Positions 1-64,000 of a stretch of DNA of 64,000 bases are shown piece by piece. How positions within the stretch are numbered: position 1 is the stretch's first letter; every line of letters starts with the position of its first letter. Origin of the DNA: an uncultured candidatus Brocadiaceae bacterium (GTDB taxonomy: Bacteria > Planctomycetota > Brocadiia > SM23-32). Where the stretch lies: assembly GCA_964434535.1 (NCBI GenBank), contig CAYSWA010000003.1, positions 20,985 to 84,984 on the forward strand, read 5' to 3'. The position numbers and the translations under genes were made by a program. A model generated the notes under the pieces. That model made no database searches. It was not told the DNA's origin and worked only from the letters and a program-made list of their open reading frames with translations.

Positions 1-26
1 GAAAAAGGAGCGTCGCGATCTGATGC

Positions 27-362
27 CTAATCGCCGTGCGCGATAACCGTGAACTGCTGGAAGAGCCCGCCAAGGATGTTCAGGTACGAGAAGTCGCAGT
101 ACTTGATGGTCCGCAGATTACCCTCTTCGGCGGCCTCGTGCAGGCTACAGTCCCCGAACGAGAAAAGACCCAAAACACAGATCACAGAGCCCTCTCCGCT
201 CTTTGTGGCGACTGTTTGTCCCCCGGGCTCGGTGCTCAATGGAGCCTTATAGCTGGTGAAGCCGATACCCGTGGGCGGAATCACCGGCGCCAGGTAACCG
301 CAACCGGCCGTCACGGCCAGCATCGCACAGCACACCCCAACCAAACCTATCCGACTACTCAT
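27..362 (-). CDS. TRL-like small lipoprotein
   Basis: Lipobox signal peptide MSSRIGLVGVCCAMLAVTAGC. C-terminal VLGLFSFGDCS...NILGG resembles the TRL-like lipoprotein family. GGAGGA lies 6 nt upstream of the ATG at 362; the upstream in-frame M at 380 is treated as an extension. Confidence 0.55.
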   Translation of the reverse strand: MSSRIGLVGVCCAMLAVTAGCGYLAPVIPPTGIGFTSYKAPLSTEPGGQTVATKSGEGSVICVLGLFSFGDCSLHEAAEEGNLRTIKYCDFSYLNILGGLFQQFTVIAHGD

Positions 363-425
363 CTGCGTCCTCCATAGCATTAGTGTAATCAGCCGCAGTC
401 CAGGCCAGCCAGCACCGACCTGCCG

Positions 426-841
426 CTAACGTTGCCGGAAATCCACATGGACCTCGTCCGGGTCAAGCTTCCACATGGCGCCAGTGAGGGGGTCCACACC
501 CAGCCATCCCACAATCCCGCCGAAGATGAAGTTACCGCCCAGGTACCACATGCTCAGCTCGCTGTCTATCCCCTGATCGACGGAGCCGTACCCGGGCTTC
601 CTGACCGACACCTTGTACTCGGCGCCACGGAAGTAGCGCGCGCCCCGATCCAGGCGACCTGACAGGGGGTCTCGTCCTCGGCCACGACCCTGTCGCGGGC
701 GTCGTAGACCACCACGGAAGCCCCCGTCGGCTCCGAGGTGATCCGGACCTTCTGCGTGCTACCCTGCACGATCGTGGCACAACCCCAGCTCGTCGAAAGC
801 AGCAGCGCCAGCCCAACCAGTGCCGTTAACCTGATCCGCAT
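426..841 (-). pseudogene. PEGA-like lipoprotein, frameshifted at a G5 homopolymer (~653-657)
   Basis: ORF 566..841 has a signal peptide plus lipobox (LLLSTSWGC) and a PEGA-like TIVQGSTQKVRITSEPTGASVVV. ORF 426..611 continues the same protein in another frame (GAEYKVSVRKPGYG...DPLTGAMWKL). Adding one G to the GGGGG run restores a single 139-codon frame. Confidence 0.5.
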
Positions 842-939
842 GCGCCACCTCCCTCAGGAAGAAGGTCATACGCCCATCGAAGCCCTGCCGTGCAGAGACG
901 CCCGGTCCTCCCGGCCGGCCACGCCCGGTCAGGCCGCCG

Positions 940-968
940 ATTGTAGAGGCAATATAGAGAGTTGTCAA
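940..968 (-). promoter_or_regulatory. sigma70-like promoter TTGACA-N17-TACAAT (minus strand) upstream of the lipoprotein genes
   Basis: AT-rich island in GC-rich DNA. rc(963-968)=TTGACA, rc(940-945)=TACAAT, 17-bp spacer. About 95 nt upstream of the start at 841. Confidence 0.4.
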
Positions 969-1024
969 GACTTTTCCCGGCTGGTCCCACGCGTCATGGC
1001 TCGCGCCGGGCGCCCGCGAGGAGC

Positions 1025-1068
1025 GGGGCCGAAACCCGGGACTGTATCCCAATACGGCAGTCGGGAGC
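1025..1068. repeat. dispersed palindromic intergenic repeat, module 1 copy A (GGGGCCGAAACCCGGGACTGTATCCC...GCAGTCGGGAGC)
   Basis: Near-identical to the copies at 8991-9014 and 32645-32700, and related to the composite at 43036-43109. Intergenic. Confidence 0.6.
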
Positions 1069-1343
1069 AGGCAGCACGGCACGCCGCGCTGCGCGGTCAG
1101 GCCCCCCGCACCGACGATCAACGAACAACGAGCAACGGGACCGCGGACCGTCCCGGACTCTCGGCGGACAGAGCAGGGAAAGGACAAGCACCGCCCTCGC
1201 CGCGAGCACTCTGCCGTGGCAACGCGAAGTGTCCGGTCGGAGATGCTTCGCCCCGCCGTCGGCGGGACTCAGCATGACGAGGGGCGGGCGCCCACAGGCT
1301 GCCGCCCTGAACCGATCACCCGAGCCGATGGTATGATGGAAGC

Positions 1344-2951
1344 ATGCGCGGGGATGCGACGAGCAGGAGCGAACGGGCCGATGGCCCTGTTCGGGGCGAG
1401 CGCGGCAGGCGGCTGATGGTCACCGTCGCCGCGGGGCTGCTCGTGCTGATCGCCGTCGCGGCGATCGCCTGGCGGCTCTACGAGTGGCAGTATCAGCGCC
1501 GGGTCGAGGCCCGCCTGGGCCGGCTGCGCGCCGCCGGCAAGCCGACGAGCATCGAGGAGGTCCACGCCCGCCGCGAGCCGCTGCCGCCGGACGAGAACTC
1601 CGCGCTGATCCTGCTGAAGGCGTTGGAGCAGATGCGCGGCGTCGCGGCCCCGTACGCGGGGCCCACCATCGAGAAGCTCGTGGCCCACGTCGAGCTGGGC
1701 CGGCGCTGGTCGCCGGGGCTGAGGAAGGTCGTCGCACGCTACTTGGGCCCTTACGGCGCGATGATCGAGACCGTCCGGCACGCCGCCCGGCTGGAGCAGG
1801 GCGCTTATCGGCCGGAGGATCCGCTCTCGCCGCCGCGCGGCAGGCTCTCCGCCATGGCGGAGCTGTTCCACCTGGGCCAGATCTGCTGGCTTGCTTCGGC
1901 GGCGCGCTCGGAGGCCGCTGCCCCGCCGGTGGCCAAGGAGGGCGTCGAGGTCTGCGCGCGGCTGGCGGCCTCGGTCGGGGACGACCCCTTCCTGCGCCCC
2001 GTGCTGACGCGCCGCCGCCTGGACGCCACGTTCGTCAACGCCCTGGTGCGGCTGCTCGCCTTCGCGGAGCTGAGGCCGCAGGAGGTGGAGGAGCTGCGCG
2101 CCGAGGTGCAGCGGGAGCTCGACGTCATCGACCTGGGCGCGGCGCTCGCTGCGGAGCGCGTCCTCTGGCACGAGAAGCTCGCTCTGCGCCCCGCCCCCAG
2201 TCCCCCCGGCCCCGGCTGGTCGCCCTGGTGGGAGCGCCTGGCGCAACGCGGCGGCCGGCGCCTGGCCCCCTGGCGCCAGAGGGACCTGCTGGCGTGGCAC
2301 GACGCGCTGGACCGCATAGAGCCGCTGGCCGACCTGGCCCCACGGGAGCGGCTGCTGCGCCTGAAGCATCTGGAGGCCCAGGTCGCCGCCGGGACCCCGG
2401 CCGAGGGCGGCGCTTCTGCGGCGGTCTCCGCCCTGCTGAGCGACCTGCAGCGAGAGCTCTACGAGTGGACCCGGCTGCGGGTGGCGGACGCGGCGCTCGC
2501 CGTGGAGCTCTACCGGCTGCGGGAGGGCCGCTGGCCCGATTCCCTGGAGGATCTGGCGCCGGACCTGCTCGCGGAGGTGCCGCGCGACCCCTTCTCCGAT
2601 GGCCATCTTCGTTACCGTCGCAGGGCGTGGGGCGCCGTCGTCTACAGCGTGGGACCCGACGGGCGGGATGAGGGCGGGACCCATCGCCATGACGCCAACA
2701 AGGCCGCCGGGCCCGGCTCGCGCGTGGTGACGGGCTTCGACATCCCGTTCCGTCTGTTCCATCGCCAGCGGCGGTCGGCGCAGCCGGCCGATTTCGTGGA
2801 CGAGATCCTGCACGCCGCGGTGACCAGGCGCGAGCTGGAGATGGCCGGGCTGGACCGGGAGGAACTCACGCGGCTCGGGCTAACCGCGGCCGACCTGGCG
2901 CGCCTGGGCTTCGACGGCGCCCGCGAAGGCGCGGTCCGGCCGAACCCGTAG
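1344..2951 (+). CDS. hypothetical membrane-anchored protein with pseudopilin-like C-terminal motif
   Basis: N-terminal TM helix LMVTVAAGLLVLIAVAAIAW (alternative start 1416). Protein-like composition. C-terminal PRDPFSDGHLRYRRRAWGAVVYSVGPDGRDEGG resembles the GspG-type DPWGNxY...S.GPDG..GG motif. The overlapping antisense ORFs are R/G/P-rich junk. Confidence 0.5.
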   Translation: MRGDATSRSERADGPVRGERGRRLMVTVAAGLLVLIAVAAIAWRLYEWQYQRRVEARLGRLRAAGKPTSIEEVHARREPLPPDENSALILLKALEQMRGVAAPYAGPTIEKLVAHVELGRRWSPGLRKVVARYLGPYGAMIETVRHAARLEQGAYRPEDPLSPPRGRLSAMAELFHLGQICWLASAARSEAAAPPVAKEGVEVCARLAASVGDDPFLRPVLTRRRLDATFVNALVRLLAFAELRPQEVEELRAEVQRELDVIDLGAALAAERVLWHEKLALRPAPSPPGPGWSPWWERLAQRGGRRLAPWRQRDLLAWHDALDRIEPLADLAPRERLLRLKHLEAQVAAGTPAEGGASAAVSALLSDLQRELYEWTRLRVADAALAVELYRLREGRWPDSLEDLAPDLLAEVPRDPFSDGHLRYRRRAWGAVVYSVGPDGRDEGGTHRHDANKAAGPGSRVVTGFDIPFRLFHRQRRSAQPADFVDEILHAAVTRRELEMAGLDREELTRLGLTAADLARLGFDGAREGAVRPNP

Positions 2952-2957
2952 CGCCGC

Positions 2958-3025
2958 CGACGCTGGAGGGACGCGCTCTGGCCTGCCTTCCGAAGCCCGG
3001 TGGGGCGAAGGAGGGTCGCGTCCGG
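2958..3025. repeat. intergenic repeat, module 2 (two tandem copies of GGAGGGACGCGCTC-like motif)
   Basis: GCTGGAGGGACGCGCTCTGG and GCGAAGGAGGGTCGCGTCCGG. The same module occurs at 9033-9051 (rc) and 32693-32722. Sits between convergent genes. Confidence 0.5.
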
Positions 3026-3044
3026 CCGTTGCCGCGCGCCCCGC

Positions 3045-4208
3045 TCATATCCGCCGGCGGCGGGGTTCCAGGTCGATCTTGAGGGCGAGGAACTGGAGCA
3101 GGTCGCGCAGGCTGACGATGCCGACCGGGCGGCCGTCCTCGACGATGACGGCCCGGGGCTCCTCGCGCTGGCGCAGCTCGGCGAGCACGTCCACGGCGTC
3201 GGCTTCGGGGCCGATGGTGAGCACCTCGTCCATCTCCCGCATCAGTTCGCCGACGGTGGTCTCGGGCCATCGGCCGCGTTCGACGTCGCCGGGCGCACGC
3301 GCGCTCATCAGCCCCGCCATCCGCCCGTCCTCGTCCACCACGGGGTAGTAGGTGAAGCGGTGATGGAAGACGCAGTCCTCCACGAACTCGTCGACGGGCA
3401 TCTCGCGCGGCACCGTCACCAGGTCGGTGGTCATGAAGCGGGCGACCCGCTCCCCCTGGAGCTGCTGGCGGATGGTGACCATCTGGAGGCTGCCGGCGGC
3501 GGCCTGGCGCAGGAAGAAGCCGATGATGGCGAGCCAGACGCCGGTGATGACCACGTTGTTCAGCAGCAGGAAGACGCCGAGCATGATCAGCCCGAACCCG
3601 AAGAACGATCCGATGGCCACGGCCACGCGGGTGGCCGTCTGGAGGTCGTCGGTCACGCCCCAGAGGATGCTTCGCAGCACCCGCCCGCCGTCCAGCGGGA
3701 AGGCCGGCATGCTGTTGAAGCCGGCGAGCATGAAGTTCATGTAGCAGAGCAGGCCGAGCAGCGCGCGCACGGCGCCGTGCCACTCCGCATAGCGCGCGAC
3801 GAGCCAGAGGCCGAGGAAGGCGATGCCGATCAGCACGCTGGAGAGGGGCCCGACGACGGCCATGAAGAACTCCGTCCCCGCCGTCGGCGGCTCGTCCTCG
3901 AGCTGGCTCACCCCGCCGAAGATGAACAGCGTGATCCCGGAGACCGGCATGCCCGTGGCGCGCGCCACCAGCGAGTGGCAGAGCTCGTGGGCGATGAGCG
4001 AGGCGAACAGCCCGACCGTGCCGATCGCCGCCAGCCCCCAGCGAAGCTGCCAGCCCGCCTCCATGTCGAGCTTGCCCAGCCGCTGCGGGAAGTACCAGTT
4101 CGCCAGGCTGAACATGACCAGCGCGACCAGGAACAGCCAGGACAGGTTCGCCTTGATGGGCAGCCCGAACAGACGGAACAGCGTCTTGTCTCGTCCGATC
4201 AGCGGCAT
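3045..4208 (-). CDS. site-2 protease family (M50) zinc metalloprotease with C-terminal CBS pair
   Basis: HEXXH (HELCHS), LDGG motif, multiple TM helices, CBS-domain-like C-terminus. Start taken at MPLIGRDK. Confidence 0.85.
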   Translation of the reverse strand: MPLIGRDKTLFRLFGLPIKANLSWLFLVALVMFSLANWYFPQRLGKLDMEAGWQLRWGLAAIGTVGLFASLIAHELCHSLVARATGMPVSGITLFIFGGVSQLEDEPPTAGTEFFMAVVGPLSSVLIGIAFLGLWLVARYAEWHGAVRALLGLLCYMNFMLAGFNSMPAFPLDGGRVLRSILWGVTDDLQTATRVAVAIGSFFGFGLIMLGVFLLLNNVVITGVWLAIIGFFLRQAAAGSLQMVTIRQQLQGERVARFMTTDLVTVPREMPVDEFVEDCVFHHRFTYYPVVDEDGRMAGLMSARAPGDVERGRWPETTVGELMREMDEVLTIGPEADAVDVLAELRQREEPRAVIVEDGRPVGIVSLRDLLQFLALKIDLEPRRRRI

Positions 4209-4241
4209 GCGTCGCCCCCTTCCGTGGAATCTGCCCACTGC

Positions 4242-4247
4242 ATTATA
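4242..4247 (-). promoter_or_regulatory. -10 box TATAAT (minus strand) upstream of S2P protease gene
   Basis: rc gives CCGCTATAATGCAG about 30 nt upstream of the ATG. Same GCTATAAT box as at 16793 and 21137. Confidence 0.35.
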
Positions 4248-4283
4248 GCGGCTGCGGGAAGGGCATGCGGGGGACGGGCGGGG

Positions 4284-5717
4284 TCATCGCCGGCGCCCTT
4301 TCGCCGCCTTCAGGACCTTTGCCTCGGCCCGCTCGCGGTAGAAGGGGTCGAGCGGATAGCAGCCCGAGACCAGGCCCATGCGCGGCGCGCTGGTGCAGTC
4401 GCCGAAGGTGCGGCAGATGCGCCGCCGCTCGAGCGCCCGGCCGGCCAGCACGTCGGCCGGCAGCTCGGGGTAGGAGAGCATCATCCGGCCGAGGCCGGCA
4501 AAGTCCGCCATGCCCCTACGCACCGCCGCCTGGGCCACGTGCGGCAGCCACTCCTGCAGGTAGGTGTAGCCCGAGCCGACAATCGTCAGGGCGGGCAAGC
4601 GCGCCTTGAGCGCTGCGGTAAGCGCGACGTGCCGCGCCACGCCGAGGAGCGGGTCCTCCGGCGGCGGGTAGCCGTCGCTCGGCGGATAGAGGGCCGGGCG
4701 GGTAAGGTGCGGATTGTAGTAGGGGCTGCCGAGCGAGACGTTCACGAGGCGCACGCCGAGCTCCTCCAGCAGGCCGAGCAGGCGGAGCGGCTCCTCCAGC
4801 GCGGGCCGGAGCGGATCGTCCGGGTCCGCCCCGAAGGCGTAGGGATAGGGGACCGGGAAATCGACCGGCGCGCCCGTGCCGTCCGGGCCGGCGGCGAACG
4901 GCGGCGTGTCGAAGGCGCTCAGCCGCACGCCCACGCGCAGCCCCGGCACGCGCCGCCGGATGCCCTCCACGATCATGCGCAGGAACCGCGTGCGGTTCCC
5001 GAAGCTCCCGCCGAAGGGGCCGGGCCGCTCGTGCGCGGTGAGCAGCTCGTGCGCGAGGTAGCCGTGGCAGTGCTTGACGTCCACGAAGGCGAAGCCGGCT
5101 CCCGCGGCGAGGGCCGCCGCTTCGACGAAGCGCCCGGCGATGCCTTCGATCTCGGGGTCGGTCAGCACGGGCAGCTCGGGCGGCGCGCCGAACCGCGCGT
5201 CGAGCAGCGGGTGGCGGTAGGCGATGCGGGGCGCGGGGCGGCCGTCGGGCCGCGCGAAGCGGCCGGAGTGGGTGAGCTGGAGTCCGACGAGCAGGTCGTC
5301 CGTCCGCCCGCATGCCTCCCGGTGGGCCTCGACGAGCAGCTCGCGCAGCTCGGCGAGGGCCGGCAGGTTCGCCTCGCTGATGAGGAGCTGGCGGGGGTTC
5401 GCGCGGCCCTCGCGCATGACGGCGACGGCCTCGCCGCCCCAGACGAGCTTGGCGCCGCTGCGGCCGAAGTTGCGCCATCGGCGGCGCGTCAGCTCGCTCG
5501 GCCGCCCGTCCCGGGTGCCGTCCCAGCCCTCCATCGGTTGCACGCAGAAGCGGTTGCCGACGACGGGGCCGTCGGCGAGCTCCAGCGGCCGCGCGAGCGG
5601 CGCGGCGGGGCCGGACTCGATCTCGTCGTCGACCGGCAGTTCGAGGCCGAGGGAGGCCGCGTAGTCCCGCAGCTCCTCGGCGCTCTCGATGCTGGCCAGG
5701 CGGCGGCAGTCGGGCAT
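4284..5717 (-). CDS. NADH:flavin oxidoreductase, Old Yellow Enzyme family
   Basis: [19 protein letters not shown] and TIM-barrel OYE motifs. Confidence 0.85.
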
Positions 5718-5730
5718 GGCGGTAGCGGGG

Positions 5731-6516
5731 TCAGAGCCGGCACAGGTGGAAGCCGCCGTCCACGTCGATCACCTCGCCGGTCGAGAACGGGAGGCGGCCT
5801 TCGGCGATGGCGGCGACGGCCAGGGCGACCTCCCGCGGCTCGCCCCAGCGCGGGATCGGGGTCAGGCCGCCGGCGATCAGGGCCTCGTAACGCTCGGCGA
5901 CGGGCGCCGTCATGTCGGTGCGGATGAGGCCGGGGCGGACCTCGTAGACGTTGATCCCGTGGCCGGCCAGGCGCGCCGCGAAGAGCCGCGTCACCATGGC
6001 GAGGCCGGCCTTCGAGATGCAGTACTCGGGGCGGTCGGGGCTGGCGGCGTAGGCGCTGACGGAGCCGACGTTGACGATGTCCGCCCGCTCGATCGCCCCC
6101 GACTCGATCAGCCCGATCATGGCGCGGGCGACCCGCTGGGTGAGGAAGAAGGCGCCCTTCAGGTTCACGGCCACGATGCGGTCGAAGGACTCCTCGCTCG
6201 TCTCGAGCAGGTCGAGGCGCCGGGCGGGGGCGGCGCCGGCGTTGTTGACGAGCATGTCGATGCGGCCCAGCGCCCCCAGGGCCTCCCCGACCAGCCGCTC
6301 GCGGTCGGCGGCGCCGGCCACGTCGGCCCGGAGGGTCAGCGCCTCCCCGCCGGCCTGCTCCACCAGGCGGGCGGCCTCGGCGGCGGCCTCCTCGTCGGCC
6401 CGGTAGTTGACGGCCACCCGCCATCCCCGCTCGCCGAGCGCCACGGCGATCGCCCGCCCGATCCCCCGCCCGGCGCCCGTCACCAGCGCGACCCGCGCTT
6501 CGTCGTCAGCTCTCAT
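5731..6516 (-). CDS. SDR-family oxidoreductase (3-oxoacyl-ACP reductase-like)
   Basis: [12 protein letters not shown] Rossmann motif, NNAG, YxxxK (YCISKAG). Confidence 0.85.
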
Positions 6517-7603
6517 CGGCCAGCACCTTGCTCAGTGTCTCCAGGAAGAAGTAGTCGCCCCACATGACGCTCTCGTCCACGCCGAGCCCCTTGCGCTCGT
6601 GGTAGATGGCATGCTTGAGCACGCCCTCCCAGCCGGGCGTCTCGACGGCGAGGAACTGCGGCGTGCAGAGCGTGGCGAGGATGCGCAGCGCGTAGTCGCG
6701 GTATCGCCCGCCCGCTTCGCCGAGCATCTCCGAGAGCCTCCACATCCCGCCGGCGGCCACGGCGGCGGCGGACGACTCGTAGGGGAGGGCCGGATCCGGC
6801 TCGTCCCAGTCGTTCGGCGGCACCCCGTGGGCGCCAGTCCGCTCGATGTAGTAGTCGGCGCAGCGGCGGGCCGTCTCGAGCAGGCGCGCGTCGCCGCTGA
6901 AGGAGTAGGCCGTCCCGAACCCGTAGACCGCCCATGCCTGTCCGCGCGCCCAGCACGAGTCACCGCGCCAGCCCTGGCGGGTCTGCTGGCGCAGGAACTC
7001 GCCGGTGCGCAGCGCGAAGATGCCCTCGTGGGCCGTGCTCCCGTCCCCGCGCACCAGCCGGCGCCGGGTTGTCCGGCAATGCTGATCGGCGATGCGCCGG
7101 AGGGCCTCGTCGCCGGCCTGCTCGGCGGCGTAGAAGACGATCCCCACGTTCATCATGATGTCGATAAACAGGCTCTGCTCGCCGAGGAAGGAGCAGAGGT
7201 ATCCGCCCGGTTCCTGGAAGCGGAGGGCGAGGGTGCGGCCGGCCTCGACGACGACCCGGCGCGTGCGCTCCTCGCCGGTCAGGTCGTGCCAGCGCTTCCA
7301 GGTCGGCCAGAACAGGAAGCCGAGGTCGTGCACCGAGCGGTCGGCCTTGCGCGGCTCGATCAGGCGCGAGCAGCGCTCGGCCTGCCGGCGCCACCACTCC
7401 TCGCCCGTGCGCTCGTAGATGAGCCAGAGCTCGCCGCCGAGGAAGCCCTCGCACCAGTTGGTCCACCGCTCGCCCTCGTGGCGCCACCGGCCGCAACGGC
7501 TGTAGGTGGGGAAGAAGCCGGGGTGGCGCTCGACGAGCCGGCGCACCTGCCCGGCGGCGAACTCGAAGGCGCGCGCGGCCCGCTGCCTGAAGTCCTCGGC
7601 CAT
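6506..7603 (-). CDS. unsaturated glucuronyl/rhamnogalacturonyl hydrolase, GH88/GH105 family
   Basis: [20 protein letters not shown] and [10 protein letters not shown] motifs are typical of GH88/GH105. Confidence 0.8.
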
Positions 7604-7694
7604 CCTCTCCTCCCGCTGCGTTCCGGCCGGCCATCTTACGGGCGCCGCGAGAGGCCGTCAACGCGGGCTGGCGCCGACCCGTAGCACAGGCCCC

Positions 7695-8900
7695 CTACGG
7701 GCGCCAGATGGTGCCGTCGGGCAGGCGGCTCACCGTCCAGGTGGGGTTGGCCTCGTCGGCGGGGAACCTGGCGGCCAGCTCCTCGTCGAACTCGATCCCC
7801 AGCCCCGGCCGGTCGTTGGGGTAGGCGTAGCCTTCGCGCACCTCGGGCATGCCGGGGAAGAGGTCCCGCTCGGCCTGGCCGCGGCGGCTCCACTCCTGCA
7901 CGCCGAAGTTGTGGCAGGCCAGGTCCAGGTGCACGTTGGCCGCCATGCCGACCGGCGAGACGTCGCCCGGCCCGTGCCAGGCCGTGCGCACGCCGAACGC
8001 CGCGCACGTGTGCGCCAGCTTAAGCGCCGGCGTGATGCCGCCGATCTGGGAGACGTGCACGCGGATGAAGTCGATGAGCCGCTCGGCGATGATCGGCGTC
8101 ATCTCGCGCGGGTTGTTGAACAGCTCGCCCATGGCGATCGGCGTGGCGCAGACGGCGCGGATCTGCCGCAGCCAGTCCAGGTCCTCCGGCGCCACCACGT
8201 CCTCCAGGAAGAAGAGGCGGTAGGGCTCGAGCGCCCTGGCCAGATAGACGGCGTCGATCGGGGCGAGGCGCTCGTGCACGTCGTAGAGCAGCTCGACCTC
8301 GTCGCCGAGCTCGGCCCGCAGGTAGTCGAAGAAGTCGGGGATGCGGCGGACCTTCTCGCGGGGGTCGAAGTAGTCGCCGGGCGGGGCGCCTTCGGGACGC
8401 GCCATGTCCGCCCCTTCGGTCCCCGGGTAGCCGCCGAGCTGACAGCGCACGTAGCGGAATCCTTCGGCCATCAGCGCCTCGGCCCGTTCGGCCACCGCGC
8501 GGGGCTCGGGGCCGTCGGCATGGACGTAGACGGCCGCCGCCGGCCGGCACGCCCCGCCCCAGAGCCGGTAGCAGGGCATCCCGGCCAGCTTGCCCAGGAT
8601 GTCCCAGAGCGCCATGTCGACCCCGCTGATGGCGTTGTTGAGCACCGGCCCGTTGCGCCAGTAGCCGTTGACCATGGCGCACTGGTAGATGTCCTCGATG
8701 TCGCGCGGGTCGCGTCCGACGACGAAGGGGCCGACGTGGCCGTCGAGCGCCGCCTTCACCGCCAGGTGGCGCTGGGTGAACGTGGCGCAGCCGAGGCCGT
8801 AGAGCCCGTCCTGGTTGGTGAGCACGCGGACGACGACGAGGCGGGCGCGGCCGGGCTGGGTGACGGTTGTGCGGACCTCGGCGATCTTCAGCTCGCTCAT
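7695..8900 (-). CDS. enolase-superfamily D-mannonate/galactonate dehydratase (ManD/RspA-like)
   Basis: Mandelate racemase/muconate lactonizing enzyme fold motifs (KIAEVRTTVT..., LLYDVHERL, FFLED, HGPGDVSPV). Confidence 0.85.
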   Translation of the reverse strand: MSELKIAEVRTTVTQPGRARLVVVRVLTNQDGLYGLGCATFTQRHLAVKAALDGHVGPFVVGRDPRDIEDIYQCAMVNGYWRNGPVLNNAISGVDMALWDILGKLAGMPCYRLWGGACRPAAAVYVHADGPEPRAVAERAEALMAEGFRYVRCQLGGYPGTEGADMARPEGAPPGDYFDPREKVRRIPDFFDYLRAELGDEVELLYDVHERLAPIDAVYLARALEPYRLFFLEDVVAPEDLDWLRQIRAVCATPIAMGELFNNPREMTPIIAERLIDFIRVHVSQIGGITPALKLAHTCAAFGVRTAWHGPGDVSPVGMAANVHLDLACHNFGVQEWSRRGQAERDLFPGMPEVREGYAYPNDRPGLGIEFDEELAARFPADEANPTWTVSRLPDGTIWRP

Positions 8901-8990
8901 CGGCGGTCCTCGCGCGGGCGTGGTTGGGCGCAGACGCGGGCATTGTAGGGCCGCCCGCCGGCGCCGTCAACGCCTCTGCCGGCAGGGAAC

Positions 8991-9051
8991 GGAGCCGAAA
9001 CCCGGGACTTTCGGCGGCCAACCGGACGCGACGGGGCGCGTCCCTCCGAAG
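8991..9051. repeat. dispersed intergenic repeat copy B (module 1 forward + module 2 reverse)
   Basis: GGAGCCGAAACCCGGGACTTTCGG followed by GGGGCGCGTCCCTCCGAAG. In the divergent manD/mutY intergenic region. Confidence 0.6.
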
Positions 9052-9075
9052 CAAGATGCCGGCGCTACCCGCGCC

Positions 9076-9104
9076 TTGAGCGCGGCGGGGCGGCCGCGTA
9101 TCCT
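9076..9104 (+). promoter_or_regulatory. candidate promoter TTGAGC-N17-TATCCT for mutY
   Basis: Best hexamer spacing upstream of the ATG at 9112; weak matches. Confidence 0.25.
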
Positions 9105-9111
9105 GCCGCGA

Positions 9112-10188
9112 ATGGACCCCCGCACCGCCAGGCTCATCGGACGCCGCATCGTGCTCTGGTACGGGCGCAACGCGCGCGACCTGCCGTGGCGTGCCGACCC
9201 GACGCCCTACTCGGTCTGGGTCAGCGAGGTGATGCTCCAGCAGACCGTCGTGGCCACCGTCGGGCCCTACTTCCGGCGCTGGATGGAGCGGTTCCCGGAC
9301 GTGGCGACGCTGGCGGCCGGCCCGGAGCGGGCGGTGCTCGCCGCCTGGGAGGGGATGGGCTACTACCGGCGCGCGCGGCGCCTGCACGCCGCCGCCCGGC
9401 TGATCGTCGAGCGGCACGGCGGCCGGGTGCCCTGCGCCCGTGAGGACCTCCTCGCCCTGCCGGGCGTCGGGCCCTACATCGCCGCCGCCGTCCGCAGCAT
9501 CGCCTTCGGAGAGGACGAGGTGGCCCTCGACGCCAACGTCGTGCGCGTCTTCATGCGCCTGCTCGCCCTGGAGGGGACGGGCGCGGAGGCGGACGTGCGC
9601 CGCGAGGTGCGCGCGGCGGCACGGGCCGCCCTGCCCCCGGGCCGCTCGGCCGAGCTGAACCAGGGACTGATGGACTTCGGGAGCCTGATCTGCCGGGCCC
9701 GCGCGCCGCTCTGCCCCGGCTGCTTCCTGCGCGGCCGGTGCGCCGCCTTCGCCGGAGGGCGCCAGCACGAGATCCCCCGCCGCGACCCGCGCAGGCTGAA
9801 GAAGATCCGCACGGCCGTCGCCGTCATCCGCCGGGACGGGGAAGTCTTCCTCCAGCGTCGCCCGGACGACGGTCTATTCGCCGGGATGTGGGAGTTCCCC
9901 GGCGGCAAGCTGCGCGAGGGCGAGTCGCCGCGCGAGGGGCTGGCGCGGGAGTGCCGCGAGGAGCTCGGCGTCGCGGTGCGTCCGGGGCCGAAGCTGATCG
10001 AGCTGACGCACTACTACACGGCCTTCCACGTGCGCCTGCACGCATTGCTCTGCCCCGACCCCGGCGGCCTGCCGCTCGATGACGATCACTGCTGGGTGGC
10101 GGCCGACAAGCTGTCGGATTACCCCATGCCGTCGGCCAACCGGCGGGTGGTCGAGGCGCTGGCGGAGCGGCAGGCCGGGGGCCGCTAA
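9112..10188 (+). CDS. mutY: A/G-specific adenine DNA glycosylase MutY (HhH-GPD + 4Fe-4S + NUDIX-like domain)
   Basis: [34 protein letters not shown], CxxxxxxCPxC cluster, [13 protein letters not shown]-like C-terminus. Confidence 0.85.
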
Positions 10189-10982
10189 CCGGCGCAGGCC
10201 GCCGCGAGCGCGCGGGTGGCGGCTTCGACGTCGTCGGCGCGCATCAGCGTCTCGCCGATCAGGACGGCCTTGACGCCGCATTCGGCGAGGCGGCGCACGT
10301 CCTCGGGGCCCTTGATGCCGCTCTCGGCGACCAGGAGCGCCCCCTCCGGCGCCCGGGGCGCCAGCCGCTCGCAGGTGGCCAGGTCCACCTCGAAGGTGCG
10401 CAGGTCACGGTTGTTGATGCCGATCAGGTCGGCGCCGGCCGTGACCGCCACGTCCATCTCGCGCTCGTCATGCACCTCGACCAGAGCGTCCATGCCGAGG
10501 TCGCGCACGCCGGCGGCCAGCCGCTTCAGCCGCGCCGGCTCCAGCGCCGCCGCGATCAGCAGGCAGGCGTCCGCCCCGAGCACGCGCGACTCGAGCACCT
10601 GCACCTCGTCCAGGATGAAGTCCTTGCGCAGCACGGGCAGGCCGACCGCCCGGCGGACCCGCCTCAGGTAGTCCGCCTCGCCCTGGAAGAACCGCCGGTC
10701 GGTGAGCACGCTGACGCAGGCCGCCCCGCCCCGCTCGTAGGCGCGGGCGATGGCGACGGGGTCGAAGTCCTCGCGGATCAGTCCGGCGGAGGGCGACGCC
10801 TTCTTGGCCTCGGCGATGAGGGCCACGCCGCTCGCCCCGGCGAGGGCGGCCCGGAAGCCGCGCGGCGCCCCGGCCGCCCGCGCCCGGCGGGCGAGCCCGT
10901 CCAGGTCGCCCGCGTGGAGGGCGGCGAGCTCCTCGCGCTTCGCCGCGCAGATGCGCGCCAGTATGTCGGGCATCTCGCTCAC
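10185..10982 (-). CDS. trpC: indole-3-glycerol phosphate synthase
   Basis: [32 protein letters not shown] and LVEVH motifs. 4-nt overlap with upstream thiE. Confidence 0.9.
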
Positions 10983-11641
10983 GGTGCTTCGCTCCCTGCC
11001 CGGGTCACCACCGCGCGCAGCTCACGGGCGGCGGCTTCGGGGTCGTCGGCGCCGCAGAGGGCCGAGCAGACGGCCACGGCCGTCGCCCCGGCGCGGACGG
11101 CCTGCCCCGCATTCTCGCGCGTAATCCCGCCGATGGCGACGCGGGGCAGGCCCACGTCGGCCGCTACCTTGCGCACAAGCTCCGGCCCCTTGCCCTCGGC
11201 GTAGCCCTTCGTGGCGGTCGGCGCGAAGGGCCCGACGCCGATGTAATCGACGGGCAGTTCAAGCGCCGTGCGGGCCTGCCCCACAGAGTGCGTGGACCAG
11301 CCGATCAGCATTTCCGGCCCGACCACGGCCCGCACGGCCGCCGGCGGCAGGTCGTCCTGGCCCAGGTGCACGCCGTCGGCGCGGGCGATGAGCGCCACGT
11401 CGGCCCGGTCGTTGACGATCAGCAGCGCGCCGGCCTCCTCGGTCATCTCGCGCAGGGCGAGCGCCCGGCCGAGCAGCTCGGCGTCCTCCGGGTCCTTCTC
11501 CCTGAGCTGGAGCGCGTCGGCCCCGCCGGCGAGCAGGCGCTCGGCCGTCTGGCGCCAGGGGCGGCGGCAGAACCGCTCGGTCAGGACGGCGTAGAGCCTC
11601 ACGCCGGCCATGCGTGCGCGCAGCTCGCGCATCGGGCTCAC
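10979..11641 (-). CDS. thiE: thiamine-phosphate synthase
   Basis: [51 protein letters not shown]. Confidence 0.85.
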
Positions 11642-12825
11642 TCCACGGCGCGGGGCGGGGCCAGCAGGGCCTCGATGGCGCCCGTGGCGGCGCCGCGCCG
11701 GCCCAGGAAGCCGGTCAGCGCCTCCAGCCGCGGCAGCGCGTCGTCGAAGACCACGCAGTCGGAGGCGGCGCTCAGGCGCAGCTCCTCCTCCAGGCAGGCC
11801 GGCACAAAGGCCGTCTCGCCCCGCGCCAGCTCCATCTCAGCGTCGCCGGCCCGGAGCCCGACCTCGCCCTTCAGGCAGTGGAGCACGCGGTATCCGCCGT
11901 AGAGCGGCGCGAGCCCGCCCTCGCGCCCGGCGGCCAGGCGCACGCGGCTCTTGACGAAGTACGGCGTCGCCACCAGCACCTCGACCGCGTGCCCCTCGGC
12001 GACGTCCACCTGCACTGACGGCACGAACCGGAGCCCGGCGCCGGGATCGACCAGCCGGAAGCCGAGCTCGGGATACTCGCCGGGCCGCCGTCCGAAGTCG
12101 TAGATGCGCACCGTCGGGTTGGCCTGGAGGTCCTGCTCGATCTGTATCTCGCCTTCGGCGGCGGCGGCGACCGTCTCGTCGTCGGGGTGGACCTGGACGC
12201 TGAGCAGGTTGTCCTGGACGCCGAGGATCTTGCTGAGCGTGGGCAGGCGGCTCTCGCCGTAGCCCTGCTGGATCTCGTCGATGATGAGCCGACTCCCGGG
12301 GCCGACGGCGAACATGGTGTGCAGCGTGCCGGCCGGGGCGAGGAAGACCTCGCCGCCCTCCAGCGGCTCGACCACGCCGAAGAGCCGGCGCACCTCCTGC
12401 GGCCACCCTTCGACGCGCGGCGCGAGGCCCTCGCTGCGGATCAGCTCCTCCAGCCGGGTGGCGTCCTCCCGGGTGCGCGGGCCCGCCACCACGCCGGTGC
12501 GCCCCTGCGCTGCGCGGATGCACCATGCCTCCGTCTTGCCCCGGTGCACGTGCTCGGCCAGGTGCTGGAGGACCGGCTCGCCGAGCAGGGCGGCGAGCGC
12601 CTCTTCGTCTCCGGCCGCCTCATCGAGCAGCTCGGCGAGCGTGCGGCCGAGGGCCGGTTCGGCGACGGCGTTCGAGTAGTTGCCCGGCCCGGTCTGGGCC
12701 GAGGCGAGCCAGAACTCGCCCACGCCGACCCGGATGCCGGCCAGCGCGTCGGCGCCCTCGTGCACCAGGCCCCAGGGCTTCAAGACCACGGCGGGGGCCA
12801 GCTTCCACAGCGCGGGTTCGGTCAT
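11638..12825 (-). CDS. class I mannose-6-phosphate isomerase (cupin)
   Basis: KPWGLVHEG, GEFWLASAQTG, LSVQVHPDD. Confidence 0.75.
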   Translation of the reverse strand: MTEPALWKLAPAVVLKPWGLVHEGADALAGIRVGVGEFWLASAQTGPGNYSNAVAEPALGRTLAELLDEAAGDEEALAALLGEPVLQHLAEHVHRGKTEAWCIRAAQGRTGVVAGPRTREDATRLEELIRSEGLAPRVEGWPQEVRRLFGVVEPLEGGEVFLAPAGTLHTMFAVGPGSRLIIDEIQQGYGESRLPTLSKILGVQDNLLSVQVHPDDETVAAAAEGEIQIEQDLQANPTVRIYDFGRRPGEYPELGFRLVDPGAGLRFVPSVQVDVAEGHAVEVLVATPYFVKSRVRLAAGREGGLAPLYGGYRVLHCLKGEVGLRAGDAEMELARGETAFVPACLEEELRLSAASDCVVFDDALPRLEALTGFLGRRGAATGAIEALLAPPRAVE

Positions 12826-12850
12826 CTCTGTCCCTGCCTCCTTGTTCGGT

Positions 12851-13996
12851 TCACGCTTCGACGCTCGCCCGGGGCGGAAAGAGCCAGTCCAGGTATCTGT
12901 CGGCCACCCCGCCCGCCTCCGCCTGGCCGGCGTGGATCAGGACGCGGTAGCGGAAGGTGAGCTTGCCTCCGGCCGGCAGCACGTAGCTGCCGTCGCCCTC
13001 GCCGTCGGGGAAGTAGGAGAGCCCGAACGGGTTCGCCGTCATCAGCCCGTAGTCGCGCACGTGCCAGAAGGTGGGGTAGCGCAGGTTGTGCGGGTGGTCG
13101 AAGACGGCGATGCCGGCCCGATGCCCTCCGACGGTCCCGCAGTAATCGCACCAGGACGCCCGGCGTCCCCACGTCTCGGCCTCGCTCAGGCCGCCCAGGG
13201 CGTTGCGGATCAGCCCGCCCCGCCCGCCCTCCATCGGCGTGGCCACGCGCACGGAGATGATCCCGCCCTCCTTGGTGTCGCCGAAGCGGACCTCGCCCTC
13301 GCTGGCGAAGAAGGCGACGGTCAGGTCGAAGAGCCGCAAGCTCGGCGGCACGTTGTAGAAGCGGTACTCGACCAGGTCCTGCATCAGCCGGTTGCCCCCG
13401 GCGTCGACCCAGTCGTTGAGGGCGGCGATGCGCCCGAAGACGGGGCCGCTCTCGGTGGCGTCGAAGTAGCGGTGCACCATGCGCCCGGCGCCCTCGGCCT
13501 CGCCCCAGTTGTCCGACCCGTTCACGTCGCCCCACGCCACCCAGAGCGAGCGGTGGTGGACGTGGTCGGTGGAGTCGCCCTCGACCTCTTCCTGGGGGTA
13601 GGCGCGGGTCACGCCGTGGCCGTAGGGGCCGACGAGCGGGTAGAGGCAGGGCTTGGGCCGCTCGCCGCCGAACAGGTAGCGGGTGAACAGCGCCCCGCCG
13701 ATGCGCACGCTGACGCGGTCCTCGCCGGCCTTCACCTTCACCTGCGAGGAAGGCGGCGGCGCGCCCTCCTGCAGCAGGTAGGTGCGCTCCTGCCGGGGCG
13801 CGAGCGAGCGGACGATCCAGTGCAGCCTCGCCCCGCCGGCCGCCCCGCTGGCCTGGAAGGGCACGGGCACGCCCTCGCGCTCGTCGATGAGCACGCAGCT
13901 CGCCAGCTCGCGCGGCGAGCGGCTCACCTCGACGCTGACCGGGCAGAACCAGGCGGGGCGCGGCGCGGCGGTGACGGCGATCCTCAGCTTGTCCAT
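12851..13996 (-). CDS. PmoA-like / DUF6807 family protein
   Basis: HVHHRSLWVAWGDVNGSDNWGE and FWHVRDYGLMTANPFG are typical of the DUF6807 family often found beside sugar-phosphate isomerases. Confidence 0.65.
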   Translation of the reverse strand: MDKLRIAVTAAPRPAWFCPVSVEVSRSPRELASCVLIDEREGVPVPFQASGAAGGARLHWIVRSLAPRQERTYLLQEGAPPPSSQVKVKAGEDRVSVRIGGALFTRYLFGGERPKPCLYPLVGPYGHGVTRAYPQEEVEGDSTDHVHHRSLWVAWGDVNGSDNWGEAEGAGRMVHRYFDATESGPVFGRIAALNDWVDAGGNRLMQDLVEYRFYNVPPSLRLFDLTVAFFASEGEVRFGDTKEGGIISVRVATPMEGGRGGLIRNALGGLSEAETWGRRASWCDYCGTVGGHRAGIAVFDHPHNLRYPTFWHVRDYGLMTANPFGLSYFPDGEGDGSYVLPAGGKLTFRYRVLIHAGQAEAGGVADRYLDWLFPPRASVEA

Positions 13997-14041
13997 GGCG
14001 GGCTCTGCTCCCTGCTGATCGGTCGGTGCGGACGGCGGCCC

Positions 14042-14854
14042 TCAGGCGAAGACGCGGCGCAGGTAATCCAGGCTCTCGCGCGCGATCCGCTCGGGGCCTG
14101 CCGAGAAATCGAAGACCTCCACCGAGACGTAACCGTCGTAGCCGACCTCCTGGAGGGCGGCGGCGATGGGGCGGAAGTCGGTCTCGCCGAAGCCGGGGCC
14201 TTCCCGTTCGGCGTCGTTGGCATGGAAGTGCTCCACGTAGGGCGCGCACTCGCGGATGATCTCGGGCATGGGCCGCAGCTCGCCGGCCATGGCCTTCACG
14301 TCGAGCATCATCCGGAAGCCCGGCCGGTCGACGGCCTCGACCAGGTCGCGCGCCTCGGCGGCGCTGGTCACGAAGTTGGTCTCGCTGCGACCCAGCGGCT
14401 CGATGCAGAAGGTGACGCCGCGCGCGGCGGCGTGCTCTCCCAGCGCGCGGAAGACCTCCACCGAGCGGGCCCAGACCCGGCCGTAGTCCTGACCCGGGGC
14501 CACGTCGCGCTGAGCGGGCGAGCCGAAGATGAGCACCCGCCCGCCGAGGTCCGCGCAGAAGTCCACCTCGCCCTTCAGGTAGTCGGCGGTGCGCTGGCGC
14601 ACGGCGGGCTCGGGCGCGTTCAGGTGCAGCCCCTCGGGCTTGACCAGCAGCCAGTGCAGCCCCACTACCTCCAGCCCCCGCCCCTCGGCCGTCTGGCGCA
14701 GCTCGCGCCGGCCGGCCGCGTCCACGTCCTCGACGGACTCGGCGAGGGTGAAGGGGGCGATCTCGATGCCGTCGTAGCCGGCCTCGGCGGCGAGCTCGCA
14801 CGCCTGGGCGAAGCTCCAGCCCTCGCAGAACTCGTTGCACATGGCGAACTTCAT
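14042..14854 (-). CDS. sugar phosphate isomerase/epimerase (xylose-isomerase-like TIM barrel)
   Basis: MKFAMCNEF..., DGIEIAP, FCIEPL and hydrophobic barrel pattern. Start taken at MKFAMC to avoid overlapping the next gene. Confidence 0.8.
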   Translation of the reverse strand: MKFAMCNEFCEGWSFAQACELAAEAGYDGIEIAPFTLAESVEDVDAAGRRELRQTAEGRGLEVVGLHWLLVKPEGLHLNAPEPAVRQRTADYLKGEVDFCADLGGRVLIFGSPAQRDVAPGQDYGRVWARSVEVFRALGEHAAARGVTFCIEPLGRSETNFVTSAAEARDLVEAVDRPGFRMMLDVKAMAGELRPMPEIIRECAPYVEHFHANDAEREGPGFGETDFRPIAAALQEVGYDGYVSVEVFDFSAGPERIARESLDYLRRVFA

Positions 14855-14885
14855 CGGCGTTCCTCCCCTGCCGGATCGGCGCGCT

Positions 14886-15413
14886 TCAGCGCTCGGGCAG
14901 GCCGCCGTCGCCATCCTGGAGCTCGTCCTCGAGCATGTCCAGGAACGGTCCGAAGAGCCGCTCGTTGCGCCAGTTGAGGCTCACGAGCTGCTCGTGGAGG
15001 CGCTTGACGGCCTGGAGGCGCTGCGACTCGCTGCGGGGCACGGTGAACATATCCAGCGGGCGCAGCTCGATGTCCTCGGGCGGCTCGGTCTGGCCCGCGT
15101 GCAGGCAGACCAGCGCCAGCAGTCCCGTGCGCCTCAACTGGCACACGAGCCCCTCGCCGGCGTTGAGCACGACCACCGTCTTGCCCGGCCGGTGGGGGTT
15201 GGCCGTGGCGGCGTCGGCGATCACGCCCAGGAAGGTGCTGTCGACCCCCTTGCACTGGGCCAGGTCGAAAGCCACGCAGTTGCAGCCGGCCCGGAACATG
15301 GCGTTGACGAAGTCGGGCACGGCGAGGCTGTTGCGCTGCGTGGCGAACCCGATCGGCTTCAGGTAGACGGTGCGCCCGATGACGGCGCCCTCGATGTGAT
15401 CGTCCGGTGCCAA
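14886..15413 (-). CDS. STAS-domain (anti-sigma-antagonist-like) protein with C-terminal extension
   Basis: VYLKPIGFATQRNSLAVPDFVNAMFRAGCNCVAFDLAQCKGVDSTFLGVIAD fits the STAS fold pattern. Confidence 0.5.
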   Translation of the reverse strand: MAPDDHIEGAVIGRTVYLKPIGFATQRNSLAVPDFVNAMFRAGCNCVAFDLAQCKGVDSTFLGVIADAATANPHRPGKTVVVLNAGEGLVCQLRRTGLLALVCLHAGQTEPPEDIELRPLDMFTVPRSESQRLQAVKRLHEQLVSLNWRNERLFGPFLDMLEDELQDGDGGLPER

Positions 15414-15437
15414 CTTCGCTGCCTCCGCTGCTGGACC

Positions 15438-16760
15438 CTAACGGCGGGCGGCGGCGCCGGCCACGCGCCCGCAGCAATGCTTGGACTTGCGCCCGCTCCC
15501 GCACGGGCAGGGCTCGTTGCGCCCGGCCCGCGGGCCGGGCTGCGGCGCGCCGCGCCGGGCGCTCGGGCGATCCGCACCGGCATCCTCCGGGCCACGGCGC
15601 CCGGCGGCGACCTCGCGGCCGATCCGGTTCAGGAAGGCGTGGAGCCGGGGCGGCCCCGGCCCGGCGGCGACCCGCTCCAGCCGGCCGAAGACGTGCTCGA
15701 AGATCCGCTTCTTCGCCTCGCAGAGGTACGGCTCCCCGTCGGGCCCGATGCCGAGCTTGGCGCGGTGCCGGTAGCACCCGGCGTGGCAGTAGGGCAGCCA
15801 CTCGCAGCCCTCGCAGCCGGCCGGCACGTGCTCGGCCCCGGCGACGAAGTCGCGGAAGGTGCGGCCCTGGAGCATCTGGGTGAGCGTCTGCTCCCGCACG
15901 TTGCCGAGCCGGTAGCGCTCCTCCACGAAGAAATCGCAGGGGTAGACGTCGCCGTTCCACTCGATGGTGACCAGGTTCGAGCAGTCGGGCCGGTACTCGC
16001 AGCACTCCGGCGGCAGGCCGAAGAAGATGTGGAGCCAGTTGTCGATGCGGCGCACGTAATAGGAGGGATCGTCGCCGTCGAGCCATGCGTCGAAGAGCGC
16101 GATCATGAACTCGGCGTACTCGGCGGCGGTGATCGAGTGCTCGCTGAGCCGCCCGCCGCCGCCGGCCGGCTCGGTGCAGGGGATGAACTGGGCGAAATGG
16201 ATCTCGTTCTCTCGGAGGAACTCGAAGACGCGGCGGGGATGGCCCACGTTGGCGCGGCTGATCACCACCAGCACGTTGAACTCGACGCGGTGGGCCTTCA
16301 GGCGCTCCAGGGCGCCCATCGCGGCCTCGTAGGCCGGCTTGCCGCTGCGGAAGCGGCGCACCTCGTTCAGCTCCGGCGGCCCGTCCACGCTGAGGCCGAC
16401 CAGGAAGCGGTTGCGGGCCAGGAAGCGGCACCACTCATCGTCCAGCGCCGCGCCGTTGCTCTGGAGGCTGTTGCCGAAGCAGTCGCCCGGGCGGGCGTGG
16501 CGGGCCTCGACCTCGACGACCCGGCGGAAGAACTCCAGCCCCATCAGCGTCGGCTCGCCGCCCTGCCAGCCGATCTTGATCTCGCCCGGCTCCAGGCCGC
16601 GGTATTGGGCGCAGACGACGTCGAACACGTCCAGCGACATGCGCGGGCGGGGCTCATCGGGGTAGAGGCCGCAGACGCCCCGGTAGTAGCAATAGCCGCA
16701 GGCCATGTTGCAGTCATGGCTGACGGGCTTGATGAGGATGCCGAGGTTGGGTTTGCGCAT
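15438..16760 (-). CDS. radical-SAM anaerobic sulfatase-maturating enzyme (SPASM domain) with C-terminal SEC-C zinc motif
   Basis: CNMACGYCYY radical-SAM triad, GGEPTL, multiple Cys clusters of the SPASM domain, terminal NEPCPCGSGRKSKHCCG (SEC-C). Confidence 0.85.
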   Translation of the reverse strand: MRKPNLGILIKPVSHDCNMACGYCYYRGVCGLYPDEPRPRMSLDVFDVVCAQYRGLEPGEIKIGWQGGEPTLMGLEFFRRVVEVEARHARPGDCFGNSLQSNGAALDDEWCRFLARNRFLVGLSVDGPPELNEVRRFRSGKPAYEAAMGALERLKAHRVEFNVLVVISRANVGHPRRVFEFLRENEIHFAQFIPCTEPAGGGGRLSEHSITAAEYAEFMIALFDAWLDGDDPSYYVRRIDNWLHIFFGLPPECCEYRPDCSNLVTIEWNGDVYPCDFFVEERYRLGNVREQTLTQMLQGRTFRDFVAGAEHVPAGCEGCEWLPYCHAGCYRHRAKLGIGPDGEPYLCEAKKRIFEHVFGRLERVAAGPGPPRLHAFLNRIGREVAAGRRGPEDAGADRPSARRGAPQPGPRAGRNEPCPCGSGRKSKHCCGRVAGAAARR

Positions 16761-16792
16761 CGTGGCTCTGCCCCAGGTCCGGTGCCGGCTTC

Positions 16793-16801
16793 ATTATAGC
16801 A
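16793..16801 (-). promoter_or_regulatory. extended -10 TGCTATAAT (minus strand) upstream of anSME operon
   Basis: rc reads GCTGCTATAATGAAG about 35 nt upstream of the start codon at 16760. Confidence 0.4.
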
Positions 16802-16837
16802 GCGGCGCGGGGACGGTTCATCCGCAAGCGGTCCCGC

Positions 16838-19759
16838 TCAGCCGGCGGCCTCCGGCGGCCGTTCGTCGGCGCAGACCAGCGCCAGCAGCACGCGCATCAG
16901 CCAGATTGTGATCAGAAGCAGCGCCAGCAGGTGCTCCGCCCGCCACGAGCCGAGCGGCCAGCGGGCGAAGCAGGCGACCACGGCGCCGGCGAGCGCGGCG
17001 GCGAGCACGCCGCTCAGCGCCTGGAGCGCCCGCCCGGCCCAGCGCACCCGCCGCGCGGCGAGCCGGCGCAGCACGAGCCATCCCGCCAGGGCCACCGCGG
17101 GCAGGGCCAGGGCTATCCAGAGCCGGCCCTGCGCCGTGAGCAGGTCGGCAATGCGCGCTGTCCCCCGCATGGCCCCGGCCACCAGCCCCTGCGCCCACCC
17201 GGCCGCCACGCGGATGCCGGCCCGGTAGGCCGCCAAGTCGAGCAGCGCCCCGTGCAGCACGGCGAGCCCCAGCGCCAGGCAGCCGGCCAGCCCGGCCGGC
17301 CCCAGGCAGCGCGCCGGCCAGGCCGGCCCGGGGCGCTCCAGCTCGCCTCCCGCCGTGCCCCACTCCACGCCGCGCAGCCGCCACCAGCGCCGCCAGAGGG
17401 CGGCCGCGCACCCCAGGGCGCAGAGCATGGCGGCGGCGAGCGTCAGCAGGGCCCAGCCGCCCCACAGTCCCCGGCTGCGAAGGGCCGCGTGCCAGGCCGG
17501 CAGCAGGGCGGCCACGCCGGCCATCCAGACCACTGCCACCAGGGGATAGGCGGCCGGGCGGCCGCGCCAGGCCTCGTCGTGCAGGCCGATCAGCAGCAGG
17601 GCGAGCATGCCGGCCGCCGCCGCGTAGCCGGGCCAGTCCGTGCAGAGCCGCCCCGCCCGCACGCCGAGCGCCGCGAGTGCGCCCGCGACGTGGCGCAGCA
17701 GGTGCAGCGCCCCGGGCACGTCGCTGCGGGCGGGCAGCAGCGAGAGCGCCAGCCCGCACGCCAGCCCGAGCAGGCCGACCCGCACGGCGAAGACCAGCCG
17801 CGAGCCCCTGCCCGGCCCGCCGCCTCCGCCGCCGACCGTGGCCGCCGCCGGGCCGAAGACGGCGAGGGCCTCGACCCGCCACAGGCGCACCAGCGAGGCC
17901 GTCGCCTCCCACAGCCGGGCCAGCAAGCCGGCCGCCGCGACCAGCAGCAGCAGCCGCAGCGCGAAGCTCGACGTGATGGCGCGCCCGAACCGGGTCCCGA
18001 GCGTCGGGGAGGTGAGCGGCAGGAACAGCCTCGAGGCGTAGCCGAGCGCCAGCAGCGTGCCCGCGCCGAGCGGCACCGCCCACAGGGCCGCCACGGCCAG
18101 CAGGGCCCAGCCCACCCGGAGCGCCGCCAGCAGGTGCAGCAGCAGCGCCGCCGCCAGCAGCGTGGCCGCCGCCCACCCGAGCACCCCGCCCGGCAGCCGA
18201 CCCAGCAGCTCCGCCCCGCCGGCGGCCAGGCGGGCCGCCCACCGTCCGGCGGCGATGGCGAGCAGGTCCTGGCCCACGGCCCCGCAGGCGGCGAAGGCCC
18301 TCGCCACGCCCCGTCGCACCCCCGGCGTGCCCGCCGCCAGCGCCAGCAGCGCCCAGAGCAGCAGAGCCCCGGCGAGCCAGGCCGTCGAGCAGACCGCCCG
18401 CAGGTCGGCCCGGGCCGCCGCCCCCGGCTGCCGCGCCCGCAGGCGGCTGCGCCGCACCACGAGCCCCGCCACCCCGAAGGTCAGCCCCAGGCCCAGCGGA
18501 CACCAGAGCCACGCCGTGCCCAGCGCCCACAGCTCGCCGTGCGGCGCGCCGACCCGACGGGCGAACCGCGCCAGCCAGCCCAGCGCGCCGAACGTCGCCA
18601 CGACCAGGCCCACGCCGGGCACCAGCGCCCAGCGGCTCACCCAGTCCCCCTGCGTCTCGGCCAGCCAGGCCCCGGCCACGGCGGCCAGCAGCCCCAGGCA
18701 GACCAGCAGCAGCGCCAGCGGGTCGCCCCCCAGGTGCGCCGGCGCCCAGAGCGCCAGGCAGGCCAGCGCGCCGAGCGCCACCAGCGAAGTGCCGAAACCG
18801 GTCGCCTCATACATGTCCGCCCGTCCGCCCCCGACCGGGCTCCGCCTGCGCCACAGCAGGGCGATCCCCCCGAGCATGACCGGCAGGGCGCCCGCGCAGA
18901 CCCAGAGCGCGGCGAGCACCGTCAGGCGCCCGGCCGCCCCGGGCAGGCCGAACTCGAAGGCGAGCTGACGGGCGCCGAGCCCGGCCAGCAGGCCGGCCAC
19001 CGCCCAGCAGCCGGCCATGGCGACCCCGCGCACCGCGCGCCGCCCCGAGCTCTCCGCCAGCGCCGCCAGCCCCGCCACGCAGAGCGCGGGCGCCAGCGCC
19101 ACCGGCCAGTAGCGGGCGAGGAACGCGAGCGGGACGCGCGGCGGGCCGGCGAAGAGCCGGTAGCCGGTCAGCGGCTGCGCCGCCAGCAGCAGCAGGTAGA
19201 CGAGCCCCGAGAGCGCGGCCGTGCGAGCCGCCCAGCCGCGCCCACGCAGGCACTGAAGGAAGACCAGGCAGCCCGCCAGCCCGAGCAGGCCGAACACGAA
19301 CAGGTCGGTCATCAGCTCCCCGGGGGGGACGCCGAACACGAAGCCCGCGGCGCTGCGCAGCAGGACGCCGAGCAGGACGAGGACGGCCGCTGCGAGGCCC
19401 GCCACGGCGAAAGCCCGCCGGCAGAGCAGCCCCGGCGGCGTGCCGGCGGCCAGGAACTCGCGCAGCAGCAGCAGGAGCACGGCCCCGTCGAAGGCCACCA
19501 GCGGCCCGCGCCAGTCCACGGGCGTGGCGCCGGCCAGCAGGGCCGTCACGGCCGCCACGAACGCAAAGACGCAGGCGACCGTCCCCGACCAGAGCAGCCA
19601 GCGCGCCATCCACCGCGCGGGCTCGCCTGCGGGCGCGCGGAGCCTCAGGGGGACGATGGGCCGCTCGACGGTCTCGTCCTCGAAGACGACGGCGGCGGGG
19701 GTGCCCGCCGGCTCGCTCTTCGGCGCCGGGCCGTCCCAGTCGTCGGGCTCAGGGGGCAT
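16838..19759 (-). CDS. large polytopic integral membrane protein (973 aa), unknown function
   Basis: Continuous A/L/G/W-rich frame with more than 20 predicted TM helices. The opposite-strand 992-aa ORF is R/Q/P/G low-complexity, typical antisense of a GC-rich gene. Confidence 0.5.
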   Translation of the reverse strand: MPPEPDDWDGPAPKSEPAGTPAAVVFEDETVERPIVPLRLRAPAGEPARWMARWLLWSGTVACVFAFVAAVTALLAGATPVDWRGPLVAFDGAVLLLLLREFLAAGTPPGLLCRRAFAVAGLAAAVLVLLGVLLRSAAGFVFGVPPGELMTDLFVFGLLGLAGCLVFLQCLRGRGWAARTAALSGLVYLLLLAAQPLTGYRLFAGPPRVPLAFLARYWPVALAPALCVAGLAALAESSGRRAVRGVAMAGCWAVAGLLAGLGARQLAFEFGLPGAAGRLTVLAALWVCAGALPVMLGGIALLWRRRSPVGGGRADMYEATGFGTSLVALGALACLALWAPAHLGGDPLALLLVCLGLLAAVAGAWLAETQGDWVSRWALVPGVGLVVATFGALGWLARFARRVGAPHGELWALGTAWLWCPLGLGLTFGVAGLVVRRSRLRARQPGAAARADLRAVCSTAWLAGALLLWALLALAAGTPGVRRGVARAFAACGAVGQDLLAIAAGRWAARLAAGGAELLGRLPGGVLGWAAATLLAAALLLHLLAALRVGWALLAVAALWAVPLGAGTLLALGYASRLFLPLTSPTLGTRFGRAITSSFALRLLLLVAAAGLLARLWEATASLVRLWRVEALAVFGPAAATVGGGGGGPGRGSRLVFAVRVGLLGLACGLALSLLPARSDVPGALHLLRHVAGALAALGVRAGRLCTDWPGYAAAAGMLALLLIGLHDEAWRGRPAAYPLVAVVWMAGVAALLPAWHAALRSRGLWGGWALLTLAAAMLCALGCAAALWRRWWRLRGVEWGTAGGELERPGPAWPARCLGPAGLAGCLALGLAVLHGALLDLAAYRAGIRVAAGWAQGLVAGAMRGTARIADLLTAQGRLWIALALPAVALAGWLVLRRLAARRVRWAGRALQALSGVLAAALAGAVVACFARWPLGSWRAEHLLALLLITIWLMRVLLALVCADERPPEAAG

Positions 19760-19836
19760 GGCCGCTTCCCGTCTCGGGGCGCAGGCGTGGGGCCCGGGGC
19801 GTGCTCGGGCATGGGGGCGCGGTGCGCGGCGAGGCT

Positions 19837-20613
19837 TCAGGGCTCCCGGCCGGGGGTGCGCCCCCTCAGGACGTTGATCTTGTCCCTCAGCCGGGCGGCC
19901 ATCTCGTAGTTCTCCCGGCGGATGGCGATCTCCTGCTCCACCTCGAGGCTGTGCATCAGCTCCTCGTCGTTGAGCGGCACGTTGTGCCTCTCGCGCAGGC
20001 TTCGGCGCAGGTCCACCAGTATCTGCCGCTCGGTGCTGTCGGGGGCCTGGTCCTCGATCTCGTAGTCGACGTGGAAGCGCTCGATGTCACGCACGCCCCG
20101 GTTCAGCGCGTCGAGCGCGCCCCGCACGTTGCCGGCCTGGAGGTGCAGCAGCATGGCCGAGCGGGCCCGGTCCATAGTCAGCCCCGGGCGGTAGCGATCG
20201 TAGCTGTAGACGGCCGAAGCGTCGGGGTAGCTCTCGCGCAGCAGGGCCAGGATCTTCAGGTTGTGCACGGCGTCGGCCAGCGAGCGGGCGTAGTCGCCCA
20301 GCAGGAACAGGGCCCGCCCCCGGCGGTAGTAATCGAACAGCTCCTCGGCCAGCTCCTCGACCCGCTCGGCGTCGAGGTGCCGCTCGGCCGGGTCGTCGGA
20401 GGCGACCTTCGCCGCGCAGTAGTCCAGCATGCTGGGGTAGCCGTGCGGCCGTCGCCCGTCGGGGCGGCCGTCGCACTCCCACTGGAGCAGCCCGCTGCGT
20501 ATGCGCAACTGGACCTTCGCCCGGCCGCCGAGGCCCGTGACCTTGCGCACGTTGTTGGCCTCCTCCTCCTCGTCGTACGGCCACTCGCCTATGATCAGGG
20601 ACAGGTCCTTCAT
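19837..20613 (-). CDS. conserved hypothetical protein with C-terminal UvrB/UvrC (UVR) motif
   Basis: LNDEELMHSLEVEQEIAIRRENYEMAARLRDKI matches the UVR motif. Protein-like composition. Confidence 0.65.
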   Translation of the reverse strand: MKDLSLIIGEWPYDEEEEANNVRKVTGLGGRAKVQLRIRSGLLQWECDGRPDGRRPHGYPSMLDYCAAKVASDDPAERHLDAERVEELAEELFDYYRRGRALFLLGDYARSLADAVHNLKILALLRESYPDASAVYSYDRYRPGLTMDRARSAMLLHLQAGNVRGALDALNRGVRDIERFHVDYEIEDQAPDSTERQILVDLRRSLRERHNVPLNDEELMHSLEVEQEIAIRRENYEMAARLRDKINVLRGRTPGREP

Positions 20614-20659
20614 CGTCCGTCTCTGCGTTCCTTGCGTGGGTCTGTGCTGGCGCGACGTC

Positions 20660-21082
20660 TCAGTGCCCCCCCTGCGGCTCTTCCTTCGCCGCCGGCTGCT
20701 CGGGCGGCCCGGAGGGGGCGCTGACGAACCGCATCCGCAGATCGGTCAGCAGGCGCTGGAGGTAGTCGGCCTCCTCGTCGGTGAGGTTGCCCTCCGTCTT
20801 GTCCTTGAGCATGGCCAGGGTGTCGATCAGCAGCGCGGCCTCGCCGGGGCGGCGTTCGCGCTTGCCCGTGCGGGGCTCCTCCAGCTCGCCCAGCGCCATC
20901 AGCGTCTGGGTATAGAGGCCGGCGACGAAGCCGGCGAAGGTGACCTCGGGCGGCGCCCCGGCGCCGTGGCCCGGCCCCGCCTCCTGCTCGCGGCGCAGCC
21001 GCTCCTTCTCCTCGGCGACCGCCTCCTTCCAGTCCTCGTCGGCCTGGGGCCTCGGCTCCCGGCCCGCATCTTCCTCTGCCAT
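20660..21082 (-). CDS. DUF1844 family protein
   Basis: FAGFVAGLYTQTLMALGELEEP core typical of DUF1844, with acidic/charged flanks. Confidence 0.65.
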   Translation of the reverse strand: MAEEDAGREPRPQADEDWKEAVAEEKERLRREQEAGPGHGAGAPPEVTFAGFVAGLYTQTLMALGELEEPRTGKRERRPGEAALLIDTLAMLKDKTEGNLTDEEADYLQRLLTDLRMRFVSAPSGPPEQPAAKEEPQGGH

Positions 21083-21136
21083 CTGACTCGTCGCCTCCGG
21101 CTACTCTGAGCGGGTTACCTCACTGCTTCAGCGCCT

Positions 21137-21145
21137 ATTATAGCA
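21137..21145 (-). promoter_or_regulatory. extended -10 TGCTATAAT (minus strand) upstream of DUF1844 gene
   Basis: rc reads TCTGCTATAATAGG about 55 nt upstream of the start at 21082. Confidence 0.4.
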
Positions 21146-21404
21146 GAACGGTTCGCCGGGCCGATTTCAAGCCCCTGCGGCGGGCAGCAGGGCCACAAGA
21201 TGCCATCCTGAGCCCCCCGCCGGCCTGTCCCGGACAGGCACGTCGGCGCAGAAAGATCCCTCGCGGTTGACAGCCGAGCCGCTCGGGATGACACGAGGGG
21301 GGCAGTCGTCCGCGGGCTGCCGCCCCGGCAAGTCCCGGGCGCCATGATCGTGCCGTCGGCCGACAGCCGAATGGCCCTGGGTGGTCGGGCCCGGCGGGGC
21401 GTCG

Positions 21405-21433
21405 TTGCATCGGGCGTGGCCGCGCGCTACAGT
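21405..21433 (+). promoter_or_regulatory. candidate promoter TTGCAT-N17-TACAGT for argH
   Basis: Hexamers with 17-bp spacer, 44 nt upstream of the ATG at 21477. Confidence 0.3.
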
Positions 21434-21476
21434 AGGTCTGGACGCCAGATTGGCCACAATCCGAGGACCCACAGCC

Positions 21477-22853
<1,377 letters not shown>

Positions 22854-22997
22854 CGCCGCTCCCCCTGCGGCAGCCGTGGCGGCTGCAACGCCCGGGCGGA
22901 CAAGCGGGCCGTGCCTTGAAACGCGCCTCGCCCCAGACCATAATCATCGGCGAGCCGGGCGCCGCCCGTAGCCCGCCACCGCATGGAGCGATAGCAC

Positions 22998-23801
22998 ATG
23001 CCCGCCGAACGCATTGCGGCCCGGACCATCCTCTTCATCGTCGTGGTCTTCCTGGCGCTGGTCGTCGTGCACCTGCGCTGGGGCACCGACGTGGAGGAGG
23101 AAGCCGCCACCGAGGCCGCCCCGAGCGTCTCGAGCATCCAGGTCGCGGAGGACGGCAAGCTGGTGGACGTAATGTCCGCCGAATGGCCGAACGAAGGGCC
23201 TGAGTCGGCCGTGCGCTCGGCGCTGGAGGAGCTGAGCAGCGAGTCGGCCGAGAGCCGGCGGGCCGTCGCCATCCAGCTCTCCTTCCTGACCAACGACCCG
23301 GCCGCGCGCGAGCGCCTGCTGGCGCTGCCGGAGGAGCTGGCCGCGCAGGTGCGGGCGGCGCTGCTGGAGGGGCTGCACGACCCCGACCCGGTCGTGGCGG
23401 CCAACTGCGCCGAGGCGCTGATCGGATGGTGGCGCATCTCGCCGAGCGGCACGGCCACCCGCCACTTCCAGCGCGGGCTGGCGCAGTTCGAGGCCGGCCG
23501 GCTGGAGGCGGCCCTGGAGACCTTCGAGGGCGTGGAGGGCCTCGGCGGGGCGGTGCCGCCGGAGCTCTACCGGATGAAGGCGGAGGTCCACCTGGCGCGT
23601 GGCGAGCCGCAGAAGGCGCTGGACGAATGCCGCCGCGCGCTGCGCGCCGAGCCGAGGGAGTTCCCCGCGCTTTACGCCCGCGCCCGCGCGCAGGTCAAGC
23701 TCGGCCACGTCGGCGAGGCCGTCCGCTCGCTGGAGCAGGCCCTCGCCATCTACGGCTCGTATCAGGCCGCGCGCGAACTGCGCGAGGAGCTGGCGGGCTG
23801 A
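22998..23801 (+). CDS. membrane-anchored HEAT/TPR-like repeat protein
   Basis: N-terminal TM helix ILFIVVVFLALVVV followed by HEAT-like (LHDPDPVVAANCAEAL) and TPR-like helices. Confidence 0.6.
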   Translation: MPAERIAARTILFIVVVFLALVVVHLRWGTDVEEEAATEAAPSVSSIQVAEDGKLVDVMSAEWPNEGPESAVRSALEELSSESAESRRAVAIQLSFLTNDPAARERLLALPEELAAQVRAALLEGLHDPDPVVAANCAEALIGWWRISPSGTATRHFQRGLAQFEAGRLEAALETFEGVEGLGGAVPPELYRMKAEVHLARGEPQKALDECRRALRAEPREFPALYARARAQVKLGHVGEAVRSLEQALAIYGSYQAARELREELAG

Positions 23802-23815
23802 GCCATCCGCATCCC

Positions 23816-24832
23816 TCAGGCGCCCTGCTGCGAGATGGCCACGAGGCGCTCAAGCGCCTCCTTCGCGCGCCCCGCGTCGATCGACTCGGCGGCCGCCTCG
23901 GCCCCCGCGCGCAGTGTCTCGGCGCGGCCCCCCACGTGGACGGCCGCCCCGGCGTTGAGGAGGACCATGTCGCGGCGCGGCCCCGTCGCGCCGTCCAGGA
24001 CGGCGCGGATGGCGGCGGCGCTCTCCTCCAGGCTGCCGACCGAGAGGTCCTCCAGATCGGCCCGCTCCACGCCGAAGTCCTCCGGGGCGATCCGTTCCAC
24101 CGTCACCTCGCCCTCGCGCACCCGGGCGGCGAGGGTCTCGGCGCAGAGGCTGATCTCGTCCATGCCGTCCAGGCTGTGCACGACCATGGCCCGCACGGCG
24201 CCGAGGTTGCCCAGCACGCGGGCCAGCGGCTCGACGAGCGCCTCGCTGAAGACGCCCAGCACCTGGCGTCGCGCCCCGGCGGGGTTGGTCAGGGGCCCGA
24301 GCACGTTGAAGACGGTCCGGATGGCCAGCTCGCGCCGGGGGCCGATGGCGTGCTTCATGGCCGAGTGGAGCGCCGGGGCGAACAGGAAGCCGATGCCGGC
24401 CTCGCGGATGCTGCGTTCGACGACGGCCGGCTGGGCGGTCAGGTTCACCCCGAGCGCCTCCAGCACGTCGGCGCTGCCCCAGCGCCCGGAGGCGGCGCGG
24501 TTGCCGTGCTTGGCCACCGGCACGCCCGCGCCCGCCGCCACCAGGGCGGCGGCGGTCGAGACGTTGAAAGTCACCTTGCCCGTGCCGCCCGTGCCGCAGG
24601 TGTCCACCACGTCCAGCTCGCCCACGTCGATGCGCGTGGCCGCCTCCCGCATGGCCAACGCGCAGCCGGTGATCTCCTCCACCGTCTCGCCCTTGACGCG
24701 CAGCGCCACCAGGAAACCGGCGACCTGCGACGGCGTGGCCCCGCCGGACATGATGACAGACATGGCCTCGCGGGCCTCCTGCGCCGCGAGGTCGTCTCCT
24801 TCAACGAGCCTGGCGATGTAGCTCTGGAGCAT
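23816..24832 (-). CDS. trpD: anthranilate phosphoribosyltransferase
   Basis: GCALAMRE, VDTCGTGGTGKVTFNVSTAAA, KHGNRAASG. Start taken at MLQSYI. Confidence 0.9.
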   Translation of the reverse strand: MLQSYIARLVEGDDLAAQEAREAMSVIMSGGATPSQVAGFLVALRVKGETVEEITGCALAMREAATRIDVGELDVVDTCGTGGTGKVTFNVSTAAALVAAGAGVPVAKHGNRAASGRWGSADVLEALGVNLTAQPAVVERSIREAGIGFLFAPALHSAMKHAIGPRRELAIRTVFNVLGPLTNPAGARRQVLGVFSEALVEPLARVLGNLGAVRAMVVHSLDGMDEISLCAETLAARVREGEVTVERIAPEDFGVERADLEDLSVGSLEESAAAIRAVLDGATGPRRDMVLLNAGAAVHVGGRAETLRAGAEAAAESIDAGRAKEALERLVAISQQGA

Positions 24833-25136
24833 GGGAGCCGTCCTGAGCGTGAGATGGCGGAACGTGCGTCCGGCCGTATTGTAGGGGCCGGGCCCGGCGC
24901 GGTCAATGCCTGCCACGCCGAGCAGACCACGACGACACGACGAGCACCAGTCCTTCGCTCGCTCTTGCCCTCGGCGGTTACGCCAGGGTCGAGCCGTTTG
25001 CGCTGATCGTAAGGTGGCGGGGGGCGCGGGGTTGGCGGGAGGGCAGAGAAGTAGTTACCCTACAAGCGGCCCGCCAGGGCCGCGCTGCCTGACCGCTCAC
25101 CGTCACGCAGTCGGGGGAGGTCGGCGTGCGTGTAAC

Positions 25137-25165
25137 TTGACAAAAGATACCGTTTTAGTTACCTT
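25137..25165 (+). promoter_or_regulatory. AT-rich leader with perfect -35 TTGACA and hairpin (GTAACT...AGTTAC) upstream of metY; possible promoter/SAM-responsive leader
   Basis: The only AT-rich stretch in the 380-nt trpD-metY intergenic region. TTGACA at 25137-25142. No riboswitch class could be assigned by eye. Confidence 0.3.
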
Positions 25166-25214
25166 TCGGACGAAACGCAAGATATCTGCCGCTGCCTCGG
25201 GGAGGAAGCCGACC

Positions 25215-26507
25215 ATGACCGACGAAGGGAAGAAGCTGCGGTTCGACACCGTCGCCCTGCACGGCGGGCACACGCCCGACGCCTGCACGCACGCCCGCGC
25301 CGTGCCGATCTACCAGACCACCTCCTACCAGTTCGAGGACACCGAGCACGCCGCCCGCCTGTTCGCCCTGGAGGAGCCGGGCTACATCTACACGCGCATC
25401 ATGAACCCGACCACCGAGGTGCTCGAGACCCGCCTGGCGATGCTCGCGGGCGGCGTCGGCGGCCTGGCCTTCGCCAGCGGCATGGCCGCCACCAGCGCCG
25501 GCTGCCTGACCATCCTCGGCGAGGGCGACCACGTCGTCTCCTCCAGCGGACTCTACGGGGGCACCTACACGCTGTTCAGCCAGACCTTCCCCCGCCGGCT
25601 CGGCATCGAGGTCACCTTCACCGACAGCGACGATCCGGGCGAGTTCGAGGCGGCCCTCACCGACCGCACGAAGCTGATCTTCCTGGAGACGATCGGCAAC
25701 CCGCGCCTCACCGTGCCGCACTTCGCGGCCATCTGCGAGGTCGCCCACGCCCGCGGCATCCCCGTGATGGTGGACAACACGACCGCCACGCCCTACCTGT
25801 GCCGTCCGATCGAGCACGGGGCCGACATCGTCGTGCACAGCCTGACCAAGTGGCTCGGCGGGCACGGCAACAGCATCGGCGGCGTGCTGATCGACGGGGG
25901 GCGGTTCGACTGGGTCGCCAGCGGCCGCTTCGCCGAGATGAACGAGCCGGACCCGAGCTACCACGGCATCCGGTACGTGGAGCAGTTCGGCGAGGCGGCC
26001 TACATCGTGAAGGCGCGGGTGCAGATCCTGCGCGACCTGGGCGGCTGCATCAGCCCGTTCAACGCGTTCCTGGTCCTGCAGGGCGTCGAGACGCTGCCGG
26101 TGCGCATGGCGCGCCACTGCGAGAACGCGCAGCGGGTGGCGGAGTTCCTGGCCGGCCACGCGAAGGTGAGCTGGGTCACCTACCCGGGCCTGGCGGACCA
26201 TCCCACGCACGAGCTGGCCCGCCGGTACCTGTCCGGGGGCTTCGGCAGCCTGATCGGCTTCGGCATCGAGGGCGGCCTGGAGGCGGGCAAGCGGTTCATC
26301 AACGCGCTGGAGCTGGTCAGCCACCTGGCCAACATCGGCGACGCCCGCACGCTGGCCATCCACCCCGCCAGCACCACGCACCAGCAGCTCGCCGAAGAGG
26401 AGCAGCTCCAGAGCGGCGTCACGCCGGACTTCGTGCGCCTCTCGATCGGCATCGAAGACGCCCGCGACATCGTCGAGGACCTGGACCGGGCGCTGGCGAA
26501 GGCTTGA
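25215..26507 (+). CDS. metY: O-acetylhomoserine aminocarboxypropyltransferase (sulfhydrylase)
   Basis: [30 protein letters not shown] (PLP lysine). GGAGGA RBS 7 nt upstream. Confidence 0.9.
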
Positions 26508-26602
26508 GATTGCGGCGGGCGTGATGTAGCATTGTGGCTTGCGGGCGGCGCCGTGGCCGCCGCCGCACCTCATCCCTTCCCCAGGGCGATCCGGGCGAGC
26601 AC

Positions 26603-27787
26603 ATGCCGGCTGAGCACTCCGCAGGCGTCGTCCAGACCAGGACCTGGCGGTTCGCCGAGCCGCCGGGCGAGCTGGCCCTGCGCAGCGGGGTGAAGCTCGG
26701 CCCGATCGAGGTGGCCTACGAGACCTACGGCGAGCTGAGCCCGCAGCGGGACAACGCCATCTACATCTGCCACGCCCTGAGCGGCGACGCCCACGTGGCC
26801 GGCGTCCACTGCCCGGACGATGCGAAGCCCGGCTGGTGGGACACGATGGTCGGCCCGGGGAAGGGGATCGACACCGAGCGCTACTTCGTGGTCTGCGCCA
26901 ACTGCATCGGCGGCTGCAAGGGCAGCACCGGCCCCTCGTCGATCAACCCGCGCACGGGCGAGCCCTACGGGCTCGACTTCCCCATGGTGACGATCAGCGA
27001 CATGGTGAAGGTCCAGCACGCCCTGCTGACGGAGCACCTGGGGGTGGAGCGGGTGCTCGCGGTGGTCGGCGGCTCGATGGGGGGGATGCAGGTGCTCCAG
27101 TGGGCGATCGACTACCCGGAGATGGTCGCCTCGGCCATCCCCATCGCCAGCGCCAGCCGGCTGGAGGCGCAGAGCATCGCCTTCGACGAGGTGGGCCGGC
27201 AGGCCATCTACAGCGACCCGAACTGGCGGGAGGGCAGCTACTACGGCGGCGCGCCGCCGAACCGCGGCCTCGCCGTGGCGCGGATGATCGGCCACATCAC
27301 CTACCTGAGCAGCCACTCGATGCGCGACAAGTTCGGGCGCGGCCTCCAGGACCGCGACGAGGTCGGCTACGACTTCGGCCCGGCCGACTTCCAGGTCGAG
27401 AGCTACCTGCGCTACAAGGGCGACAGCTTCGTGGAGCGCTTCGACGCCAACTCCTACCTCTACATCACCAAGGCGATGGACTACTTCGACCTGGCGGCCG
27501 ACCACGGCTCGCTCATCGAGGCGTTCCGCGGCGTCAAGAGCCGCTTCCTGGTCATCTCCTACAGCGGGGACTGGCTCTTCCCCACCGAGCAGTCCAAGGA
27601 GATCGTGCGCGCCCTCCAGGCCAACGGCGTGGTCACCACGTTCCTGGAGCTTCAGAGCGAATACGGGCACGACGCCTTCCTGCTGGAGGACGAGCAGCTC
27701 AGCCAGATCCTGGCCGGCTTCCTGCGCAACGCCCTCGCCGAGGAGCGGCGCCGCGCCGCCCCCGACCCAATCGGCGCGCGCCCTTAA
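26603..27787 (+). CDS. metX: homoserine O-acetyltransferase
   Basis: alpha/beta hydrolase with GGSMGGMQVLQW nucleophile elbow and conserved MetX N-terminus (IEVAYETYGEL). Confidence 0.9.
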   Translation: MPAEHSAGVVQTRTWRFAEPPGELALRSGVKLGPIEVAYETYGELSPQRDNAIYICHALSGDAHVAGVHCPDDAKPGWWDTMVGPGKGIDTERYFVVCANCIGGCKGSTGPSSINPRTGEPYGLDFPMVTISDMVKVQHALLTEHLGVERVLAVVGGSMGGMQVLQWAIDYPEMVASAIPIASASRLEAQSIAFDEVGRQAIYSDPNWREGSYYGGAPPNRGLAVARMIGHITYLSSHSMRDKFGRGLQDRDEVGYDFGPADFQVESYLRYKGDSFVERFDANSYLYITKAMDYFDLAADHGSLIEAFRGVKSRFLVISYSGDWLFPTEQSKEIVRALQANGVVTTFLELQSEYGHDAFLLEDEQLSQILAGFLRNALAEERRRAAPDPIGARP

Positions 27788-27812
27788 AGACCCCTTGCCC
27801 CCGGGGAGAGGC

Positions 27813-28958
27813 ATGAACGACACCGACCCGCTGACGCCCTACGGCAACCGGCCGATGGTCACGCCCATCGTGGCCGCCGTCAACTACGAGTACCTCTCCT
27901 TCGAGGTGCTGCGCCAGATCACCGACGGTGAGATCGACGGCTACACCTACCATCGCGACGACAACCCCACCGTGCGCGCCGTCGAGAAGCAGGTCGCCGC
28001 CCTGGAGGGCGCCGTCGATTGCGTCATCGCCACCACCGGGATGGCCGCCATTACCATGATCTTCCTCACCTACCTGAACAAGGGCGACCATCTGATCACC
28101 TTCCACGACGTCTACGGGGCCAACTATAAGGTCTCGCTCATCCTGGAGCGCTTCGGCGTCGAGGTCACCTGGCTCGACGCCGACCGGGGCGACCTGGTGG
28201 CCGAGGCCGTGCGCGACAACACGGCGATGATCTTCTGCGAGACCCCGAGCAACCCGCTGTGCAAGACCGTCGAGATCGCCATGCTCCGCCGCGAGGCCGA
28301 CCGCGCCGGGGCCCGCCTGGTGGTGGACAACACCTTCGCCACACCCTATCACCAGCTCCCGCTGACGCTCGGGGCCGACCTGGTCGTCCACAGCGCCACC
28401 AAGGCCCTCGGCGGGCACAACGACCTGATGGCCGGGGCCATCGCCTGCTCCACGCGCGAGTACTACGACGAGCTCTGGTTCACCCGCCAGGCCATCGGCA
28501 CCACGCTGGACCCCTACTCGGCCGCCCGCCTGGAGAGGGGGCTGAAGACCTTTGCCCTGCGCGCCGAGAAGATGGCGGCGAACGCGCAGGCGATGGCCGA
28601 GTTCCTGGAAGCCCACCCCCGCGTGCCGCGCGTGCGCTACCCGGGGCTGCCCTCCGACCCGGGCCACGAGGCCGCCGCGCGGCAGATGAAGGACGGGTTC
28701 GGCGGCATGCTCGCCTTCGACGTGGGCCAGACGGAGGAGGACGCCAGGCGCTTCGTCGAAAGGCTCAAGGTCATGTATCACGCCGTCAGCCTGGGGGCGA
28801 CGGAGACGCTGGTCTGCGTGCCCTACCTGAGCACCATGCTGTACCTGCCGCAGCAGCGGCGGACCACCTTCGGCGTGCGGCGCAACACGGTGCGCCTCTC
28901 GGCGGGAATCGAACCGATCGGGGACCTGATCGCCGACCTCGAGCAGGCCCTCGCCTGA
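27813..28958 (+). CDS. PLP-dependent Cys/Met metabolism enzyme (cystathionine gamma-synthase/beta-lyase-like)
   Basis: HSATKALGGHNDLMAG (PLP lysine), YTYHRDDNPT, cystathionine-family fold. Confidence 0.8.
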   Translation: MNDTDPLTPYGNRPMVTPIVAAVNYEYLSFEVLRQITDGEIDGYTYHRDDNPTVRAVEKQVAALEGAVDCVIATTGMAAITMIFLTYLNKGDHLITFHDVYGANYKVSLILERFGVEVTWLDADRGDLVAEAVRDNTAMIFCETPSNPLCKTVEIAMLRREADRAGARLVVDNTFATPYHQLPLTLGADLVVHSATKALGGHNDLMAGAIACSTREYYDELWFTRQAIGTTLDPYSAARLERGLKTFALRAEKMAANAQAMAEFLEAHPRVPRVRYPGLPSDPGHEAAARQMKDGFGGMLAFDVGQTEEDARRFVERLKVMYHAVSLGATETLVCVPYLSTMLYLPQQRRTTFGVRRNTVRLSAGIEPIGDLIADLEQALA

Positions 28959-28991
28959 ACGGGGCGGGCCACTCAAAGCGGGATCGCTGCC

Positions 28992-29594
28992 ATGCCGGCG
29001 CGGCTCGACTACCGGATGATCGAGGACCACGTGGAGCCCGGGGCCGAGGTGCTGGACCTGGGCTGCGGCGACGGTGAGCTCCTGCACGAGCTGATCGCGC
29101 AGAAGGGCTGCCGGGGCTGCGGGGTCGACGTGGACCTGGCCGCTGTGCAGAGGTGCATCGCCCGGGGCGTGCCGGTCTACCACGGCGACATGCAGGAGGG
29201 GCTCGCCATGTTCGCCGACGGGCGGTTCGACTGCGTGATACTGAGCCAGACTCTCCAGCAGACGGTCTCGCCGGCCCGCGTGATCCGCGAGATGCTGCGG
29301 GTGGGCCGGCGGGCGGTGATCAGCTTCCCCAACTTCGGGCACTGGCGCGTGCGGCTCCAGCTCTTGCTGAAGGGCCGCATGCCCGTCACACGGGTGCTGC
29401 CCTACAAGTGGTACGACACGCCCAACATCCACCTGCTCACCGTCAAGGACTTCCTCAGGCTCTGCGAGGAGCTGGGGCTGCGGATCGTCGACAGGATCTA
29501 CCTGACCCCGGGCGACCGCCGCGTGCCGGCGCCGCTGGCCAACATGCTGGCCGGCGTCGCCATCTTCGTCGTCGAATCGCGCAGCAGCGCCTGA
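28992..29594 (+). CDS. metW: methionine biosynthesis protein MetW
   Basis: VLDLGCGDGELL SAM-binding motif plus conserved MetW C-terminus (ISFPNFGHWRVRLQLLLKGRMPVT). Confidence 0.85.
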   Translation: MPARLDYRMIEDHVEPGAEVLDLGCGDGELLHELIAQKGCRGCGVDVDLAAVQRCIARGVPVYHGDMQEGLAMFADGRFDCVILSQTLQQTVSPARVIREMLRVGRRAVISFPNFGHWRVRLQLLLKGRMPVTRVLPYKWYDTPNIHLLTVKDFLRLCEELGLRIVDRIYLTPGDRRVPAPLANMLAGVAIFVVESRSSA

Positions 29595-29612
29595 CCCCGC
29601 AGGAGGGGGCAG

Positions 29613-30284
29613 ATGGCCGCCGAGAAGAAGCCGCCCCGTGGCAAGATGGCGCGCAAGCGCGCGTGCGAGATACTCGACCGCCTCGAACAGGAGCACCCCG
29701 ACGCGCGCGTCTACCTCGACTACGAGACGCCGCTCCAGTTGCTCCTCGCTACCATCCTCGCCGCCCAGTGCACCGACGAGAAGGTCAACGAGATCACCCC
29801 CCGGCTCTTCGAGCGTTACCCGACGGCCGAAGAGCTGGCCAAAGCCGACCGGGAGGGGCTGGAGGCGCTGTTGCGGCCGACCGGTTTCTTCCGCCAGAAG
29901 GCCCGGAGCGTGCAGGAGGCCTGCCGCGTCATCGCCGAGGAGCACGGCGGCGAGGTGCCCGCCGACCGCGAGGCGCTCACCGCCATATCCGGCGTCGGCC
30001 GCAAGACCGCCAACATCGTGCTGATCGAAGCCTTCGGCCAGGATGCCATCGCCGTCGACACGCACGTCAAGCGCCTCGCCACGCGGCTGGGCATGACCGC
30101 CTCGAAGACGGTGGACGCGATGGAGAAGGACCTCTGCGCCCTGATCCCCGAGGAGCGCTGGGGCCGGGCGACGCTCCTGCTCGGCACGCACGGGCGGCGC
30201 GTCTGCGCGGCGAAGAAGCCCGACCACGAGGGCTGCGCCCTCAACGAGCTCTGCGCGTTCTACCGCGACATGCAGTCCCGCTAA
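29613..30284 (+). CDS. nth: endonuclease III
   Basis: HhH-GPD (LTAISGVGRKTANIVL, VDTHVKR) and C-terminal 4Fe-4S cysteines CxxxxxxCxxC. Confidence 0.9.
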   Translation: MAAEKKPPRGKMARKRACEILDRLEQEHPDARVYLDYETPLQLLLATILAAQCTDEKVNEITPRLFERYPTAEELAKADREGLEALLRPTGFFRQKARSVQEACRVIAEEHGGEVPADREALTAISGVGRKTANIVLIEAFGQDAIAVDTHVKRLATRLGMTASKTVDAMEKDLCALIPEERWGRATLLLGTHGRRVCAAKKPDHEGCALNELCAFYRDMQSR

Positions 30285-30308
30285 GCCGGCCCGAGCCGAG
30301 CCGCCGCC

Positions 30309-32597
30309 ATGGCTGAGACGACCCAGGAGCCCGCCGCCGAGCGCCGCCGCATCACCGTGCGGGGCCGCGTGCAGGGCGTCGGCTTCCGCCCCACGCTCTA
30401 TCGCGAGCTGGTGCGGCGCGGCTGCGCCGGCAGCATCCGCAACACCCCCGAAGGGGTCGCGCTCGAGGTCGAGGCGCCGCCCGACGTGCTGGACGAGGTC
30501 GTGCGCGAGTTCCCCCGGCTCGTGCCCGAGCGGGCGCGCGTGGACGAGCTGATCGTCGAGCAGGTCGAGCCCCGGGGCGAGCGGGGCTTCCGCATCGAAC
30601 GCAGCGACGCGGACGGGCGAAGCCTGCTGCCGATCCCGCCCGACCTGGCCCTCTGCGGCGAATGCGCCGCCGAGCTGGACCGGCCCGGCTGCCGGCGCGA
30701 GGGCTACCCCTTCAACACCTGCACCGACTGCGGGCCGCGCTTCACCATCGCCCGGCGCGTGCCGTTCGATCGGGAGACGAACGCCATGGCGGCCTTCCCT
30801 CCGTGCGAGGACTGCGCCCGCGAGTACGCCGAGCCGGCCGAGCGCCGCTTCCACGCGCAGACCGTCTCCTGCCCCGCCTGCGGCCCCTCGCTCGCCTTCC
30901 TCACCCCCCAGGGCGAAGAGGTGGACGAGCCGCTCCGGACCGCCCGGCGCATGCTGCGCGAGGGGCGGATCCTGGCCGTCAAGGGCATCGGCGGCTTCCA
31001 CCTCGCCTGCGACGCCACGCGCCCCGCGCCCGTCGCCCTGCTGCGCGAGCGGAAGCGACGGCCCGCCAGGCCGTTTGCGATCATGGCGGTCGATATCGAG
31101 GCGTGCCGGCGGCTCGCCGAGGTGAGCGCCGTCGAAGAGGAGCTGCTGACCTCGCCGCAGGCGCCGATCGTCCTGCTGCGCAGGCGGCCCGGTTGCCCCG
31201 TCGCCGAGGGCGTCGCGCCGGGCCTGGCGCACCTCGGCGTCATGCTGCCCTACACGCCGCTGCACCGGCTGCTCCTCGCCGGCGAGATGCCCGTCGCGCT
31301 GGTCATGACGAGCTGCAACCGGCGCGAGGAGCCGATCGCCGTCAGCCACGAGCAGGTGCTCGGGGAGCTGACCGATCTCGTGGACGGCGTGCTGACCCAC
31401 GACCGGGAGATTGTGAACCGCTGCGACGACTCGCTGGTGGCGGCCTTCGACGGGCTGCCCCTGCCGATGCGGCGCTCGCGGGGCTACGTGCCCGAACCCC
31501 TCATCCTTGAGCGCCCCGGGCCGCCCGTGCTCGCCACCGGCGGGATGATGAAGAACGCGTTCGCGCTGACCAGCGGCCGGCGCGTCTTCCTCTCCCAGCA
31601 CATCGGCGACGTCTCGGACGCCGACAACGCCGCCTACTTCGCGCGCTCCGTGCGGGAGTTCTCGCGGCTGCTGCGCGTGGAGCCGGAGGTCCTCGCCTGC
31701 GACATGCACCCGGACTACCCCACGACGGCCTTCGCCCGTGAGATGGCCGAGCGACGCGGGCTGCCGCTCCTCCAGGTGCAGCAGCACCACGCCCATGTCG
31801 TCTCGTGCCTCGCCGAGAACGGCCGCGAGGGGCCGGCCATCGGCGTGAGCTGGGACGGGGCGGGCTACGGCGAGGACGGCGCCGTCTGGGGCGGCGAGTT
31901 CATGGTCGCCGACCGGCGCGGCTACCGGCGGCGCTATCACCTGGCCTACGTGCCGATGCCCGGCGGCGAGCAGGCCGTCCTCAACCCCGTGCGCATGGCC
32001 GCCTCGCACCTGGCCTGCGCGCTCGGTCCGCAGGAGGCGCTGCGGCGGCTCGGCCCCGCGATGCGGGAAGGCGAGTGCGATCTCGCCCTGCGGGTCATGG
32101 GGCGGGAAGCGTTCTCCCCGCCCACCTCCAGCGCCGGGCGGCTCTTCGACGCCGTCGCCGCCCTGCTCGGCGTGCGCAGGCGCGCCACCTACGACGGCCA
32201 GCCGGCCGCCGAGCTCGAGGCGCACTGCGCGCCGGAGGCCGAAGGCGCCTACCCCGTTGCCTTCGAGGGCGACGAGATATCGGTAGCGCCGACCTGGGCG
32301 GCGATATGCGGGGACCTGGATAGGGGCGAGGAGCCCGGCGCCGTCGCCATGCGGTTCCACCGCGCGATGGCCGGGGTCATCCTGGAGGGCTGCCGTCGGC
32401 TGCGGGAGGAGGAGGGCCTCGGCGTCGTCGCCCTCTCCGGCGGCGTGATGCAGAACCGCACGCTGCTGGCCCTGGCCGTGCCGGCGCTGCGGGCGGAAGG
32501 GTTCGAGGTGCTGCTTCAGAGCCGCGTGCCGCCGAACGACGGGGGCCTCTGCCTGGGCCAGGCCGCCTGCGCCCTGGCGCGCCTGGCCGCGCCGTAG
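30309..32597 (+). CDS. hypF: [NiFe]-hydrogenase maturation carbamoyltransferase HypF
   Basis: Acylphosphatase (VRGRVQGVGFR), two CxxC zinc-finger pairs, YrdC-like (ILAVKGIGGFHLACDA) and Kae1-like C-terminal domains. 762 aa. Confidence 0.9.
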   Translation: MAETTQEPAAERRRITVRGRVQGVGFRPTLYRELVRRGCAGSIRNTPEGVALEVEAPPDVLDEVVREFPRLVPERARVDELIVEQVEPRGERGFRIERSDADGRSLLPIPPDLALCGECAAELDRPGCRREGYPFNTCTDCGPRFTIARRVPFDRETNAMAAFPPCEDCAREYAEPAERRFHAQTVSCPACGPSLAFLTPQGEEVDEPLRTARRMLREGRILAVKGIGGFHLACDATRPAPVALLRERKRRPARPFAIMAVDIEACRRLAEVSAVEEELLTSPQAPIVLLRRRPGCPVAEGVAPGLAHLGVMLPYTPLHRLLLAGEMPVALVMTSCNRREEPIAVSHEQVLGELTDLVDGVLTHDREIVNRCDDSLVAAFDGLPLPMRRSRGYVPEPLILERPGPPVLATGGMMKNAFALTSGRRVFLSQHIGDVSDADNAAYFARSVREFSRLLRVEPEVLACDMHPDYPTTAFAREMAERRGLPLLQVQQHHAHVVSCLAENGREGPAIGVSWDGAGYGEDGAVWGGEFMVADRRGYRRRYHLAYVPMPGGEQAVLNPVRMAASHLACALGPQEALRRLGPAMREGECDLALRVMGREAFSPPTSSAGRLFDAVAALLGVRRRATYDGQPAAELEAHCAPEAEGAYPVAFEGDEISVAPTWAAICGDLDRGEEPGAVAMRFHRAMAGVILEGCRRLREEEGLGVVALSGGVMQNRTLLALAVPALRAEGFEVLLQSRVPPNDGGLCLGQAACALARLAAP

Positions 32598-32643
32598 CGG
32601 CGCACGGCGCTACCGGACGGCGCATCCGACTGGCCATTGTCCG

Positions 32644-32722
32644 CTGAAACTCCGGGACAGTCCCCTTCGGGATACAGTCCCGGTTTTCGGCTCCGACGCC
32701 GAAGGTGGAGGGACGCGCTCCG
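32644..32722. repeat. dispersed intergenic repeat copy C (module 1 reverse + module 2 forward)
   Basis: GAAACTCCGGGACAGTCCCCTTCGGGATACAGTCCCGGTTTTCGGCTCC followed by CGAAGGTGGAGGGACGCGCTCCGG. Between hypF and hypC. Confidence 0.6.
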
Positions 32723-32743
32723 GTCTCGCCGCCGAGCCCTCCC

Positions 32744-32772
32744 GGTGACAGGGCGGGGCGGCTCTCATATAC
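32744..32772 (+). promoter_or_regulatory. candidate promoter GTGACA-N17-TATACT for hypCDE
   Basis: Hexamers in an AT-rich patch about 50 nt upstream of the hypC start. Confidence 0.3.
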
Positions 32773-32819
32773 TGGATGAAGGGCAATTCCGCGCAGCTCA
32801 AGGCCGTTGTGAGCGCCAC

Positions 32820-33059
32820 ATGTGCTGGGCCGTGCCGACACGGGTGATCGAGGTCGACGGACACGTCGGGAAGGTCGAGCTTGCCGGCACCGTCCGCGAG
32901 GTCGGGCTGCGGCTCGTGCCCGAGGTGCAGGTCGGCGACTACGTGCTCGTGCACGCCGGGTTCGCCATCCAGCGCGTCGACGAGGAGGAAGCGCGCGAGA
33001 CGCTCGCGCTCTTCGCCGAGATGGCGGCTGCCGCCGGGGGTGGCGATGAGACTGGTTGA
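32820..33059 (+). CDS. hypC: hydrogenase maturation factor HypC
   Basis: Starts MCWAVP (the conserved MC-x-A-x-P N-terminus). About 80 aa. Confidence 0.85.
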   Translation: MCWAVPTRVIEVDGHVGKVELAGTVREVGLRLVPEVQVGDYVLVHAGFAIQRVDEEEARETLALFAEMAAAAGGGDETG

Positions 33060-34143
33060 CGAGTTCCGCGCCCCGGCGGCCGCCCGCGCTCTCGCCGCCC
33101 GGATCGCCCGCGCCGTCGATGAGGCCGGCCGGCCGGTGCGCTTGATGGAGGTCTGCGGCGGCCACACCATGGCGATCCACCGCTTCGGCATCCCCGAGCT
33201 GCTGCCGGAGGCGATCGAGCTGATCAGCGGGCCGGGCTGCCCGGTCTGCGTGACGCCGACGGCCTACATCGACCGCGCCCTCGAGCTGGCCGGCCGGCCC
33301 GAGGTGACGCTGGCCACCTTCGGCGACCTCTACCGCGTGCCCGGCGGTGGCGGGAGCCTGGAGGATGCCGCCGCCGGCGGGGCCGACGTGCGGGTGGTCT
33401 ACTCGGCGCGCGACGCCCTGAAGCTCGCCGTGCGCGAGCCCGAGCGCGAGGTGATCTTCCTCGCCATCGGTTTCGAGACCACTGCCCCCGGCACGGCGGC
33501 CACGCTGCTCGAGGGGGCCGAGCAGGGGGTGGGCAACTTCCGCGTCATGTCCGGCCACAAGACGATGCCCGAGGCGCTCCGGGCGCTGACCGAGGGGGGG
33601 GAGGCGGCGCTGGACGGCTTCCTGCTGCCGGGGCACGTCTCGACGATCACCGGCCCCGCGCCCTACGAGTTCCTGCCGCGCGAGCGGGGCCTGGCCTGCT
33701 GCGTGACGGGCTTCGAGCCGACCGACATCCTGCGGGCCGTCCTCGCGCTGGTCGAGCAGGTGCGCGACGGCGAGCCGCGGGTGGAGAACCAGTACCGCCG
33801 GGTCGTCCGCCCGGACGGGAACCCCGCGGCCCGCGCCGTGATCGAAGAGGTCTTCGAGCCGGCCGACAGCTACTGGCGGGGGCTCGGGCCGATCGCCGGC
33901 AGCGGGCTCGCCCTGCGGCGGGAGTGGGAGCCATACCGCCTCGAGCCGCCGGGGCCCGAGGCGCCGGCCGGGCCGGACAGGGGCTGCCGGTGCGCGGAGG
34001 TCCTGCGCGGGCTGATCCACCCGCCGCAGTGCCCGCTGTTCGGGCGCTCGTGCATCCCCGACTCGCCGGTCGGGCCGTGCATGGTCTCCAGCGAGGGCTC
34101 GTGCGCGGCCTACTACAAGTACGGCGCCGGCCGGGGGACTTGA
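33046..34143 (+). CDS. hypD: hydrogenase maturation factor HypD
   Basis: CGGHT, GPGCPVC, FETTAP and CPVC...C motifs of HypD. 14-nt overlap with hypC. Confidence 0.9.
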   Translation: MRLVDEFRAPAAARALAARIARAVDEAGRPVRLMEVCGGHTMAIHRFGIPELLPEAIELISGPGCPVCVTPTAYIDRALELAGRPEVTLATFGDLYRVPGGGGSLEDAAAGGADVRVVYSARDALKLAVREPEREVIFLAIGFETTAPGTAATLLEGAEQGVGNFRVMSGHKTMPEALRALTEGGEAALDGFLLPGHVSTITGPAPYEFLPRERGLACCVTGFEPTDILRAVLALVEQVRDGEPRVENQYRRVVRPDGNPAARAVIEEVFEPADSYWRGLGPIAGSGLALRREWEPYRLEPPGPEAPAGPDRGCRCAEVLRGLIHPPQCPLFGRSCIPDSPVGPCMVSSEGSCAAYYKYGAGRGT

Positions 34144-34198
34144 CGGCGCCGGCGGCGGCCGATATCACAGCGCCTCTTCCGCTGAGGGGGGTCCGGCC

Positions 34199-35209
34199 AT
34201 GGCCGAAGACCACGTCAAGCTCGGGCACGGCAGCGGCGGCGTGCTGACGCGCCGCCTGACCGAAGGCACGCTGCTGCGCTTCTTCCGCTCGCCGGCGCTG
34301 GCGTCCCTGCCGGACAGCGCCCGCCTGGAGCTCGGCGGGGCCCGGCTCGCCTTCACCACCGACAGCTACGTGGTCGATCCCCTCTTCTTCCCGGGCGGGG
34401 ACATCGGGATGCTCGCCGTCTACGGCACGGTCAACGACCTGGCGGTGGCGGGGGCGACGCCGCGCTTCATCTCCTGCGCGCTGATCGTCGAGGAGGGCTT
34501 CCCGATGGCGGAGCTGGAGGCCGTGCTGGACTCCATGGCGCGGGCGGCCGAGGCGGCCGGGGTCGAGGTGGTGACCGGGGATACGAAGGTGGTGCCGCGC
34601 GGCAAGGCCGACCGGCTCTTCATCAACACGGCCGGCGTCGGGACGCTGGGCGACGGGGCGCCGGCGCCCGGTGGAAACGCCCGGCCGGGCGACGCTATCA
34701 TAGTGAGCGGCCCGGTGGGGGACCACGGGGCGGCCGTGCTCTCGCGGCGGGAAGGGCTGGAGCTGGAGAGCGGGGTCACGAGCGACTGCGCGCCGCTGAC
34801 CGAGGCCGCCGGGGCCGTCCTCGGGGCCGCGCGGCGCGTCGCCTTCATGCGCGACCTGACGCGCGGCGGGCTCGCCACGATCCTGAACGAGGCGACCGGC
34901 GAGGGCCGGCCCGGCCTGCTGCTTCAGGAGGCGGCCGTGCCCGTGCGCGAGGAGGTGCGCTCGATCTGCGAGGTGCTCGGGCTCGACCCGCTCTACCTGG
35001 CCTGCGAGGGCCGGCTGGCGGCGATCGTCGACGCCCAGAGCGCCGAGGCCGCCCTCGAGGCGCTGCGCCGGGCGCCGGGCGGCCAGCACGGGCGGGTGAT
35101 CGGCCGGGTCACGCAGCGATACGCCGGCCAGGTGGTGCTGGAGACGGAGCTGGGGACGCGGCGGCTGCTCCAGATGCTCAGCGGCGAGCAGTTGCCGCGC
35201 ATCTGCTAG
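34199..35209 (+). CDS. hypE: hydrogenase maturation carbamoyl dehydratase HypE
   Basis: AIR-synthase-like fold (LGHGSGG..., TTDSYVV, GDTKVV). Ends PRIC with the conserved terminal Cys. Confidence 0.9.
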   Translation: MAEDHVKLGHGSGGVLTRRLTEGTLLRFFRSPALASLPDSARLELGGARLAFTTDSYVVDPLFFPGGDIGMLAVYGTVNDLAVAGATPRFISCALIVEEGFPMAELEAVLDSMARAAEAAGVEVVTGDTKVVPRGKADRLFINTAGVGTLGDGAPAPGGNARPGDAIIVSGPVGDHGAAVLSRREGLELESGVTSDCAPLTEAAGAVLGAARRVAFMRDLTRGGLATILNEATGEGRPGLLLQEAAVPVREEVRSICEVLGLDPLYLACEGRLAAIVDAQSAEAALEALRRAPGGQHGRVIGRVTQRYAGQVVLETELGTRRLLQMLSGEQLPRIC

Positions 35210-35250
35210 CGGCGCGGCGCGCTCAGGAACGATCACAGGCGGAGGAAGGC

Positions 35251-36675
35251 ATGCCCGGGGAGTCCGAAGGGCGCGAAGAGCGCGTCATGGAGCAGTTGCG
35301 CGGGCACGGTCAGGAGCGGATGGTCTCCTACCTGGAGGAGGAGCTCGAGGGCGAGGAGCGCCAGCGCCTGCTGGAGCAGCTCGACGGGCTCGCGTGGCGG
35401 CGGCTGGAGGCGTTCAGGCTGCTGCTGGGCACGCCGCCGACGGACGTGAGTTTCGCCGACGTGCGCCCCGCGCCGATCGAGCGGCTGCCCCTGAACGAAT
35501 GGCAGCAGGAAGCCGACCAGAAGGCCGCCGAAGGGGGCGAGGAGGCGATCCGGGCCGACCGCCTCGCCGTGCTCACCGTGGCCGGCGGCCAGGGCACCCG
35601 CCTGCGCTACGACCACCCGAAGGGGATGTTCCCCATCACGCCGATCCGCGAGAAAAGCCTCTTCGAGCACTTCGCCGAGGCGATCCTCGCCGTGCGCCGA
35701 CGCTACGCGTGCCGGCTGCCCTGGCTGGTGATGACCAGCCTGACCAACGAGGCGCAGACGCGCGAGTACTTCCGCGACAACGACTTCTTCGCCCTCGGCG
35801 AGGAGTCGGTGCACTTCTTCGTCCAGCGCCTCAACCCCATCCTGGACGGGGGCGGGCAACTGCTGCTGGCCGAGCGCGACCGGCTCCTGGTCGGGCCGGA
35901 CGGCCACGGGGGCGTCTTCACCGCCCTGCACGAGGCGGGCCTGCTGGAGATGCTGCGCGAGGGCGGCTGGGATCTGGTCAGCTACTTCCAGGTCGACAAC
36001 CCGCTGGTGACCGTGGTCGACCCCCGCTTCATCGGCTACCACCTGAAGCGCGGGGCCGACTTCTCCTGCAAGGTCGTGCCCAAGCGCGACCCGGAGGAAG
36101 GGCTCGGCCTGGCGGTCATGAAGGGCGACCACCCGGCCGTGATCGAGTACGTCGACGTGCCCCACCACATCGCCGCCGCCCGGCTGCCCTCCGGCCAGCT
36201 CAAGCTGCGCTACGGGAGCATCGCCATCCACATCCTCGACGTGCCGTTCGCCGAGCGCGTGGTCGCCGAGCCGGAGGGGCTGCCCTGGCACATGGCCCGC
36301 AAGCAGTACGAGATCGTCGGCCCCGGCGGCGAGAAGCGGCTCTCCGAGCCGGAGGCCTGCGTCAAGTTCGAGCGGTTCATCTTCGACGCCCTCCGGTTCG
36401 CCGACGAGTGCGCCTTCGTCGAGGTGCGCCGCGACACGGAGTTCGCCCCGGTGAAGAACTACGAGGGCGAGGACAGCCCGCAGACGGCCCGTGAGCTGCT
36501 CCAGCGCTGCTGGCTCCAGTGGCTGCGCGAGGCCGGAGCCGAGGTCGAGCTGCCGCGCGACTTCTGCGAGCCCGTCATCGAGATCAGCCCGCTCTACGCC
36601 GTGGGCGCCGCCGAGCTCAAAGAGAAGATCGAGCCCGGCTGGGAGCCCGAACTGCCGCTCGTGCTCGAACCCTGA
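35251..36675 (+). CDS. UDP-sugar pyrophosphorylase, UDPGP family (UAP1/UGP-like)
   Basis: LTVAGGQGTRLRYDHPKGMF, LVMTS, YFQVDN, MKGDHPAVIEY. Alternative start MEQLRGH at 35287. Confidence 0.8.
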   Translation: MPGESEGREERVMEQLRGHGQERMVSYLEEELEGEERQRLLEQLDGLAWRRLEAFRLLLGTPPTDVSFADVRPAPIERLPLNEWQQEADQKAAEGGEEAIRADRLAVLTVAGGQGTRLRYDHPKGMFPITPIREKSLFEHFAEAILAVRRRYACRLPWLVMTSLTNEAQTREYFRDNDFFALGEESVHFFVQRLNPILDGGGQLLLAERDRLLVGPDGHGGVFTALHEAGLLEMLREGGWDLVSYFQVDNPLVTVVDPRFIGYHLKRGADFSCKVVPKRDPEEGLGLAVMKGDHPAVIEYVDVPHHIAAARLPSGQLKLRYGSIAIHILDVPFAERVVAEPEGLPWHMARKQYEIVGPGGEKRLSEPEACVKFERFIFDALRFADECAFVEVRRDTEFAPVKNYEGEDSPQTARELLQRCWLQWLREAGAEVELPRDFCEPVIEISPLYAVGAAELKEKIEPGWEPELPLVLEP

Positions 36676-36701
36676 GCATCGCCCGCGTGGAAGGGGGAGG
36701 C

Positions 36702-37622
36702 ATGCCCCGGTTCGTCTACTCCAGCCACTACTACTGCGACCTGGGGCACCACGTCTTCCGCACCGAGAAGTACCGCCTCCTCCACGACCTCATCGTCGAG
36801 GGCGGCCTGGCCGCGCCCGACGAGTTCCTCGCCCCCGAGCCGGCCACGCGCGAAGACGTGCTGCTCGTCCACACCCCCGAGTACCTGGACGACCTGCTCG
36901 CGGCCCGCCCGACCTCCCGCACGGCCCTGAGCGAGATGCCCATCTCGCGCGAGATCATCGGCGCCTTCATGCTCGGCGCCGGCGGCACCATCCTGGCCTG
37001 CCGCAGCGCCATCCGCGAGCACGAGTTCGCCATGAACCTGGCCGGCGGCTTCCACCACGCCATGCCCGACCGCGCCGAGGGATTCTGCTACATCAACGAC
37101 GTGGCCGTCGGCGTGCGCCGCGTGCGGGAGGACGGCCTGGCCCGCCGCGTCATGATCGTGGACTGCGACCTGCACCAGGGCAACGGCACGGCCGTCATCT
37201 TCGCCCACGAGCCCGAGGTCTTCACCTTCAGCATCCACGAAGAGGCCATCTATCCGCTGAAGCAGCGCAGCGACCTCGACGTCGGGCTGCCCAGCTTCTG
37301 CGCAGGTGAGCAGTACCTGCGCCGCCTCGCAGCGCGCCTGCCCGACGCGCTCGACCGGCACGAGCCGGACTTCGTCCTCTACGTGGCCGGCGCCGACCCC
37401 TACGCCGACGACCTGCTCGGCACGCTGATGCTGAGCATCCAAGACCTGTGGCGGCGCGACCAGGCCGTCCTCGGCGCCTGCGCCGAGCGCGGCATCCCGG
37501 CGGCGGTGACCCTGGCCGGCGGCTACAGCCCCGACGTGCGCGACACCGCCCGCATCCACTACGGCACGGCGCGCGCCATGTGCGAGCTCTCCGAGCGCCT
37601 CGCCGCCCCGAGCCATGGTTGA
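36702..37622 (+). CDS. histone deacetylase-family amidohydrolase (AcuC/HDAC-like)
   Basis: GGFHHA, FCYINDVAV, IVDCDLHQGNGT, GGGY-like zinc-site motifs. GGGGGAGG RBS. Confidence 0.85.
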   Translation: MPRFVYSSHYYCDLGHHVFRTEKYRLLHDLIVEGGLAAPDEFLAPEPATREDVLLVHTPEYLDDLLAARPTSRTALSEMPISREIIGAFMLGAGGTILACRSAIREHEFAMNLAGGFHHAMPDRAEGFCYINDVAVGVRRVREDGLARRVMIVDCDLHQGNGTAVIFAHEPEVFTFSIHEEAIYPLKQRSDLDVGLPSFCAGEQYLRRLAARLPDALDRHEPDFVLYVAGADPYADDLLGTLMLSIQDLWRRDQAVLGACAERGIPAAVTLAGGYSPDVRDTARIHYGTARAMCELSERLAAPSHG

Positions 37623-38379
37623 GACCACCGCCCGCCCGATCGCGGCCCTGCGCGCGGCCTTCGAGGCGGGGCTCGATTGGCTCTACCCCCGGCACTGTTA
37701 CCACTGCGGCCGCTCGCTCGCGCACGTCCGCTCGCAGATGCTCTGCCGCCGGTGCCTGGCGGAGCTGGAAGACCTGCGCGTGAGCGGGGCGCTCTGCGCC
37801 ACATGCGGCCTGCCGCTGGCGGGCGAGCCGGCCCCCGAACTGGTCTGCATGGCATGCCGCGTCGAGCGGCGGCACTTCGAGCGGGCCCGGGCCTTCGTCG
37901 CCTACGCCGGTCCGGCCGCCTCCCTGATCCGCGCCTACAAGTTCGACGGCGACTACATGCTCGGCCCGCGCGCTCTGCGGGCGATGATGGACCGGGGCTG
38001 GACGCCGCCGGACGTCGAGCCGGCCCACCTGGTGGTGCCCGTGCCCCTGCACCGGCGGCGCCGGCGGGAGCGCGGCTACGACCAGGCCCTGCTGCTGGCG
38101 GAAGTGGTGGCCGAGCGGATCGGCGGCGAGTTGCGCCCGCGCGTGCTCGCCCGCACGCGCTACACCTCGCAGCAGGCGCTGCTGCCGATGGGCCGCAGGT
38201 GGGACAACGTGCGGGCTGCGTTCGCCGCGCGGCGTCCCGACCAGGTCGAGGGGCGGAGCGTGCTGCTGGTGGACGACGTGCTGACCACGGGGGTGACGGC
38301 CGACGAATGCGCGCGGGAGCTGAAGGCGGCCGGCGCCGCCCGCGTCCACGTCCTCACCCTCGCCCGCACCGCACCGTGA
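37615..38379 (+). CDS. comF: ComF family protein (phosphoribosyltransferase-like, N-terminal zinc ribbon)
   Basis: CxxC...CxxC N-terminus and PRTase motif VLLVDDVLTTGVT. Confidence 0.8.
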   Translation: MVETTARPIAALRAAFEAGLDWLYPRHCYHCGRSLAHVRSQMLCRRCLAELEDLRVSGALCATCGLPLAGEPAPELVCMACRVERRHFERARAFVAYAGPAASLIRAYKFDGDYMLGPRALRAMMDRGWTPPDVEPAHLVVPVPLHRRRRRERGYDQALLLAEVVAERIGGELRPRVLARTRYTSQQALLPMGRRWDNVRAAFAARRPDQVEGRSVLLVDDVLTTGVTADECARELKAAGAARVHVLTLARTAP

Positions 38380-38414
38380 AGGCGCCGCTGTTCAACAGCC
38401 GGTTTGGATCTGCG

Positions 38415-38442
38415 ATTGACAAGGGGCCGCTCTGCTGTATAG
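38415..38442 (+). promoter_or_regulatory. sigma70-like promoter TTGACA-N16-TATAGT for the R-M pair
   Basis: Perfect -35, near-perfect -10, within a 100-nt AT-richer gap immediately upstream of the methyltransferase gene. Confidence 0.5.
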
Positions 38443-38480
38443 TGTATGCAACGACGAACGGATAAGGGACGGGATCGGTC

Positions 38481-40031
38481 ATGGCCACGCGACGGGCAAC
38501 CGAAAAAGACAGCAGTGCGGCTCCGTGCCTGACCGAAGCAGTTCACGCCGCAGGTCGTGATGCGGTTGCCCCGACCGGCCGGGGACAGAAGAAGGGCCTT
38601 GCGCAATACCTGACCCCTGCGCCCGTCGCGCGGCTGATGGCCGGCATGTTTGAGGAGCGTCGCTCGCGTGAGGTCTGTGTCTTCGACCCGGGCGCCGGCG
38701 CCGGCATCCTGACGGCGGCCGCCGTAGAGGCCGTCAGTCAGTGGACGAGTCCCCCTTCGCGGATCAGGGCTTCAGCCTTCGAGCTGGACGAGGACATGGC
38801 GCCCCGGATCCGCGATACGTTCCATCTCTGCGCCGAACACTGTCGCCGGCGGGCAATCGCCTTCACGGGAGAGCTGCATCAGGGCGACTTCCTGGAGAGG
38901 GCCTCTGCAGTGGTAGGCCGTCCCTTGTTCCAGCAGCGCCTGTCCCCGGCGGACATGGTGATCATGAACCCTCCCTTCCGCAAGATCCGCACCGATTCAC
39001 GGGAGCGCAGACTGCTGGAGAGCGTGGGGATCGAGACTTCGAACCTCTATTCTGGATTCGTGGCCCTGGCGATCCGCGCGCTCAGGCCGGGCGGCCAGTT
39101 GGTGTTCATCTCGCCACGCAGTTTCTGCAACGGGACGTACTTCCGGCAGTTCCGAGAGATGCTCTTGTGCCAGACGGCCCTGCGGCGCGTTCACCTCTTC
39201 GAGTCCCGCACGGAGGCGTTCCGGGACTACAGCGTGATCCAGGAGACAGTGGTGTTCCACGCGGTCAAGGGGGACTCGCCCGCCCCCGTGCGCATCACGT
39301 CAAGCCGGGGCGGGGAGGAAGACGAGATTACGTCGCGCCAGGTTGCCTTCGCAGAAGTGGTCCGGCCCGACGATCCCCGCAAGTTCATCCACCTGCCCAC
39401 CGATGAGGCCGGGCTGGAGGCCGGGCACAAGATACGGCTGCTGACACACTCGCTGCGGGATCTGGGCCTGCGGGTGTCCACGGGCCGCGTCGTGGCGTTT
39501 CGTGCGGCTGATCACCTTCTGGACAGTCGACAGCCCGGATCAGTGCCCTTGATACAGCCGGGTAACATCTGCTCTGGTCGCGTTGTCTGGCCTGACTACC
39601 GGCTGGGCAAACCTGCGGCGCTGGAGGCGAACGACGCCACGCGCGACCTTCTGGTGCCGGAGGGCACTTACGTCCTTGTGAGACGCTTCAGCGCCAAGGA
39701 GGAGCGCCGGCGGATCGTGGCAGGGGTCTACGAGTCCTGTGCCTGTCCCGGCTCCGCCGTTGCCTTCGAGAACCACCTCAACTACTACCACGCCCGCGGA
39801 GGCGGCCTGAACCCGGACCTCGCGCGCGGCCTCTCGGCCTTCCTGAATTCGACCGTGGTCGATCGGTACTTTCGGACCTTCAACGGTCATACCCAGGTCA
39901 ACGCTGCGGACCTACGTAGCTTGCGATACCCCTCGCTTGAGACGCTTGTGGCCCTCGGGCAACGTGTTGGTCCCAAGGAGATTGACCAGGGCGCCCTTGA
40001 CGCGGCAGTTGGGGAGGAGTGCTTTCTTTGA
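38481..40031 (+). CDS. gamma-class N6-adenine DNA methyltransferase (M.PstI/M.BsuBI-like) of a type II R-M system
   Basis: AQYLTPAPVARLM (motif X), VFDPGAGAGILT (motif I), MNPPF (motif IV). 516 aa. GC content visibly lower than the flanks. Confidence 0.8.
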   Translation: MATRRATEKDSSAAPCLTEAVHAAGRDAVAPTGRGQKKGLAQYLTPAPVARLMAGMFEERRSREVCVFDPGAGAGILTAAAVEAVSQWTSPPSRIRASAFELDEDMAPRIRDTFHLCAEHCRRRAIAFTGELHQGDFLERASAVVGRPLFQQRLSPADMVIMNPPFRKIRTDSRERRLLESVGIETSNLYSGFVALAIRALRPGGQLVFISPRSFCNGTYFRQFREMLLCQTALRRVHLFESRTEAFRDYSVIQETVVFHAVKGDSPAPVRITSSRGGEEDEITSRQVAFAEVVRPDDPRKFIHLPTDEAGLEAGHKIRLLTHSLRDLGLRVSTGRVVAFRAADHLLDSRQPGSVPLIQPGNICSGRVVWPDYRLGKPAALEANDATRDLLVPEGTYVLVRRFSAKEERRRIVAGVYESCACPGSAVAFENHLNYYHARGGGLNPDLARGLSAFLNSTVVDRYFRTFNGHTQVNAADLRSLRYPSLETLVALGQRVGPKEIDQGALDAAVGEECFL

Positions 40032-41005
40032 GTGAGCAAGGCCGACCGGCGGGGCCGAAGGGCGCCCGTGAGCGCATTCAAGAGGCCGTTGAGCTTCTGC
40101 GGGAACTCGGAATGCCTCCGGCCCAGCAGAACGAGCGCTCCGCCCTCGTCCTGCTGGCCCTTCTGGACCTGCGGCCGACCGACAGGTGGTCATCGGCGCG
40201 GCGGCCGATGAGGGGCGTGACCGAGATCATGCACTGGTTCGCAGAGCACTACGGCAGGGAGTATGCTCCGAATACCCGCGAGACGGTCCGACGCCATACG
40301 CTTCACCCCTTCCTGCAAGCCGGGTTCGTATTACAGAACCCCGACGAGCCGGATCGGCCTGTCAACAGCCCCAACACCGTCTATCAGATCAGTGAACCCC
40401 TTTACGATATTGTCATGAAGCGGGGTCGGCCAGGCTGGCCCCAGGCCCTTGAGGCTGCGCGCATGGAGCTGGGGTCATTGCGCGAAGCCTATGCCCGACG
40501 GCGCCAGGCGCACGGGGTTCCCGTGAAGACCGGCCGCGGCGCCGAACTGCGCCTCTCACCTGGTCCGCATAGTGAATTGATCAGGAGCATTGTCGAGGAG
40601 ATGTGTCCCCGCTTCATCCCCGGTGGTTCCTTGCTCTACGTCGGGGATACAGCCCGGAAGTTCGCCCATTTCGACGAGGAGGCCCTGCGGGCCTTGGGTG
40701 TTGTGCTTGGCGAGCATGGCAAGATGCCCGATGTCGTGGTCTACGATGAGGAGCGGGGCTGGCTGGTCCTGATCGAGGCTGTGACCAGCCATGGGCCGGT
40801 CGATCCGAAGCGCCGCGCGCAGCTGGCCGAGTTGTTCCAGGACGCCCGAGCCGGTCTGGTCTACGTCACGGCCTTCGCGAGCAGGTCCGCCGTGCGGGAG
40901 TACCTCTCCGAGATATCCTGGGAAACCGAGGTTTGGGTCGCCGATGCCCCCGGCCACATGATTCACTTCAATGGCGAACGCTTCCTCGGCCCATACGCTG
41001 ACTGA
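40019..41005 (+). CDS. type II restriction endonuclease, PstI/BsuBI-like (PD-(D/E)xK)
   Basis: 328 aa. Overlaps the MTase stop by 13 nt. Candidate catalytic core PDVVVYDEERGWLVLIEAVTSHGPVDPKRR. Size and gene order match the BsuBI/PstI pair; family assignment is from memory, not a search. Confidence 0.6.
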   Translation: MLSLSEQGRPAGPKGARERIQEAVELLRELGMPPAQQNERSALVLLALLDLRPTDRWSSARRPMRGVTEIMHWFAEHYGREYAPNTRETVRRHTLHPFLQAGFVLQNPDEPDRPVNSPNTVYQISEPLYDIVMKRGRPGWPQALEAARMELGSLREAYARRRQAHGVPVKTGRGAELRLSPGPHSELIRSIVEEMCPRFIPGGSLLYVGDTARKFAHFDEEALRALGVVLGEHGKMPDVVVYDEERGWLVLIEAVTSHGPVDPKRRAQLAELFQDARAGLVYVTAFASRSAVREYLSEISWETEVWVADAPGHMIHFNGERFLGPYAD

Positions 41006-41016
41006 ACCCGGCCGCG

Positions 41017-41454
41017 TCAGTCGCGCAGGAGCCAGCGGGCGGCCTCTTCCAGCTCGGCCAGGTCCACGTCGGTGTCCTTGCACGGGCCGTGCGGGCGCAG
41101 GTTGATCACCCCGATCGCCGGCTTGGGGAAGACGGCCTTCAGGCCCTCCTGGAGCTCCTTCTCGCAGGCGACGGCGACGACGGCCCGGATATCGCCGCTC
41201 CGGGCCAGCTCCAGCGCCAGCCGCCCCCCGGTGGCGATGGCGCAGCGCGTGCCGAGCCGCTCGGCCATCTCGACCACGTCCTTCACCTTGCAGCGCCCGC
41301 AGCGGCGGCACTTCGTGATGTCACCCGTCAGGCGCAGCTCGCACTCGCTGCTCTGAAGGCACGAGGGCACCAGGATGAGCAGTTCCTCCGGGCGGCACCG
41401 GGCGCGCCGCAGCCGGGTGAGCTTGCTGAGCAGCCTGACCATCGTCCGTCCCAT
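41017..41454 (-). CDS. cysteine-rich hypothetical protein (DUF116-like)
   Basis: CRRCGRCKVKD and several conserved Cys. Convergent with the R gene, 11 nt apart. Upstream of fmt. Confidence 0.45.
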   Translation of the reverse strand: MGRTMVRLLSKLTRLRRARCRPEELLILVPSCLQSSECELRLTGDITKCRRCGRCKVKDVVEMAERLGTRCAIATGGRLALELARSGDIRAVVAVACEKELQEGLKAVFPKPAIGVINLRPHGPCKDTDVDLAELEEAARWLLRD

Positions 41455-41474
41455 CGCTTCTTCCCCGTGTCCCG

Positions 41475-42425
41475 TCAGATGAACCGGTCGCCCGGCTCGA
41501 CGTTGTAGCCGTTGACGAAGTCGGCGGCGCCCATGGCCCGGCTGCCGGCCGGCTTGATGCGGGTGATGCGCAGCAGGCCCTCGCCGGTCTGCACCAGCAC
41601 GCCGTCGGCGTCGGTGGCCACCACCTCGCCGGGCCTGGCGTCGGCGGCCGGTGCGCCGTCGGCCGTCTCGACCTTTAGCAGCGTCACGCGGCGCATCCCC
41701 TCGGCCGTCTGGAACTCGCAGTAGGCGCCGGGCCAGGGCGTAAGGCCGCGCACGTGGTTGCGGACACCCTCGGCCGGCAGCCCCCAGTTCAGCTTGCCGT
41801 CGGCCTTGCTGAGCTTGCGGGCGAAGAACGGCGTCTCGGCCGGCTGTTGCTCCTCGGGCACCTCCTCCCCGGCGTCCAGGCGGCCCAGCACGTCGACGAG
41901 GAGCCCGGCGCCGAGCCGGGCCAGCCGCTCCTCCAGCTGGCCGGCCGTCTCGTCCGGCTCGATCGCGACCTCACGTCGGGCGAGGACGGGGCCGGCGTCG
42001 AGCCTGGGCACGACGCGGATGACGCTCACGCCGGTGGTCCGCTCGCCCCGCATCAGCGCCCAGTTCACCGGCGCCGCGCCCCGGTAGGCGGGCAGCAGCG
42101 AGGCGTGCAGGTTCACCAACCCCCGGCCCGTCACGCCGAGCAGCTCCTCGGAGAGGATAGCCCCGAAGGCGACCACCACGCCGAGCTCTGCCCGGAGGGC
42201 GCGCAGCCGGGCGACCGACTCGACCGCGTTCACGTCCTCGGGCTGGCGCACCGGCAGGCCGAGCTCGAAAGCGGCCGACTTGACGGCGGTCGGCTGGGGC
42301 CGCCGGCCGCGCCCGCTCGGGCGGTCGGGGCGGGTCACCACGGCGGCGATCCGGTGGCCGGCCGCGTGGAGCGCCCGCAGGCTCGGCACGGCGAAGTCCG
42401 GGCTCCCGAAGAACAGCAGCCTCAT
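41475..42425 (-). CDS. fmt: methionyl-tRNA formyltransferase
   Basis: MRLLFFGSPDFAVPSL, NLHASLLPAYRGAAP (SLLP motif), C-terminal domain. Confidence 0.9.
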   Translation of the reverse strand: MRLLFFGSPDFAVPSLRALHAAGHRIAAVVTRPDRPSGRGRRPQPTAVKSAAFELGLPVRQPEDVNAVESVARLRALRAELGVVVAFGAILSEELLGVTGRGLVNLHASLLPAYRGAAPVNWALMRGERTTGVSVIRVVPRLDAGPVLARREVAIEPDETAGQLEERLARLGAGLLVDVLGRLDAGEEVPEEQQPAETPFFARKLSKADGKLNWGLPAEGVRNHVRGLTPWPGAYCEFQTAEGMRRVTLLKVETADGAPAADARPGEVVATDADGVLVQTGEGLLRITRIKPAGSRAMGAADFVNGYNVEPGDRFI

Positions 42426-42454
42426 GCGCGCCCCTTGTCTGGCTGCGGCGCCGC

Positions 42455-42964
42455 TCAGCGCTCGGCCCCTGCGGCTTCCTGCTCCAGTCGGCGGAGCTGA
42501 TCGCGGAGCGCCAGGCGGCCGGCCGGCGGGATCTTGTCGATGATCAGGACGCCGTTGAGGTGGTCCAGCTCATGCTGCCAGGCGCAGGCGGCGAGCTCTT
42601 CGGCCTCGATCTCCACCCGTTCGCCCCCGAGCGTGTAGGCCACCAGCGCCACCTTCTCGGCTCGCGGCACATTGACCTGGACGCCGGGCAGGCTCAGGCA
42701 GCCTTCCTCGTGTTCCAGGTGGCCTTCGCGGGCGATGATGATCGGGTTGACGAAGACGCGCTGGCCCTCGTGCCTCAGCGCCGGGTCGAGCGTTACCACA
42801 CGGCGCGACCAGCCGATCTGCGCGGCGGCCAGCCCGAGCCCGGCGGACGCATACATGAAGTCCAGCATCTCGCGGGCGCGCTCGGCGACCTCGTCGTCGA
42901 TCTCGCGCACCGGTTTGCAGCGCTTGCGCAGCACCTGCGCCGGATAGCGCTTCAGCTCCATCAT
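42455..42964 (-). CDS. def: peptide deformylase
   Basis: GLGLAAAQIG, EGCLSLPG, HELDHLNG motifs. Start at MMELKRY. Confidence 0.9.
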   Translation of the reverse strand: MMELKRYPAQVLRKRCKPVREIDDEVAERAREMLDFMYASAGLGLAAAQIGWSRRVVTLDPALRHEGQRVFVNPIIIAREGHLEHEEGCLSLPGVQVNVPRAEKVALVAYTLGGERVEIEAEELAACAWQHELDHLNGVLIIDKIPPAGRLALRDQLRRLEQEAAGAER

Positions 42965-43035
42965 TCCGTCTCCGCGCGTCTGAAACGGGTCGAACAGCAC
43001 AGCCTAACCGAAACCACGGCCGGTAGCGAGCCCCC

Positions 43036-43109
43036 GGAAAATGGGGACAGTTCCCATTTTCAGCAAGAAAGGCACTTATGGCTCAAAATGGGAACTGTCC
43101 CCATTTTCG
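43036..43109. repeat. composite inverted repeat (two 24-bp copies AAAATGGGGACAGTTCCCATTTTC in inverted orientation, 23-bp spacer); MITE/REP-like
   Basis: Copy 2 is the exact reverse complement of copy 1, and each copy is itself palindromic. AT-rich. It supplies the last 11 codons and the stop of the Fe-ADH gene and sits 35 nt from the def start. Confidence 0.7.
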
Positions 43110-44221
43110 GTGAGGGCGGCGAGGGTCTGGCGCACGTAGGCCTCGTCGACCGGCACGGGGTTCGCCTTCGAGGAGCCGCTCCCGGTCGCGTAGTCCAGGA
43201 TGCGCTCCTCCCACTCGGGCGAGGGGTAAGGCCCGAGCTGCCGCCGCAGCCCCAGCCGCTCCTGGAGCCGCCGGAAGGTCTCCAGCGGGTCGGCGCCGAT
43301 CGCGTCGGCGAGCGCCCGGTACTTGTCCGGCGCGGCCTCCGCGTTCCGCTTCAGCACCGGCGGCATCAGCGCGGCGCAGACGAGGCCGTGGGGCAGCCCG
43401 TAGCAGAGCCCGACGGGGTGGGCCAGGCCGTGCACGGCCCCGAGCCGCGCGCTGCCGAGCGCGAGCCCGGCCATGTAGCTGCCCTCGGAGACGGCGGCCC
43501 GGGCCCCGATGTCGCCGCCGTCCTCGTAGGCGTCGGCCAGGTGCCCGGCGATCAGGCGGGCGGCCGCCAGCGAGAGCGCTTCGGTGGTGGGGATGGCGTG
43601 GACGGAGAAGAGCGACTCGACGGCCTGCACCAGCGCGTCCATGCCGGCGGCGGCCGTCACCTGCGGCGGGCAGCTCACCGTCAGCTCGGGGTCGGTGATC
43701 GAGACGGTGGGCATGACGCCCTCGGCGCGGATGCTCCTTTTCAGGTGCGTCCAGGGGTTGGTGATGACGGCGTTGCGGGTGACCTCGGCGCCGGTGCCGG
43801 CGGTGGTGGCGACGGCGACGTGGGGTAGCCCGGCGCCGGTGACCTTACGGGCGCCGTGGTAGTCGGCCGTGGGCGCCTGCTCGCGGGCGAGCGCGGCGGC
43901 CGCCTTGCCGGCGTCGATGGCGCTGCCGCCGCCGGCCTCGACCACCAGGTCGCAGCCGGCCTCCCGCAGGGCCTCGCGGGCGGCGTCCACCGTCTCCACC
44001 TCCGGCTCGGGGGGCACGCGTTCGAAGCGCTCCACCGCCACCCCGGCGTCCTCCAGCAGGGCTACCAGCCGGTCGGTGATGCCGACGCTGCGCAGCGCGT
44101 GGCGCCCGGTCACCAGCAGCGCGCGGGAGCCGAGCCGCGCGGCCTCCTTGCCCAGGAGCTCGATGGTGCCGAGGCCGACGTAGGAGGTGCCCGGGAAGCT
44201 CAGGCGCAGCGAGCGGCTCAT
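43076..44221 (-). CDS. iron-containing alcohol dehydrogenase
   Basis: [20 protein letters not shown] and GLPHG motifs of Fe-ADH. Start at MSRSLRL (382 aa); the longer upstream ORF is an R/G-rich extension. Confidence 0.8.
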
Positions 44222-44709
44222 GGCTCGTCTCCCGGGCCGGCGGCCGGCTCGGCGATCTGGTCCAGAGGCAGCACGAGAAGCTCGACCCCCGCCTGGCGCA
44301 GCATCTGGCGGGCCAGGCCGTCGGGGTAGTCCACGGCGGCCACCACGCGCGTGATGCCGGTGTTGATGAGCATCTTCGAGCAGAGGCTGCACGGCACCAG
44401 CGTGCTGTAGAGCGTGGCGCCCTGCATGGGCACGCCGTGGCGGGCGCCCTGGAGCAGCGCGTTCATCTCCGCGTGCATGCCGCGGCAAAGCTCGTGGCGT
44501 TCGCCGCTGGGCACGCCGAGCTCCTCGCGCAGGCAGCCGGTCTCGGAGCAGTGGGGCAGCCCGCTCGGGGCGCCGTTGTAGCCGGTGGACAGGATGCGTT
44601 TGTCCGCCACGACCACGGCGCCGACGCTGCGTCGCAGGCAGGTGGAGCGCTTCGCCACCTCGCGGGCGATGCGCATGAAGTACTCGTCCCAGCTCGGCCG
44701 CCCGGTCAT
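44218..44709 (-). CDS. dCMP/cytidine deaminase family (ComEB-like)
   Basis: HAEMNAL and PCSLCSKML zinc-binding motifs. Confidence 0.85.
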
Positions 44710-45770
44710 CGCTCGCCTCCCCCGCCGAGGTGCTCGGCGATCTTCTCGGCGTCCGGCTCAGGGATGACGCCCCGCTCGGTGATGATCGCGCTGATGTTCG
44801 CCGCCGGGGTCACGTCGAAGGCGGGGTTGTAGACGCCGATGCCGTCCGGCGCCGTCGGTCGATCCCCCCAGCGGGTCACCTCGGCGGGGTCCCGCTGCTC
44901 GATCGGTATCTGGTCGCCGCTCTCCAGCGAGAGGTCGAAGGTGGAGACCGGCGCCGCCACGTAGAACGGGATGCCGTGCTCGCGGGCCAGCACGCTCAGC
45001 CCGTAGGTGCCGATCTTGTTCGCCGTGTCGCCGTTGGCGGCGATGCGGTCTGCGCCGACGATCACGGCCCCGACCCGTCCCTCGCGCATGACCTGCGCGG
45101 CCATGCTGTCGCAGATCAACGTGACGGGAATGCCGGCCTGCTGGAGCTCCCAGGCGGTCAGGCGCGCGCCCTGGAGCAGCGGGCGGGTCTCGTCCACGTA
45201 GGCGCCTACGGCCTTGCCCGCCTCGTGGGCGGCGAAGAGCACCCCGAGCGCCGTCCCGTAGTCCGCGGTGGCCAGGCCCCCGGCGTTGCAGTGGGTCAGG
45301 ACGGACTCGCCCTCGGCGAGCAGCTCGGCCCCGTTGCGCCCGATGCGGCGGCAGATCTCCCGGTCTTCCTCGGCGATCTGCCGTGCTTCCTCCAGCAGCC
45401 TTCCCTTCAGTTCGGGCGGCGCCAGGTCGGCGTTCCCGCTCCCGACGCGCTCCATCCGGTCGAGCGCCCAGAACAGGTTGACGGCGGTCGGTCGGCTGGT
45501 GGCGAGGTAGTCCTTCACCCGGCGCAGCTCAGCCATGAACTCCTCGTAGCTCGCCGCCTCGACGTCCTGGACGCCGAGCACCAGCCCCATCGCCGCCGCC
45601 ACGCCGATGGCCGGCGCCCCGCGCACCTGGAGCGTGCGGATCGCCTGCCAGACGGCCTCGGGCGTCTCGCAGCGCGCATAGGCCAGCTCGCCCGGCAGCC
45701 GCGTCTGGTCGATCAGCTCGACCCGCCCGCCCAGTCCGCCCACCCATCGGATCGTCTCAACGGGGCTCAT
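44706..45770 (-). CDS. mtnA: S-methyl-5-thioribose-1-phosphate isomerase (eIF-2B alpha/beta/delta family)
   Basis: [39 protein letters not shown]. Confidence 0.9.
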
Positions 45771-45810
45771 ACGGTTCCTCAGGCGAGAGCGAGATCGATC
45801 ACACGATTCC

Positions 45811-47037
45811 CTACGCCCCGAACTTGTCCAGCAGCCCCGCGTTCGCCAGCATCAGCGGCAGCAGGTACATCGCGCGGAAGATCCCCAGCCCGCCCGCGTT
45901 GCACTCGGTCTCGGTGAAGCGCAGCCGCCCGTCCGAGCCCGAGCGCGGCGAGTGCAGCAGCAGCGGCACCGGATGCCAGCTATGCAGCTTCATGGGGCAG
46001 GGGGTGGAGTGGTCGCCGGTGACGGCCAGCACCTCCGGGCCGCCCTCCATCAGCATGGGCAGGGCGGCGTCGACCGCCTCGATGGCCTCCACCTTCCGCT
46101 CGTGCGCGCCGTCCTCGCCGGCCTCGTCGGTCGGCTTGACGTGGATGAAGAAGTAGTCGTAGTCCTCGCGGCGGTCCAGGAAGGTGCCGAACTCCTCCTC
46201 GATCGACTGGCCCGTGTCCAGCAGGTCCATGCCGACCAGGCTCGCCAGGCCGCGATACATGGGGTAGGTCGCGATCGCGCCGCAGCGCATCCCGAAGCGC
46301 TCCGGCACGCCGGCGATGTCCGGCCGCTGGCTGATGCCGCGCGTCATGACGCCGTTGATCGGCTCGCCGCCGCTCAGGGCCTGCTGCGCCTGCCGGACGA
46401 ACTGGTTGACGATCCGCGCCGTCTTCTCGGCGGCCTCGGTCTCCGGCTCGGCCTCGTGGAGCGGCTCGCCGTCCTGGTGGGGGTCGGTGTCGGTGACGCC
46501 TTCGGCGAGGCCGGGGCCGCGGAAGATGACGCCGAAGCGGTGCCCCTTGCCGGCGGCCATGATGACCTCGACGTCCTCGATGCGCCCGATCTTCTCCTGG
46601 AGGCGCTTCACCTTCTCGGCGCTGACCTCGGTCTCGGGTCGGCCGGCGCGGCGGTCGGTCACGATGCCGTTCTCGATGGTGCAGAAGTTGGCCCGCGCGG
46701 CCACGTCGCCGGGCTTGAGCGGCATGCCCATGCCGACCACCTCCATGACGCCGCGCCCGATCTCGACCCGGCGCGGGTCGTAGCCGAACAGCCCCAGGTG
46801 GGCCGGCCCGCTGCCGGGCGTGATGGCGTAGTCGACGGGGAGGATGCGCCCGAGGGCGCTCCTGGCCGCCAGGGCGTCCAGGTTCGGGCACTGGGCCTCT
46901 TCCAGCGGCGTGCGGAAGCCGTTGTCCGGGTGGCGGATGTCGCCCACGCCGTCCATCACCAGCAGCACCAGCTTCTTGCCGCTCTCGCGGACTTCGTGGC
47001 GCTTGACCAGCTCCTCGGCGATCTTGATGCCGTGCAT
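45811..47037 (-). CDS. apgM: cofactor-independent phosphoglycerate mutase, archaeal-type (ApgM)
   Basis: LLVMDGVGD, ITPGSGPAHLGLFGYDP, GDHSTP motifs of the apgM family. Confidence 0.85.
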   Translation of the reverse strand: MHGIKIAEELVKRHEVRESGKKLVLLVMDGVGDIRHPDNGFRTPLEEAQCPNLDALAARSALGRILPVDYAITPGSGPAHLGLFGYDPRRVEIGRGVMEVVGMGMPLKPGDVAARANFCTIENGIVTDRRAGRPETEVSAEKVKRLQEKIGRIEDVEVIMAAGKGHRFGVIFRGPGLAEGVTDTDPHQDGEPLHEAEPETEAAEKTARIVNQFVRQAQQALSGGEPINGVMTRGISQRPDIAGVPERFGMRCGAIATYPMYRGLASLVGMDLLDTGQSIEEEFGTFLDRREDYDYFFIHVKPTDEAGEDGAHERKVEAIEAVDAALPMLMEGGPEVLAVTGDHSTPCPMKLHSWHPVPLLLHSPRSGSDGRLRFTETECNAGGLGIFRAMYLLPLMLANAGLLDKFGA

Positions 47038-47078
47038 CGGTGCGGTTCTCCCTGGGGATGGCCTCCGGGGGAAAGGCC

Positions 47079-47107
47079 ACTATAGCCCCGCCGCGCGGGG
47101 CTGTCAA
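47079..47107 (-). promoter_or_regulatory. sigma70-like promoter TTGACA-N17-TATAGT (minus strand) for apgM
   Basis: rc(47102-47107)=TTGACA, rc(47079-47084)=TATAGT. About 42 nt upstream of the ATG at 47037. Confidence 0.5.
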
Positions 47108-47117
47108 AGCAGCGGGC

Positions 47118-47171
47118 GGCGACGGCGTGGAACCGCAGATGAACGCGGATAGACGCGGATTGCGGCGCGGG
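47118..47171. repeat. 54-bp iteron-like repeat R1 (GGCGACGGCGTGGAACCGCAGATGAACGCGGATAGACGCGGATTGCGGCGCGGG)
   Basis: Identical 54-mer at 48699-48752. Contains three 10-bp-phased direct repeats (CGCAGATGAA / CGCGGATAGA / CGCGGATTGC). Abuts the apgM promoter. Confidence 0.7.
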
Positions 47172-47293
47172 GCAGGCAGTGGCCAGTACGCGTTTGGAGG
47201 TTCTTCTCCCCATGGTTTGCCGTTCTCAGCGTTCTCTGCGCGAGCCAGACCGCAACGGCAGAGCAAGAGCATGAGCGAGATGGAGGGCCGTCA

Positions 47294-47329
47294 CTTCATC
47301 CTTCATCCTTCCCCTTCATCCTTTCCTCC
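47294..47329. repeat. pyrimidine-rich heptamer tandem repeat (CTTCATC)x3-4
   Basis: CTTCATCCTTCATCCTTCCCCTTCATCCTTTCCTCC in the 5' region of the gene starting at 47391. Confidence 0.6.
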
Positions 47330-47390
47330 GCGTGCTTTGCGGTGAAGATCGCCGTTGCGTTGGGGCGTCTGTTTTGCTCAGATGGGCGAT

Positions 47391-48647
47391 ATGAGCGAGA
47401 CGACGACCGACGCGATCACCGATGCCGAACGGACGGTCCTGCGGGGGCTGGCCGAGCGCGTGCGCGAGATCGCGGCGCTGCCGGTGATGGAGGAGCGCCG
47501 CCGGATCTGGAAGCGCCACAACGCCCTCCGGCCCGGTCGGCCGATGGTCCTCGTCTTCCCCGAGGGCGCCTGGGGCGAGCTGCTGCCCGGCTCCGAGCTG
47601 GCCTGCGAGGGCGAGCTTGCCCGCTCCTTCGAGCGGGACCTGCGCAGCCGCATCTTCTACCACGAGCGGCTCCAGGACGATACGGTCATCGAGGACGCGC
47701 TCGTCATCCACAAGGCCGTGCGCAGCAGCGGCTGGGGGCTCTCCCCGCGCTACATCCCCAGCACCGAGGAGCGCGGCGCCTGGGCGTTCGATCCCGTCCT
47801 GCACGAGCGCTCCGACCTGGCGAAGCTCCACGCCCCGGAGATCAGCGTCGATGAGGAGGCGACCGCCCGCAGGCTCGAGATCGCCGAGGACCTCTTCGGC
47901 GACATCCTCGACGTGCGCCTCAAGGGCGTCGACCACGTCTCGTTCCACCTGACGAGCCAGCTCTGCAACCTGCGCGGGCTGGGGAACGTGATGATGGACA
48001 TGGCGGCCGAGCCGGGCTTCGTCCACGAGGCGATGGCGATCCTGGAGGAGGGCAACCGCGGCCTGGTCGAGCAGTACCGGGCGCTCGACCTGCTCAGCCT
48101 CAACAACGACGGCACCTACCACAGCTCGGGCGGGGTCGGGTATACGGACGAGTTGCCGCGCGAGGACTTCGACGGGCGCGTGCGGCCGTGCGACATGTGG
48201 GCATCGGCCGAGTCGCAGGAGCTGGCCCAGGTCTCGCCGGCGATGCACGCAGAGTTCGCCCTCGACTACGAGAAGCGGCTGCTCGCCCCGTTTGGGCTGA
48301 ACGGCTACGGCTGTTGCGAGGACCTGACGCGCAAGCTCGACGACGTGCTGGCGATCCCGAACATCCGGCGCATCTCGATCGCGCCCTCGGCCGACGTGGC
48401 GGCCTGCGCCGAACGGCTCGGCGGGCGCTGCATCTTCTCCTGGAAGCCGAAGCCTCAGTATCTGGTGGGAGAGTTCGCGCCGGAGAGGATACGCGCCGAC
48501 ATCCGGCGCACGATCGAGATCGCGCAGGCCAACGGCTGCGTGCTGGAGATGATCCTGAAGGACACGCACACCTGCGAGGGCCGCCCGGAGCGCTTCACCG
48601 CCTGGACCCGGATCGCCCGCGAGCTGGTCGAGGGGGCCTCGCGCTGA
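47391..48647 (+). CDS. hypothetical protein (possible URO-D/methyltransferase-like TIM-barrel enzyme); function unassigned
   Basis: 418 aa, protein-like composition. Weak resemblance to the uroporphyrinogen-decarboxylase-family fold. Start at MSETTTD. Confidence 0.5.
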   Translation: MSETTTDAITDAERTVLRGLAERVREIAALPVMEERRRIWKRHNALRPGRPMVLVFPEGAWGELLPGSELACEGELARSFERDLRSRIFYHERLQDDTVIEDALVIHKAVRSSGWGLSPRYIPSTEERGAWAFDPVLHERSDLAKLHAPEISVDEEATARRLEIAEDLFGDILDVRLKGVDHVSFHLTSQLCNLRGLGNVMMDMAAEPGFVHEAMAILEEGNRGLVEQYRALDLLSLNNDGTYHSSGGVGYTDELPREDFDGRVRPCDMWASAESQELAQVSPAMHAEFALDYEKRLLAPFGLNGYGCCEDLTRKLDDVLAIPNIRRISIAPSADVAACAERLGGRCIFSWKPKPQYLVGEFAPERIRADIRRTIEIAQANGCVLEMILKDTHTCEGRPERFTAWTRIARELVEGASR

Positions 48648-48698
48648 CCGCGCGGCTGACGTGGCCGACGGGGACGACCCCCCGCGGCCTCAAGCCAC

Positions 48699-48752
48699 GG
48701 CGACGGCGTGGAACCGCAGATGAACGCGGATAGACGCGGATTGCGGCGCGGG
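48699..48752. repeat. 54-bp iteron-like repeat R2 (identical to R1)
   Basis: Exact 54-nt match to 47118-47171. Downstream of the 47391 gene and upstream of GH4. Confidence 0.7.
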
Positions 48753-48818
48753 CAACGGCGGAGATGCTGGCAGCCGTCAACCGAGAACCGATAACTGACA
48801 ACCGCCGTTCCCGCCGTC

Positions 48819-48858
48819 ATCCGTGATCTGCGTGTATCTGCGTTCATCTGCGGTTCCC
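48819..48858. repeat. inverted diverged partial copy R3 of the iteron repeat
   Basis: rc = GGGAACCGCAGATGAACGCAGATACACGCAGATCACGGAT, about 85% identical to the R1/R2 core. Again three ATCTGCG-type 10-bp repeats. Confidence 0.6.
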
Positions 48859-48945
48859 TCCGACTCCCCGGCACGTGCGGGGGGCGGGCCGCGCAGTTAT
48901 CCTGTGCATCCCTGTTACCCGCGCCGTTTGCCCGCGAGGTGAGCC

Positions 48946-50295
48946 ATGGCTGACGTGAAGGTGGCCCTGATCGGCGCCGGGAGCCGCAGCTTCGGCCCCG
49001 GCACCGTGCGCGACGTGCTGCTGAGCGAGCCCCTCCGCGAGCGGGGCGTCGAGCTGGCGTTGATGGACATCAGCAAGAAGCACCTGGCCGACTCGGCCGA
49101 CTACGCCCGCCGGGCCGCCGAGCGGCTCGACCACCCCGCCCGGATCACGGCCACCACCGACCTGTGCGAGACGCTGGACGGGGCCGACTTCGCCGTCGCC
49201 GCCATCGAGGTCGACCGCTTCCTCTACTGGGCGATGGACTTCCACGTGCCGCGCAGCCACGGCTTCCGCCAGGTCTTCGGCGAGAACGGCGGCCCCGGGG
49301 GCATCTTCCACGCGCTGCGCAACATGGGGCCGATGGTCGAGATCGGGCGCGCCATGGAGCAGCTCTGCCCCGAGGCCGTGCTGCTCAACTTCACCAACCC
49401 GGAGCACAAGCTCTGCGAGGCGCTCACCCGCCTGAGCTCGACCCCGACCGTCGGCCTCTGCCACGGCTACTTCATGGGCCGGGAGCAGCTCGCGCGCATA
49501 CTCGCGGTGGAGCCCGAGGAGCTGGACGCCGTCGCCTGCGGCATGAACCACTTCACCTGGTTCCAGTCGATCCGCGACCGGGCCAGCGGGGAGGACCTCT
49601 ACCCCCGGCTGCGCGAGGCCGAGCGCGAGGGCGAGTGGCTGCACGACTGGCACGAGATCGCCCTGGCCCGCGTGCTGCTGCGCCGGTTCGGGCTCTGGCC
49701 CTCGCCGGCGGCGAACCACTACGGGGAGTACATCGGCTGGGCCGAGGAGTTCGTCGCCGACGAGATGCAGTTCTTCTACGACCCGGCCGAGGGGCAGCCG
49801 TGGGAGACGGGCGAGGTGCCCGAGTTCGTCTACTCCCTGAGCCAGGGCCCGCACCAGCGCTCCTGGCGCCGGCCCGCCGATGCCACGCCCGTGGAGGACG
49901 ACGAGACACCCCTGAAGCCCTCCGGCGAGCTGGCCGTGCCGATCATGGAGGCGCTCGCCTGCGGCCTGGAGCGTGACCTGCCGGCGGTCAACGTGCCGAA
50001 CAAGGGGACGATTCCCAACCTGCCCGACGACATGGTCGTCGAGGTGCCGGCCACGGGCGACGCCGAGGGCCTGCACCCGGTGCAGTGCGAGCCGCTGCCC
50101 GAGCCGATCGCGGCGATGCTCCGCGTGCAGGCGAGCATCCACCGGCTCATCGTCGAGGCATTCGCCGAGGGCTCGCGCGACAAGCTGATCCAGGCCGTGC
50201 TGCTCGACCCGGTCGTGGACGGCTACCGCCGGGCGGTCGAGATGGTGGACGAGATGCTCCGGCTCCAGGCAGACATCCTGCCGCCGCTGGGTTGA
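48946..50295 (+). CDS. glycoside hydrolase family 4 (NAD+/Mn2+-dependent alpha-glucosidase/galactosidase-like)
   Basis: KVALIGAGSRSFG Rossmann N-terminus, NFTNP, CHGY, GMNHFTWF motifs of GH4. Confidence 0.85.
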   Translation: MADVKVALIGAGSRSFGPGTVRDVLLSEPLRERGVELALMDISKKHLADSADYARRAAERLDHPARITATTDLCETLDGADFAVAAIEVDRFLYWAMDFHVPRSHGFRQVFGENGGPGGIFHALRNMGPMVEIGRAMEQLCPEAVLLNFTNPEHKLCEALTRLSSTPTVGLCHGYFMGREQLARILAVEPEELDAVACGMNHFTWFQSIRDRASGEDLYPRLREAEREGEWLHDWHEIALARVLLRRFGLWPSPAANHYGEYIGWAEEFVADEMQFFYDPAEGQPWETGEVPEFVYSLSQGPHQRSWRRPADATPVEDDETPLKPSGELAVPIMEALACGLERDLPAVNVPNKGTIPNLPDDMVVEVPATGDAEGLHPVQCEPLPEPIAAMLRVQASIHRLIVEAFAEGSRDKLIQAVLLDPVVDGYRRAVEMVDEMLRLQADILPPLG

Positions 50296-50540
50296 GGGCG
50301 GCACGCCTTCGGCCGCAGAGCGGGCAGGGGAAGGCCAGCAGCAGGTTGAAGGCGGGAGGATGAGGGACGAAGTGACGGCTTCCCGCTCGTCCTCGTCGTG
50401 GTTCTTCTCGCCGTCTTCGGTGACCTGCGAGCCTCCGTGGTGAACCACGCCGCCGCCGGGGCGTATAGTTGCGCCGGGCGCGCCGGTGCGCCAGAATGGC
50501 GGGGCTGGCCTGATCCCATCTGAGCGAAGAGATAGGCGCG

Positions 50541-51902
50541 ATGAGAGGCGAGCTGCTCGAGCTGTGCCAGAAGCTGCCGGCCGACTACGCCGAGGTGCGC
50601 GTGCAGGAGGGCACGTCCACCAGCATCCAATACGCGGGCCGGGAGCTGGAAGACATCGGCGAGCGCACCGGCCGGGGCGGCTGCGTCCGCGTGCTCAAGG
50701 ACGGCGGCTGGGGGTTCGCCACGTTCAACGACCTGGGCCGCATCGAGCAGTACGCCCGCATGGCGCTGCGCCAGGCGGAGCTGGTCCAGGGCCACCCGTT
50801 CGGGCTGGCGCCGGTCGAGCCGGTGCAGGCGACGTACCGCACCGAGGTCGAGTGCGACCCGGCCGACGTGCCGCTCGAAGAGAAGCAGCGGATGTGCCAC
50901 CGCTACAACCGGGCCATCCTCGCCAACGAGCGCGTCCAGACCAGCATCGTCGTCTACCGCGACAGCCGGGCGAGCACCTACTACGCCAACTCCGACGGGG
51001 CCTGCATCGAGCAGCAGTACGCCTTCTGCGGGGCGCTGGTCGGGGCGATCGCCGTCGAGGGGGCGAACATCCAGCGCGCCTTCGAGTCGGTCGGCGACCT
51101 GCGCGGCTACGATAAGGTGGCCGCGATGGACGAGGACTGCGAGAAGGCCGTGCGCCGGGCGGTGGAGTCCCTGGAGGCCAGGCCCGTCGAGGCCGGCGCC
51201 TACACCGTGATCGTCGACCCCAGGCTCTGCGGCGTCTTCGTCCACGAGGCATTCGGGCACCTGAGCGAGTCGGACTTCGTCTACGAGAACCCGCGCCTGC
51301 AGGAGATCATGAAGCTCGGGCGGCGCTTCGGGCCGCAGGTCCTCAACATCACCGACGATGGCTCGATGGCCGGCGAGGCCGGCTTCGTCGCCTACGACAG
51401 CGAGGGCGTGCCCGGCTCGCGCACGCCCCTGGTCAAGGACGGCGTCCTGGTGGGCCGCCTGCACAACCGCGAGACGGCCGCCAAGATGGGCGAGGAGCCG
51501 ACGGGCAACGCCCGCGCCATCTCCTACCGCCACCAGCCCATCGTGCGCATGACCAACACCCTCATGGAGCCGGGGGAGACGAGCTTCGAGGAGATGCTCG
51601 CCGAGACCCCGGACGGCATCTACGCCGTGGGCATGCTCGGCGGGCAGACCAACATGGAGATGTTCACCTTCAGCGCCGAGGAGGCATACCGCATCCGCGA
51701 CGGCCGGGTCGCCGAGAAGGTCCGCGACGTGGTCCTGACCGGCAACGTGTTCAAGACGCTCCAGAACATCGACCGGGTCGGCAGCGACTTCAAGATGCAC
51801 GGCGGCCTGGGCGGCTGCGGCAAGGGCGGCCAGAGCCCCCTGCGGGTCGGCGACGGCGGGCCCCACTGCCGCATACGGGACGTGGTCATCGGCGGGCGGT
51901 GA
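50541..51902 (+). CDS. tldD: TldD-family zinc metalloprotease
   Basis: HEAFGH zinc motif, GGxGxC-containing C-terminus (GGLGGCGKGGQ). 453 aa. Confidence 0.9.
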   Translation: MRGELLELCQKLPADYAEVRVQEGTSTSIQYAGRELEDIGERTGRGGCVRVLKDGGWGFATFNDLGRIEQYARMALRQAELVQGHPFGLAPVEPVQATYRTEVECDPADVPLEEKQRMCHRYNRAILANERVQTSIVVYRDSRASTYYANSDGACIEQQYAFCGALVGAIAVEGANIQRAFESVGDLRGYDKVAAMDEDCEKAVRRAVESLEARPVEAGAYTVIVDPRLCGVFVHEAFGHLSESDFVYENPRLQEIMKLGRRFGPQVLNITDDGSMAGEAGFVAYDSEGVPGSRTPLVKDGVLVGRLHNRETAAKMGEEPTGNARAISYRHQPIVRMTNTLMEPGETSFEEMLAETPDGIYAVGMLGGQTNMEMFTFSAEEAYRIRDGRVAEKVRDVVLTGNVFKTLQNIDRVGSDFKMHGGLGGCGKGGQSPLRVGDGGPHCRIRDVVIGGR

Positions 51903-51955
51903 TCCGCTCGTCCTCGTCGTCGTCCTCGTTCTCGTCCTCGAAGGCGAGAGGGATC

Positions 51956-52474
51956 ATGCTGGACCACGAGAAACTGGATGTCTACCAGGCGGAACTGCGA
52001 TTCATGGCGTGGACCAACACGCTCCTTAACGAGCTGGAGGGGGGCTGTGCGCGAAGCGTTGCGCACATTGTCGATCATCTGCGACGAGCCAGCCTGAGCG
52101 CGCTGCTGAACACGGCCGAAGGCAACGGGAAGCGACAGAGGCCCGTGCGTGCGCGGTTCTTCGACGACGCGCGGGGTTCCGCCGCCGAGTGCGCCGCCTG
52201 TCTGGACGCACTTGTCAGCATCAGCGCCGTGGACGCCGGACGCGTCGCAGAGGGGAAGGACCTGGTTGTCCGCATCGTTTCCATGCTGACGAAGCTCGTA
52301 AGCCTTTACTCAGCGCGTCAGGGTCGAGTGCGGGAGAACGGTGCCCCGTACGATCTGGATGCCGAATGCCTTGCCCATGTGGACGCGGCTGGGCCGGCAC
52401 GGCTGGACGAGGACGACGACGAGGACGACGACGAGCGGGTCAACTCACCTGATTCCCGTGGAAGAAGGCAATGA
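51956..52474 (+). CDS. four-helix-bundle protein (23S rRNA intervening-sequence / Avd-like family) with acidic C-terminal tail
   Basis: Starts MLDHEKLDVYQ (family N-terminal pattern), about 120-aa helical core, then DEDDDEDDDE tail. GAGAGGGA RBS. TGA overlaps the tldE ATG (ATGA). Confidence 0.7.
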   Translation: MLDHEKLDVYQAELRFMAWTNTLLNELEGGCARSVAHIVDHLRRASLSALLNTAEGNGKRQRPVRARFFDDARGSAAECAACLDALVSISAVDAGRVAEGKDLVVRIVSMLTKLVSLYSARQGRVRENGAPYDLDAECLAHVDAAGPARLDEDDDEDDDERVNSPDSRGRRQ

Positions 52475-53787
52475 ACGACGGCATCGCTGAACGCATCCTG
52501 GCGGCGGCCGCCGCGCGGTTCGACGCCGCCGAGCTCTACGAGGAGAGCGGCGAGTCCGTCTCGGTCAGCTTCGACGACAACCGCCTCAAGGAGATCATCA
52601 CGCGCCAGACCCACGGCGTGGGCCTGCGCGTGATCCACCGGGGGCGCATCGGGTTCGCCGCCACCAGCGACCTGCGCGACGCCGACCGCCTGCTCGATAT
52701 GGCCGAGGCGAGCGCCGCCTACGGCGACGAGGCCAGGTTCGAGCTTCCGCCGCATCCGGTCGACCTGCCCGACGTCGAGACCTACGACGAGGCCGTGCTC
52801 GGCGTCGGCGCCGAGCAGATGACGGCGATGGGCCGCGAGGCCCTGGCGATGAGCCGCGAGGCGAACGACGACTACCTCTACGGCTGCGGGCTGACGCGCT
52901 CGGCCGGCGCCTGCCGCATCCTCAACACGGCGGGCCTCGCCGTCGCCTACAGCTCCACCAGCATGTCGGGCCACGTCGGCGTCCAGCTCGTCAGCGACGA
53001 CGGCCTGCTTCAGGTCTACGAGTACAAGAGCTGGAGCCGGCCGTTCGAGAGCGTCACCGACCTGGCCCGCACCGTGCTGCGGAAGATGGCCGCGGCCCGG
53101 ACCATCGTGCCCGCCCGCCTGGAGGCGATGCCGATGGTCTTCACGCCGAAGGCGCTGGGCAACCTGTTCGGCCCGCTCGGCATCGCGCTCAACGGCAAGC
53201 ACGTCCACAAGGGCAGCTCCGTGCTGGCCGGCCGCATCGGCGAGCAGGTGCTCGACCCCCGGCTGACGATCACCGACGACCCGACCGTGCCCTTCGCGCC
53301 GGGCACTTGCCCGGTCGACGACGAGGGCCTGCCCGCGCGGCGCCAGCACCTGTTCCAAGCGGGGGTGCTCAGGACCTACATGACCGACCTCCAGACGGCC
53401 GCCCTGCTCGGGGTGGAGCCGAGCGGCCACGCCTCGCGCAGCTACTCCAGCCGGCCCGCCCCCTCGCCGACCAACGTCATCGTGGGTGAGGGCGATGCCT
53501 CCTACGACGAGATGGTGGCGGGCATGGAGCGCGGGCTCATCATCGAGCAGACGCTCGGCGCGGGCCAGAGCAACGTGCTCGCCGGCGAGTTCAGCGTCAA
53601 CGTCGAGCTCGGCTTCCTGGTCGAGGACGGCCAGGTGCGCGGGCGGGTCAAGGACTGCATGGTCGCCGGCAACGTCTACGAGGTGCTCGCGCGCGTCGAG
53701 GCGATCGGCAGCGAGCCGGCCTGGCTCGGCAGCCGCTGCGCCCCGCCGCTGATGGTCGGCGGGCTCAAACTCGCCGCGCAGGGATAG
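52471..53787 (+). CDS. pmbA: TldE/PmbA-family protein (partner of TldD)
   Basis: PmbA/TldE fold; lacks HExxH. Conserved GxGxS-like and C-terminal GG motifs. Translationally coupled to the preceding gene. Confidence 0.85.
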   Translation: MNDGIAERILAAAAARFDAAELYEESGESVSVSFDDNRLKEIITRQTHGVGLRVIHRGRIGFAATSDLRDADRLLDMAEASAAYGDEARFELPPHPVDLPDVETYDEAVLGVGAEQMTAMGREALAMSREANDDYLYGCGLTRSAGACRILNTAGLAVAYSSTSMSGHVGVQLVSDDGLLQVYEYKSWSRPFESVTDLARTVLRKMAAARTIVPARLEAMPMVFTPKALGNLFGPLGIALNGKHVHKGSSVLAGRIGEQVLDPRLTITDDPTVPFAPGTCPVDDEGLPARRQHLFQAGVLRTYMTDLQTAALLGVEPSGHASRSYSSRPAPSPTNVIVGEGDASYDEMVAGMERGLIIEQTLGAGQSNVLAGEFSVNVELGFLVEDGQVRGRVKDCMVAGNVYEVLARVEAIGSEPAWLGSRCAPPLMVGGLKLAAQG

Positions 53788-53841
53788 GAGACGATCCCGC
53801 TCGTCGTGCTCGTGGTGTCGTCGTGGTGAGGGAAGGCCGTG

Positions 53842-54660
53842 ATGGATGAGGGCGACTGGCTCGATCGCATCCACTGCGAGGACTGCCTGACCGGGATGCG
53901 CCGGCTCCTGCCCGACGAGTCCGTCGACGTGATCGTCACCTCCCCGCCTTACAACATCGGCGTCGCCTACGACGCTCACGACGATAACATGCCCCTGAGC
54001 GAGTACCTGGACTGGATCGGCGAGGTGGCCGCCCAGTGCCGCCGCGTGCTCAGGCAGGACGGCTCGTTCTTCCTCAACGTCGGGGACCGGCCGTCGGACG
54101 AGCTGCGCTCGCTGCGCGTGGCCGAGCGGGCCATCGGCGCCGGACTGCGGCTCCAGAACACGATCCACTGGATCAAGTCCATCGCCGCGCCCGAAGAGGG
54201 CGTCAACATGGGCCACTACAAACCGGTCAACAGCCCCCGCTTCCTGAACAACGGACACGAGTTCATCTTCCACCTCACGCGCACCGGCTCGGTGGGGCTG
54301 GACAAGCTCGCCGTCGGCGTCCCTTACCAGGACAAGAGCAACATCGGCCGCTGGAAGTCGGCCCGGCGGGACTGCCGCGACCGGGGCAACACGTGGTACA
54401 TCCCCTACGAGACGGTGACCGGGGCCAAGCCGCACCCGGCGGCCTTCCCCGAGAGGCTGCCCGAGATGTGCATCCGCCTCCACGGGCTGCGGCCGGGCCT
54501 GGCGGTGCTCGACCCCTTCCTGGGCACGGGCGCGACGGCCCTGGCCGCCCGCCGGCTCGGCTGCCGCTGGGTCGGGTTCGAGGTAAGCAGCGAGTACGCG
54601 GCCGAGGCGCGCCGGCGGCTCGCCCGCGTGGCGAGCGAGACCGGCCTCTTCCCCACCTGA
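53842..54660 (+). CDS. beta-class DNA methyltransferase (N4-cytosine or N6-adenine), apparently orphan
   Basis: TSPPY (motif IV) near the N-terminus and FLGTGAT (motif I) near the C-terminus: the beta-class order. 272 aa. No nuclease gene nearby. Confidence 0.8.
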   Translation: MDEGDWLDRIHCEDCLTGMRRLLPDESVDVIVTSPPYNIGVAYDAHDDNMPLSEYLDWIGEVAAQCRRVLRQDGSFFLNVGDRPSDELRSLRVAERAIGAGLRLQNTIHWIKSIAAPEEGVNMGHYKPVNSPRFLNNGHEFIFHLTRTGSVGLDKLAVGVPYQDKSNIGRWKSARRDCRDRGNTWYIPYETVTGAKPHPAAFPERLPEMCIRLHGLRPGLAVLDPFLGTGATALAARRLGCRWVGFEVSSEYAAEARRRLARVASETGLFPT

Positions 54661-54754
54661 GCCGCGTGCGGACCCCTTGCGCGGCGCCAGCGGCCCGACT
54701 ACCATGCCGGCCGGCGAATCCGCGTTCTTACCGAACACGAAGGGGAGGGGCACG

Positions 54755-55471
54755 ATGCTGATGGAAGGGAAGGTCGCGCTGATCACCGGGGCGAACCGCG
54801 GGCTGGGGCGCGCGCTCTGTAAGGCGCTCGCCGAGCGGGGCGCCACGGTGCTGATGGTCTGCCGCGACGAAGAGGCCGGCGCCGAGGCCGCGCGCCGGCT
54901 CTGGGAGCGCGAGCTCGACGTCGCCCTCCACGTCGCCGACGTGGCGAGCATCAGCGACATCGAGCGGCTCTACGACGAGGTCTCGGCCAAGTTCGACCGG
55001 CTCGACGCGCTGGTCAACAACGCGGGGGTGAACCTGGACGAGGCCGACACCACCATCGAGACGCTGCCGCTGGCCACGCTGGAGATGACGCTGGACATCA
55101 ACTTCCGCGGGCCGGTCTGGCTCTGCCGCATGTTCCTGCCGCTGCTGAAGCGCTCGCAGTCCGGCCGCATCATCAACTACACCTCGGGGCTCGGCCGGCT
55201 CACCATCGAGCAGGCGGGCAGCTACCCCGCCTACAGCATGTCCAAGACGGCGATCAACGCGCTGACCAAGGTGCTGGCGGCGGAGGTGGAGGCGGACGGC
55301 ATCATCGTCAACTCGGTCGATCCGGGCTGGTGCCGGACGGACCTGGGCGGCGCCGGCGCGCCGCGCCCGGTCGAGGAGGGGATCACCGCCGCCCTCTACC
55401 TGGCCACGGCCGACGCGGGCGAGCTCCAGACCGGCTGCCTCTACTACGACCGCGAGGTCATCAGCTGGTAG
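54755..55471 (+). CDS. SDR-family oxidoreductase (carbonyl-reductase-like)
   Basis: ITGANRGLGRA, NNAG, YSMSKTA (YxxxK). GGGGAGGGG RBS. Confidence 0.85.
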   Translation: MLMEGKVALITGANRGLGRALCKALAERGATVLMVCRDEEAGAEAARRLWERELDVALHVADVASISDIERLYDEVSAKFDRLDALVNNAGVNLDEADTTIETLPLATLEMTLDINFRGPVWLCRMFLPLLKRSQSGRIINYTSGLGRLTIEQAGSYPAYSMSKTAINALTKVLAAEVEADGIIVNSVDPGWCRTDLGGAGAPRPVEEGITAALYLATADAGELQTGCLYYDREVISW

Positions 55472-55500
55472 GGGGGGTGCTGCAGTGCTCTGCTCACGCG

Positions 55501-55529
55501 TTGACACCGGGGATGCCGTGCATTACATT
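55501..55529 (+). promoter_or_regulatory. candidate promoter TTGACA-N17-TACATT in the 250-nt leader upstream of smpB
   Basis: Perfect -35. No tmRNA-like sequence found in this gap. Confidence 0.3.
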
Positions 55530-55721
55530 GTGCAGTCCAGCACGTGCTGCTACTGGTGGATTCTGCCGCCGATCTCGTTCGTGGTGCAGCCCGTCGTCGG
55601 CAACGTGGCGGGCGACACCCGCTGACTCAGGCGTCCGGCGCGACCCCCGGCCGGCTCGCGCTGGCCCGACGCCGTCCCGCCCCGCATAGCTCGCGCCCCG
55701 GGCCTTGCCCGTGGAGCCGCC

Positions 55722-56189
55722 GTGAAGCCACGCGAAGCCAACATCCAGCCGGTCGCGCGGAACCGCCGCGCCCTGCGCGACTTCGTCATCGAGGAGACCT
55801 ACGAGGCGGGCATGGAGCTGGTGGGCACCGAGGTGAAGAGCCTGCGCAACGGCAACTGCTCCCTGGCCCAGGCATACGCCCGCCCGCGCGGCGAGGAGCT
55901 CTACCTGATCGACGTGCACATACCGCCCTACGAGCAGGGCAACATCCAGAACCACGAGCCGACCCGCCCCCGCAAGCTGCTGCTGCACCGGCGCGAGATC
56001 GACCGCATCATCAGCCAGTGCACGCAGCGCGGCTACACGCTGATCCCCCTGCGCGTCTACTTCAAGGACGGCTACGCGAAGGTGGAGATCGGCCTGGCGC
56101 GCCGGCGGCAGAAGTGGGACAAGCGCCAGAAGAAGGAGGCCGAGCAGCGCCGCAAGGACGCCCGCGACGCCCTGCGCCGCCGCCGGTGA
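55722..56189 (+). CDS. smpB: SsrA-binding protein
   Basis: RRALRDFVIEETYEAGMELVGTEVKSLR, KLLLHRREI and basic C-terminal tail. GTG start. Confidence 0.9.
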   Translation: MKPREANIQPVARNRRALRDFVIEETYEAGMELVGTEVKSLRNGNCSLAQAYARPRGEELYLIDVHIPPYEQGNIQNHEPTRPRKLLLHRREIDRIISQCTQRGYTLIPLRVYFKDGYAKVEIGLARRRQKWDKRQKKEAEQRRKDARDALRRRR

Positions 56190-56205
56190 AGACAGACGGC
56201 GCCTG

Positions 56206-57168
56206 TCAGGTGTCGTTGCCGTCGCGCAGGTCCAGCCAGGCGGCTTCCTCGTCGCTCAGGTCCAGGTAGAGCGCCTCGATGTTCTCCTCCAGCTCGCGCC
56301 GGCTCATGCAGCCGACCAGGGGGAAGACGTTCAGGCCCAGGCTCATCACGTAGGCCATCGCGACCTGGGGCACCGTGACGCCGCGCCGCTGGGCCAGCTC
56401 GCGGGCGCGGTCCAGGCGGCGGAAGTTCCGTTCGTGGGCGAATCCCCGGCGGGCCGCCTCGTCGAGCACTTCCTCGTAGTTCTCTCGCGTGACGCGGCCC
56501 GAGAAGAGCCCCCGCGCCAGGCTCGACCAGGCGAAGACGGGCATCTGGCTGGCGCGGTACCATTGCCGCGCATCGCGGCCCTGCGGCCCGCCGATGCTCA
56601 GGCATCCGCCCCAGGGCTCGCCGACCTGCTCGGCGAGGGTAAGGTTCGGGCTGCTGGCGGTGAAGGGCGTGAGGCCGTGCTCGGCGGCGTAATCGTTCGC
56701 CTCCTGGATGCGCTGGTGCGACCAGTTCGAGCCGCCGAAGGCGTTGATCAGCCCGGCCGCCAGGTGCCGGTTGAGCACCTCCACGATGGGCCCGACCGCC
56801 GCGCCCGCATCGTCGCGGTGCAGCATGTAGAGGTCGATGTAGTCGGTGGCGAGCCGCTCGAGCGAATCGTGCAGGTCGGAGGTGATGCACTCGGGGTTGA
56901 CGCGCGGCTCGCCGTAGGGATGGGCGCCCTTGCCCAGGATCATGACCTGCTCGCGCACGCCGCGCTCGGCGATCCATCGCCCCAGCGTCCTCTCGGTGTC
57001 CTCGCCGTAGACGTGCGCCGTGTCGAAGGCGTTCGCGCCGAGCGCGTAGACGTCGTCCAGCAGCCCGAACGTGCCCTCCAGGTCCTTGGAGTTGACCATC
57101 ATCGTGCCCATCACCAGCCGCGAGATGGGCTTCTGGATGCCGGGCAGCTCTGCGTGCTTCATCTCCAT
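56206..57168 (-). CDS. aldo/keto reductase
   Basis: AFDTAHVYG, YIDLYMLHR, GGSNW motifs. Start at MEMKHAELPG; the upstream 330 R-rich codons of the ORF are rejected. Confidence 0.85.
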   Translation of the reverse strand: MEMKHAELPGIQKPISRLVMGTMMVNSKDLEGTFGLLDDVYALGANAFDTAHVYGEDTERTLGRWIAERGVREQVMILGKGAHPYGEPRVNPECITSDLHDSLERLATDYIDLYMLHRDDAGAAVGPIVEVLNRHLAAGLINAFGGSNWSHQRIQEANDYAAEHGLTPFTASSPNLTLAEQVGEPWGGCLSIGGPQGRDARQWYRASQMPVFAWSSLARGLFSGRVTRENYEEVLDEAARRGFAHERNFRRLDRARELAQRRGVTVPQVAMAYVMSLGLNVFPLVGCMSRRELEENIEALYLDLSDEEAAWLDLRDGNDT

Positions 57169-57200
57169 CGGTTCGGCTCCTGTGTGCGGTCGGGTGTTTG

Positions 57201-58184
57201 CTACTCGAAGGGGTATTTCAGGCCCCACTGCTGGCGGACGCTGTCCATCGTGCGCGCGATGGACAGCGATTCGCTCGGCGGCATCACCGCGCTTTCGGTC
57301 ATGCCGGCGCGCAGGCACTGCATCACCTCGGCCGCCTCGCACTGGTAGCCGTTGCCCTCGTAGGGCAGCTCCATCTCCTGCTGCTCGCCGTCGGAGGGGA
57401 CCACGGTGAGCCGGTCGGTCTTCCAGAAGGGGTGGTGGAGGCGGATGTAGCCGTCGGTGCCGGCGATGACGGCCTCGTGCGGCACGAAGGTGCGCACGGC
57501 GCAGGACAGCACGCCGAGGCGGCCGCCGGAGTGCTTGATGAGGATGGCGGCCTGCTCGTCGACGCCGGTCTCGCCGATGTGGGCCAGCGAGGCGACCTCC
57601 TCCGGTGGGCCCCCGTAGATCATCGAGGCGAGCGCCAGCGTGTAGCCGCCGACGTCGAGCAGCCCGCCGCCGGCCAGCTCGGCGTTGAGCAGGCGGCCCT
57701 CGGGGTTCCATCCGGTGCGGAAGCAGAAGTCGGCCTTCACCATGCGCACCTGGCCGATGACCCCTTCGGCGAGCAGCTCGCGCAGGCGCACGATCGCCGG
57801 CAGGAAGCGCGTCCACACCGCCTCCATCAGGAACAGCCCTTCCTCGCGCGCGCAGTCGATCAGCTTCCCCGCCTGGCGGGCGTTGACCGTGAGCGGCTTC
57901 TCGCAGAGCACGGCCTTGCCCCCGCGCAGGCAGAGCATGCTGTCCCGCAGGTGCATCGGATGGGGAGTGGCCACGTAGACGACGTCGACCTCGGGGTCGT
58001 CGGCCAGGTCTTCGTAACTGGGGTGGGCTCGGGCGACCTCCCAGCGCTCGGCGAACTGCTCGGCCGTCTCGCGGGCGCGGGAGCCGACGGCGACCAGCTC
58101 CGCCTCGTCCAGGTAGCTGAGCCCTTCGGCGAACTTCGCGGCGATGTGGCCGGTGCCGAGTATCCCCCATCGGATCGGCTCCAT
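57201..58184 (-). CDS. Gfo/Idh/MocA-family oxidoreductase
   Basis: IRWGILGTGHIA Rossmann, EKPL, dimerisation/C-terminal domain. Confidence 0.85.
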   Translation of the reverse strand: MEPIRWGILGTGHIAAKFAEGLSYLDEAELVAVGSRARETAEQFAERWEVARAHPSYEDLADDPEVDVVYVATPHPMHLRDSMLCLRGGKAVLCEKPLTVNARQAGKLIDCAREEGLFLMEAVWTRFLPAIVRLRELLAEGVIGQVRMVKADFCFRTGWNPEGRLLNAELAGGGLLDVGGYTLALASMIYGGPPEEVASLAHIGETGVDEQAAILIKHSGGRLGVLSCAVRTFVPHEAVIAGTDGYIRLHHPFWKTDRLTVVPSDGEQQEMELPYEGNGYQCEAAEVMQCLRAGMTESAVMPPSESLSIARTMDSVRQQWGLKYPFE

Positions 58185-58194
58185 GGTCTTCCTC

Positions 58195-59379
58195 CTATTC
58201 GGTGGGTAAGGCGTCGCGTTGACTGTGTATCAGCTCGATCAAGTGCGCGTCCTGCTCCGGGTCGAGCCGGCAGTGGCGGGTGAGCACCTCGTCGAAGCCC
58301 AGATCGGTCTCGCCGCTGCGGCGCGCGACGGCCACGGCCATGGCCAGGCCGGCGGCGAACGCGCGGGGCTCGATGCCCTCTGCGGCGACGGTGCGCACGC
58401 CGTGCACGAGCCGTTCCCAGGGCTTCAGCTTGCGCATGATGCCCCGTGTGCCCCTCGCCACGCTGTCGCGGAAGACCGGGCAGGTCACGCGCCGGAACAC
58501 GAAGTCGCAGTAGTTCAGATAGACGCTGCGGTTCAGCGCCCCGCCGTGCTTGCCCAGCAGCGCCGGCGCGGCCTCGCCGTAGAGCAGACGGCGCCCGAGG
58601 GCCATCGCCTCGGGCTCGGAGGTCAGCTCATGGAGCGACCCTCGGCCCCGCAGCCTGCCCCAGCAGGCGAGCACGCAGTGCAGGCCGTTGTGCGTGAGCA
58701 GCTTCGCCTCTTCGAGGGCGCGGAAGCGCTCCGGCGGGTGGCCCTCCACGGCCTGCGGCACGGCGGCCAGGCCCTCCAGGGCGTGCTGCTCGGCGTGGAT
58801 GCCGAAGAACGGGTCGGCCAGCACGGCCCAGTCCAGCCCGGGCGCAACCGGCCGCAGCGGCGGCTCAGGGTCGGCCACCACCTTGGCCGCCCGTCCCATC
58901 ATCGTGTCGGCGACGATGAGCCGGTTGCCCAGGTGCTCTGCGGCTTCGCGCTCCACGGCCGCGCGCAGCTTCTCGGCGATGCCCAGGCCGTTCTCCCCGC
59001 AGAGCACGCGCAGGGGGCGGCCCGGCGAGCGCGCGCCCGCCGCGCCGGCCAGCACGGGGCCGAGCTCGGCCAGGTGCGGCTCGCCGACGACGGTGAAGAC
59101 GAGGTCCGCCCCGGCCAGCGCGGCGAGGGCCTCGTCGGTGACCGAGCCCGGCTCCTTCCAAAGCCCGCCCCCGACCTGCACGCTCAGGGAGTGGACGGCG
59201 GGGCCCGTGCGGTTGAACGCATAGGAGCGTTCGCAGGCCAGGTGCGCGATCAGATCGGCCTTGGGCGGGATGTCGACGTAGGTGAGCCGGCAGTCCCGGC
59301 CCAGCTCGGGACCGAGGAAGCCGAGCCCGAGGGCGCCGGCGCCGAAGACGACGCACTCGATGGCGGGCTTCTCGCTCAC
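58195..59379 (-). CDS. mannitol dehydrogenase-family protein (mannitol-1-phosphate 5-dehydrogenase-like)
   Basis: VVFGAGALGLGFLG (compare MtlD ALHFGAGNIGRGFIG), VLCGENG, LLTHNGLHC. GTG start at VSEKPAIE. Confidence 0.65.
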   Translation of the reverse strand: MSEKPAIECVVFGAGALGLGFLGPELGRDCRLTYVDIPPKADLIAHLACERSYAFNRTGPAVHSLSVQVGGGLWKEPGSVTDEALAALAGADLVFTVVGEPHLAELGPVLAGAAGARSPGRPLRVLCGENGLGIAEKLRAAVEREAAEHLGNRLIVADTMMGRAAKVVADPEPPLRPVAPGLDWAVLADPFFGIHAEQHALEGLAAVPQAVEGHPPERFRALEEAKLLTHNGLHCVLACWGRLRGRGSLHELTSEPEAMALGRRLLYGEAAPALLGKHGGALNRSVYLNYCDFVFRRVTCPVFRDSVARGTRGIMRKLKPWERLVHGVRTVAAEGIEPRAFAAGLAMAVAVARRSGETDLGFDEVLTRHCRLDPEQDAHLIELIHSQRDALPTE

Positions 59380-59405
59380 GGCGTTCTCGCGGGGAGGGGC
59401 AGGTC

Positions 59406-59972
59406 TCACTCGTCGGGCAGGCGGCCGCCCTGGGCGCGGCGGGCCATGTAGAGCAGGGCCTCGCCGACCTCGTCGGTGCGGATCAGCGGGCGCCAGGGCA
59501 GCAGCCAGACGCCGAACCAGTTCGTCCACCACCACTGGGGATGGCGGTCCATCAGGATCTCCCGTCCCGAGCCGTCTTCCATGCCCGGCAGGCCGACGCC
59601 CGGCCTCAGGCGCAGGTAGAGGTCATAGTGGTAGGGCCCGATGGTGCCCGCGGTGAGCAGGGGGGCGGCGAGCGAGGCCGGCTCCCAGCGCAGGTAGACG
59701 GCCTCGATGTCCCTGAAGCGGATGCGGCGCAGCCGGTAGCCGCCGAGGCCGCCCCCCGAGCCGGAGCCGTAGACGTCGAGGAAGTAGTCGTCGGTGACCA
59801 GCGCATCGTCGACGATGACGGCGCCTCGGGAGTGGACCTGGTCCCACTGGAACTCGAGGATCACGCGTCGGGCCTCGGGCGGCGTCCAAGTGCGCCCCGA
59901 CCGGGGGACGTAGGTGCAGCCCAGGGCGGCCAGGCAGAGCAGGGCGATCGCGGGCGGCCTTGCGCGTGCCAT
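59406..59972 (-). CDS. hypothetical lipoprotein
   Basis: Signal peptide with lipobox LAALGCT; Trp-rich C-terminus. No recognisable domain. Confidence 0.5.
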
Positions 59973-60046
59973 GCCTCTCGCTCCTCGGTTCGGGTCGGCT
60001 CGGGCCTCACGCCGCCGGGTTGGTCGGCGTCCACTGCCCGCCTCGG

Positions 60047-61092
<1,046 letters not shown>

Positions 61093-61096
<4 letters not shown>

Positions 61097-62094
61097 GATG
61101 TCAGCACCTGCTCCATCTGGACGGGCTGTCCGGTGCGGGCCGACTCCATCAGGGCGAAGCTCATGGCCAGGCTGCGCAGGTTGTCCCGCCCGCTGGTCTC
61201 GGGCTCCCGCCCTTCGGCGAGGGCGGCGAGGAACTCGCCGAGTGCCGCCGTCTGGCCGCTGCGCGGCTGGCGGCCCAGCTCCACCTCGCTGTCCTCGTCG
61301 GGGTGGTCGGCGGGGATGACGTGCACGCGGTCGGCGCGCAGCTCGATGACCCCCTCGGGGCACTCGACGGCCCAGTAGCCGTCCCAGCTCGTCTCCCGCC
61401 CGCGGGTGACCCACGTGCCCTCGTAGAGGACTTCCATGCCGCCCTCGAACTCGAAGAGGGCGGCGGCCGAGGGGTCGTCCTTGAACCAGCTCCACTGCGG
61501 CTGCCAGGTGCGCCCGTAGACCAGCAGCGGCTCGCGCCCCGTGACCGCCCGCATCAGGTCGAAGTGGTGGATGCTCATGTCCCGCACCAGGGGGTGGGCC
61601 GCGATGGCCGGCGCGCCCTCCAGGTGCAGGGCCCGAGCGAAGCGGACCGAGACGTTGTCCGGCGGCCCGAACCGCCCGCTCCCGATCAGTCGGCGCATGG
61701 TGCGCGCCCACGGGCGGTAGCGGTAGTTCTGGCTGACCATCAGCGTGCGTCGGCTATCGCGCGCCGCCGCCACCATCCGGCGCCCGTGGGCCATGGTGTC
61801 GGCGATCGGTTTCTCGGTCAGCACGTGCAGCCCGCGCTCGAAGGCGGCGAGGGCCACCTCGTGGTGCACGGCGGGGGGCGTGGCGTTCAGCACGGCGTCC
61901 GCCTCGATCCGGTCGAACGCCTCCTCGAAAGAGGCGAAGCAGCGCGCGGCGGCCAGGCCCGTCTGCTGGCGGGCCTCCTGCCGCGCCGCCTCGTTCACGT
62001 CGACCAGGGCGACCAGCGACGCGTCGGGGTGGCGCTGCACCCGGGGCAGCCACGACCGCCCCCAGCCGCCGACGCCGACCTGTATGATGTTCAT
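61093..62094 (-). CDS. Gfo/Idh/MocA-family oxidoreductase
   Basis: [15 protein letters not shown] Rossmann, EKPIA, C-terminal alpha/beta domain. Confidence 0.85.
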
Positions 62095-62127
62095 AACCCT
62101 CGCGCCTCCGTGCCGTTGCGCCCGGCG

Positions 62128-62157
62128 ATTCTAACCCAGCCCCGGCCGGGCTGGCAA
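62128..62157 (-). promoter_or_regulatory. candidate promoter TTGCCA-N18-TAGAAT (minus strand) for the oxidoreductase-MoxR pair
   Basis: rc(62152-62157)=TTGCCA, rc(62128-62133)=TAGAAT. About 35 nt upstream of the ATG at 62094. Confidence 0.35.
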
Positions 62158-62253
62158 GCACACGCCGGGCGCAGCGCTTGACACCGTCCGCCCCGTGGGC
62201 TACCCTATCATGGCCTGCTCCGCGCGGGCAGCCCCTCCGGCCGGGAACACGCC

Positions 62254-63600
62254 ATGGCTGTCGACGACCTCTACAAAAGGGCCTGTGAGGCGATCGAGCG
62301 TGCCAACTACGACTACGCCATCCGGCTGCTGCGCGACGTGCTGCGCCAGGATCCGGAGCACCCCAACGCCCGCTCCGCGCTGCGCGGCACGGAGCGGCGC
62401 CGGGCCGAGGAGGGCAGCACCCTGGCCCGCCTGATCGGCTGGCCCCTGCGCGCGCTGGTGACCCTGGTCAAGAGCAAGCTCGCGCGCGGGCGCAAGAAGC
62501 TGGAGCTCTTCGAAGACTACCTGGAGAAGAACCCGAACAGCTTCTGGGGGCTGGTGCACGTGGCCCGCACCTGCCGCGCCATGGGCTTCCAGGAGGAGGC
62601 GCTCAACAGCTACCGCGACGCCCTCAGGCAGAAGCCGCAGGACAAGGCCGCCCTGCGCGAGATCGGCGACCTGCTGAAGGCGCGCGGCGAACATGCCGAG
62701 GCCCTCAAGTACCTCCAGCGCCTGCTCGACCTCCAGCCCGCGGACCGCGATCTGGACAAGGAAGTGCGCGACCTGACCGCCACCCAGCACATGTCCGTGC
62801 ACGACATGGAGGGCGCCGAGAGCTTCCGCGACCTGATACGCGACCGCGACGAGGCCGATCGCCTGGAGCAGGAAGGCCGCATCGCCATGACCGTCGAGGA
62901 CGTGCGCGGCCAGATCCCGGCCGCCGAGCATGCCCTCGCCGAGCACCCGGACAACGTCAACCGCATACTGACACTGGCCCGGCTCTACGTCGAGGGCGAC
63001 CAACTGCCCAAGGCCCAGAAGCTGCTGCGCGAGCGGCACCAGGCCAACCCGCAGAACTACGAGCTGCGCGAGGCGCTCGGCGAGGTGCAACTGCGCATCT
63101 ACGACCGGGCCATCCAGCAGACCGAGCAGGCCGCCAAGGCCGGCGACCAGGACGCCGCCGCCAAAGCCGAGGAGCTGAAGGCGCGACGGCAGCACTTCGC
63201 CGTCAAGGAGCACACCTGGCGGCTGGAGCAGCACCCGACCGACCGCGAGCTGCATCTCAAGCTCGGGCGCGTCCACTACTCGGCCGGCGACTACAACGAG
63301 GCGATCGCCGCCTTCCAGAACGCCGCCCAGGACAGCCGCTTCGCCCTGGAGAGCCGCAACATGCTCGGCCTCTGCTTCATGGCCAAGGGGCAGCACGACC
63401 TGGCCATCGAGCAGTTCGAGTACGCCATCAAGGTCCACCCCGAGATGGACGAGATGGGGAAGGAAGTCCGCTACAACAAGGCCCTCGCCTGCGAGGCGAT
63501 GGGCAAAGCCGACGAGGCCCTCGCCATCTACAAGAGGCTCTACAGCGAGGACATCAACTTCCGCGACGTGGCCGCCAAGGTGGACGCCCTGAGCGGCTGA
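62254..63600 (+). CDS. TPR-repeat protein
   Basis: Multiple 34-aa TPR-like helical repeats (YDYAIRLLRDVLRQDPEHPNARSAL... etc.). Candidate TTGACA at 62178. Confidence 0.75.
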   Translation: MAVDDLYKRACEAIERANYDYAIRLLRDVLRQDPEHPNARSALRGTERRRAEEGSTLARLIGWPLRALVTLVKSKLARGRKKLELFEDYLEKNPNSFWGLVHVARTCRAMGFQEEALNSYRDALRQKPQDKAALREIGDLLKARGEHAEALKYLQRLLDLQPADRDLDKEVRDLTATQHMSVHDMEGAESFRDLIRDRDEADRLEQEGRIAMTVEDVRGQIPAAEHALAEHPDNVNRILTLARLYVEGDQLPKAQKLLRERHQANPQNYELREALGEVQLRIYDRAIQQTEQAAKAGDQDAAAKAEELKARRQHFAVKEHTWRLEQHPTDRELHLKLGRVHYSAGDYNEAIAAFQNAAQDSRFALESRNMLGLCFMAKGQHDLAIEQFEYAIKVHPEMDEMGKEVRYNKALACEAMGKADEALAIYKRLYSEDINFRDVAAKVDALSG

Positions 63601-63623
63601 TCACCTAAAGGAGAGAGAACGCC

Positions 63624-63896
63624 ATGGCTCACCGCCCCGCAGCACTGAAGAGCCTGCGCCAGGACGCCAAGCGCCGGCTGCGCAACAAGGTCGTCAAGAG
63701 CCGCCTGCGCACCGAGCGGAACAAGTTCGACCGCATGATCCAGCGCGGCGAGCTGGAGCAGGCGCGCGAGCAGCTCGCCCTGCTGACCAGGCTGCTGCAC
63801 AAGGCCGGCTCGCGCAACGTGATCCACCCCAACAAGGCGGGCCGCCTCCAGGCGCAGTGCCAGCGCATCCTCAACGAGGCGGAGGCGGCCCTCTGA
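63624..63896 (+). CDS. rpsT: 30S ribosomal protein S20
   Basis: 90-aa basic helical protein with the conserved S20 N-terminus (KSLRQDAKRRLRNK) and C-terminus. GGAGAGAG RBS. Confidence 0.9.
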   Translation: MAHRPAALKSLRQDAKRRLRNKVVKSRLRTERNKFDRMIQRGELEQAREQLALLTRLLHKAGSRNVIHPNKAGRLQAQCQRILNEAEAAL

Positions 63897-63917
63897 CCGA
63901 CGCCCGGCGGGCGCGGC

Positions 63918-64000
63918 TCACCCTTCGGTAAGGTGCGTCGCCCGCACGAACTCGGCGAGCCGCGCCTCGAGCGCCGCCGCGTCGAGCCCCTCCAGCGCGG
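63918..64000 (-). CDS. 3' end of an unidentified gene truncated by the window edge
   Basis: Minus-strand frame ...ALEGLDAAALEARLAEFVRATHLTEG* stops at about 63918. Too short to assign. Confidence 0.3.
   Translation of the reverse strand, partial: ALEGLDAAALEARLAEFVRATHLTEG

Follow-up and report, generated by a model that had tools for sequence, protein, structure and literature searches.

A four-helix-bundle gene between tldD and tldE as a probable horizontally acquired hairpin cassette resembling 23S rRNA intervening sequences

Among the described genetic elements, those closest to the locus analysed here are the intervening sequences (IVSs) of 23S rRNA, known from Coxiella burnetii, Leptospira, Xanthomonas and Brucella, which encode proteins of the family PF05635 with the 2GSC/2RLD fold. 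The Coxiella IVS spans 428-444 nt and carries the S23p ORF in the loop of a 28-bp terminal stem that is cut mid-stem by RNase III (PMC4990558). No function is known for the ORFs within 23S rRNA IVSs, and the Coxiella results suggest that S23p is not made (PMC4990558). Other relevant comparisons are Avd of the diversity-generating retroelements (DGR), a basic protein that binds structured RNA flanking the template, and the REP/REPIN sequences with their RAYT genes ("REPtrons") and MITEs. In the latter, a gene lies between inverted copies of a palindromic repeat, and many ORF-less copies, including genome-specific variants, occupy spacers, mostly between co-directional genes (PMC3733652).

The TldD/E system of the present locus is an ordinary finding in itself, a peptidase pair split by an insert. 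The window, i.e., the whole 64-kb stretch of DNA that was analysed, contains the following features in and around this operon.

50340..50430, unstranded: hairpin in the GH4-tldD spacer; its 3' half copies the left arm of the cassette (repeat family D3)
50541..51902, + strand: tldD, upstream host gene (PmbA_TldD_1st/2nd/3rd in Pfam, TldD in NCBIfam; GC3 0.98)
51900..51940, unstranded: left, pyrimidine-rich arm, TGATCCGCTCGTCCTCGTCGTCGTCCTCGTTCTCGTCCTCG (repeat pairing, RNA fold, score against controls)
51946..51953, + strand: purine-rich, Shine-Dalgarno-like GAGAGGGA, three bases 5' of the ORF ATG (sequence)
51956..52474, + strand: four-helix-bundle (23S rRNA IVS protein/Avd-fold) ORF, 172 aa (PF05635, TIGR02436, AF2, Foldseek; GC3 0.74)
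52405..52442, unstranded: right, purine-rich arm, GGACGAGGACGACGACGAGGACGACGACGAGCGGGTCA, inside the ORF and encoding ...LDEDDDEDDDERV (repeat pairing, RNA fold)
52443..52470, + strand: native tldE leader with RBS-like GGAAGAAGG, through which the cassette ORF runs (sequence)
52471..53787, + strand: tldE/pmbA, downstream host gene, 438 aa (PmbA_TldD_1st/3rd in Pfam; GC3 0.97)
53797..53830, unstranded: weak arm-like pyrimidine stretch 3' of tldE, CCGCTCGTCGTGCTCGTGGTGTCGTCGTGG (3 mismatches)

The first-pass annotation had described an IVS/Avd-like gene between tldD and tldE, with its own RBS and with a stop codon overlapping the tldE start. All three features are present: the gene at 51956-52474, GAGAGGGA at 51946-51953, and the ATGA in which the TGA of the ORF (52472-52474) overlaps the ATG of tldE (52471-52473). 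The overlap arises because the ORF reads through the right arm into the native tldE leader, which resembles the tldE leaders of the related loci L089 (...CGTGGGGAGAGATCAATG) and L091 (...ACGTGAGGGAACGCAATG). At the other end, the left arm begins with the TGA stop codon of tldD (51900-51902), the 453-aa product of which has archaeal-type TldD as its top NCBIfam match. The same tldD-ORF-tldE junction also occurs in L001, an independent assembly of run SRR7048218 from Logan. No sigma-70-like promoter was detected in 50200-54000. Purine patches similar to GAGAGGGA also precede the start codons of tldD, tldE and the methylase gene.

The ORF is bracketed by a 38-nt inverted repeat (51900-51937/52405-52442), the arms of which are 87% complementary and include a 22-nt perfect core. 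Its score is 23, compared with a median of 10 and a maximum of 16 at 305 window positions of the same geometry, and the minimum-free-energy RNA fold encloses the ORF by a predicted stem of ~27 bp. This repeat had been overlooked in the first-pass annotation.

The assignment of the protein, which begins MLDHEKLDVYQ..., to the IVS protein/Avd-like fold is correct. Two family profiles, including TIGR02436, which had been named in advance as a check, matched the window ORF above their curated cut-offs, with 49.5 bits (cut-off 33.8) for PF05635 23S_rRNA_IVP and 44.5 bits (cut-off 24) for TIGR02436. The AlphaFold (AF2) model contains helices at residues 4-30, 33-58, 62-88 and 94-123 with pLDDT above 90, so that codons 1-123 (51956-52324) make up the core, followed by a disordered tail (residues 124-172, pLDDT 50-63). 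Foldseek placed 2GSC, 2RLD and the Avd structures 4DWL/8UB7 at the top, with TM values (normalised by target length) of 0.8-0.89; for the leading two, 2GSC and 2RLD, TM was 0.84-0.89 and rmsd 1.6-2.0. A protein search yielded 3130 hits. Thousands of homologues outside rRNA are annotated merely as "four helix bundle protein" in the source records. Alignment of the relatives contains 38 invariant columns, and two clusters of orthologues gave dN/dS values of 0.07 and 0.11. Thus, the protein is a real, selected product under strong purifying selection. The search for a phage or anti-phage defence origin was negative, with no match to PADLOC or PHROG models and no locus with relatives on a viral contig.

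The ORF is compositionally foreign to the window: its GC3 of 0.74 compares with 0.82-0.99 in 51 resident genes, and GC dips locally. The three-gene arrangement is not universal among relatives either, given that 26 of the 33 related tldD-tldE loci surveyed lack an insert and have spacers of -10 to 197 nt; in L089, L090 and L092, where TldE is 68-73% identical to that of the window, the spacers are 29-93 nt long. The window ORF subfamily occurs in none of the 33 spacers. The other inserts in this survey are unrelated and comprise a GxxExxY gene, an esterase-like gene and nested repeats. In addition, the spacer of L106 holds a second four-helix-bundle gene, but its product is only 28% identical to that of the window and its arms are different, so that the two inserts represent independent events. 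The L106 protein matches NF033474 weakly, with 27 bits against a cut-off of 80. The L106 insert leaves some probability for a site-specific or functional link to the tldD-tldE spacer. The ends of the cassette (51903 to ~52445) are approximate because the spacers are too diverged for global alignment to empty sites.

The GxxExxY gene (TIGR04256) merits separate mention. In L097, a close host relative, it occupies the same tldD-tldE spacer and is likewise enclosed by a predicted long-range stem, whereas the protein is unrelated and the arms are purine-first, with the opposite polarity. It would seem to represent a second, parallel type of single-gene insert carried by a hairpin.

Relatives of the window protein with ~60% identity were found in 80 PVC-type genomes, in 29 distinct, unrelated contexts. 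Across these 80 loci, the median inverted-repeat score is 19.5, compared with 9 in controls (99th percentile 12), and the arms nearly always read TCGTCCTCG... / ...CGAGGACGA, following the pattern (TCGTCC)n...(GACGAG)n. Among the contexts are E2/E3 of a 2-oxoacid dehydrogenase, with 25 genomes, and MoxR/DUF58, with 13, as well as response regulator/kinase, GT9/MurJ and further ones. In 18 contexts the genes on either side run in the same direction as the cassette, and in 1 context both run against it; counted per locus, the numbers are 49 and 1, a noisy and pseudo-replicated count. The cassette family is thus widespread in operon spacers of Planctomycetota, Verrucomicrobiota and their relatives. 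We found no published description of a hairpin-flanked cassette family of this kind.

The tail DEDDDEDDDE, which the first-pass annotation had singled out as an unusual protein feature, is indeed present but is the right arm translated in frame. In the relatives, the right arm reads TRTRTR or RGRGRG or follows the stop codon; 55 loci have the arm inside the ORF, 5 across the stop codon and 20 beyond the stop. The acidic, TR/SR and RG tails correspond to the three frames of one repeat. The use of three reading frames and the post-stop position of the arm indicate that the arm is selected as nucleic acid; the three frames also argue against selection for acidic tails as the source of arm similarity. 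Among arm mismatches, sense-strand G:U pairs (45) are no more frequent than A:C (59), i.e., there is no RNA-specific excess, so that arm complementarity could be a DNA-level property or simply inherited. RNAalifold recovered the stem in an orthologous alignment; covariation there is modest, as sequence conservation of the arms leaves little room for it. These observations call for caution in annotation: acidic, TR-repeat and RG-repeat tails, as well as poly-Ser N-terminal extensions, represent translated repeat arms.

Together, the window locus and the 80 related loci show that the complete IVS architecture, a long terminal stem with the ORF in its loop, is retained by at least one large subfamily outside rRNA. 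A vague family annotation is thereby replaced by testable hypotheses on RNase III processing of operon mRNAs at these stems, on stem binding by the protein, and on how master and ORF-less copies are related. The protein family is the same, the size is similar (~540 nt here vs 428-444 nt in Coxiella; PMC4990558), the terminal inverted repeats enclose an S23p-family ORF by a stem of ~28 bp (predicted in the present case), and both types of elements have GC below that of the host and are sporadic among relatives (PMC4990558). In contrast to the IVSs, the window cassette lies between two protein-coding genes within an mRNA, not in helix 9, 25 or 45, and none of the 29 contexts of the subfamily is in rRNA; Rfam detected no rRNA in any of them or in the window. 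Furthermore, the cassette arms consist of conserved triplet repeats and frequently form part of the translated ORF, and the cassette protein is under strong purifying selection, unlike Coxiella S23p, which is suggested not to be made. The possibility that the related loci are true rRNA IVSs arose from 25 loci whose flanks share 70-87% identity across 2.7 kb. It was rejected, given that Rfam found no rRNA and that Pfam identified these flanks as E2 and E3.

We consider it likely that the middle gene belongs to a horizontally acquired hairpin cassette of ~540 bp inserted in the tldD-tldE spacer, rather than encoding a partner of TldD/E. The data demonstrate insertion, foreign composition, conserved arms, unrelated contexts, orientation bias and purifying selection. 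Insertion of a selfish cassette, one of the two interpretations initially proposed, is supported by the foreign codon composition, absence from the spacers of relatives and 29 contexts with conserved arms. No direct repeat adjoins the arms of the window copy as a target-site duplication would, nor did the search reveal a mobilising enzyme (none of the 53 scanned window ORFs contains an RVT, transposase or integrase domain), so the term "mobile" is to be read as a statement about distribution.

Under this preferred reading, the cassette (roughly 51903-52445), a long imperfect (TCGTCC/TCGTCG)n ... (GACGAG/GACGAC)n inverted repeat around the four-helix-bundle gene, would have entered a short tldD-tldE spacer in the sense orientation. 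With no recognisable promoter of its own, it would be transcribed together with the host operon, and in the transcript the arms would pair into a duplex of ~27-38 bp with the ORF in the loop. This is the stem architecture of the ORF-bearing 23S rRNA IVSs that are cut by RNase III, and by analogy, processing might occur here as well. The protein probably binds nucleic acid, most plausibly its own hairpin, as suggested by analogy with the pentameric barrel of Avd and its structured RNA. With no stop before the right arm, translation would read through the arm, yielding the acidic tail, and then through the tldE leader to the ATGA; the delivery of ribosomes to tldE would be a by-product of this read-through.

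It is possible, if somewhat unlikely, that the cassette is instead a domesticated expression module, in which the relative expression of the two flanking genes is tuned both by the stem, via cleavage by RNase III or stabilisation of the transcript, and by read-through translation, with the protein acting as a cis regulator of the stem. In its favour, 25 genomes retain the cassette between E2 and E3 and 13 between MoxR and DUF58, with dS saturated and dN/dS at 0.07-0.11. The cassette lies nearly always between co-functional, co-directional gene pairs, and in many cases its ORF terminates at, or immediately ahead of, the next start codon (the ATGA of the window, the overlap in L006, the E3 starts). 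Such long vertical retention, with dN/dS of ~0.1, is explained by domestication into a useful module no less well than by pure selfishness. However, the window copy is foreign in composition and absent from relatives, and hence is a recent arrival here, and the occurrence of ORF-less copies and of arm families within single genomes suggests proliferation instead of regulation. Hairpins that share the arms but lack the ORF, and that bear genome-specific signatures, are represented in L013, L027, L016, L035 and L011, and L064 carries six copies of a 35-nt arm within 6.4 kb. The permissive arm-pattern scan, which over-calls in high-GC DNA, served only to locate hairpins that were then inspected directly.

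In their inverted flanking repeats, co-directional spacers, ORF-less copies and genome-specific variants, the cassettes resemble the REP/RAYT and MITE systems. The protein, however, is a four-helix bundle with no HUH/Y1, nuclease or transposase motif, and in place of GTAG- or CGTC-tagged palindromes of 20-40 bp the cassettes have arms of 20-50 nt made up of triplet repeats. CGTC repeats have been reported in other phyla as short palindromes (PMC3733652), and CGTC-tagged REPs were set aside for these reasons, being short palindromes of other phyla and not triplet-repeat arms. Compared with insertion sequences and MITEs, the cassette has terminal inverted repeats, whereas a transposase is absent from the element and the window.

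A broader conjecture, which we regard as unlikely though worth stating, is that the four-helix-bundle IVS proteins are the element-encoded factors of a distinct class of hairpin elements, consisting of autonomous copies (hairpin plus gene) and non-autonomous, ORF-less hairpins. Such elements would settle wherever a transcribed site can accommodate a long stem-loop, i.e., in rRNA helices in the case of IVSs and, with much higher frequency in PVC bacteria, in operon spacers. The Avd-like protein would bind the stem of its own element and govern its processing or its copying to new sites, perhaps by means of an RNA intermediate together with a polymerase supplied by the host or in trans.

Functional partnership with TldD/E, the other interpretation initially proposed, in which the protein is a dedicated accessory subunit, chaperone or regulator of the metallopeptidase co-translated with TldE, appears very unlikely. 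The intra-operon position, the ATGA overlap and the distantly related four-helix-bundle gene in the same spacer of L106 would be compatible with such a role. The surveys nevertheless reject it: TldD/E is encoded within 3 kb in none of the 80 loci with close relatives of the protein, and 26 of the 33 related tldD-tldE pairs do without an insert, the other inserts being unrelated. The GC3 of the ORF (0.74) also departs from the values for tldD and tldE (0.97-0.98), and the L106 insert, with its low identity and different arms, is an independent event.

Still less probable is that the protein is an orphan or remote Avd of a DGR located elsewhere in the genome. PF05635 proteins commonly adjoin DGR reverse transcriptases (PMC10053308), the modelled fold resembles the Avd structures 4DWL and 8UB7 with TM ~0.8, and the pI of the ORF core is 8.6, in line with the basic nature of Avd. 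Nevertheless, identity to Avd is ~12%, both sequence and fold are nearer to the non-DGR members 2GSC and 2RLD, and NF033474, the NCBIfam Avd equivalog, was unmatched at E <= 0.01. The first-pass statement that the window encodes no reverse transcriptase holds, with RVT in 0 of 53 ORFs, and the associated search for a DGR was negative, with no TR/VR-like direct repeat within 44000-60000 and no reverse transcriptase among the flanking genes examined in related loci. DGR membership was thus rejected within the window. Finally, although high-GC DNA yields many spurious ORFs and repeats, a chance ORF with a chance repeat, or an assembly chimera, is a practically negligible explanation given HMM scores above curated cut-offs, a confident four-helix model, thousands of homologues, an inverted repeat that outscores all 305 controls and the same junction in a second assembly.

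The window contains one full cassette copy plus one 37-nt arm copy. The latter, at 50383-50419, forms the 3' half of the hairpin between GH4 and tldD and is 78% identical to the left arm, including the exact 17-mer CCGCTCGTCCTCGTCGT. The weak arm-like stretch CCGCTCGTCGTGCTCGTGGTGTCGTCGTGG 3' of tldE resembles the hairpin ends ...GTGTCGTCGTGG in L091.

The tldD-tldE operon in the window contains an inserted gene that is bracketed by an inverted repeat and encodes a four-helix-bundle protein. The elements of this locus are:

50541-51902, plus strand: tldD, with PmbA/TldD domains
51900-51937, no strand assigned: left arm of the inverted repeat; its first bases are the tldD stop codon
51956 (ATG) to 52474 (end of stop), plus strand: middle four-helix-bundle ORF, 172 aa, PF05635 and TIGR02436
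52405-52442, no strand assigned: right arm, within the ORF, coding for DEDDDEDDDE
52471-53787, plus strand: tldE, with PmbA/TldD domains

The three-gene arrangement with an ATGA overlap that was described in the first-pass annotation holds: the coordinates match, the tldE ATG is overlapped by the TGA of the middle ORF, and an identical tldD-ORF-tldE junction is found in a separate Logan assembly (run SRR7048218). The assignment of the middle protein to the family shared by 23S rRNA intervening sequences (IVS) and Avd, the accessory protein of diversity-generating retroelements (DGR), is borne out as well, with profile search scores of 49.5 bits for PF05635 (cut-off 33.8 bits) and 44.5 bits for TIGR02436 (cut-off 24 bits). 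The AlphaFold model, obtained with 22 homologues as input, includes four confident helices (residues 4-30, 33-58, 62-88 and 94-123), and the tail is disordered from residue 124 onward; its top structural matches are XCC0516 (2GSC) and BT_0352 (2RLD), followed by Avd (4DWL, 8UB7), and 2GSC is the sole match in a sequence search against solved structures. The protein core is mildly basic (pI 8.6), and the full-length protein is acidic solely because the right arm is translated.

The inverted repeat spans 38 nt, is 87% complementary and has a 22-nt perfect core; in the predicted fold of 51880-52480, a stem of ~27 bp closes the entire ORF. Under one fixed scoring scheme, this repeat scores 23 vs a median of 10 and a maximum of 16 for 305 other window positions of equal geometry, and the rest of the 64 kb has no long GAC/GAG triplet runs. 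Promoter prediction around the window cassette gave no sigma-70-like candidate.

The hairpin-bracketed, IVS-family gene is a real insertion into the tldD-tldE operon. The GC3 of the ORF is 0.74 vs 0.82-0.99 in all 51 resident window genes (0.98 in tldD and 0.97 in tldE), the only other genes to fail the GC3 filter being two restriction-modification genes at 38481-41005, and local GC drops from ~0.72 to 0.61-0.68 across the cassette. The closest relatives of TldE (65-73% identical), from organisms assigned, where named, to Planctomycetota or Brocadiia, are encoded with tldD and tldE adjacent: the spacer is 93 nt in L089, the relative that also shares the downstream N6_N4 methylase gene, 29 nt in L090, and 43 nt in L092 and L093. 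The "empty" spacer of L089 is itself predicted to fold as a small hairpin. Homology between the window and the relatives' loci extends up to the tldD stop codon, and the window tldE leader (…CGTGGAAGAAGGCAATG) is similar to those of L089 and L091, which together place the insert at ~51903-52445; the native tldE leader supplies the final ~ten codons of the ORF. In a metagenome survey of related tldD-tldE loci, the kind of comparison suggested in the first-pass annotation, the gap measures -10 to 197 nt in 26 of the 33 measurable loci, and none carries a relative of the window protein subfamily.

A protein search yielded 3130 matches, the best of them ~60% identical across the 130-residue core, with variable tails. 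A one-genome-per-species scan gave 80 loci, mostly in Verrucomicrobiota, Planctomycetota, Lentisphaerae and Kiritimatiellales MAGs, along with a small number carrying Desulfobacterales, Acidobacteria or Eremiobacterota labels. The top-scoring inverted repeats that span the ORF in these loci reach a median of 19.5 (interquartile range 15-25.5), compared with a median of 9 and a 99th percentile of 12 for geometry-shifted controls (n = 432). The upstream arm is almost always TCGTCCTCG… and the downstream arm …CGAGGACGA, with frequent AATCG…/…CGATT ends. In 55 of the 80 loci the right arm falls within the ORF, in 5 it straddles the stop codon and in 20 it comes after the stop; where translated, it yields acidic tails (21 loci), TR/SR repeats (15) or RG repeats (2), that is, three frames of a single DNA repeat, and in-frame translation of the left arm accounts for the poly-Ser N-terminal extensions of some database proteins. 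Such reading of the arm in three frames implies that the nucleic-acid repeat, rather than the acidic tail, is conserved, so that DEDDDEDDDE, previously singled out as an unusual property of the protein, is a translated right arm. The cassette family is defined by its arms as much as by its protein. The protein itself is functional, judging from the median dN/dS of 0.07 and 0.11 (dS 1.3-1.9) in two large orthologous clusters and the 38 invariant alignment columns. Two related proteins, P0002 and P0003 (297-299 aa), consist of two four-helix-bundle units of the window subfamily fused in tandem. In L077, a locus with a cassette relative, the four-helix-bundle ORF (from ~2998) continues in frame into a downstream histidine kinase, forming a 573-aa reading frame, so right-arm read-through can fuse the cassette protein to a host gene.

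Clustering by flank similarity resolves the 80 loci into 29 distinct contexts. The cassette occupies the spacer between the E2 acyltransferase and E3 dihydrolipoamide dehydrogenase genes in 25 genomes and the MoxR AAA+ ATPase/DUF58 spacer in 13; other examples are the spacers LeuA/shikimate dehydrogenase, response regulator/cognate kinase, GT9 heptosyltransferase/MurJ, OEP/multicopper oxidase and DUF6785/M28-FtsX protein, and a site 5' of a SpoU methylase gene. In 18 contexts the genes on both sides run in the direction of the cassette, and in 1 both run against it, a bias that errors in the crude calling of neighbour ORFs could only dilute. Flanks 70-87% identical to one another were considered as 23S rRNA, a reading rejected given that Rfam detected no rRNA in any context.

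Between the two explanations offered for the arrangement in the first-pass annotation, a selfish cassette is supported by the foreign GC3, the insert-free relatives and the recurrence of the cassette in unrelated contexts. The other, a functional partnership with TldD/E, is not supported: none of the 80 loci encodes TldD/E within 3 kb, and most tldD-tldE pairs lack the insert. The tldD-tldE spacer is a recurrent landing site. In L106 (322-882), the 561-nt gap is occupied by another four-helix-bundle gene, whose product scores 111 bits on TIGR02436 and is just 28% identical to the window protein; this gene has its own (GCAGCC)n-type arms, GGCAGCCGGCAGCCGCCAGCA / TGCTGTCGGCCGCCTGCTGCC, so that the window and L106 represent two independent four-helix-bundle insertions. 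As these inserts differ in protein and arms and most relatives are insert-free, we take the pair to mean that the site is permissive or targeted, not that the inserted proteins are functional partners of TldD/E. In L097 (2476-3000), where TldE is 71% identical to that of the window, a 525-nt gap contains a GxxExxY gene (138 bits on TIGR04256) around which 29 long-range base pairs are predicted, apparently another class of single-gene insert carried by a hairpin. The 562-nt spacer of L135 (2439-3000) is full of nested inverted repeats with arms up to 101 nt, and no gene was recognised within it. In L091 (2168-3460), otherwise syntenic with the window (GH4-tldD-X-tldE-methylase-SmpB), a 1365-nt gap encompasses an ORF of 430 aa; the N-terminus of its product resembles a signal peptide, and the protein matches PHA-depolymerase/esterase weakly. 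Three further loci of the 33 have gaps of 1.4-2.3 kb.

The hairpin cassette has its closest known counterpart in the IVS of 23S rRNA that contain an ORF. Such an IVS in Coxiella, 428-444 nt long, has a 28-bp terminal inverted-repeat stem that is cut mid-stem by RNase III, an S23p ORF in the loop and a GC content below that of the host, and was apparently acquired horizontally (PMC4990558). The window cassette matches in protein family, size, stem and composition signal; however, it lies outside rRNA and so lacks the defining feature, being IVS-like on paper yet not an IVS. It is not a DGR component either: none of the 53 window ORFs has an RVT domain, no TR/VR-like repeat was found near the cassette, and the window protein does not match the Avd equivalog model. 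For function, Avd is still an instructive parallel, since its ligand is structured RNA around the DGR template (bioRxiv 10.1101/2023.10.23.563531). By analogy with the IVS and with Avd, the stem would be processed by RNase III and bound by the cassette protein; both steps, like the mode of cassette spread, are inferences that go beyond the insertion itself. PADLOC, PHROGs and viral contigs were all negative for the cassette protein. A full-text literature search, with limited coverage that does not prove novelty, found no hairpin-flanked four-helix-bundle cassettes outside rRNA; the single locus adds a member to a known protein family, and the cassette architecture and operon-spacer lifestyle across PVC bacteria extend the IVS kind.

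When 21 E2-E3 cassettes are analysed with RNAalifold, the terminal helix is found again (columns 84-93 paired with 627-636), with a few double changes, e.g., G:C replaced by A:U in L046 and L088, two genomes richer in AT. Sense-strand G:U arm mismatches (45) do not exceed A:C mismatches (59), and selection for pairing in sense RNA rather than DNA is therefore not indicated. Short ORF-less hairpins with matching arms and termini are present in L013 (1815-1867), L027 (5586-5670), L011 and L035, and flank the gene on either side in L016. In L064 (560-3892), the 35-nt arm ATCGTCCTCGTCCCTCGTTCTCGTCGTCGTCCTCG occurs six times (0-4 substitutions) within 6.4 kb, and the copies share a genome-specific signature; one is the left arm of the ORF-bearing cassette and several form ORF-less hairpins, which suggests arm proliferation within the genome. 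The coexistence of ORF-bearing and ORF-less hairpins resembles the master and derivative copies of REPs/RAYTs, although the hairpin cassettes have no recognisable transposase. The GH4-tldD spacer hairpin of the window holds a 37-nt copy of the window left arm (78% identical, with an exact 17-mer). The GH4-tldD and tldE-methylase spacers of this lineage also contain long imperfect purine-first hairpins ending ...GTGTCGTCGTGG:

window 50340-50430 and 53797-53830, no strand assigned: purine-first spacer hairpins
L091 520-760 and 4830-5040, no strand assigned: purine-first spacer hairpins

Directly 3' of tldE, the window encodes an N6_N4 DNA methylase (53839-54660) that is kept in L089, L091 and L092; no adjoining endonuclease gene was found in the window or these three loci, and the enzyme is possibly an orphan methylase with a link to the tldDE operon. 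Two perfect copies of a 55-nt direct repeat (47117-47171 and 48698-48752) lie on either side of a 430-aa ORF (47355-48647) without a Pfam match, possibly a further unit that was inserted or duplicated. Finally, the lower-GC island at 38481-41005 (0.62-0.69 vs ~0.75 in the flanks) encodes two enzymes, a 516-aa N6 DNA methylase of the Eco57I type and a 328-aa restriction endonuclease of the BsuBI/PstI type, and probably represents a type II restriction-modification system gained by horizontal transfer.
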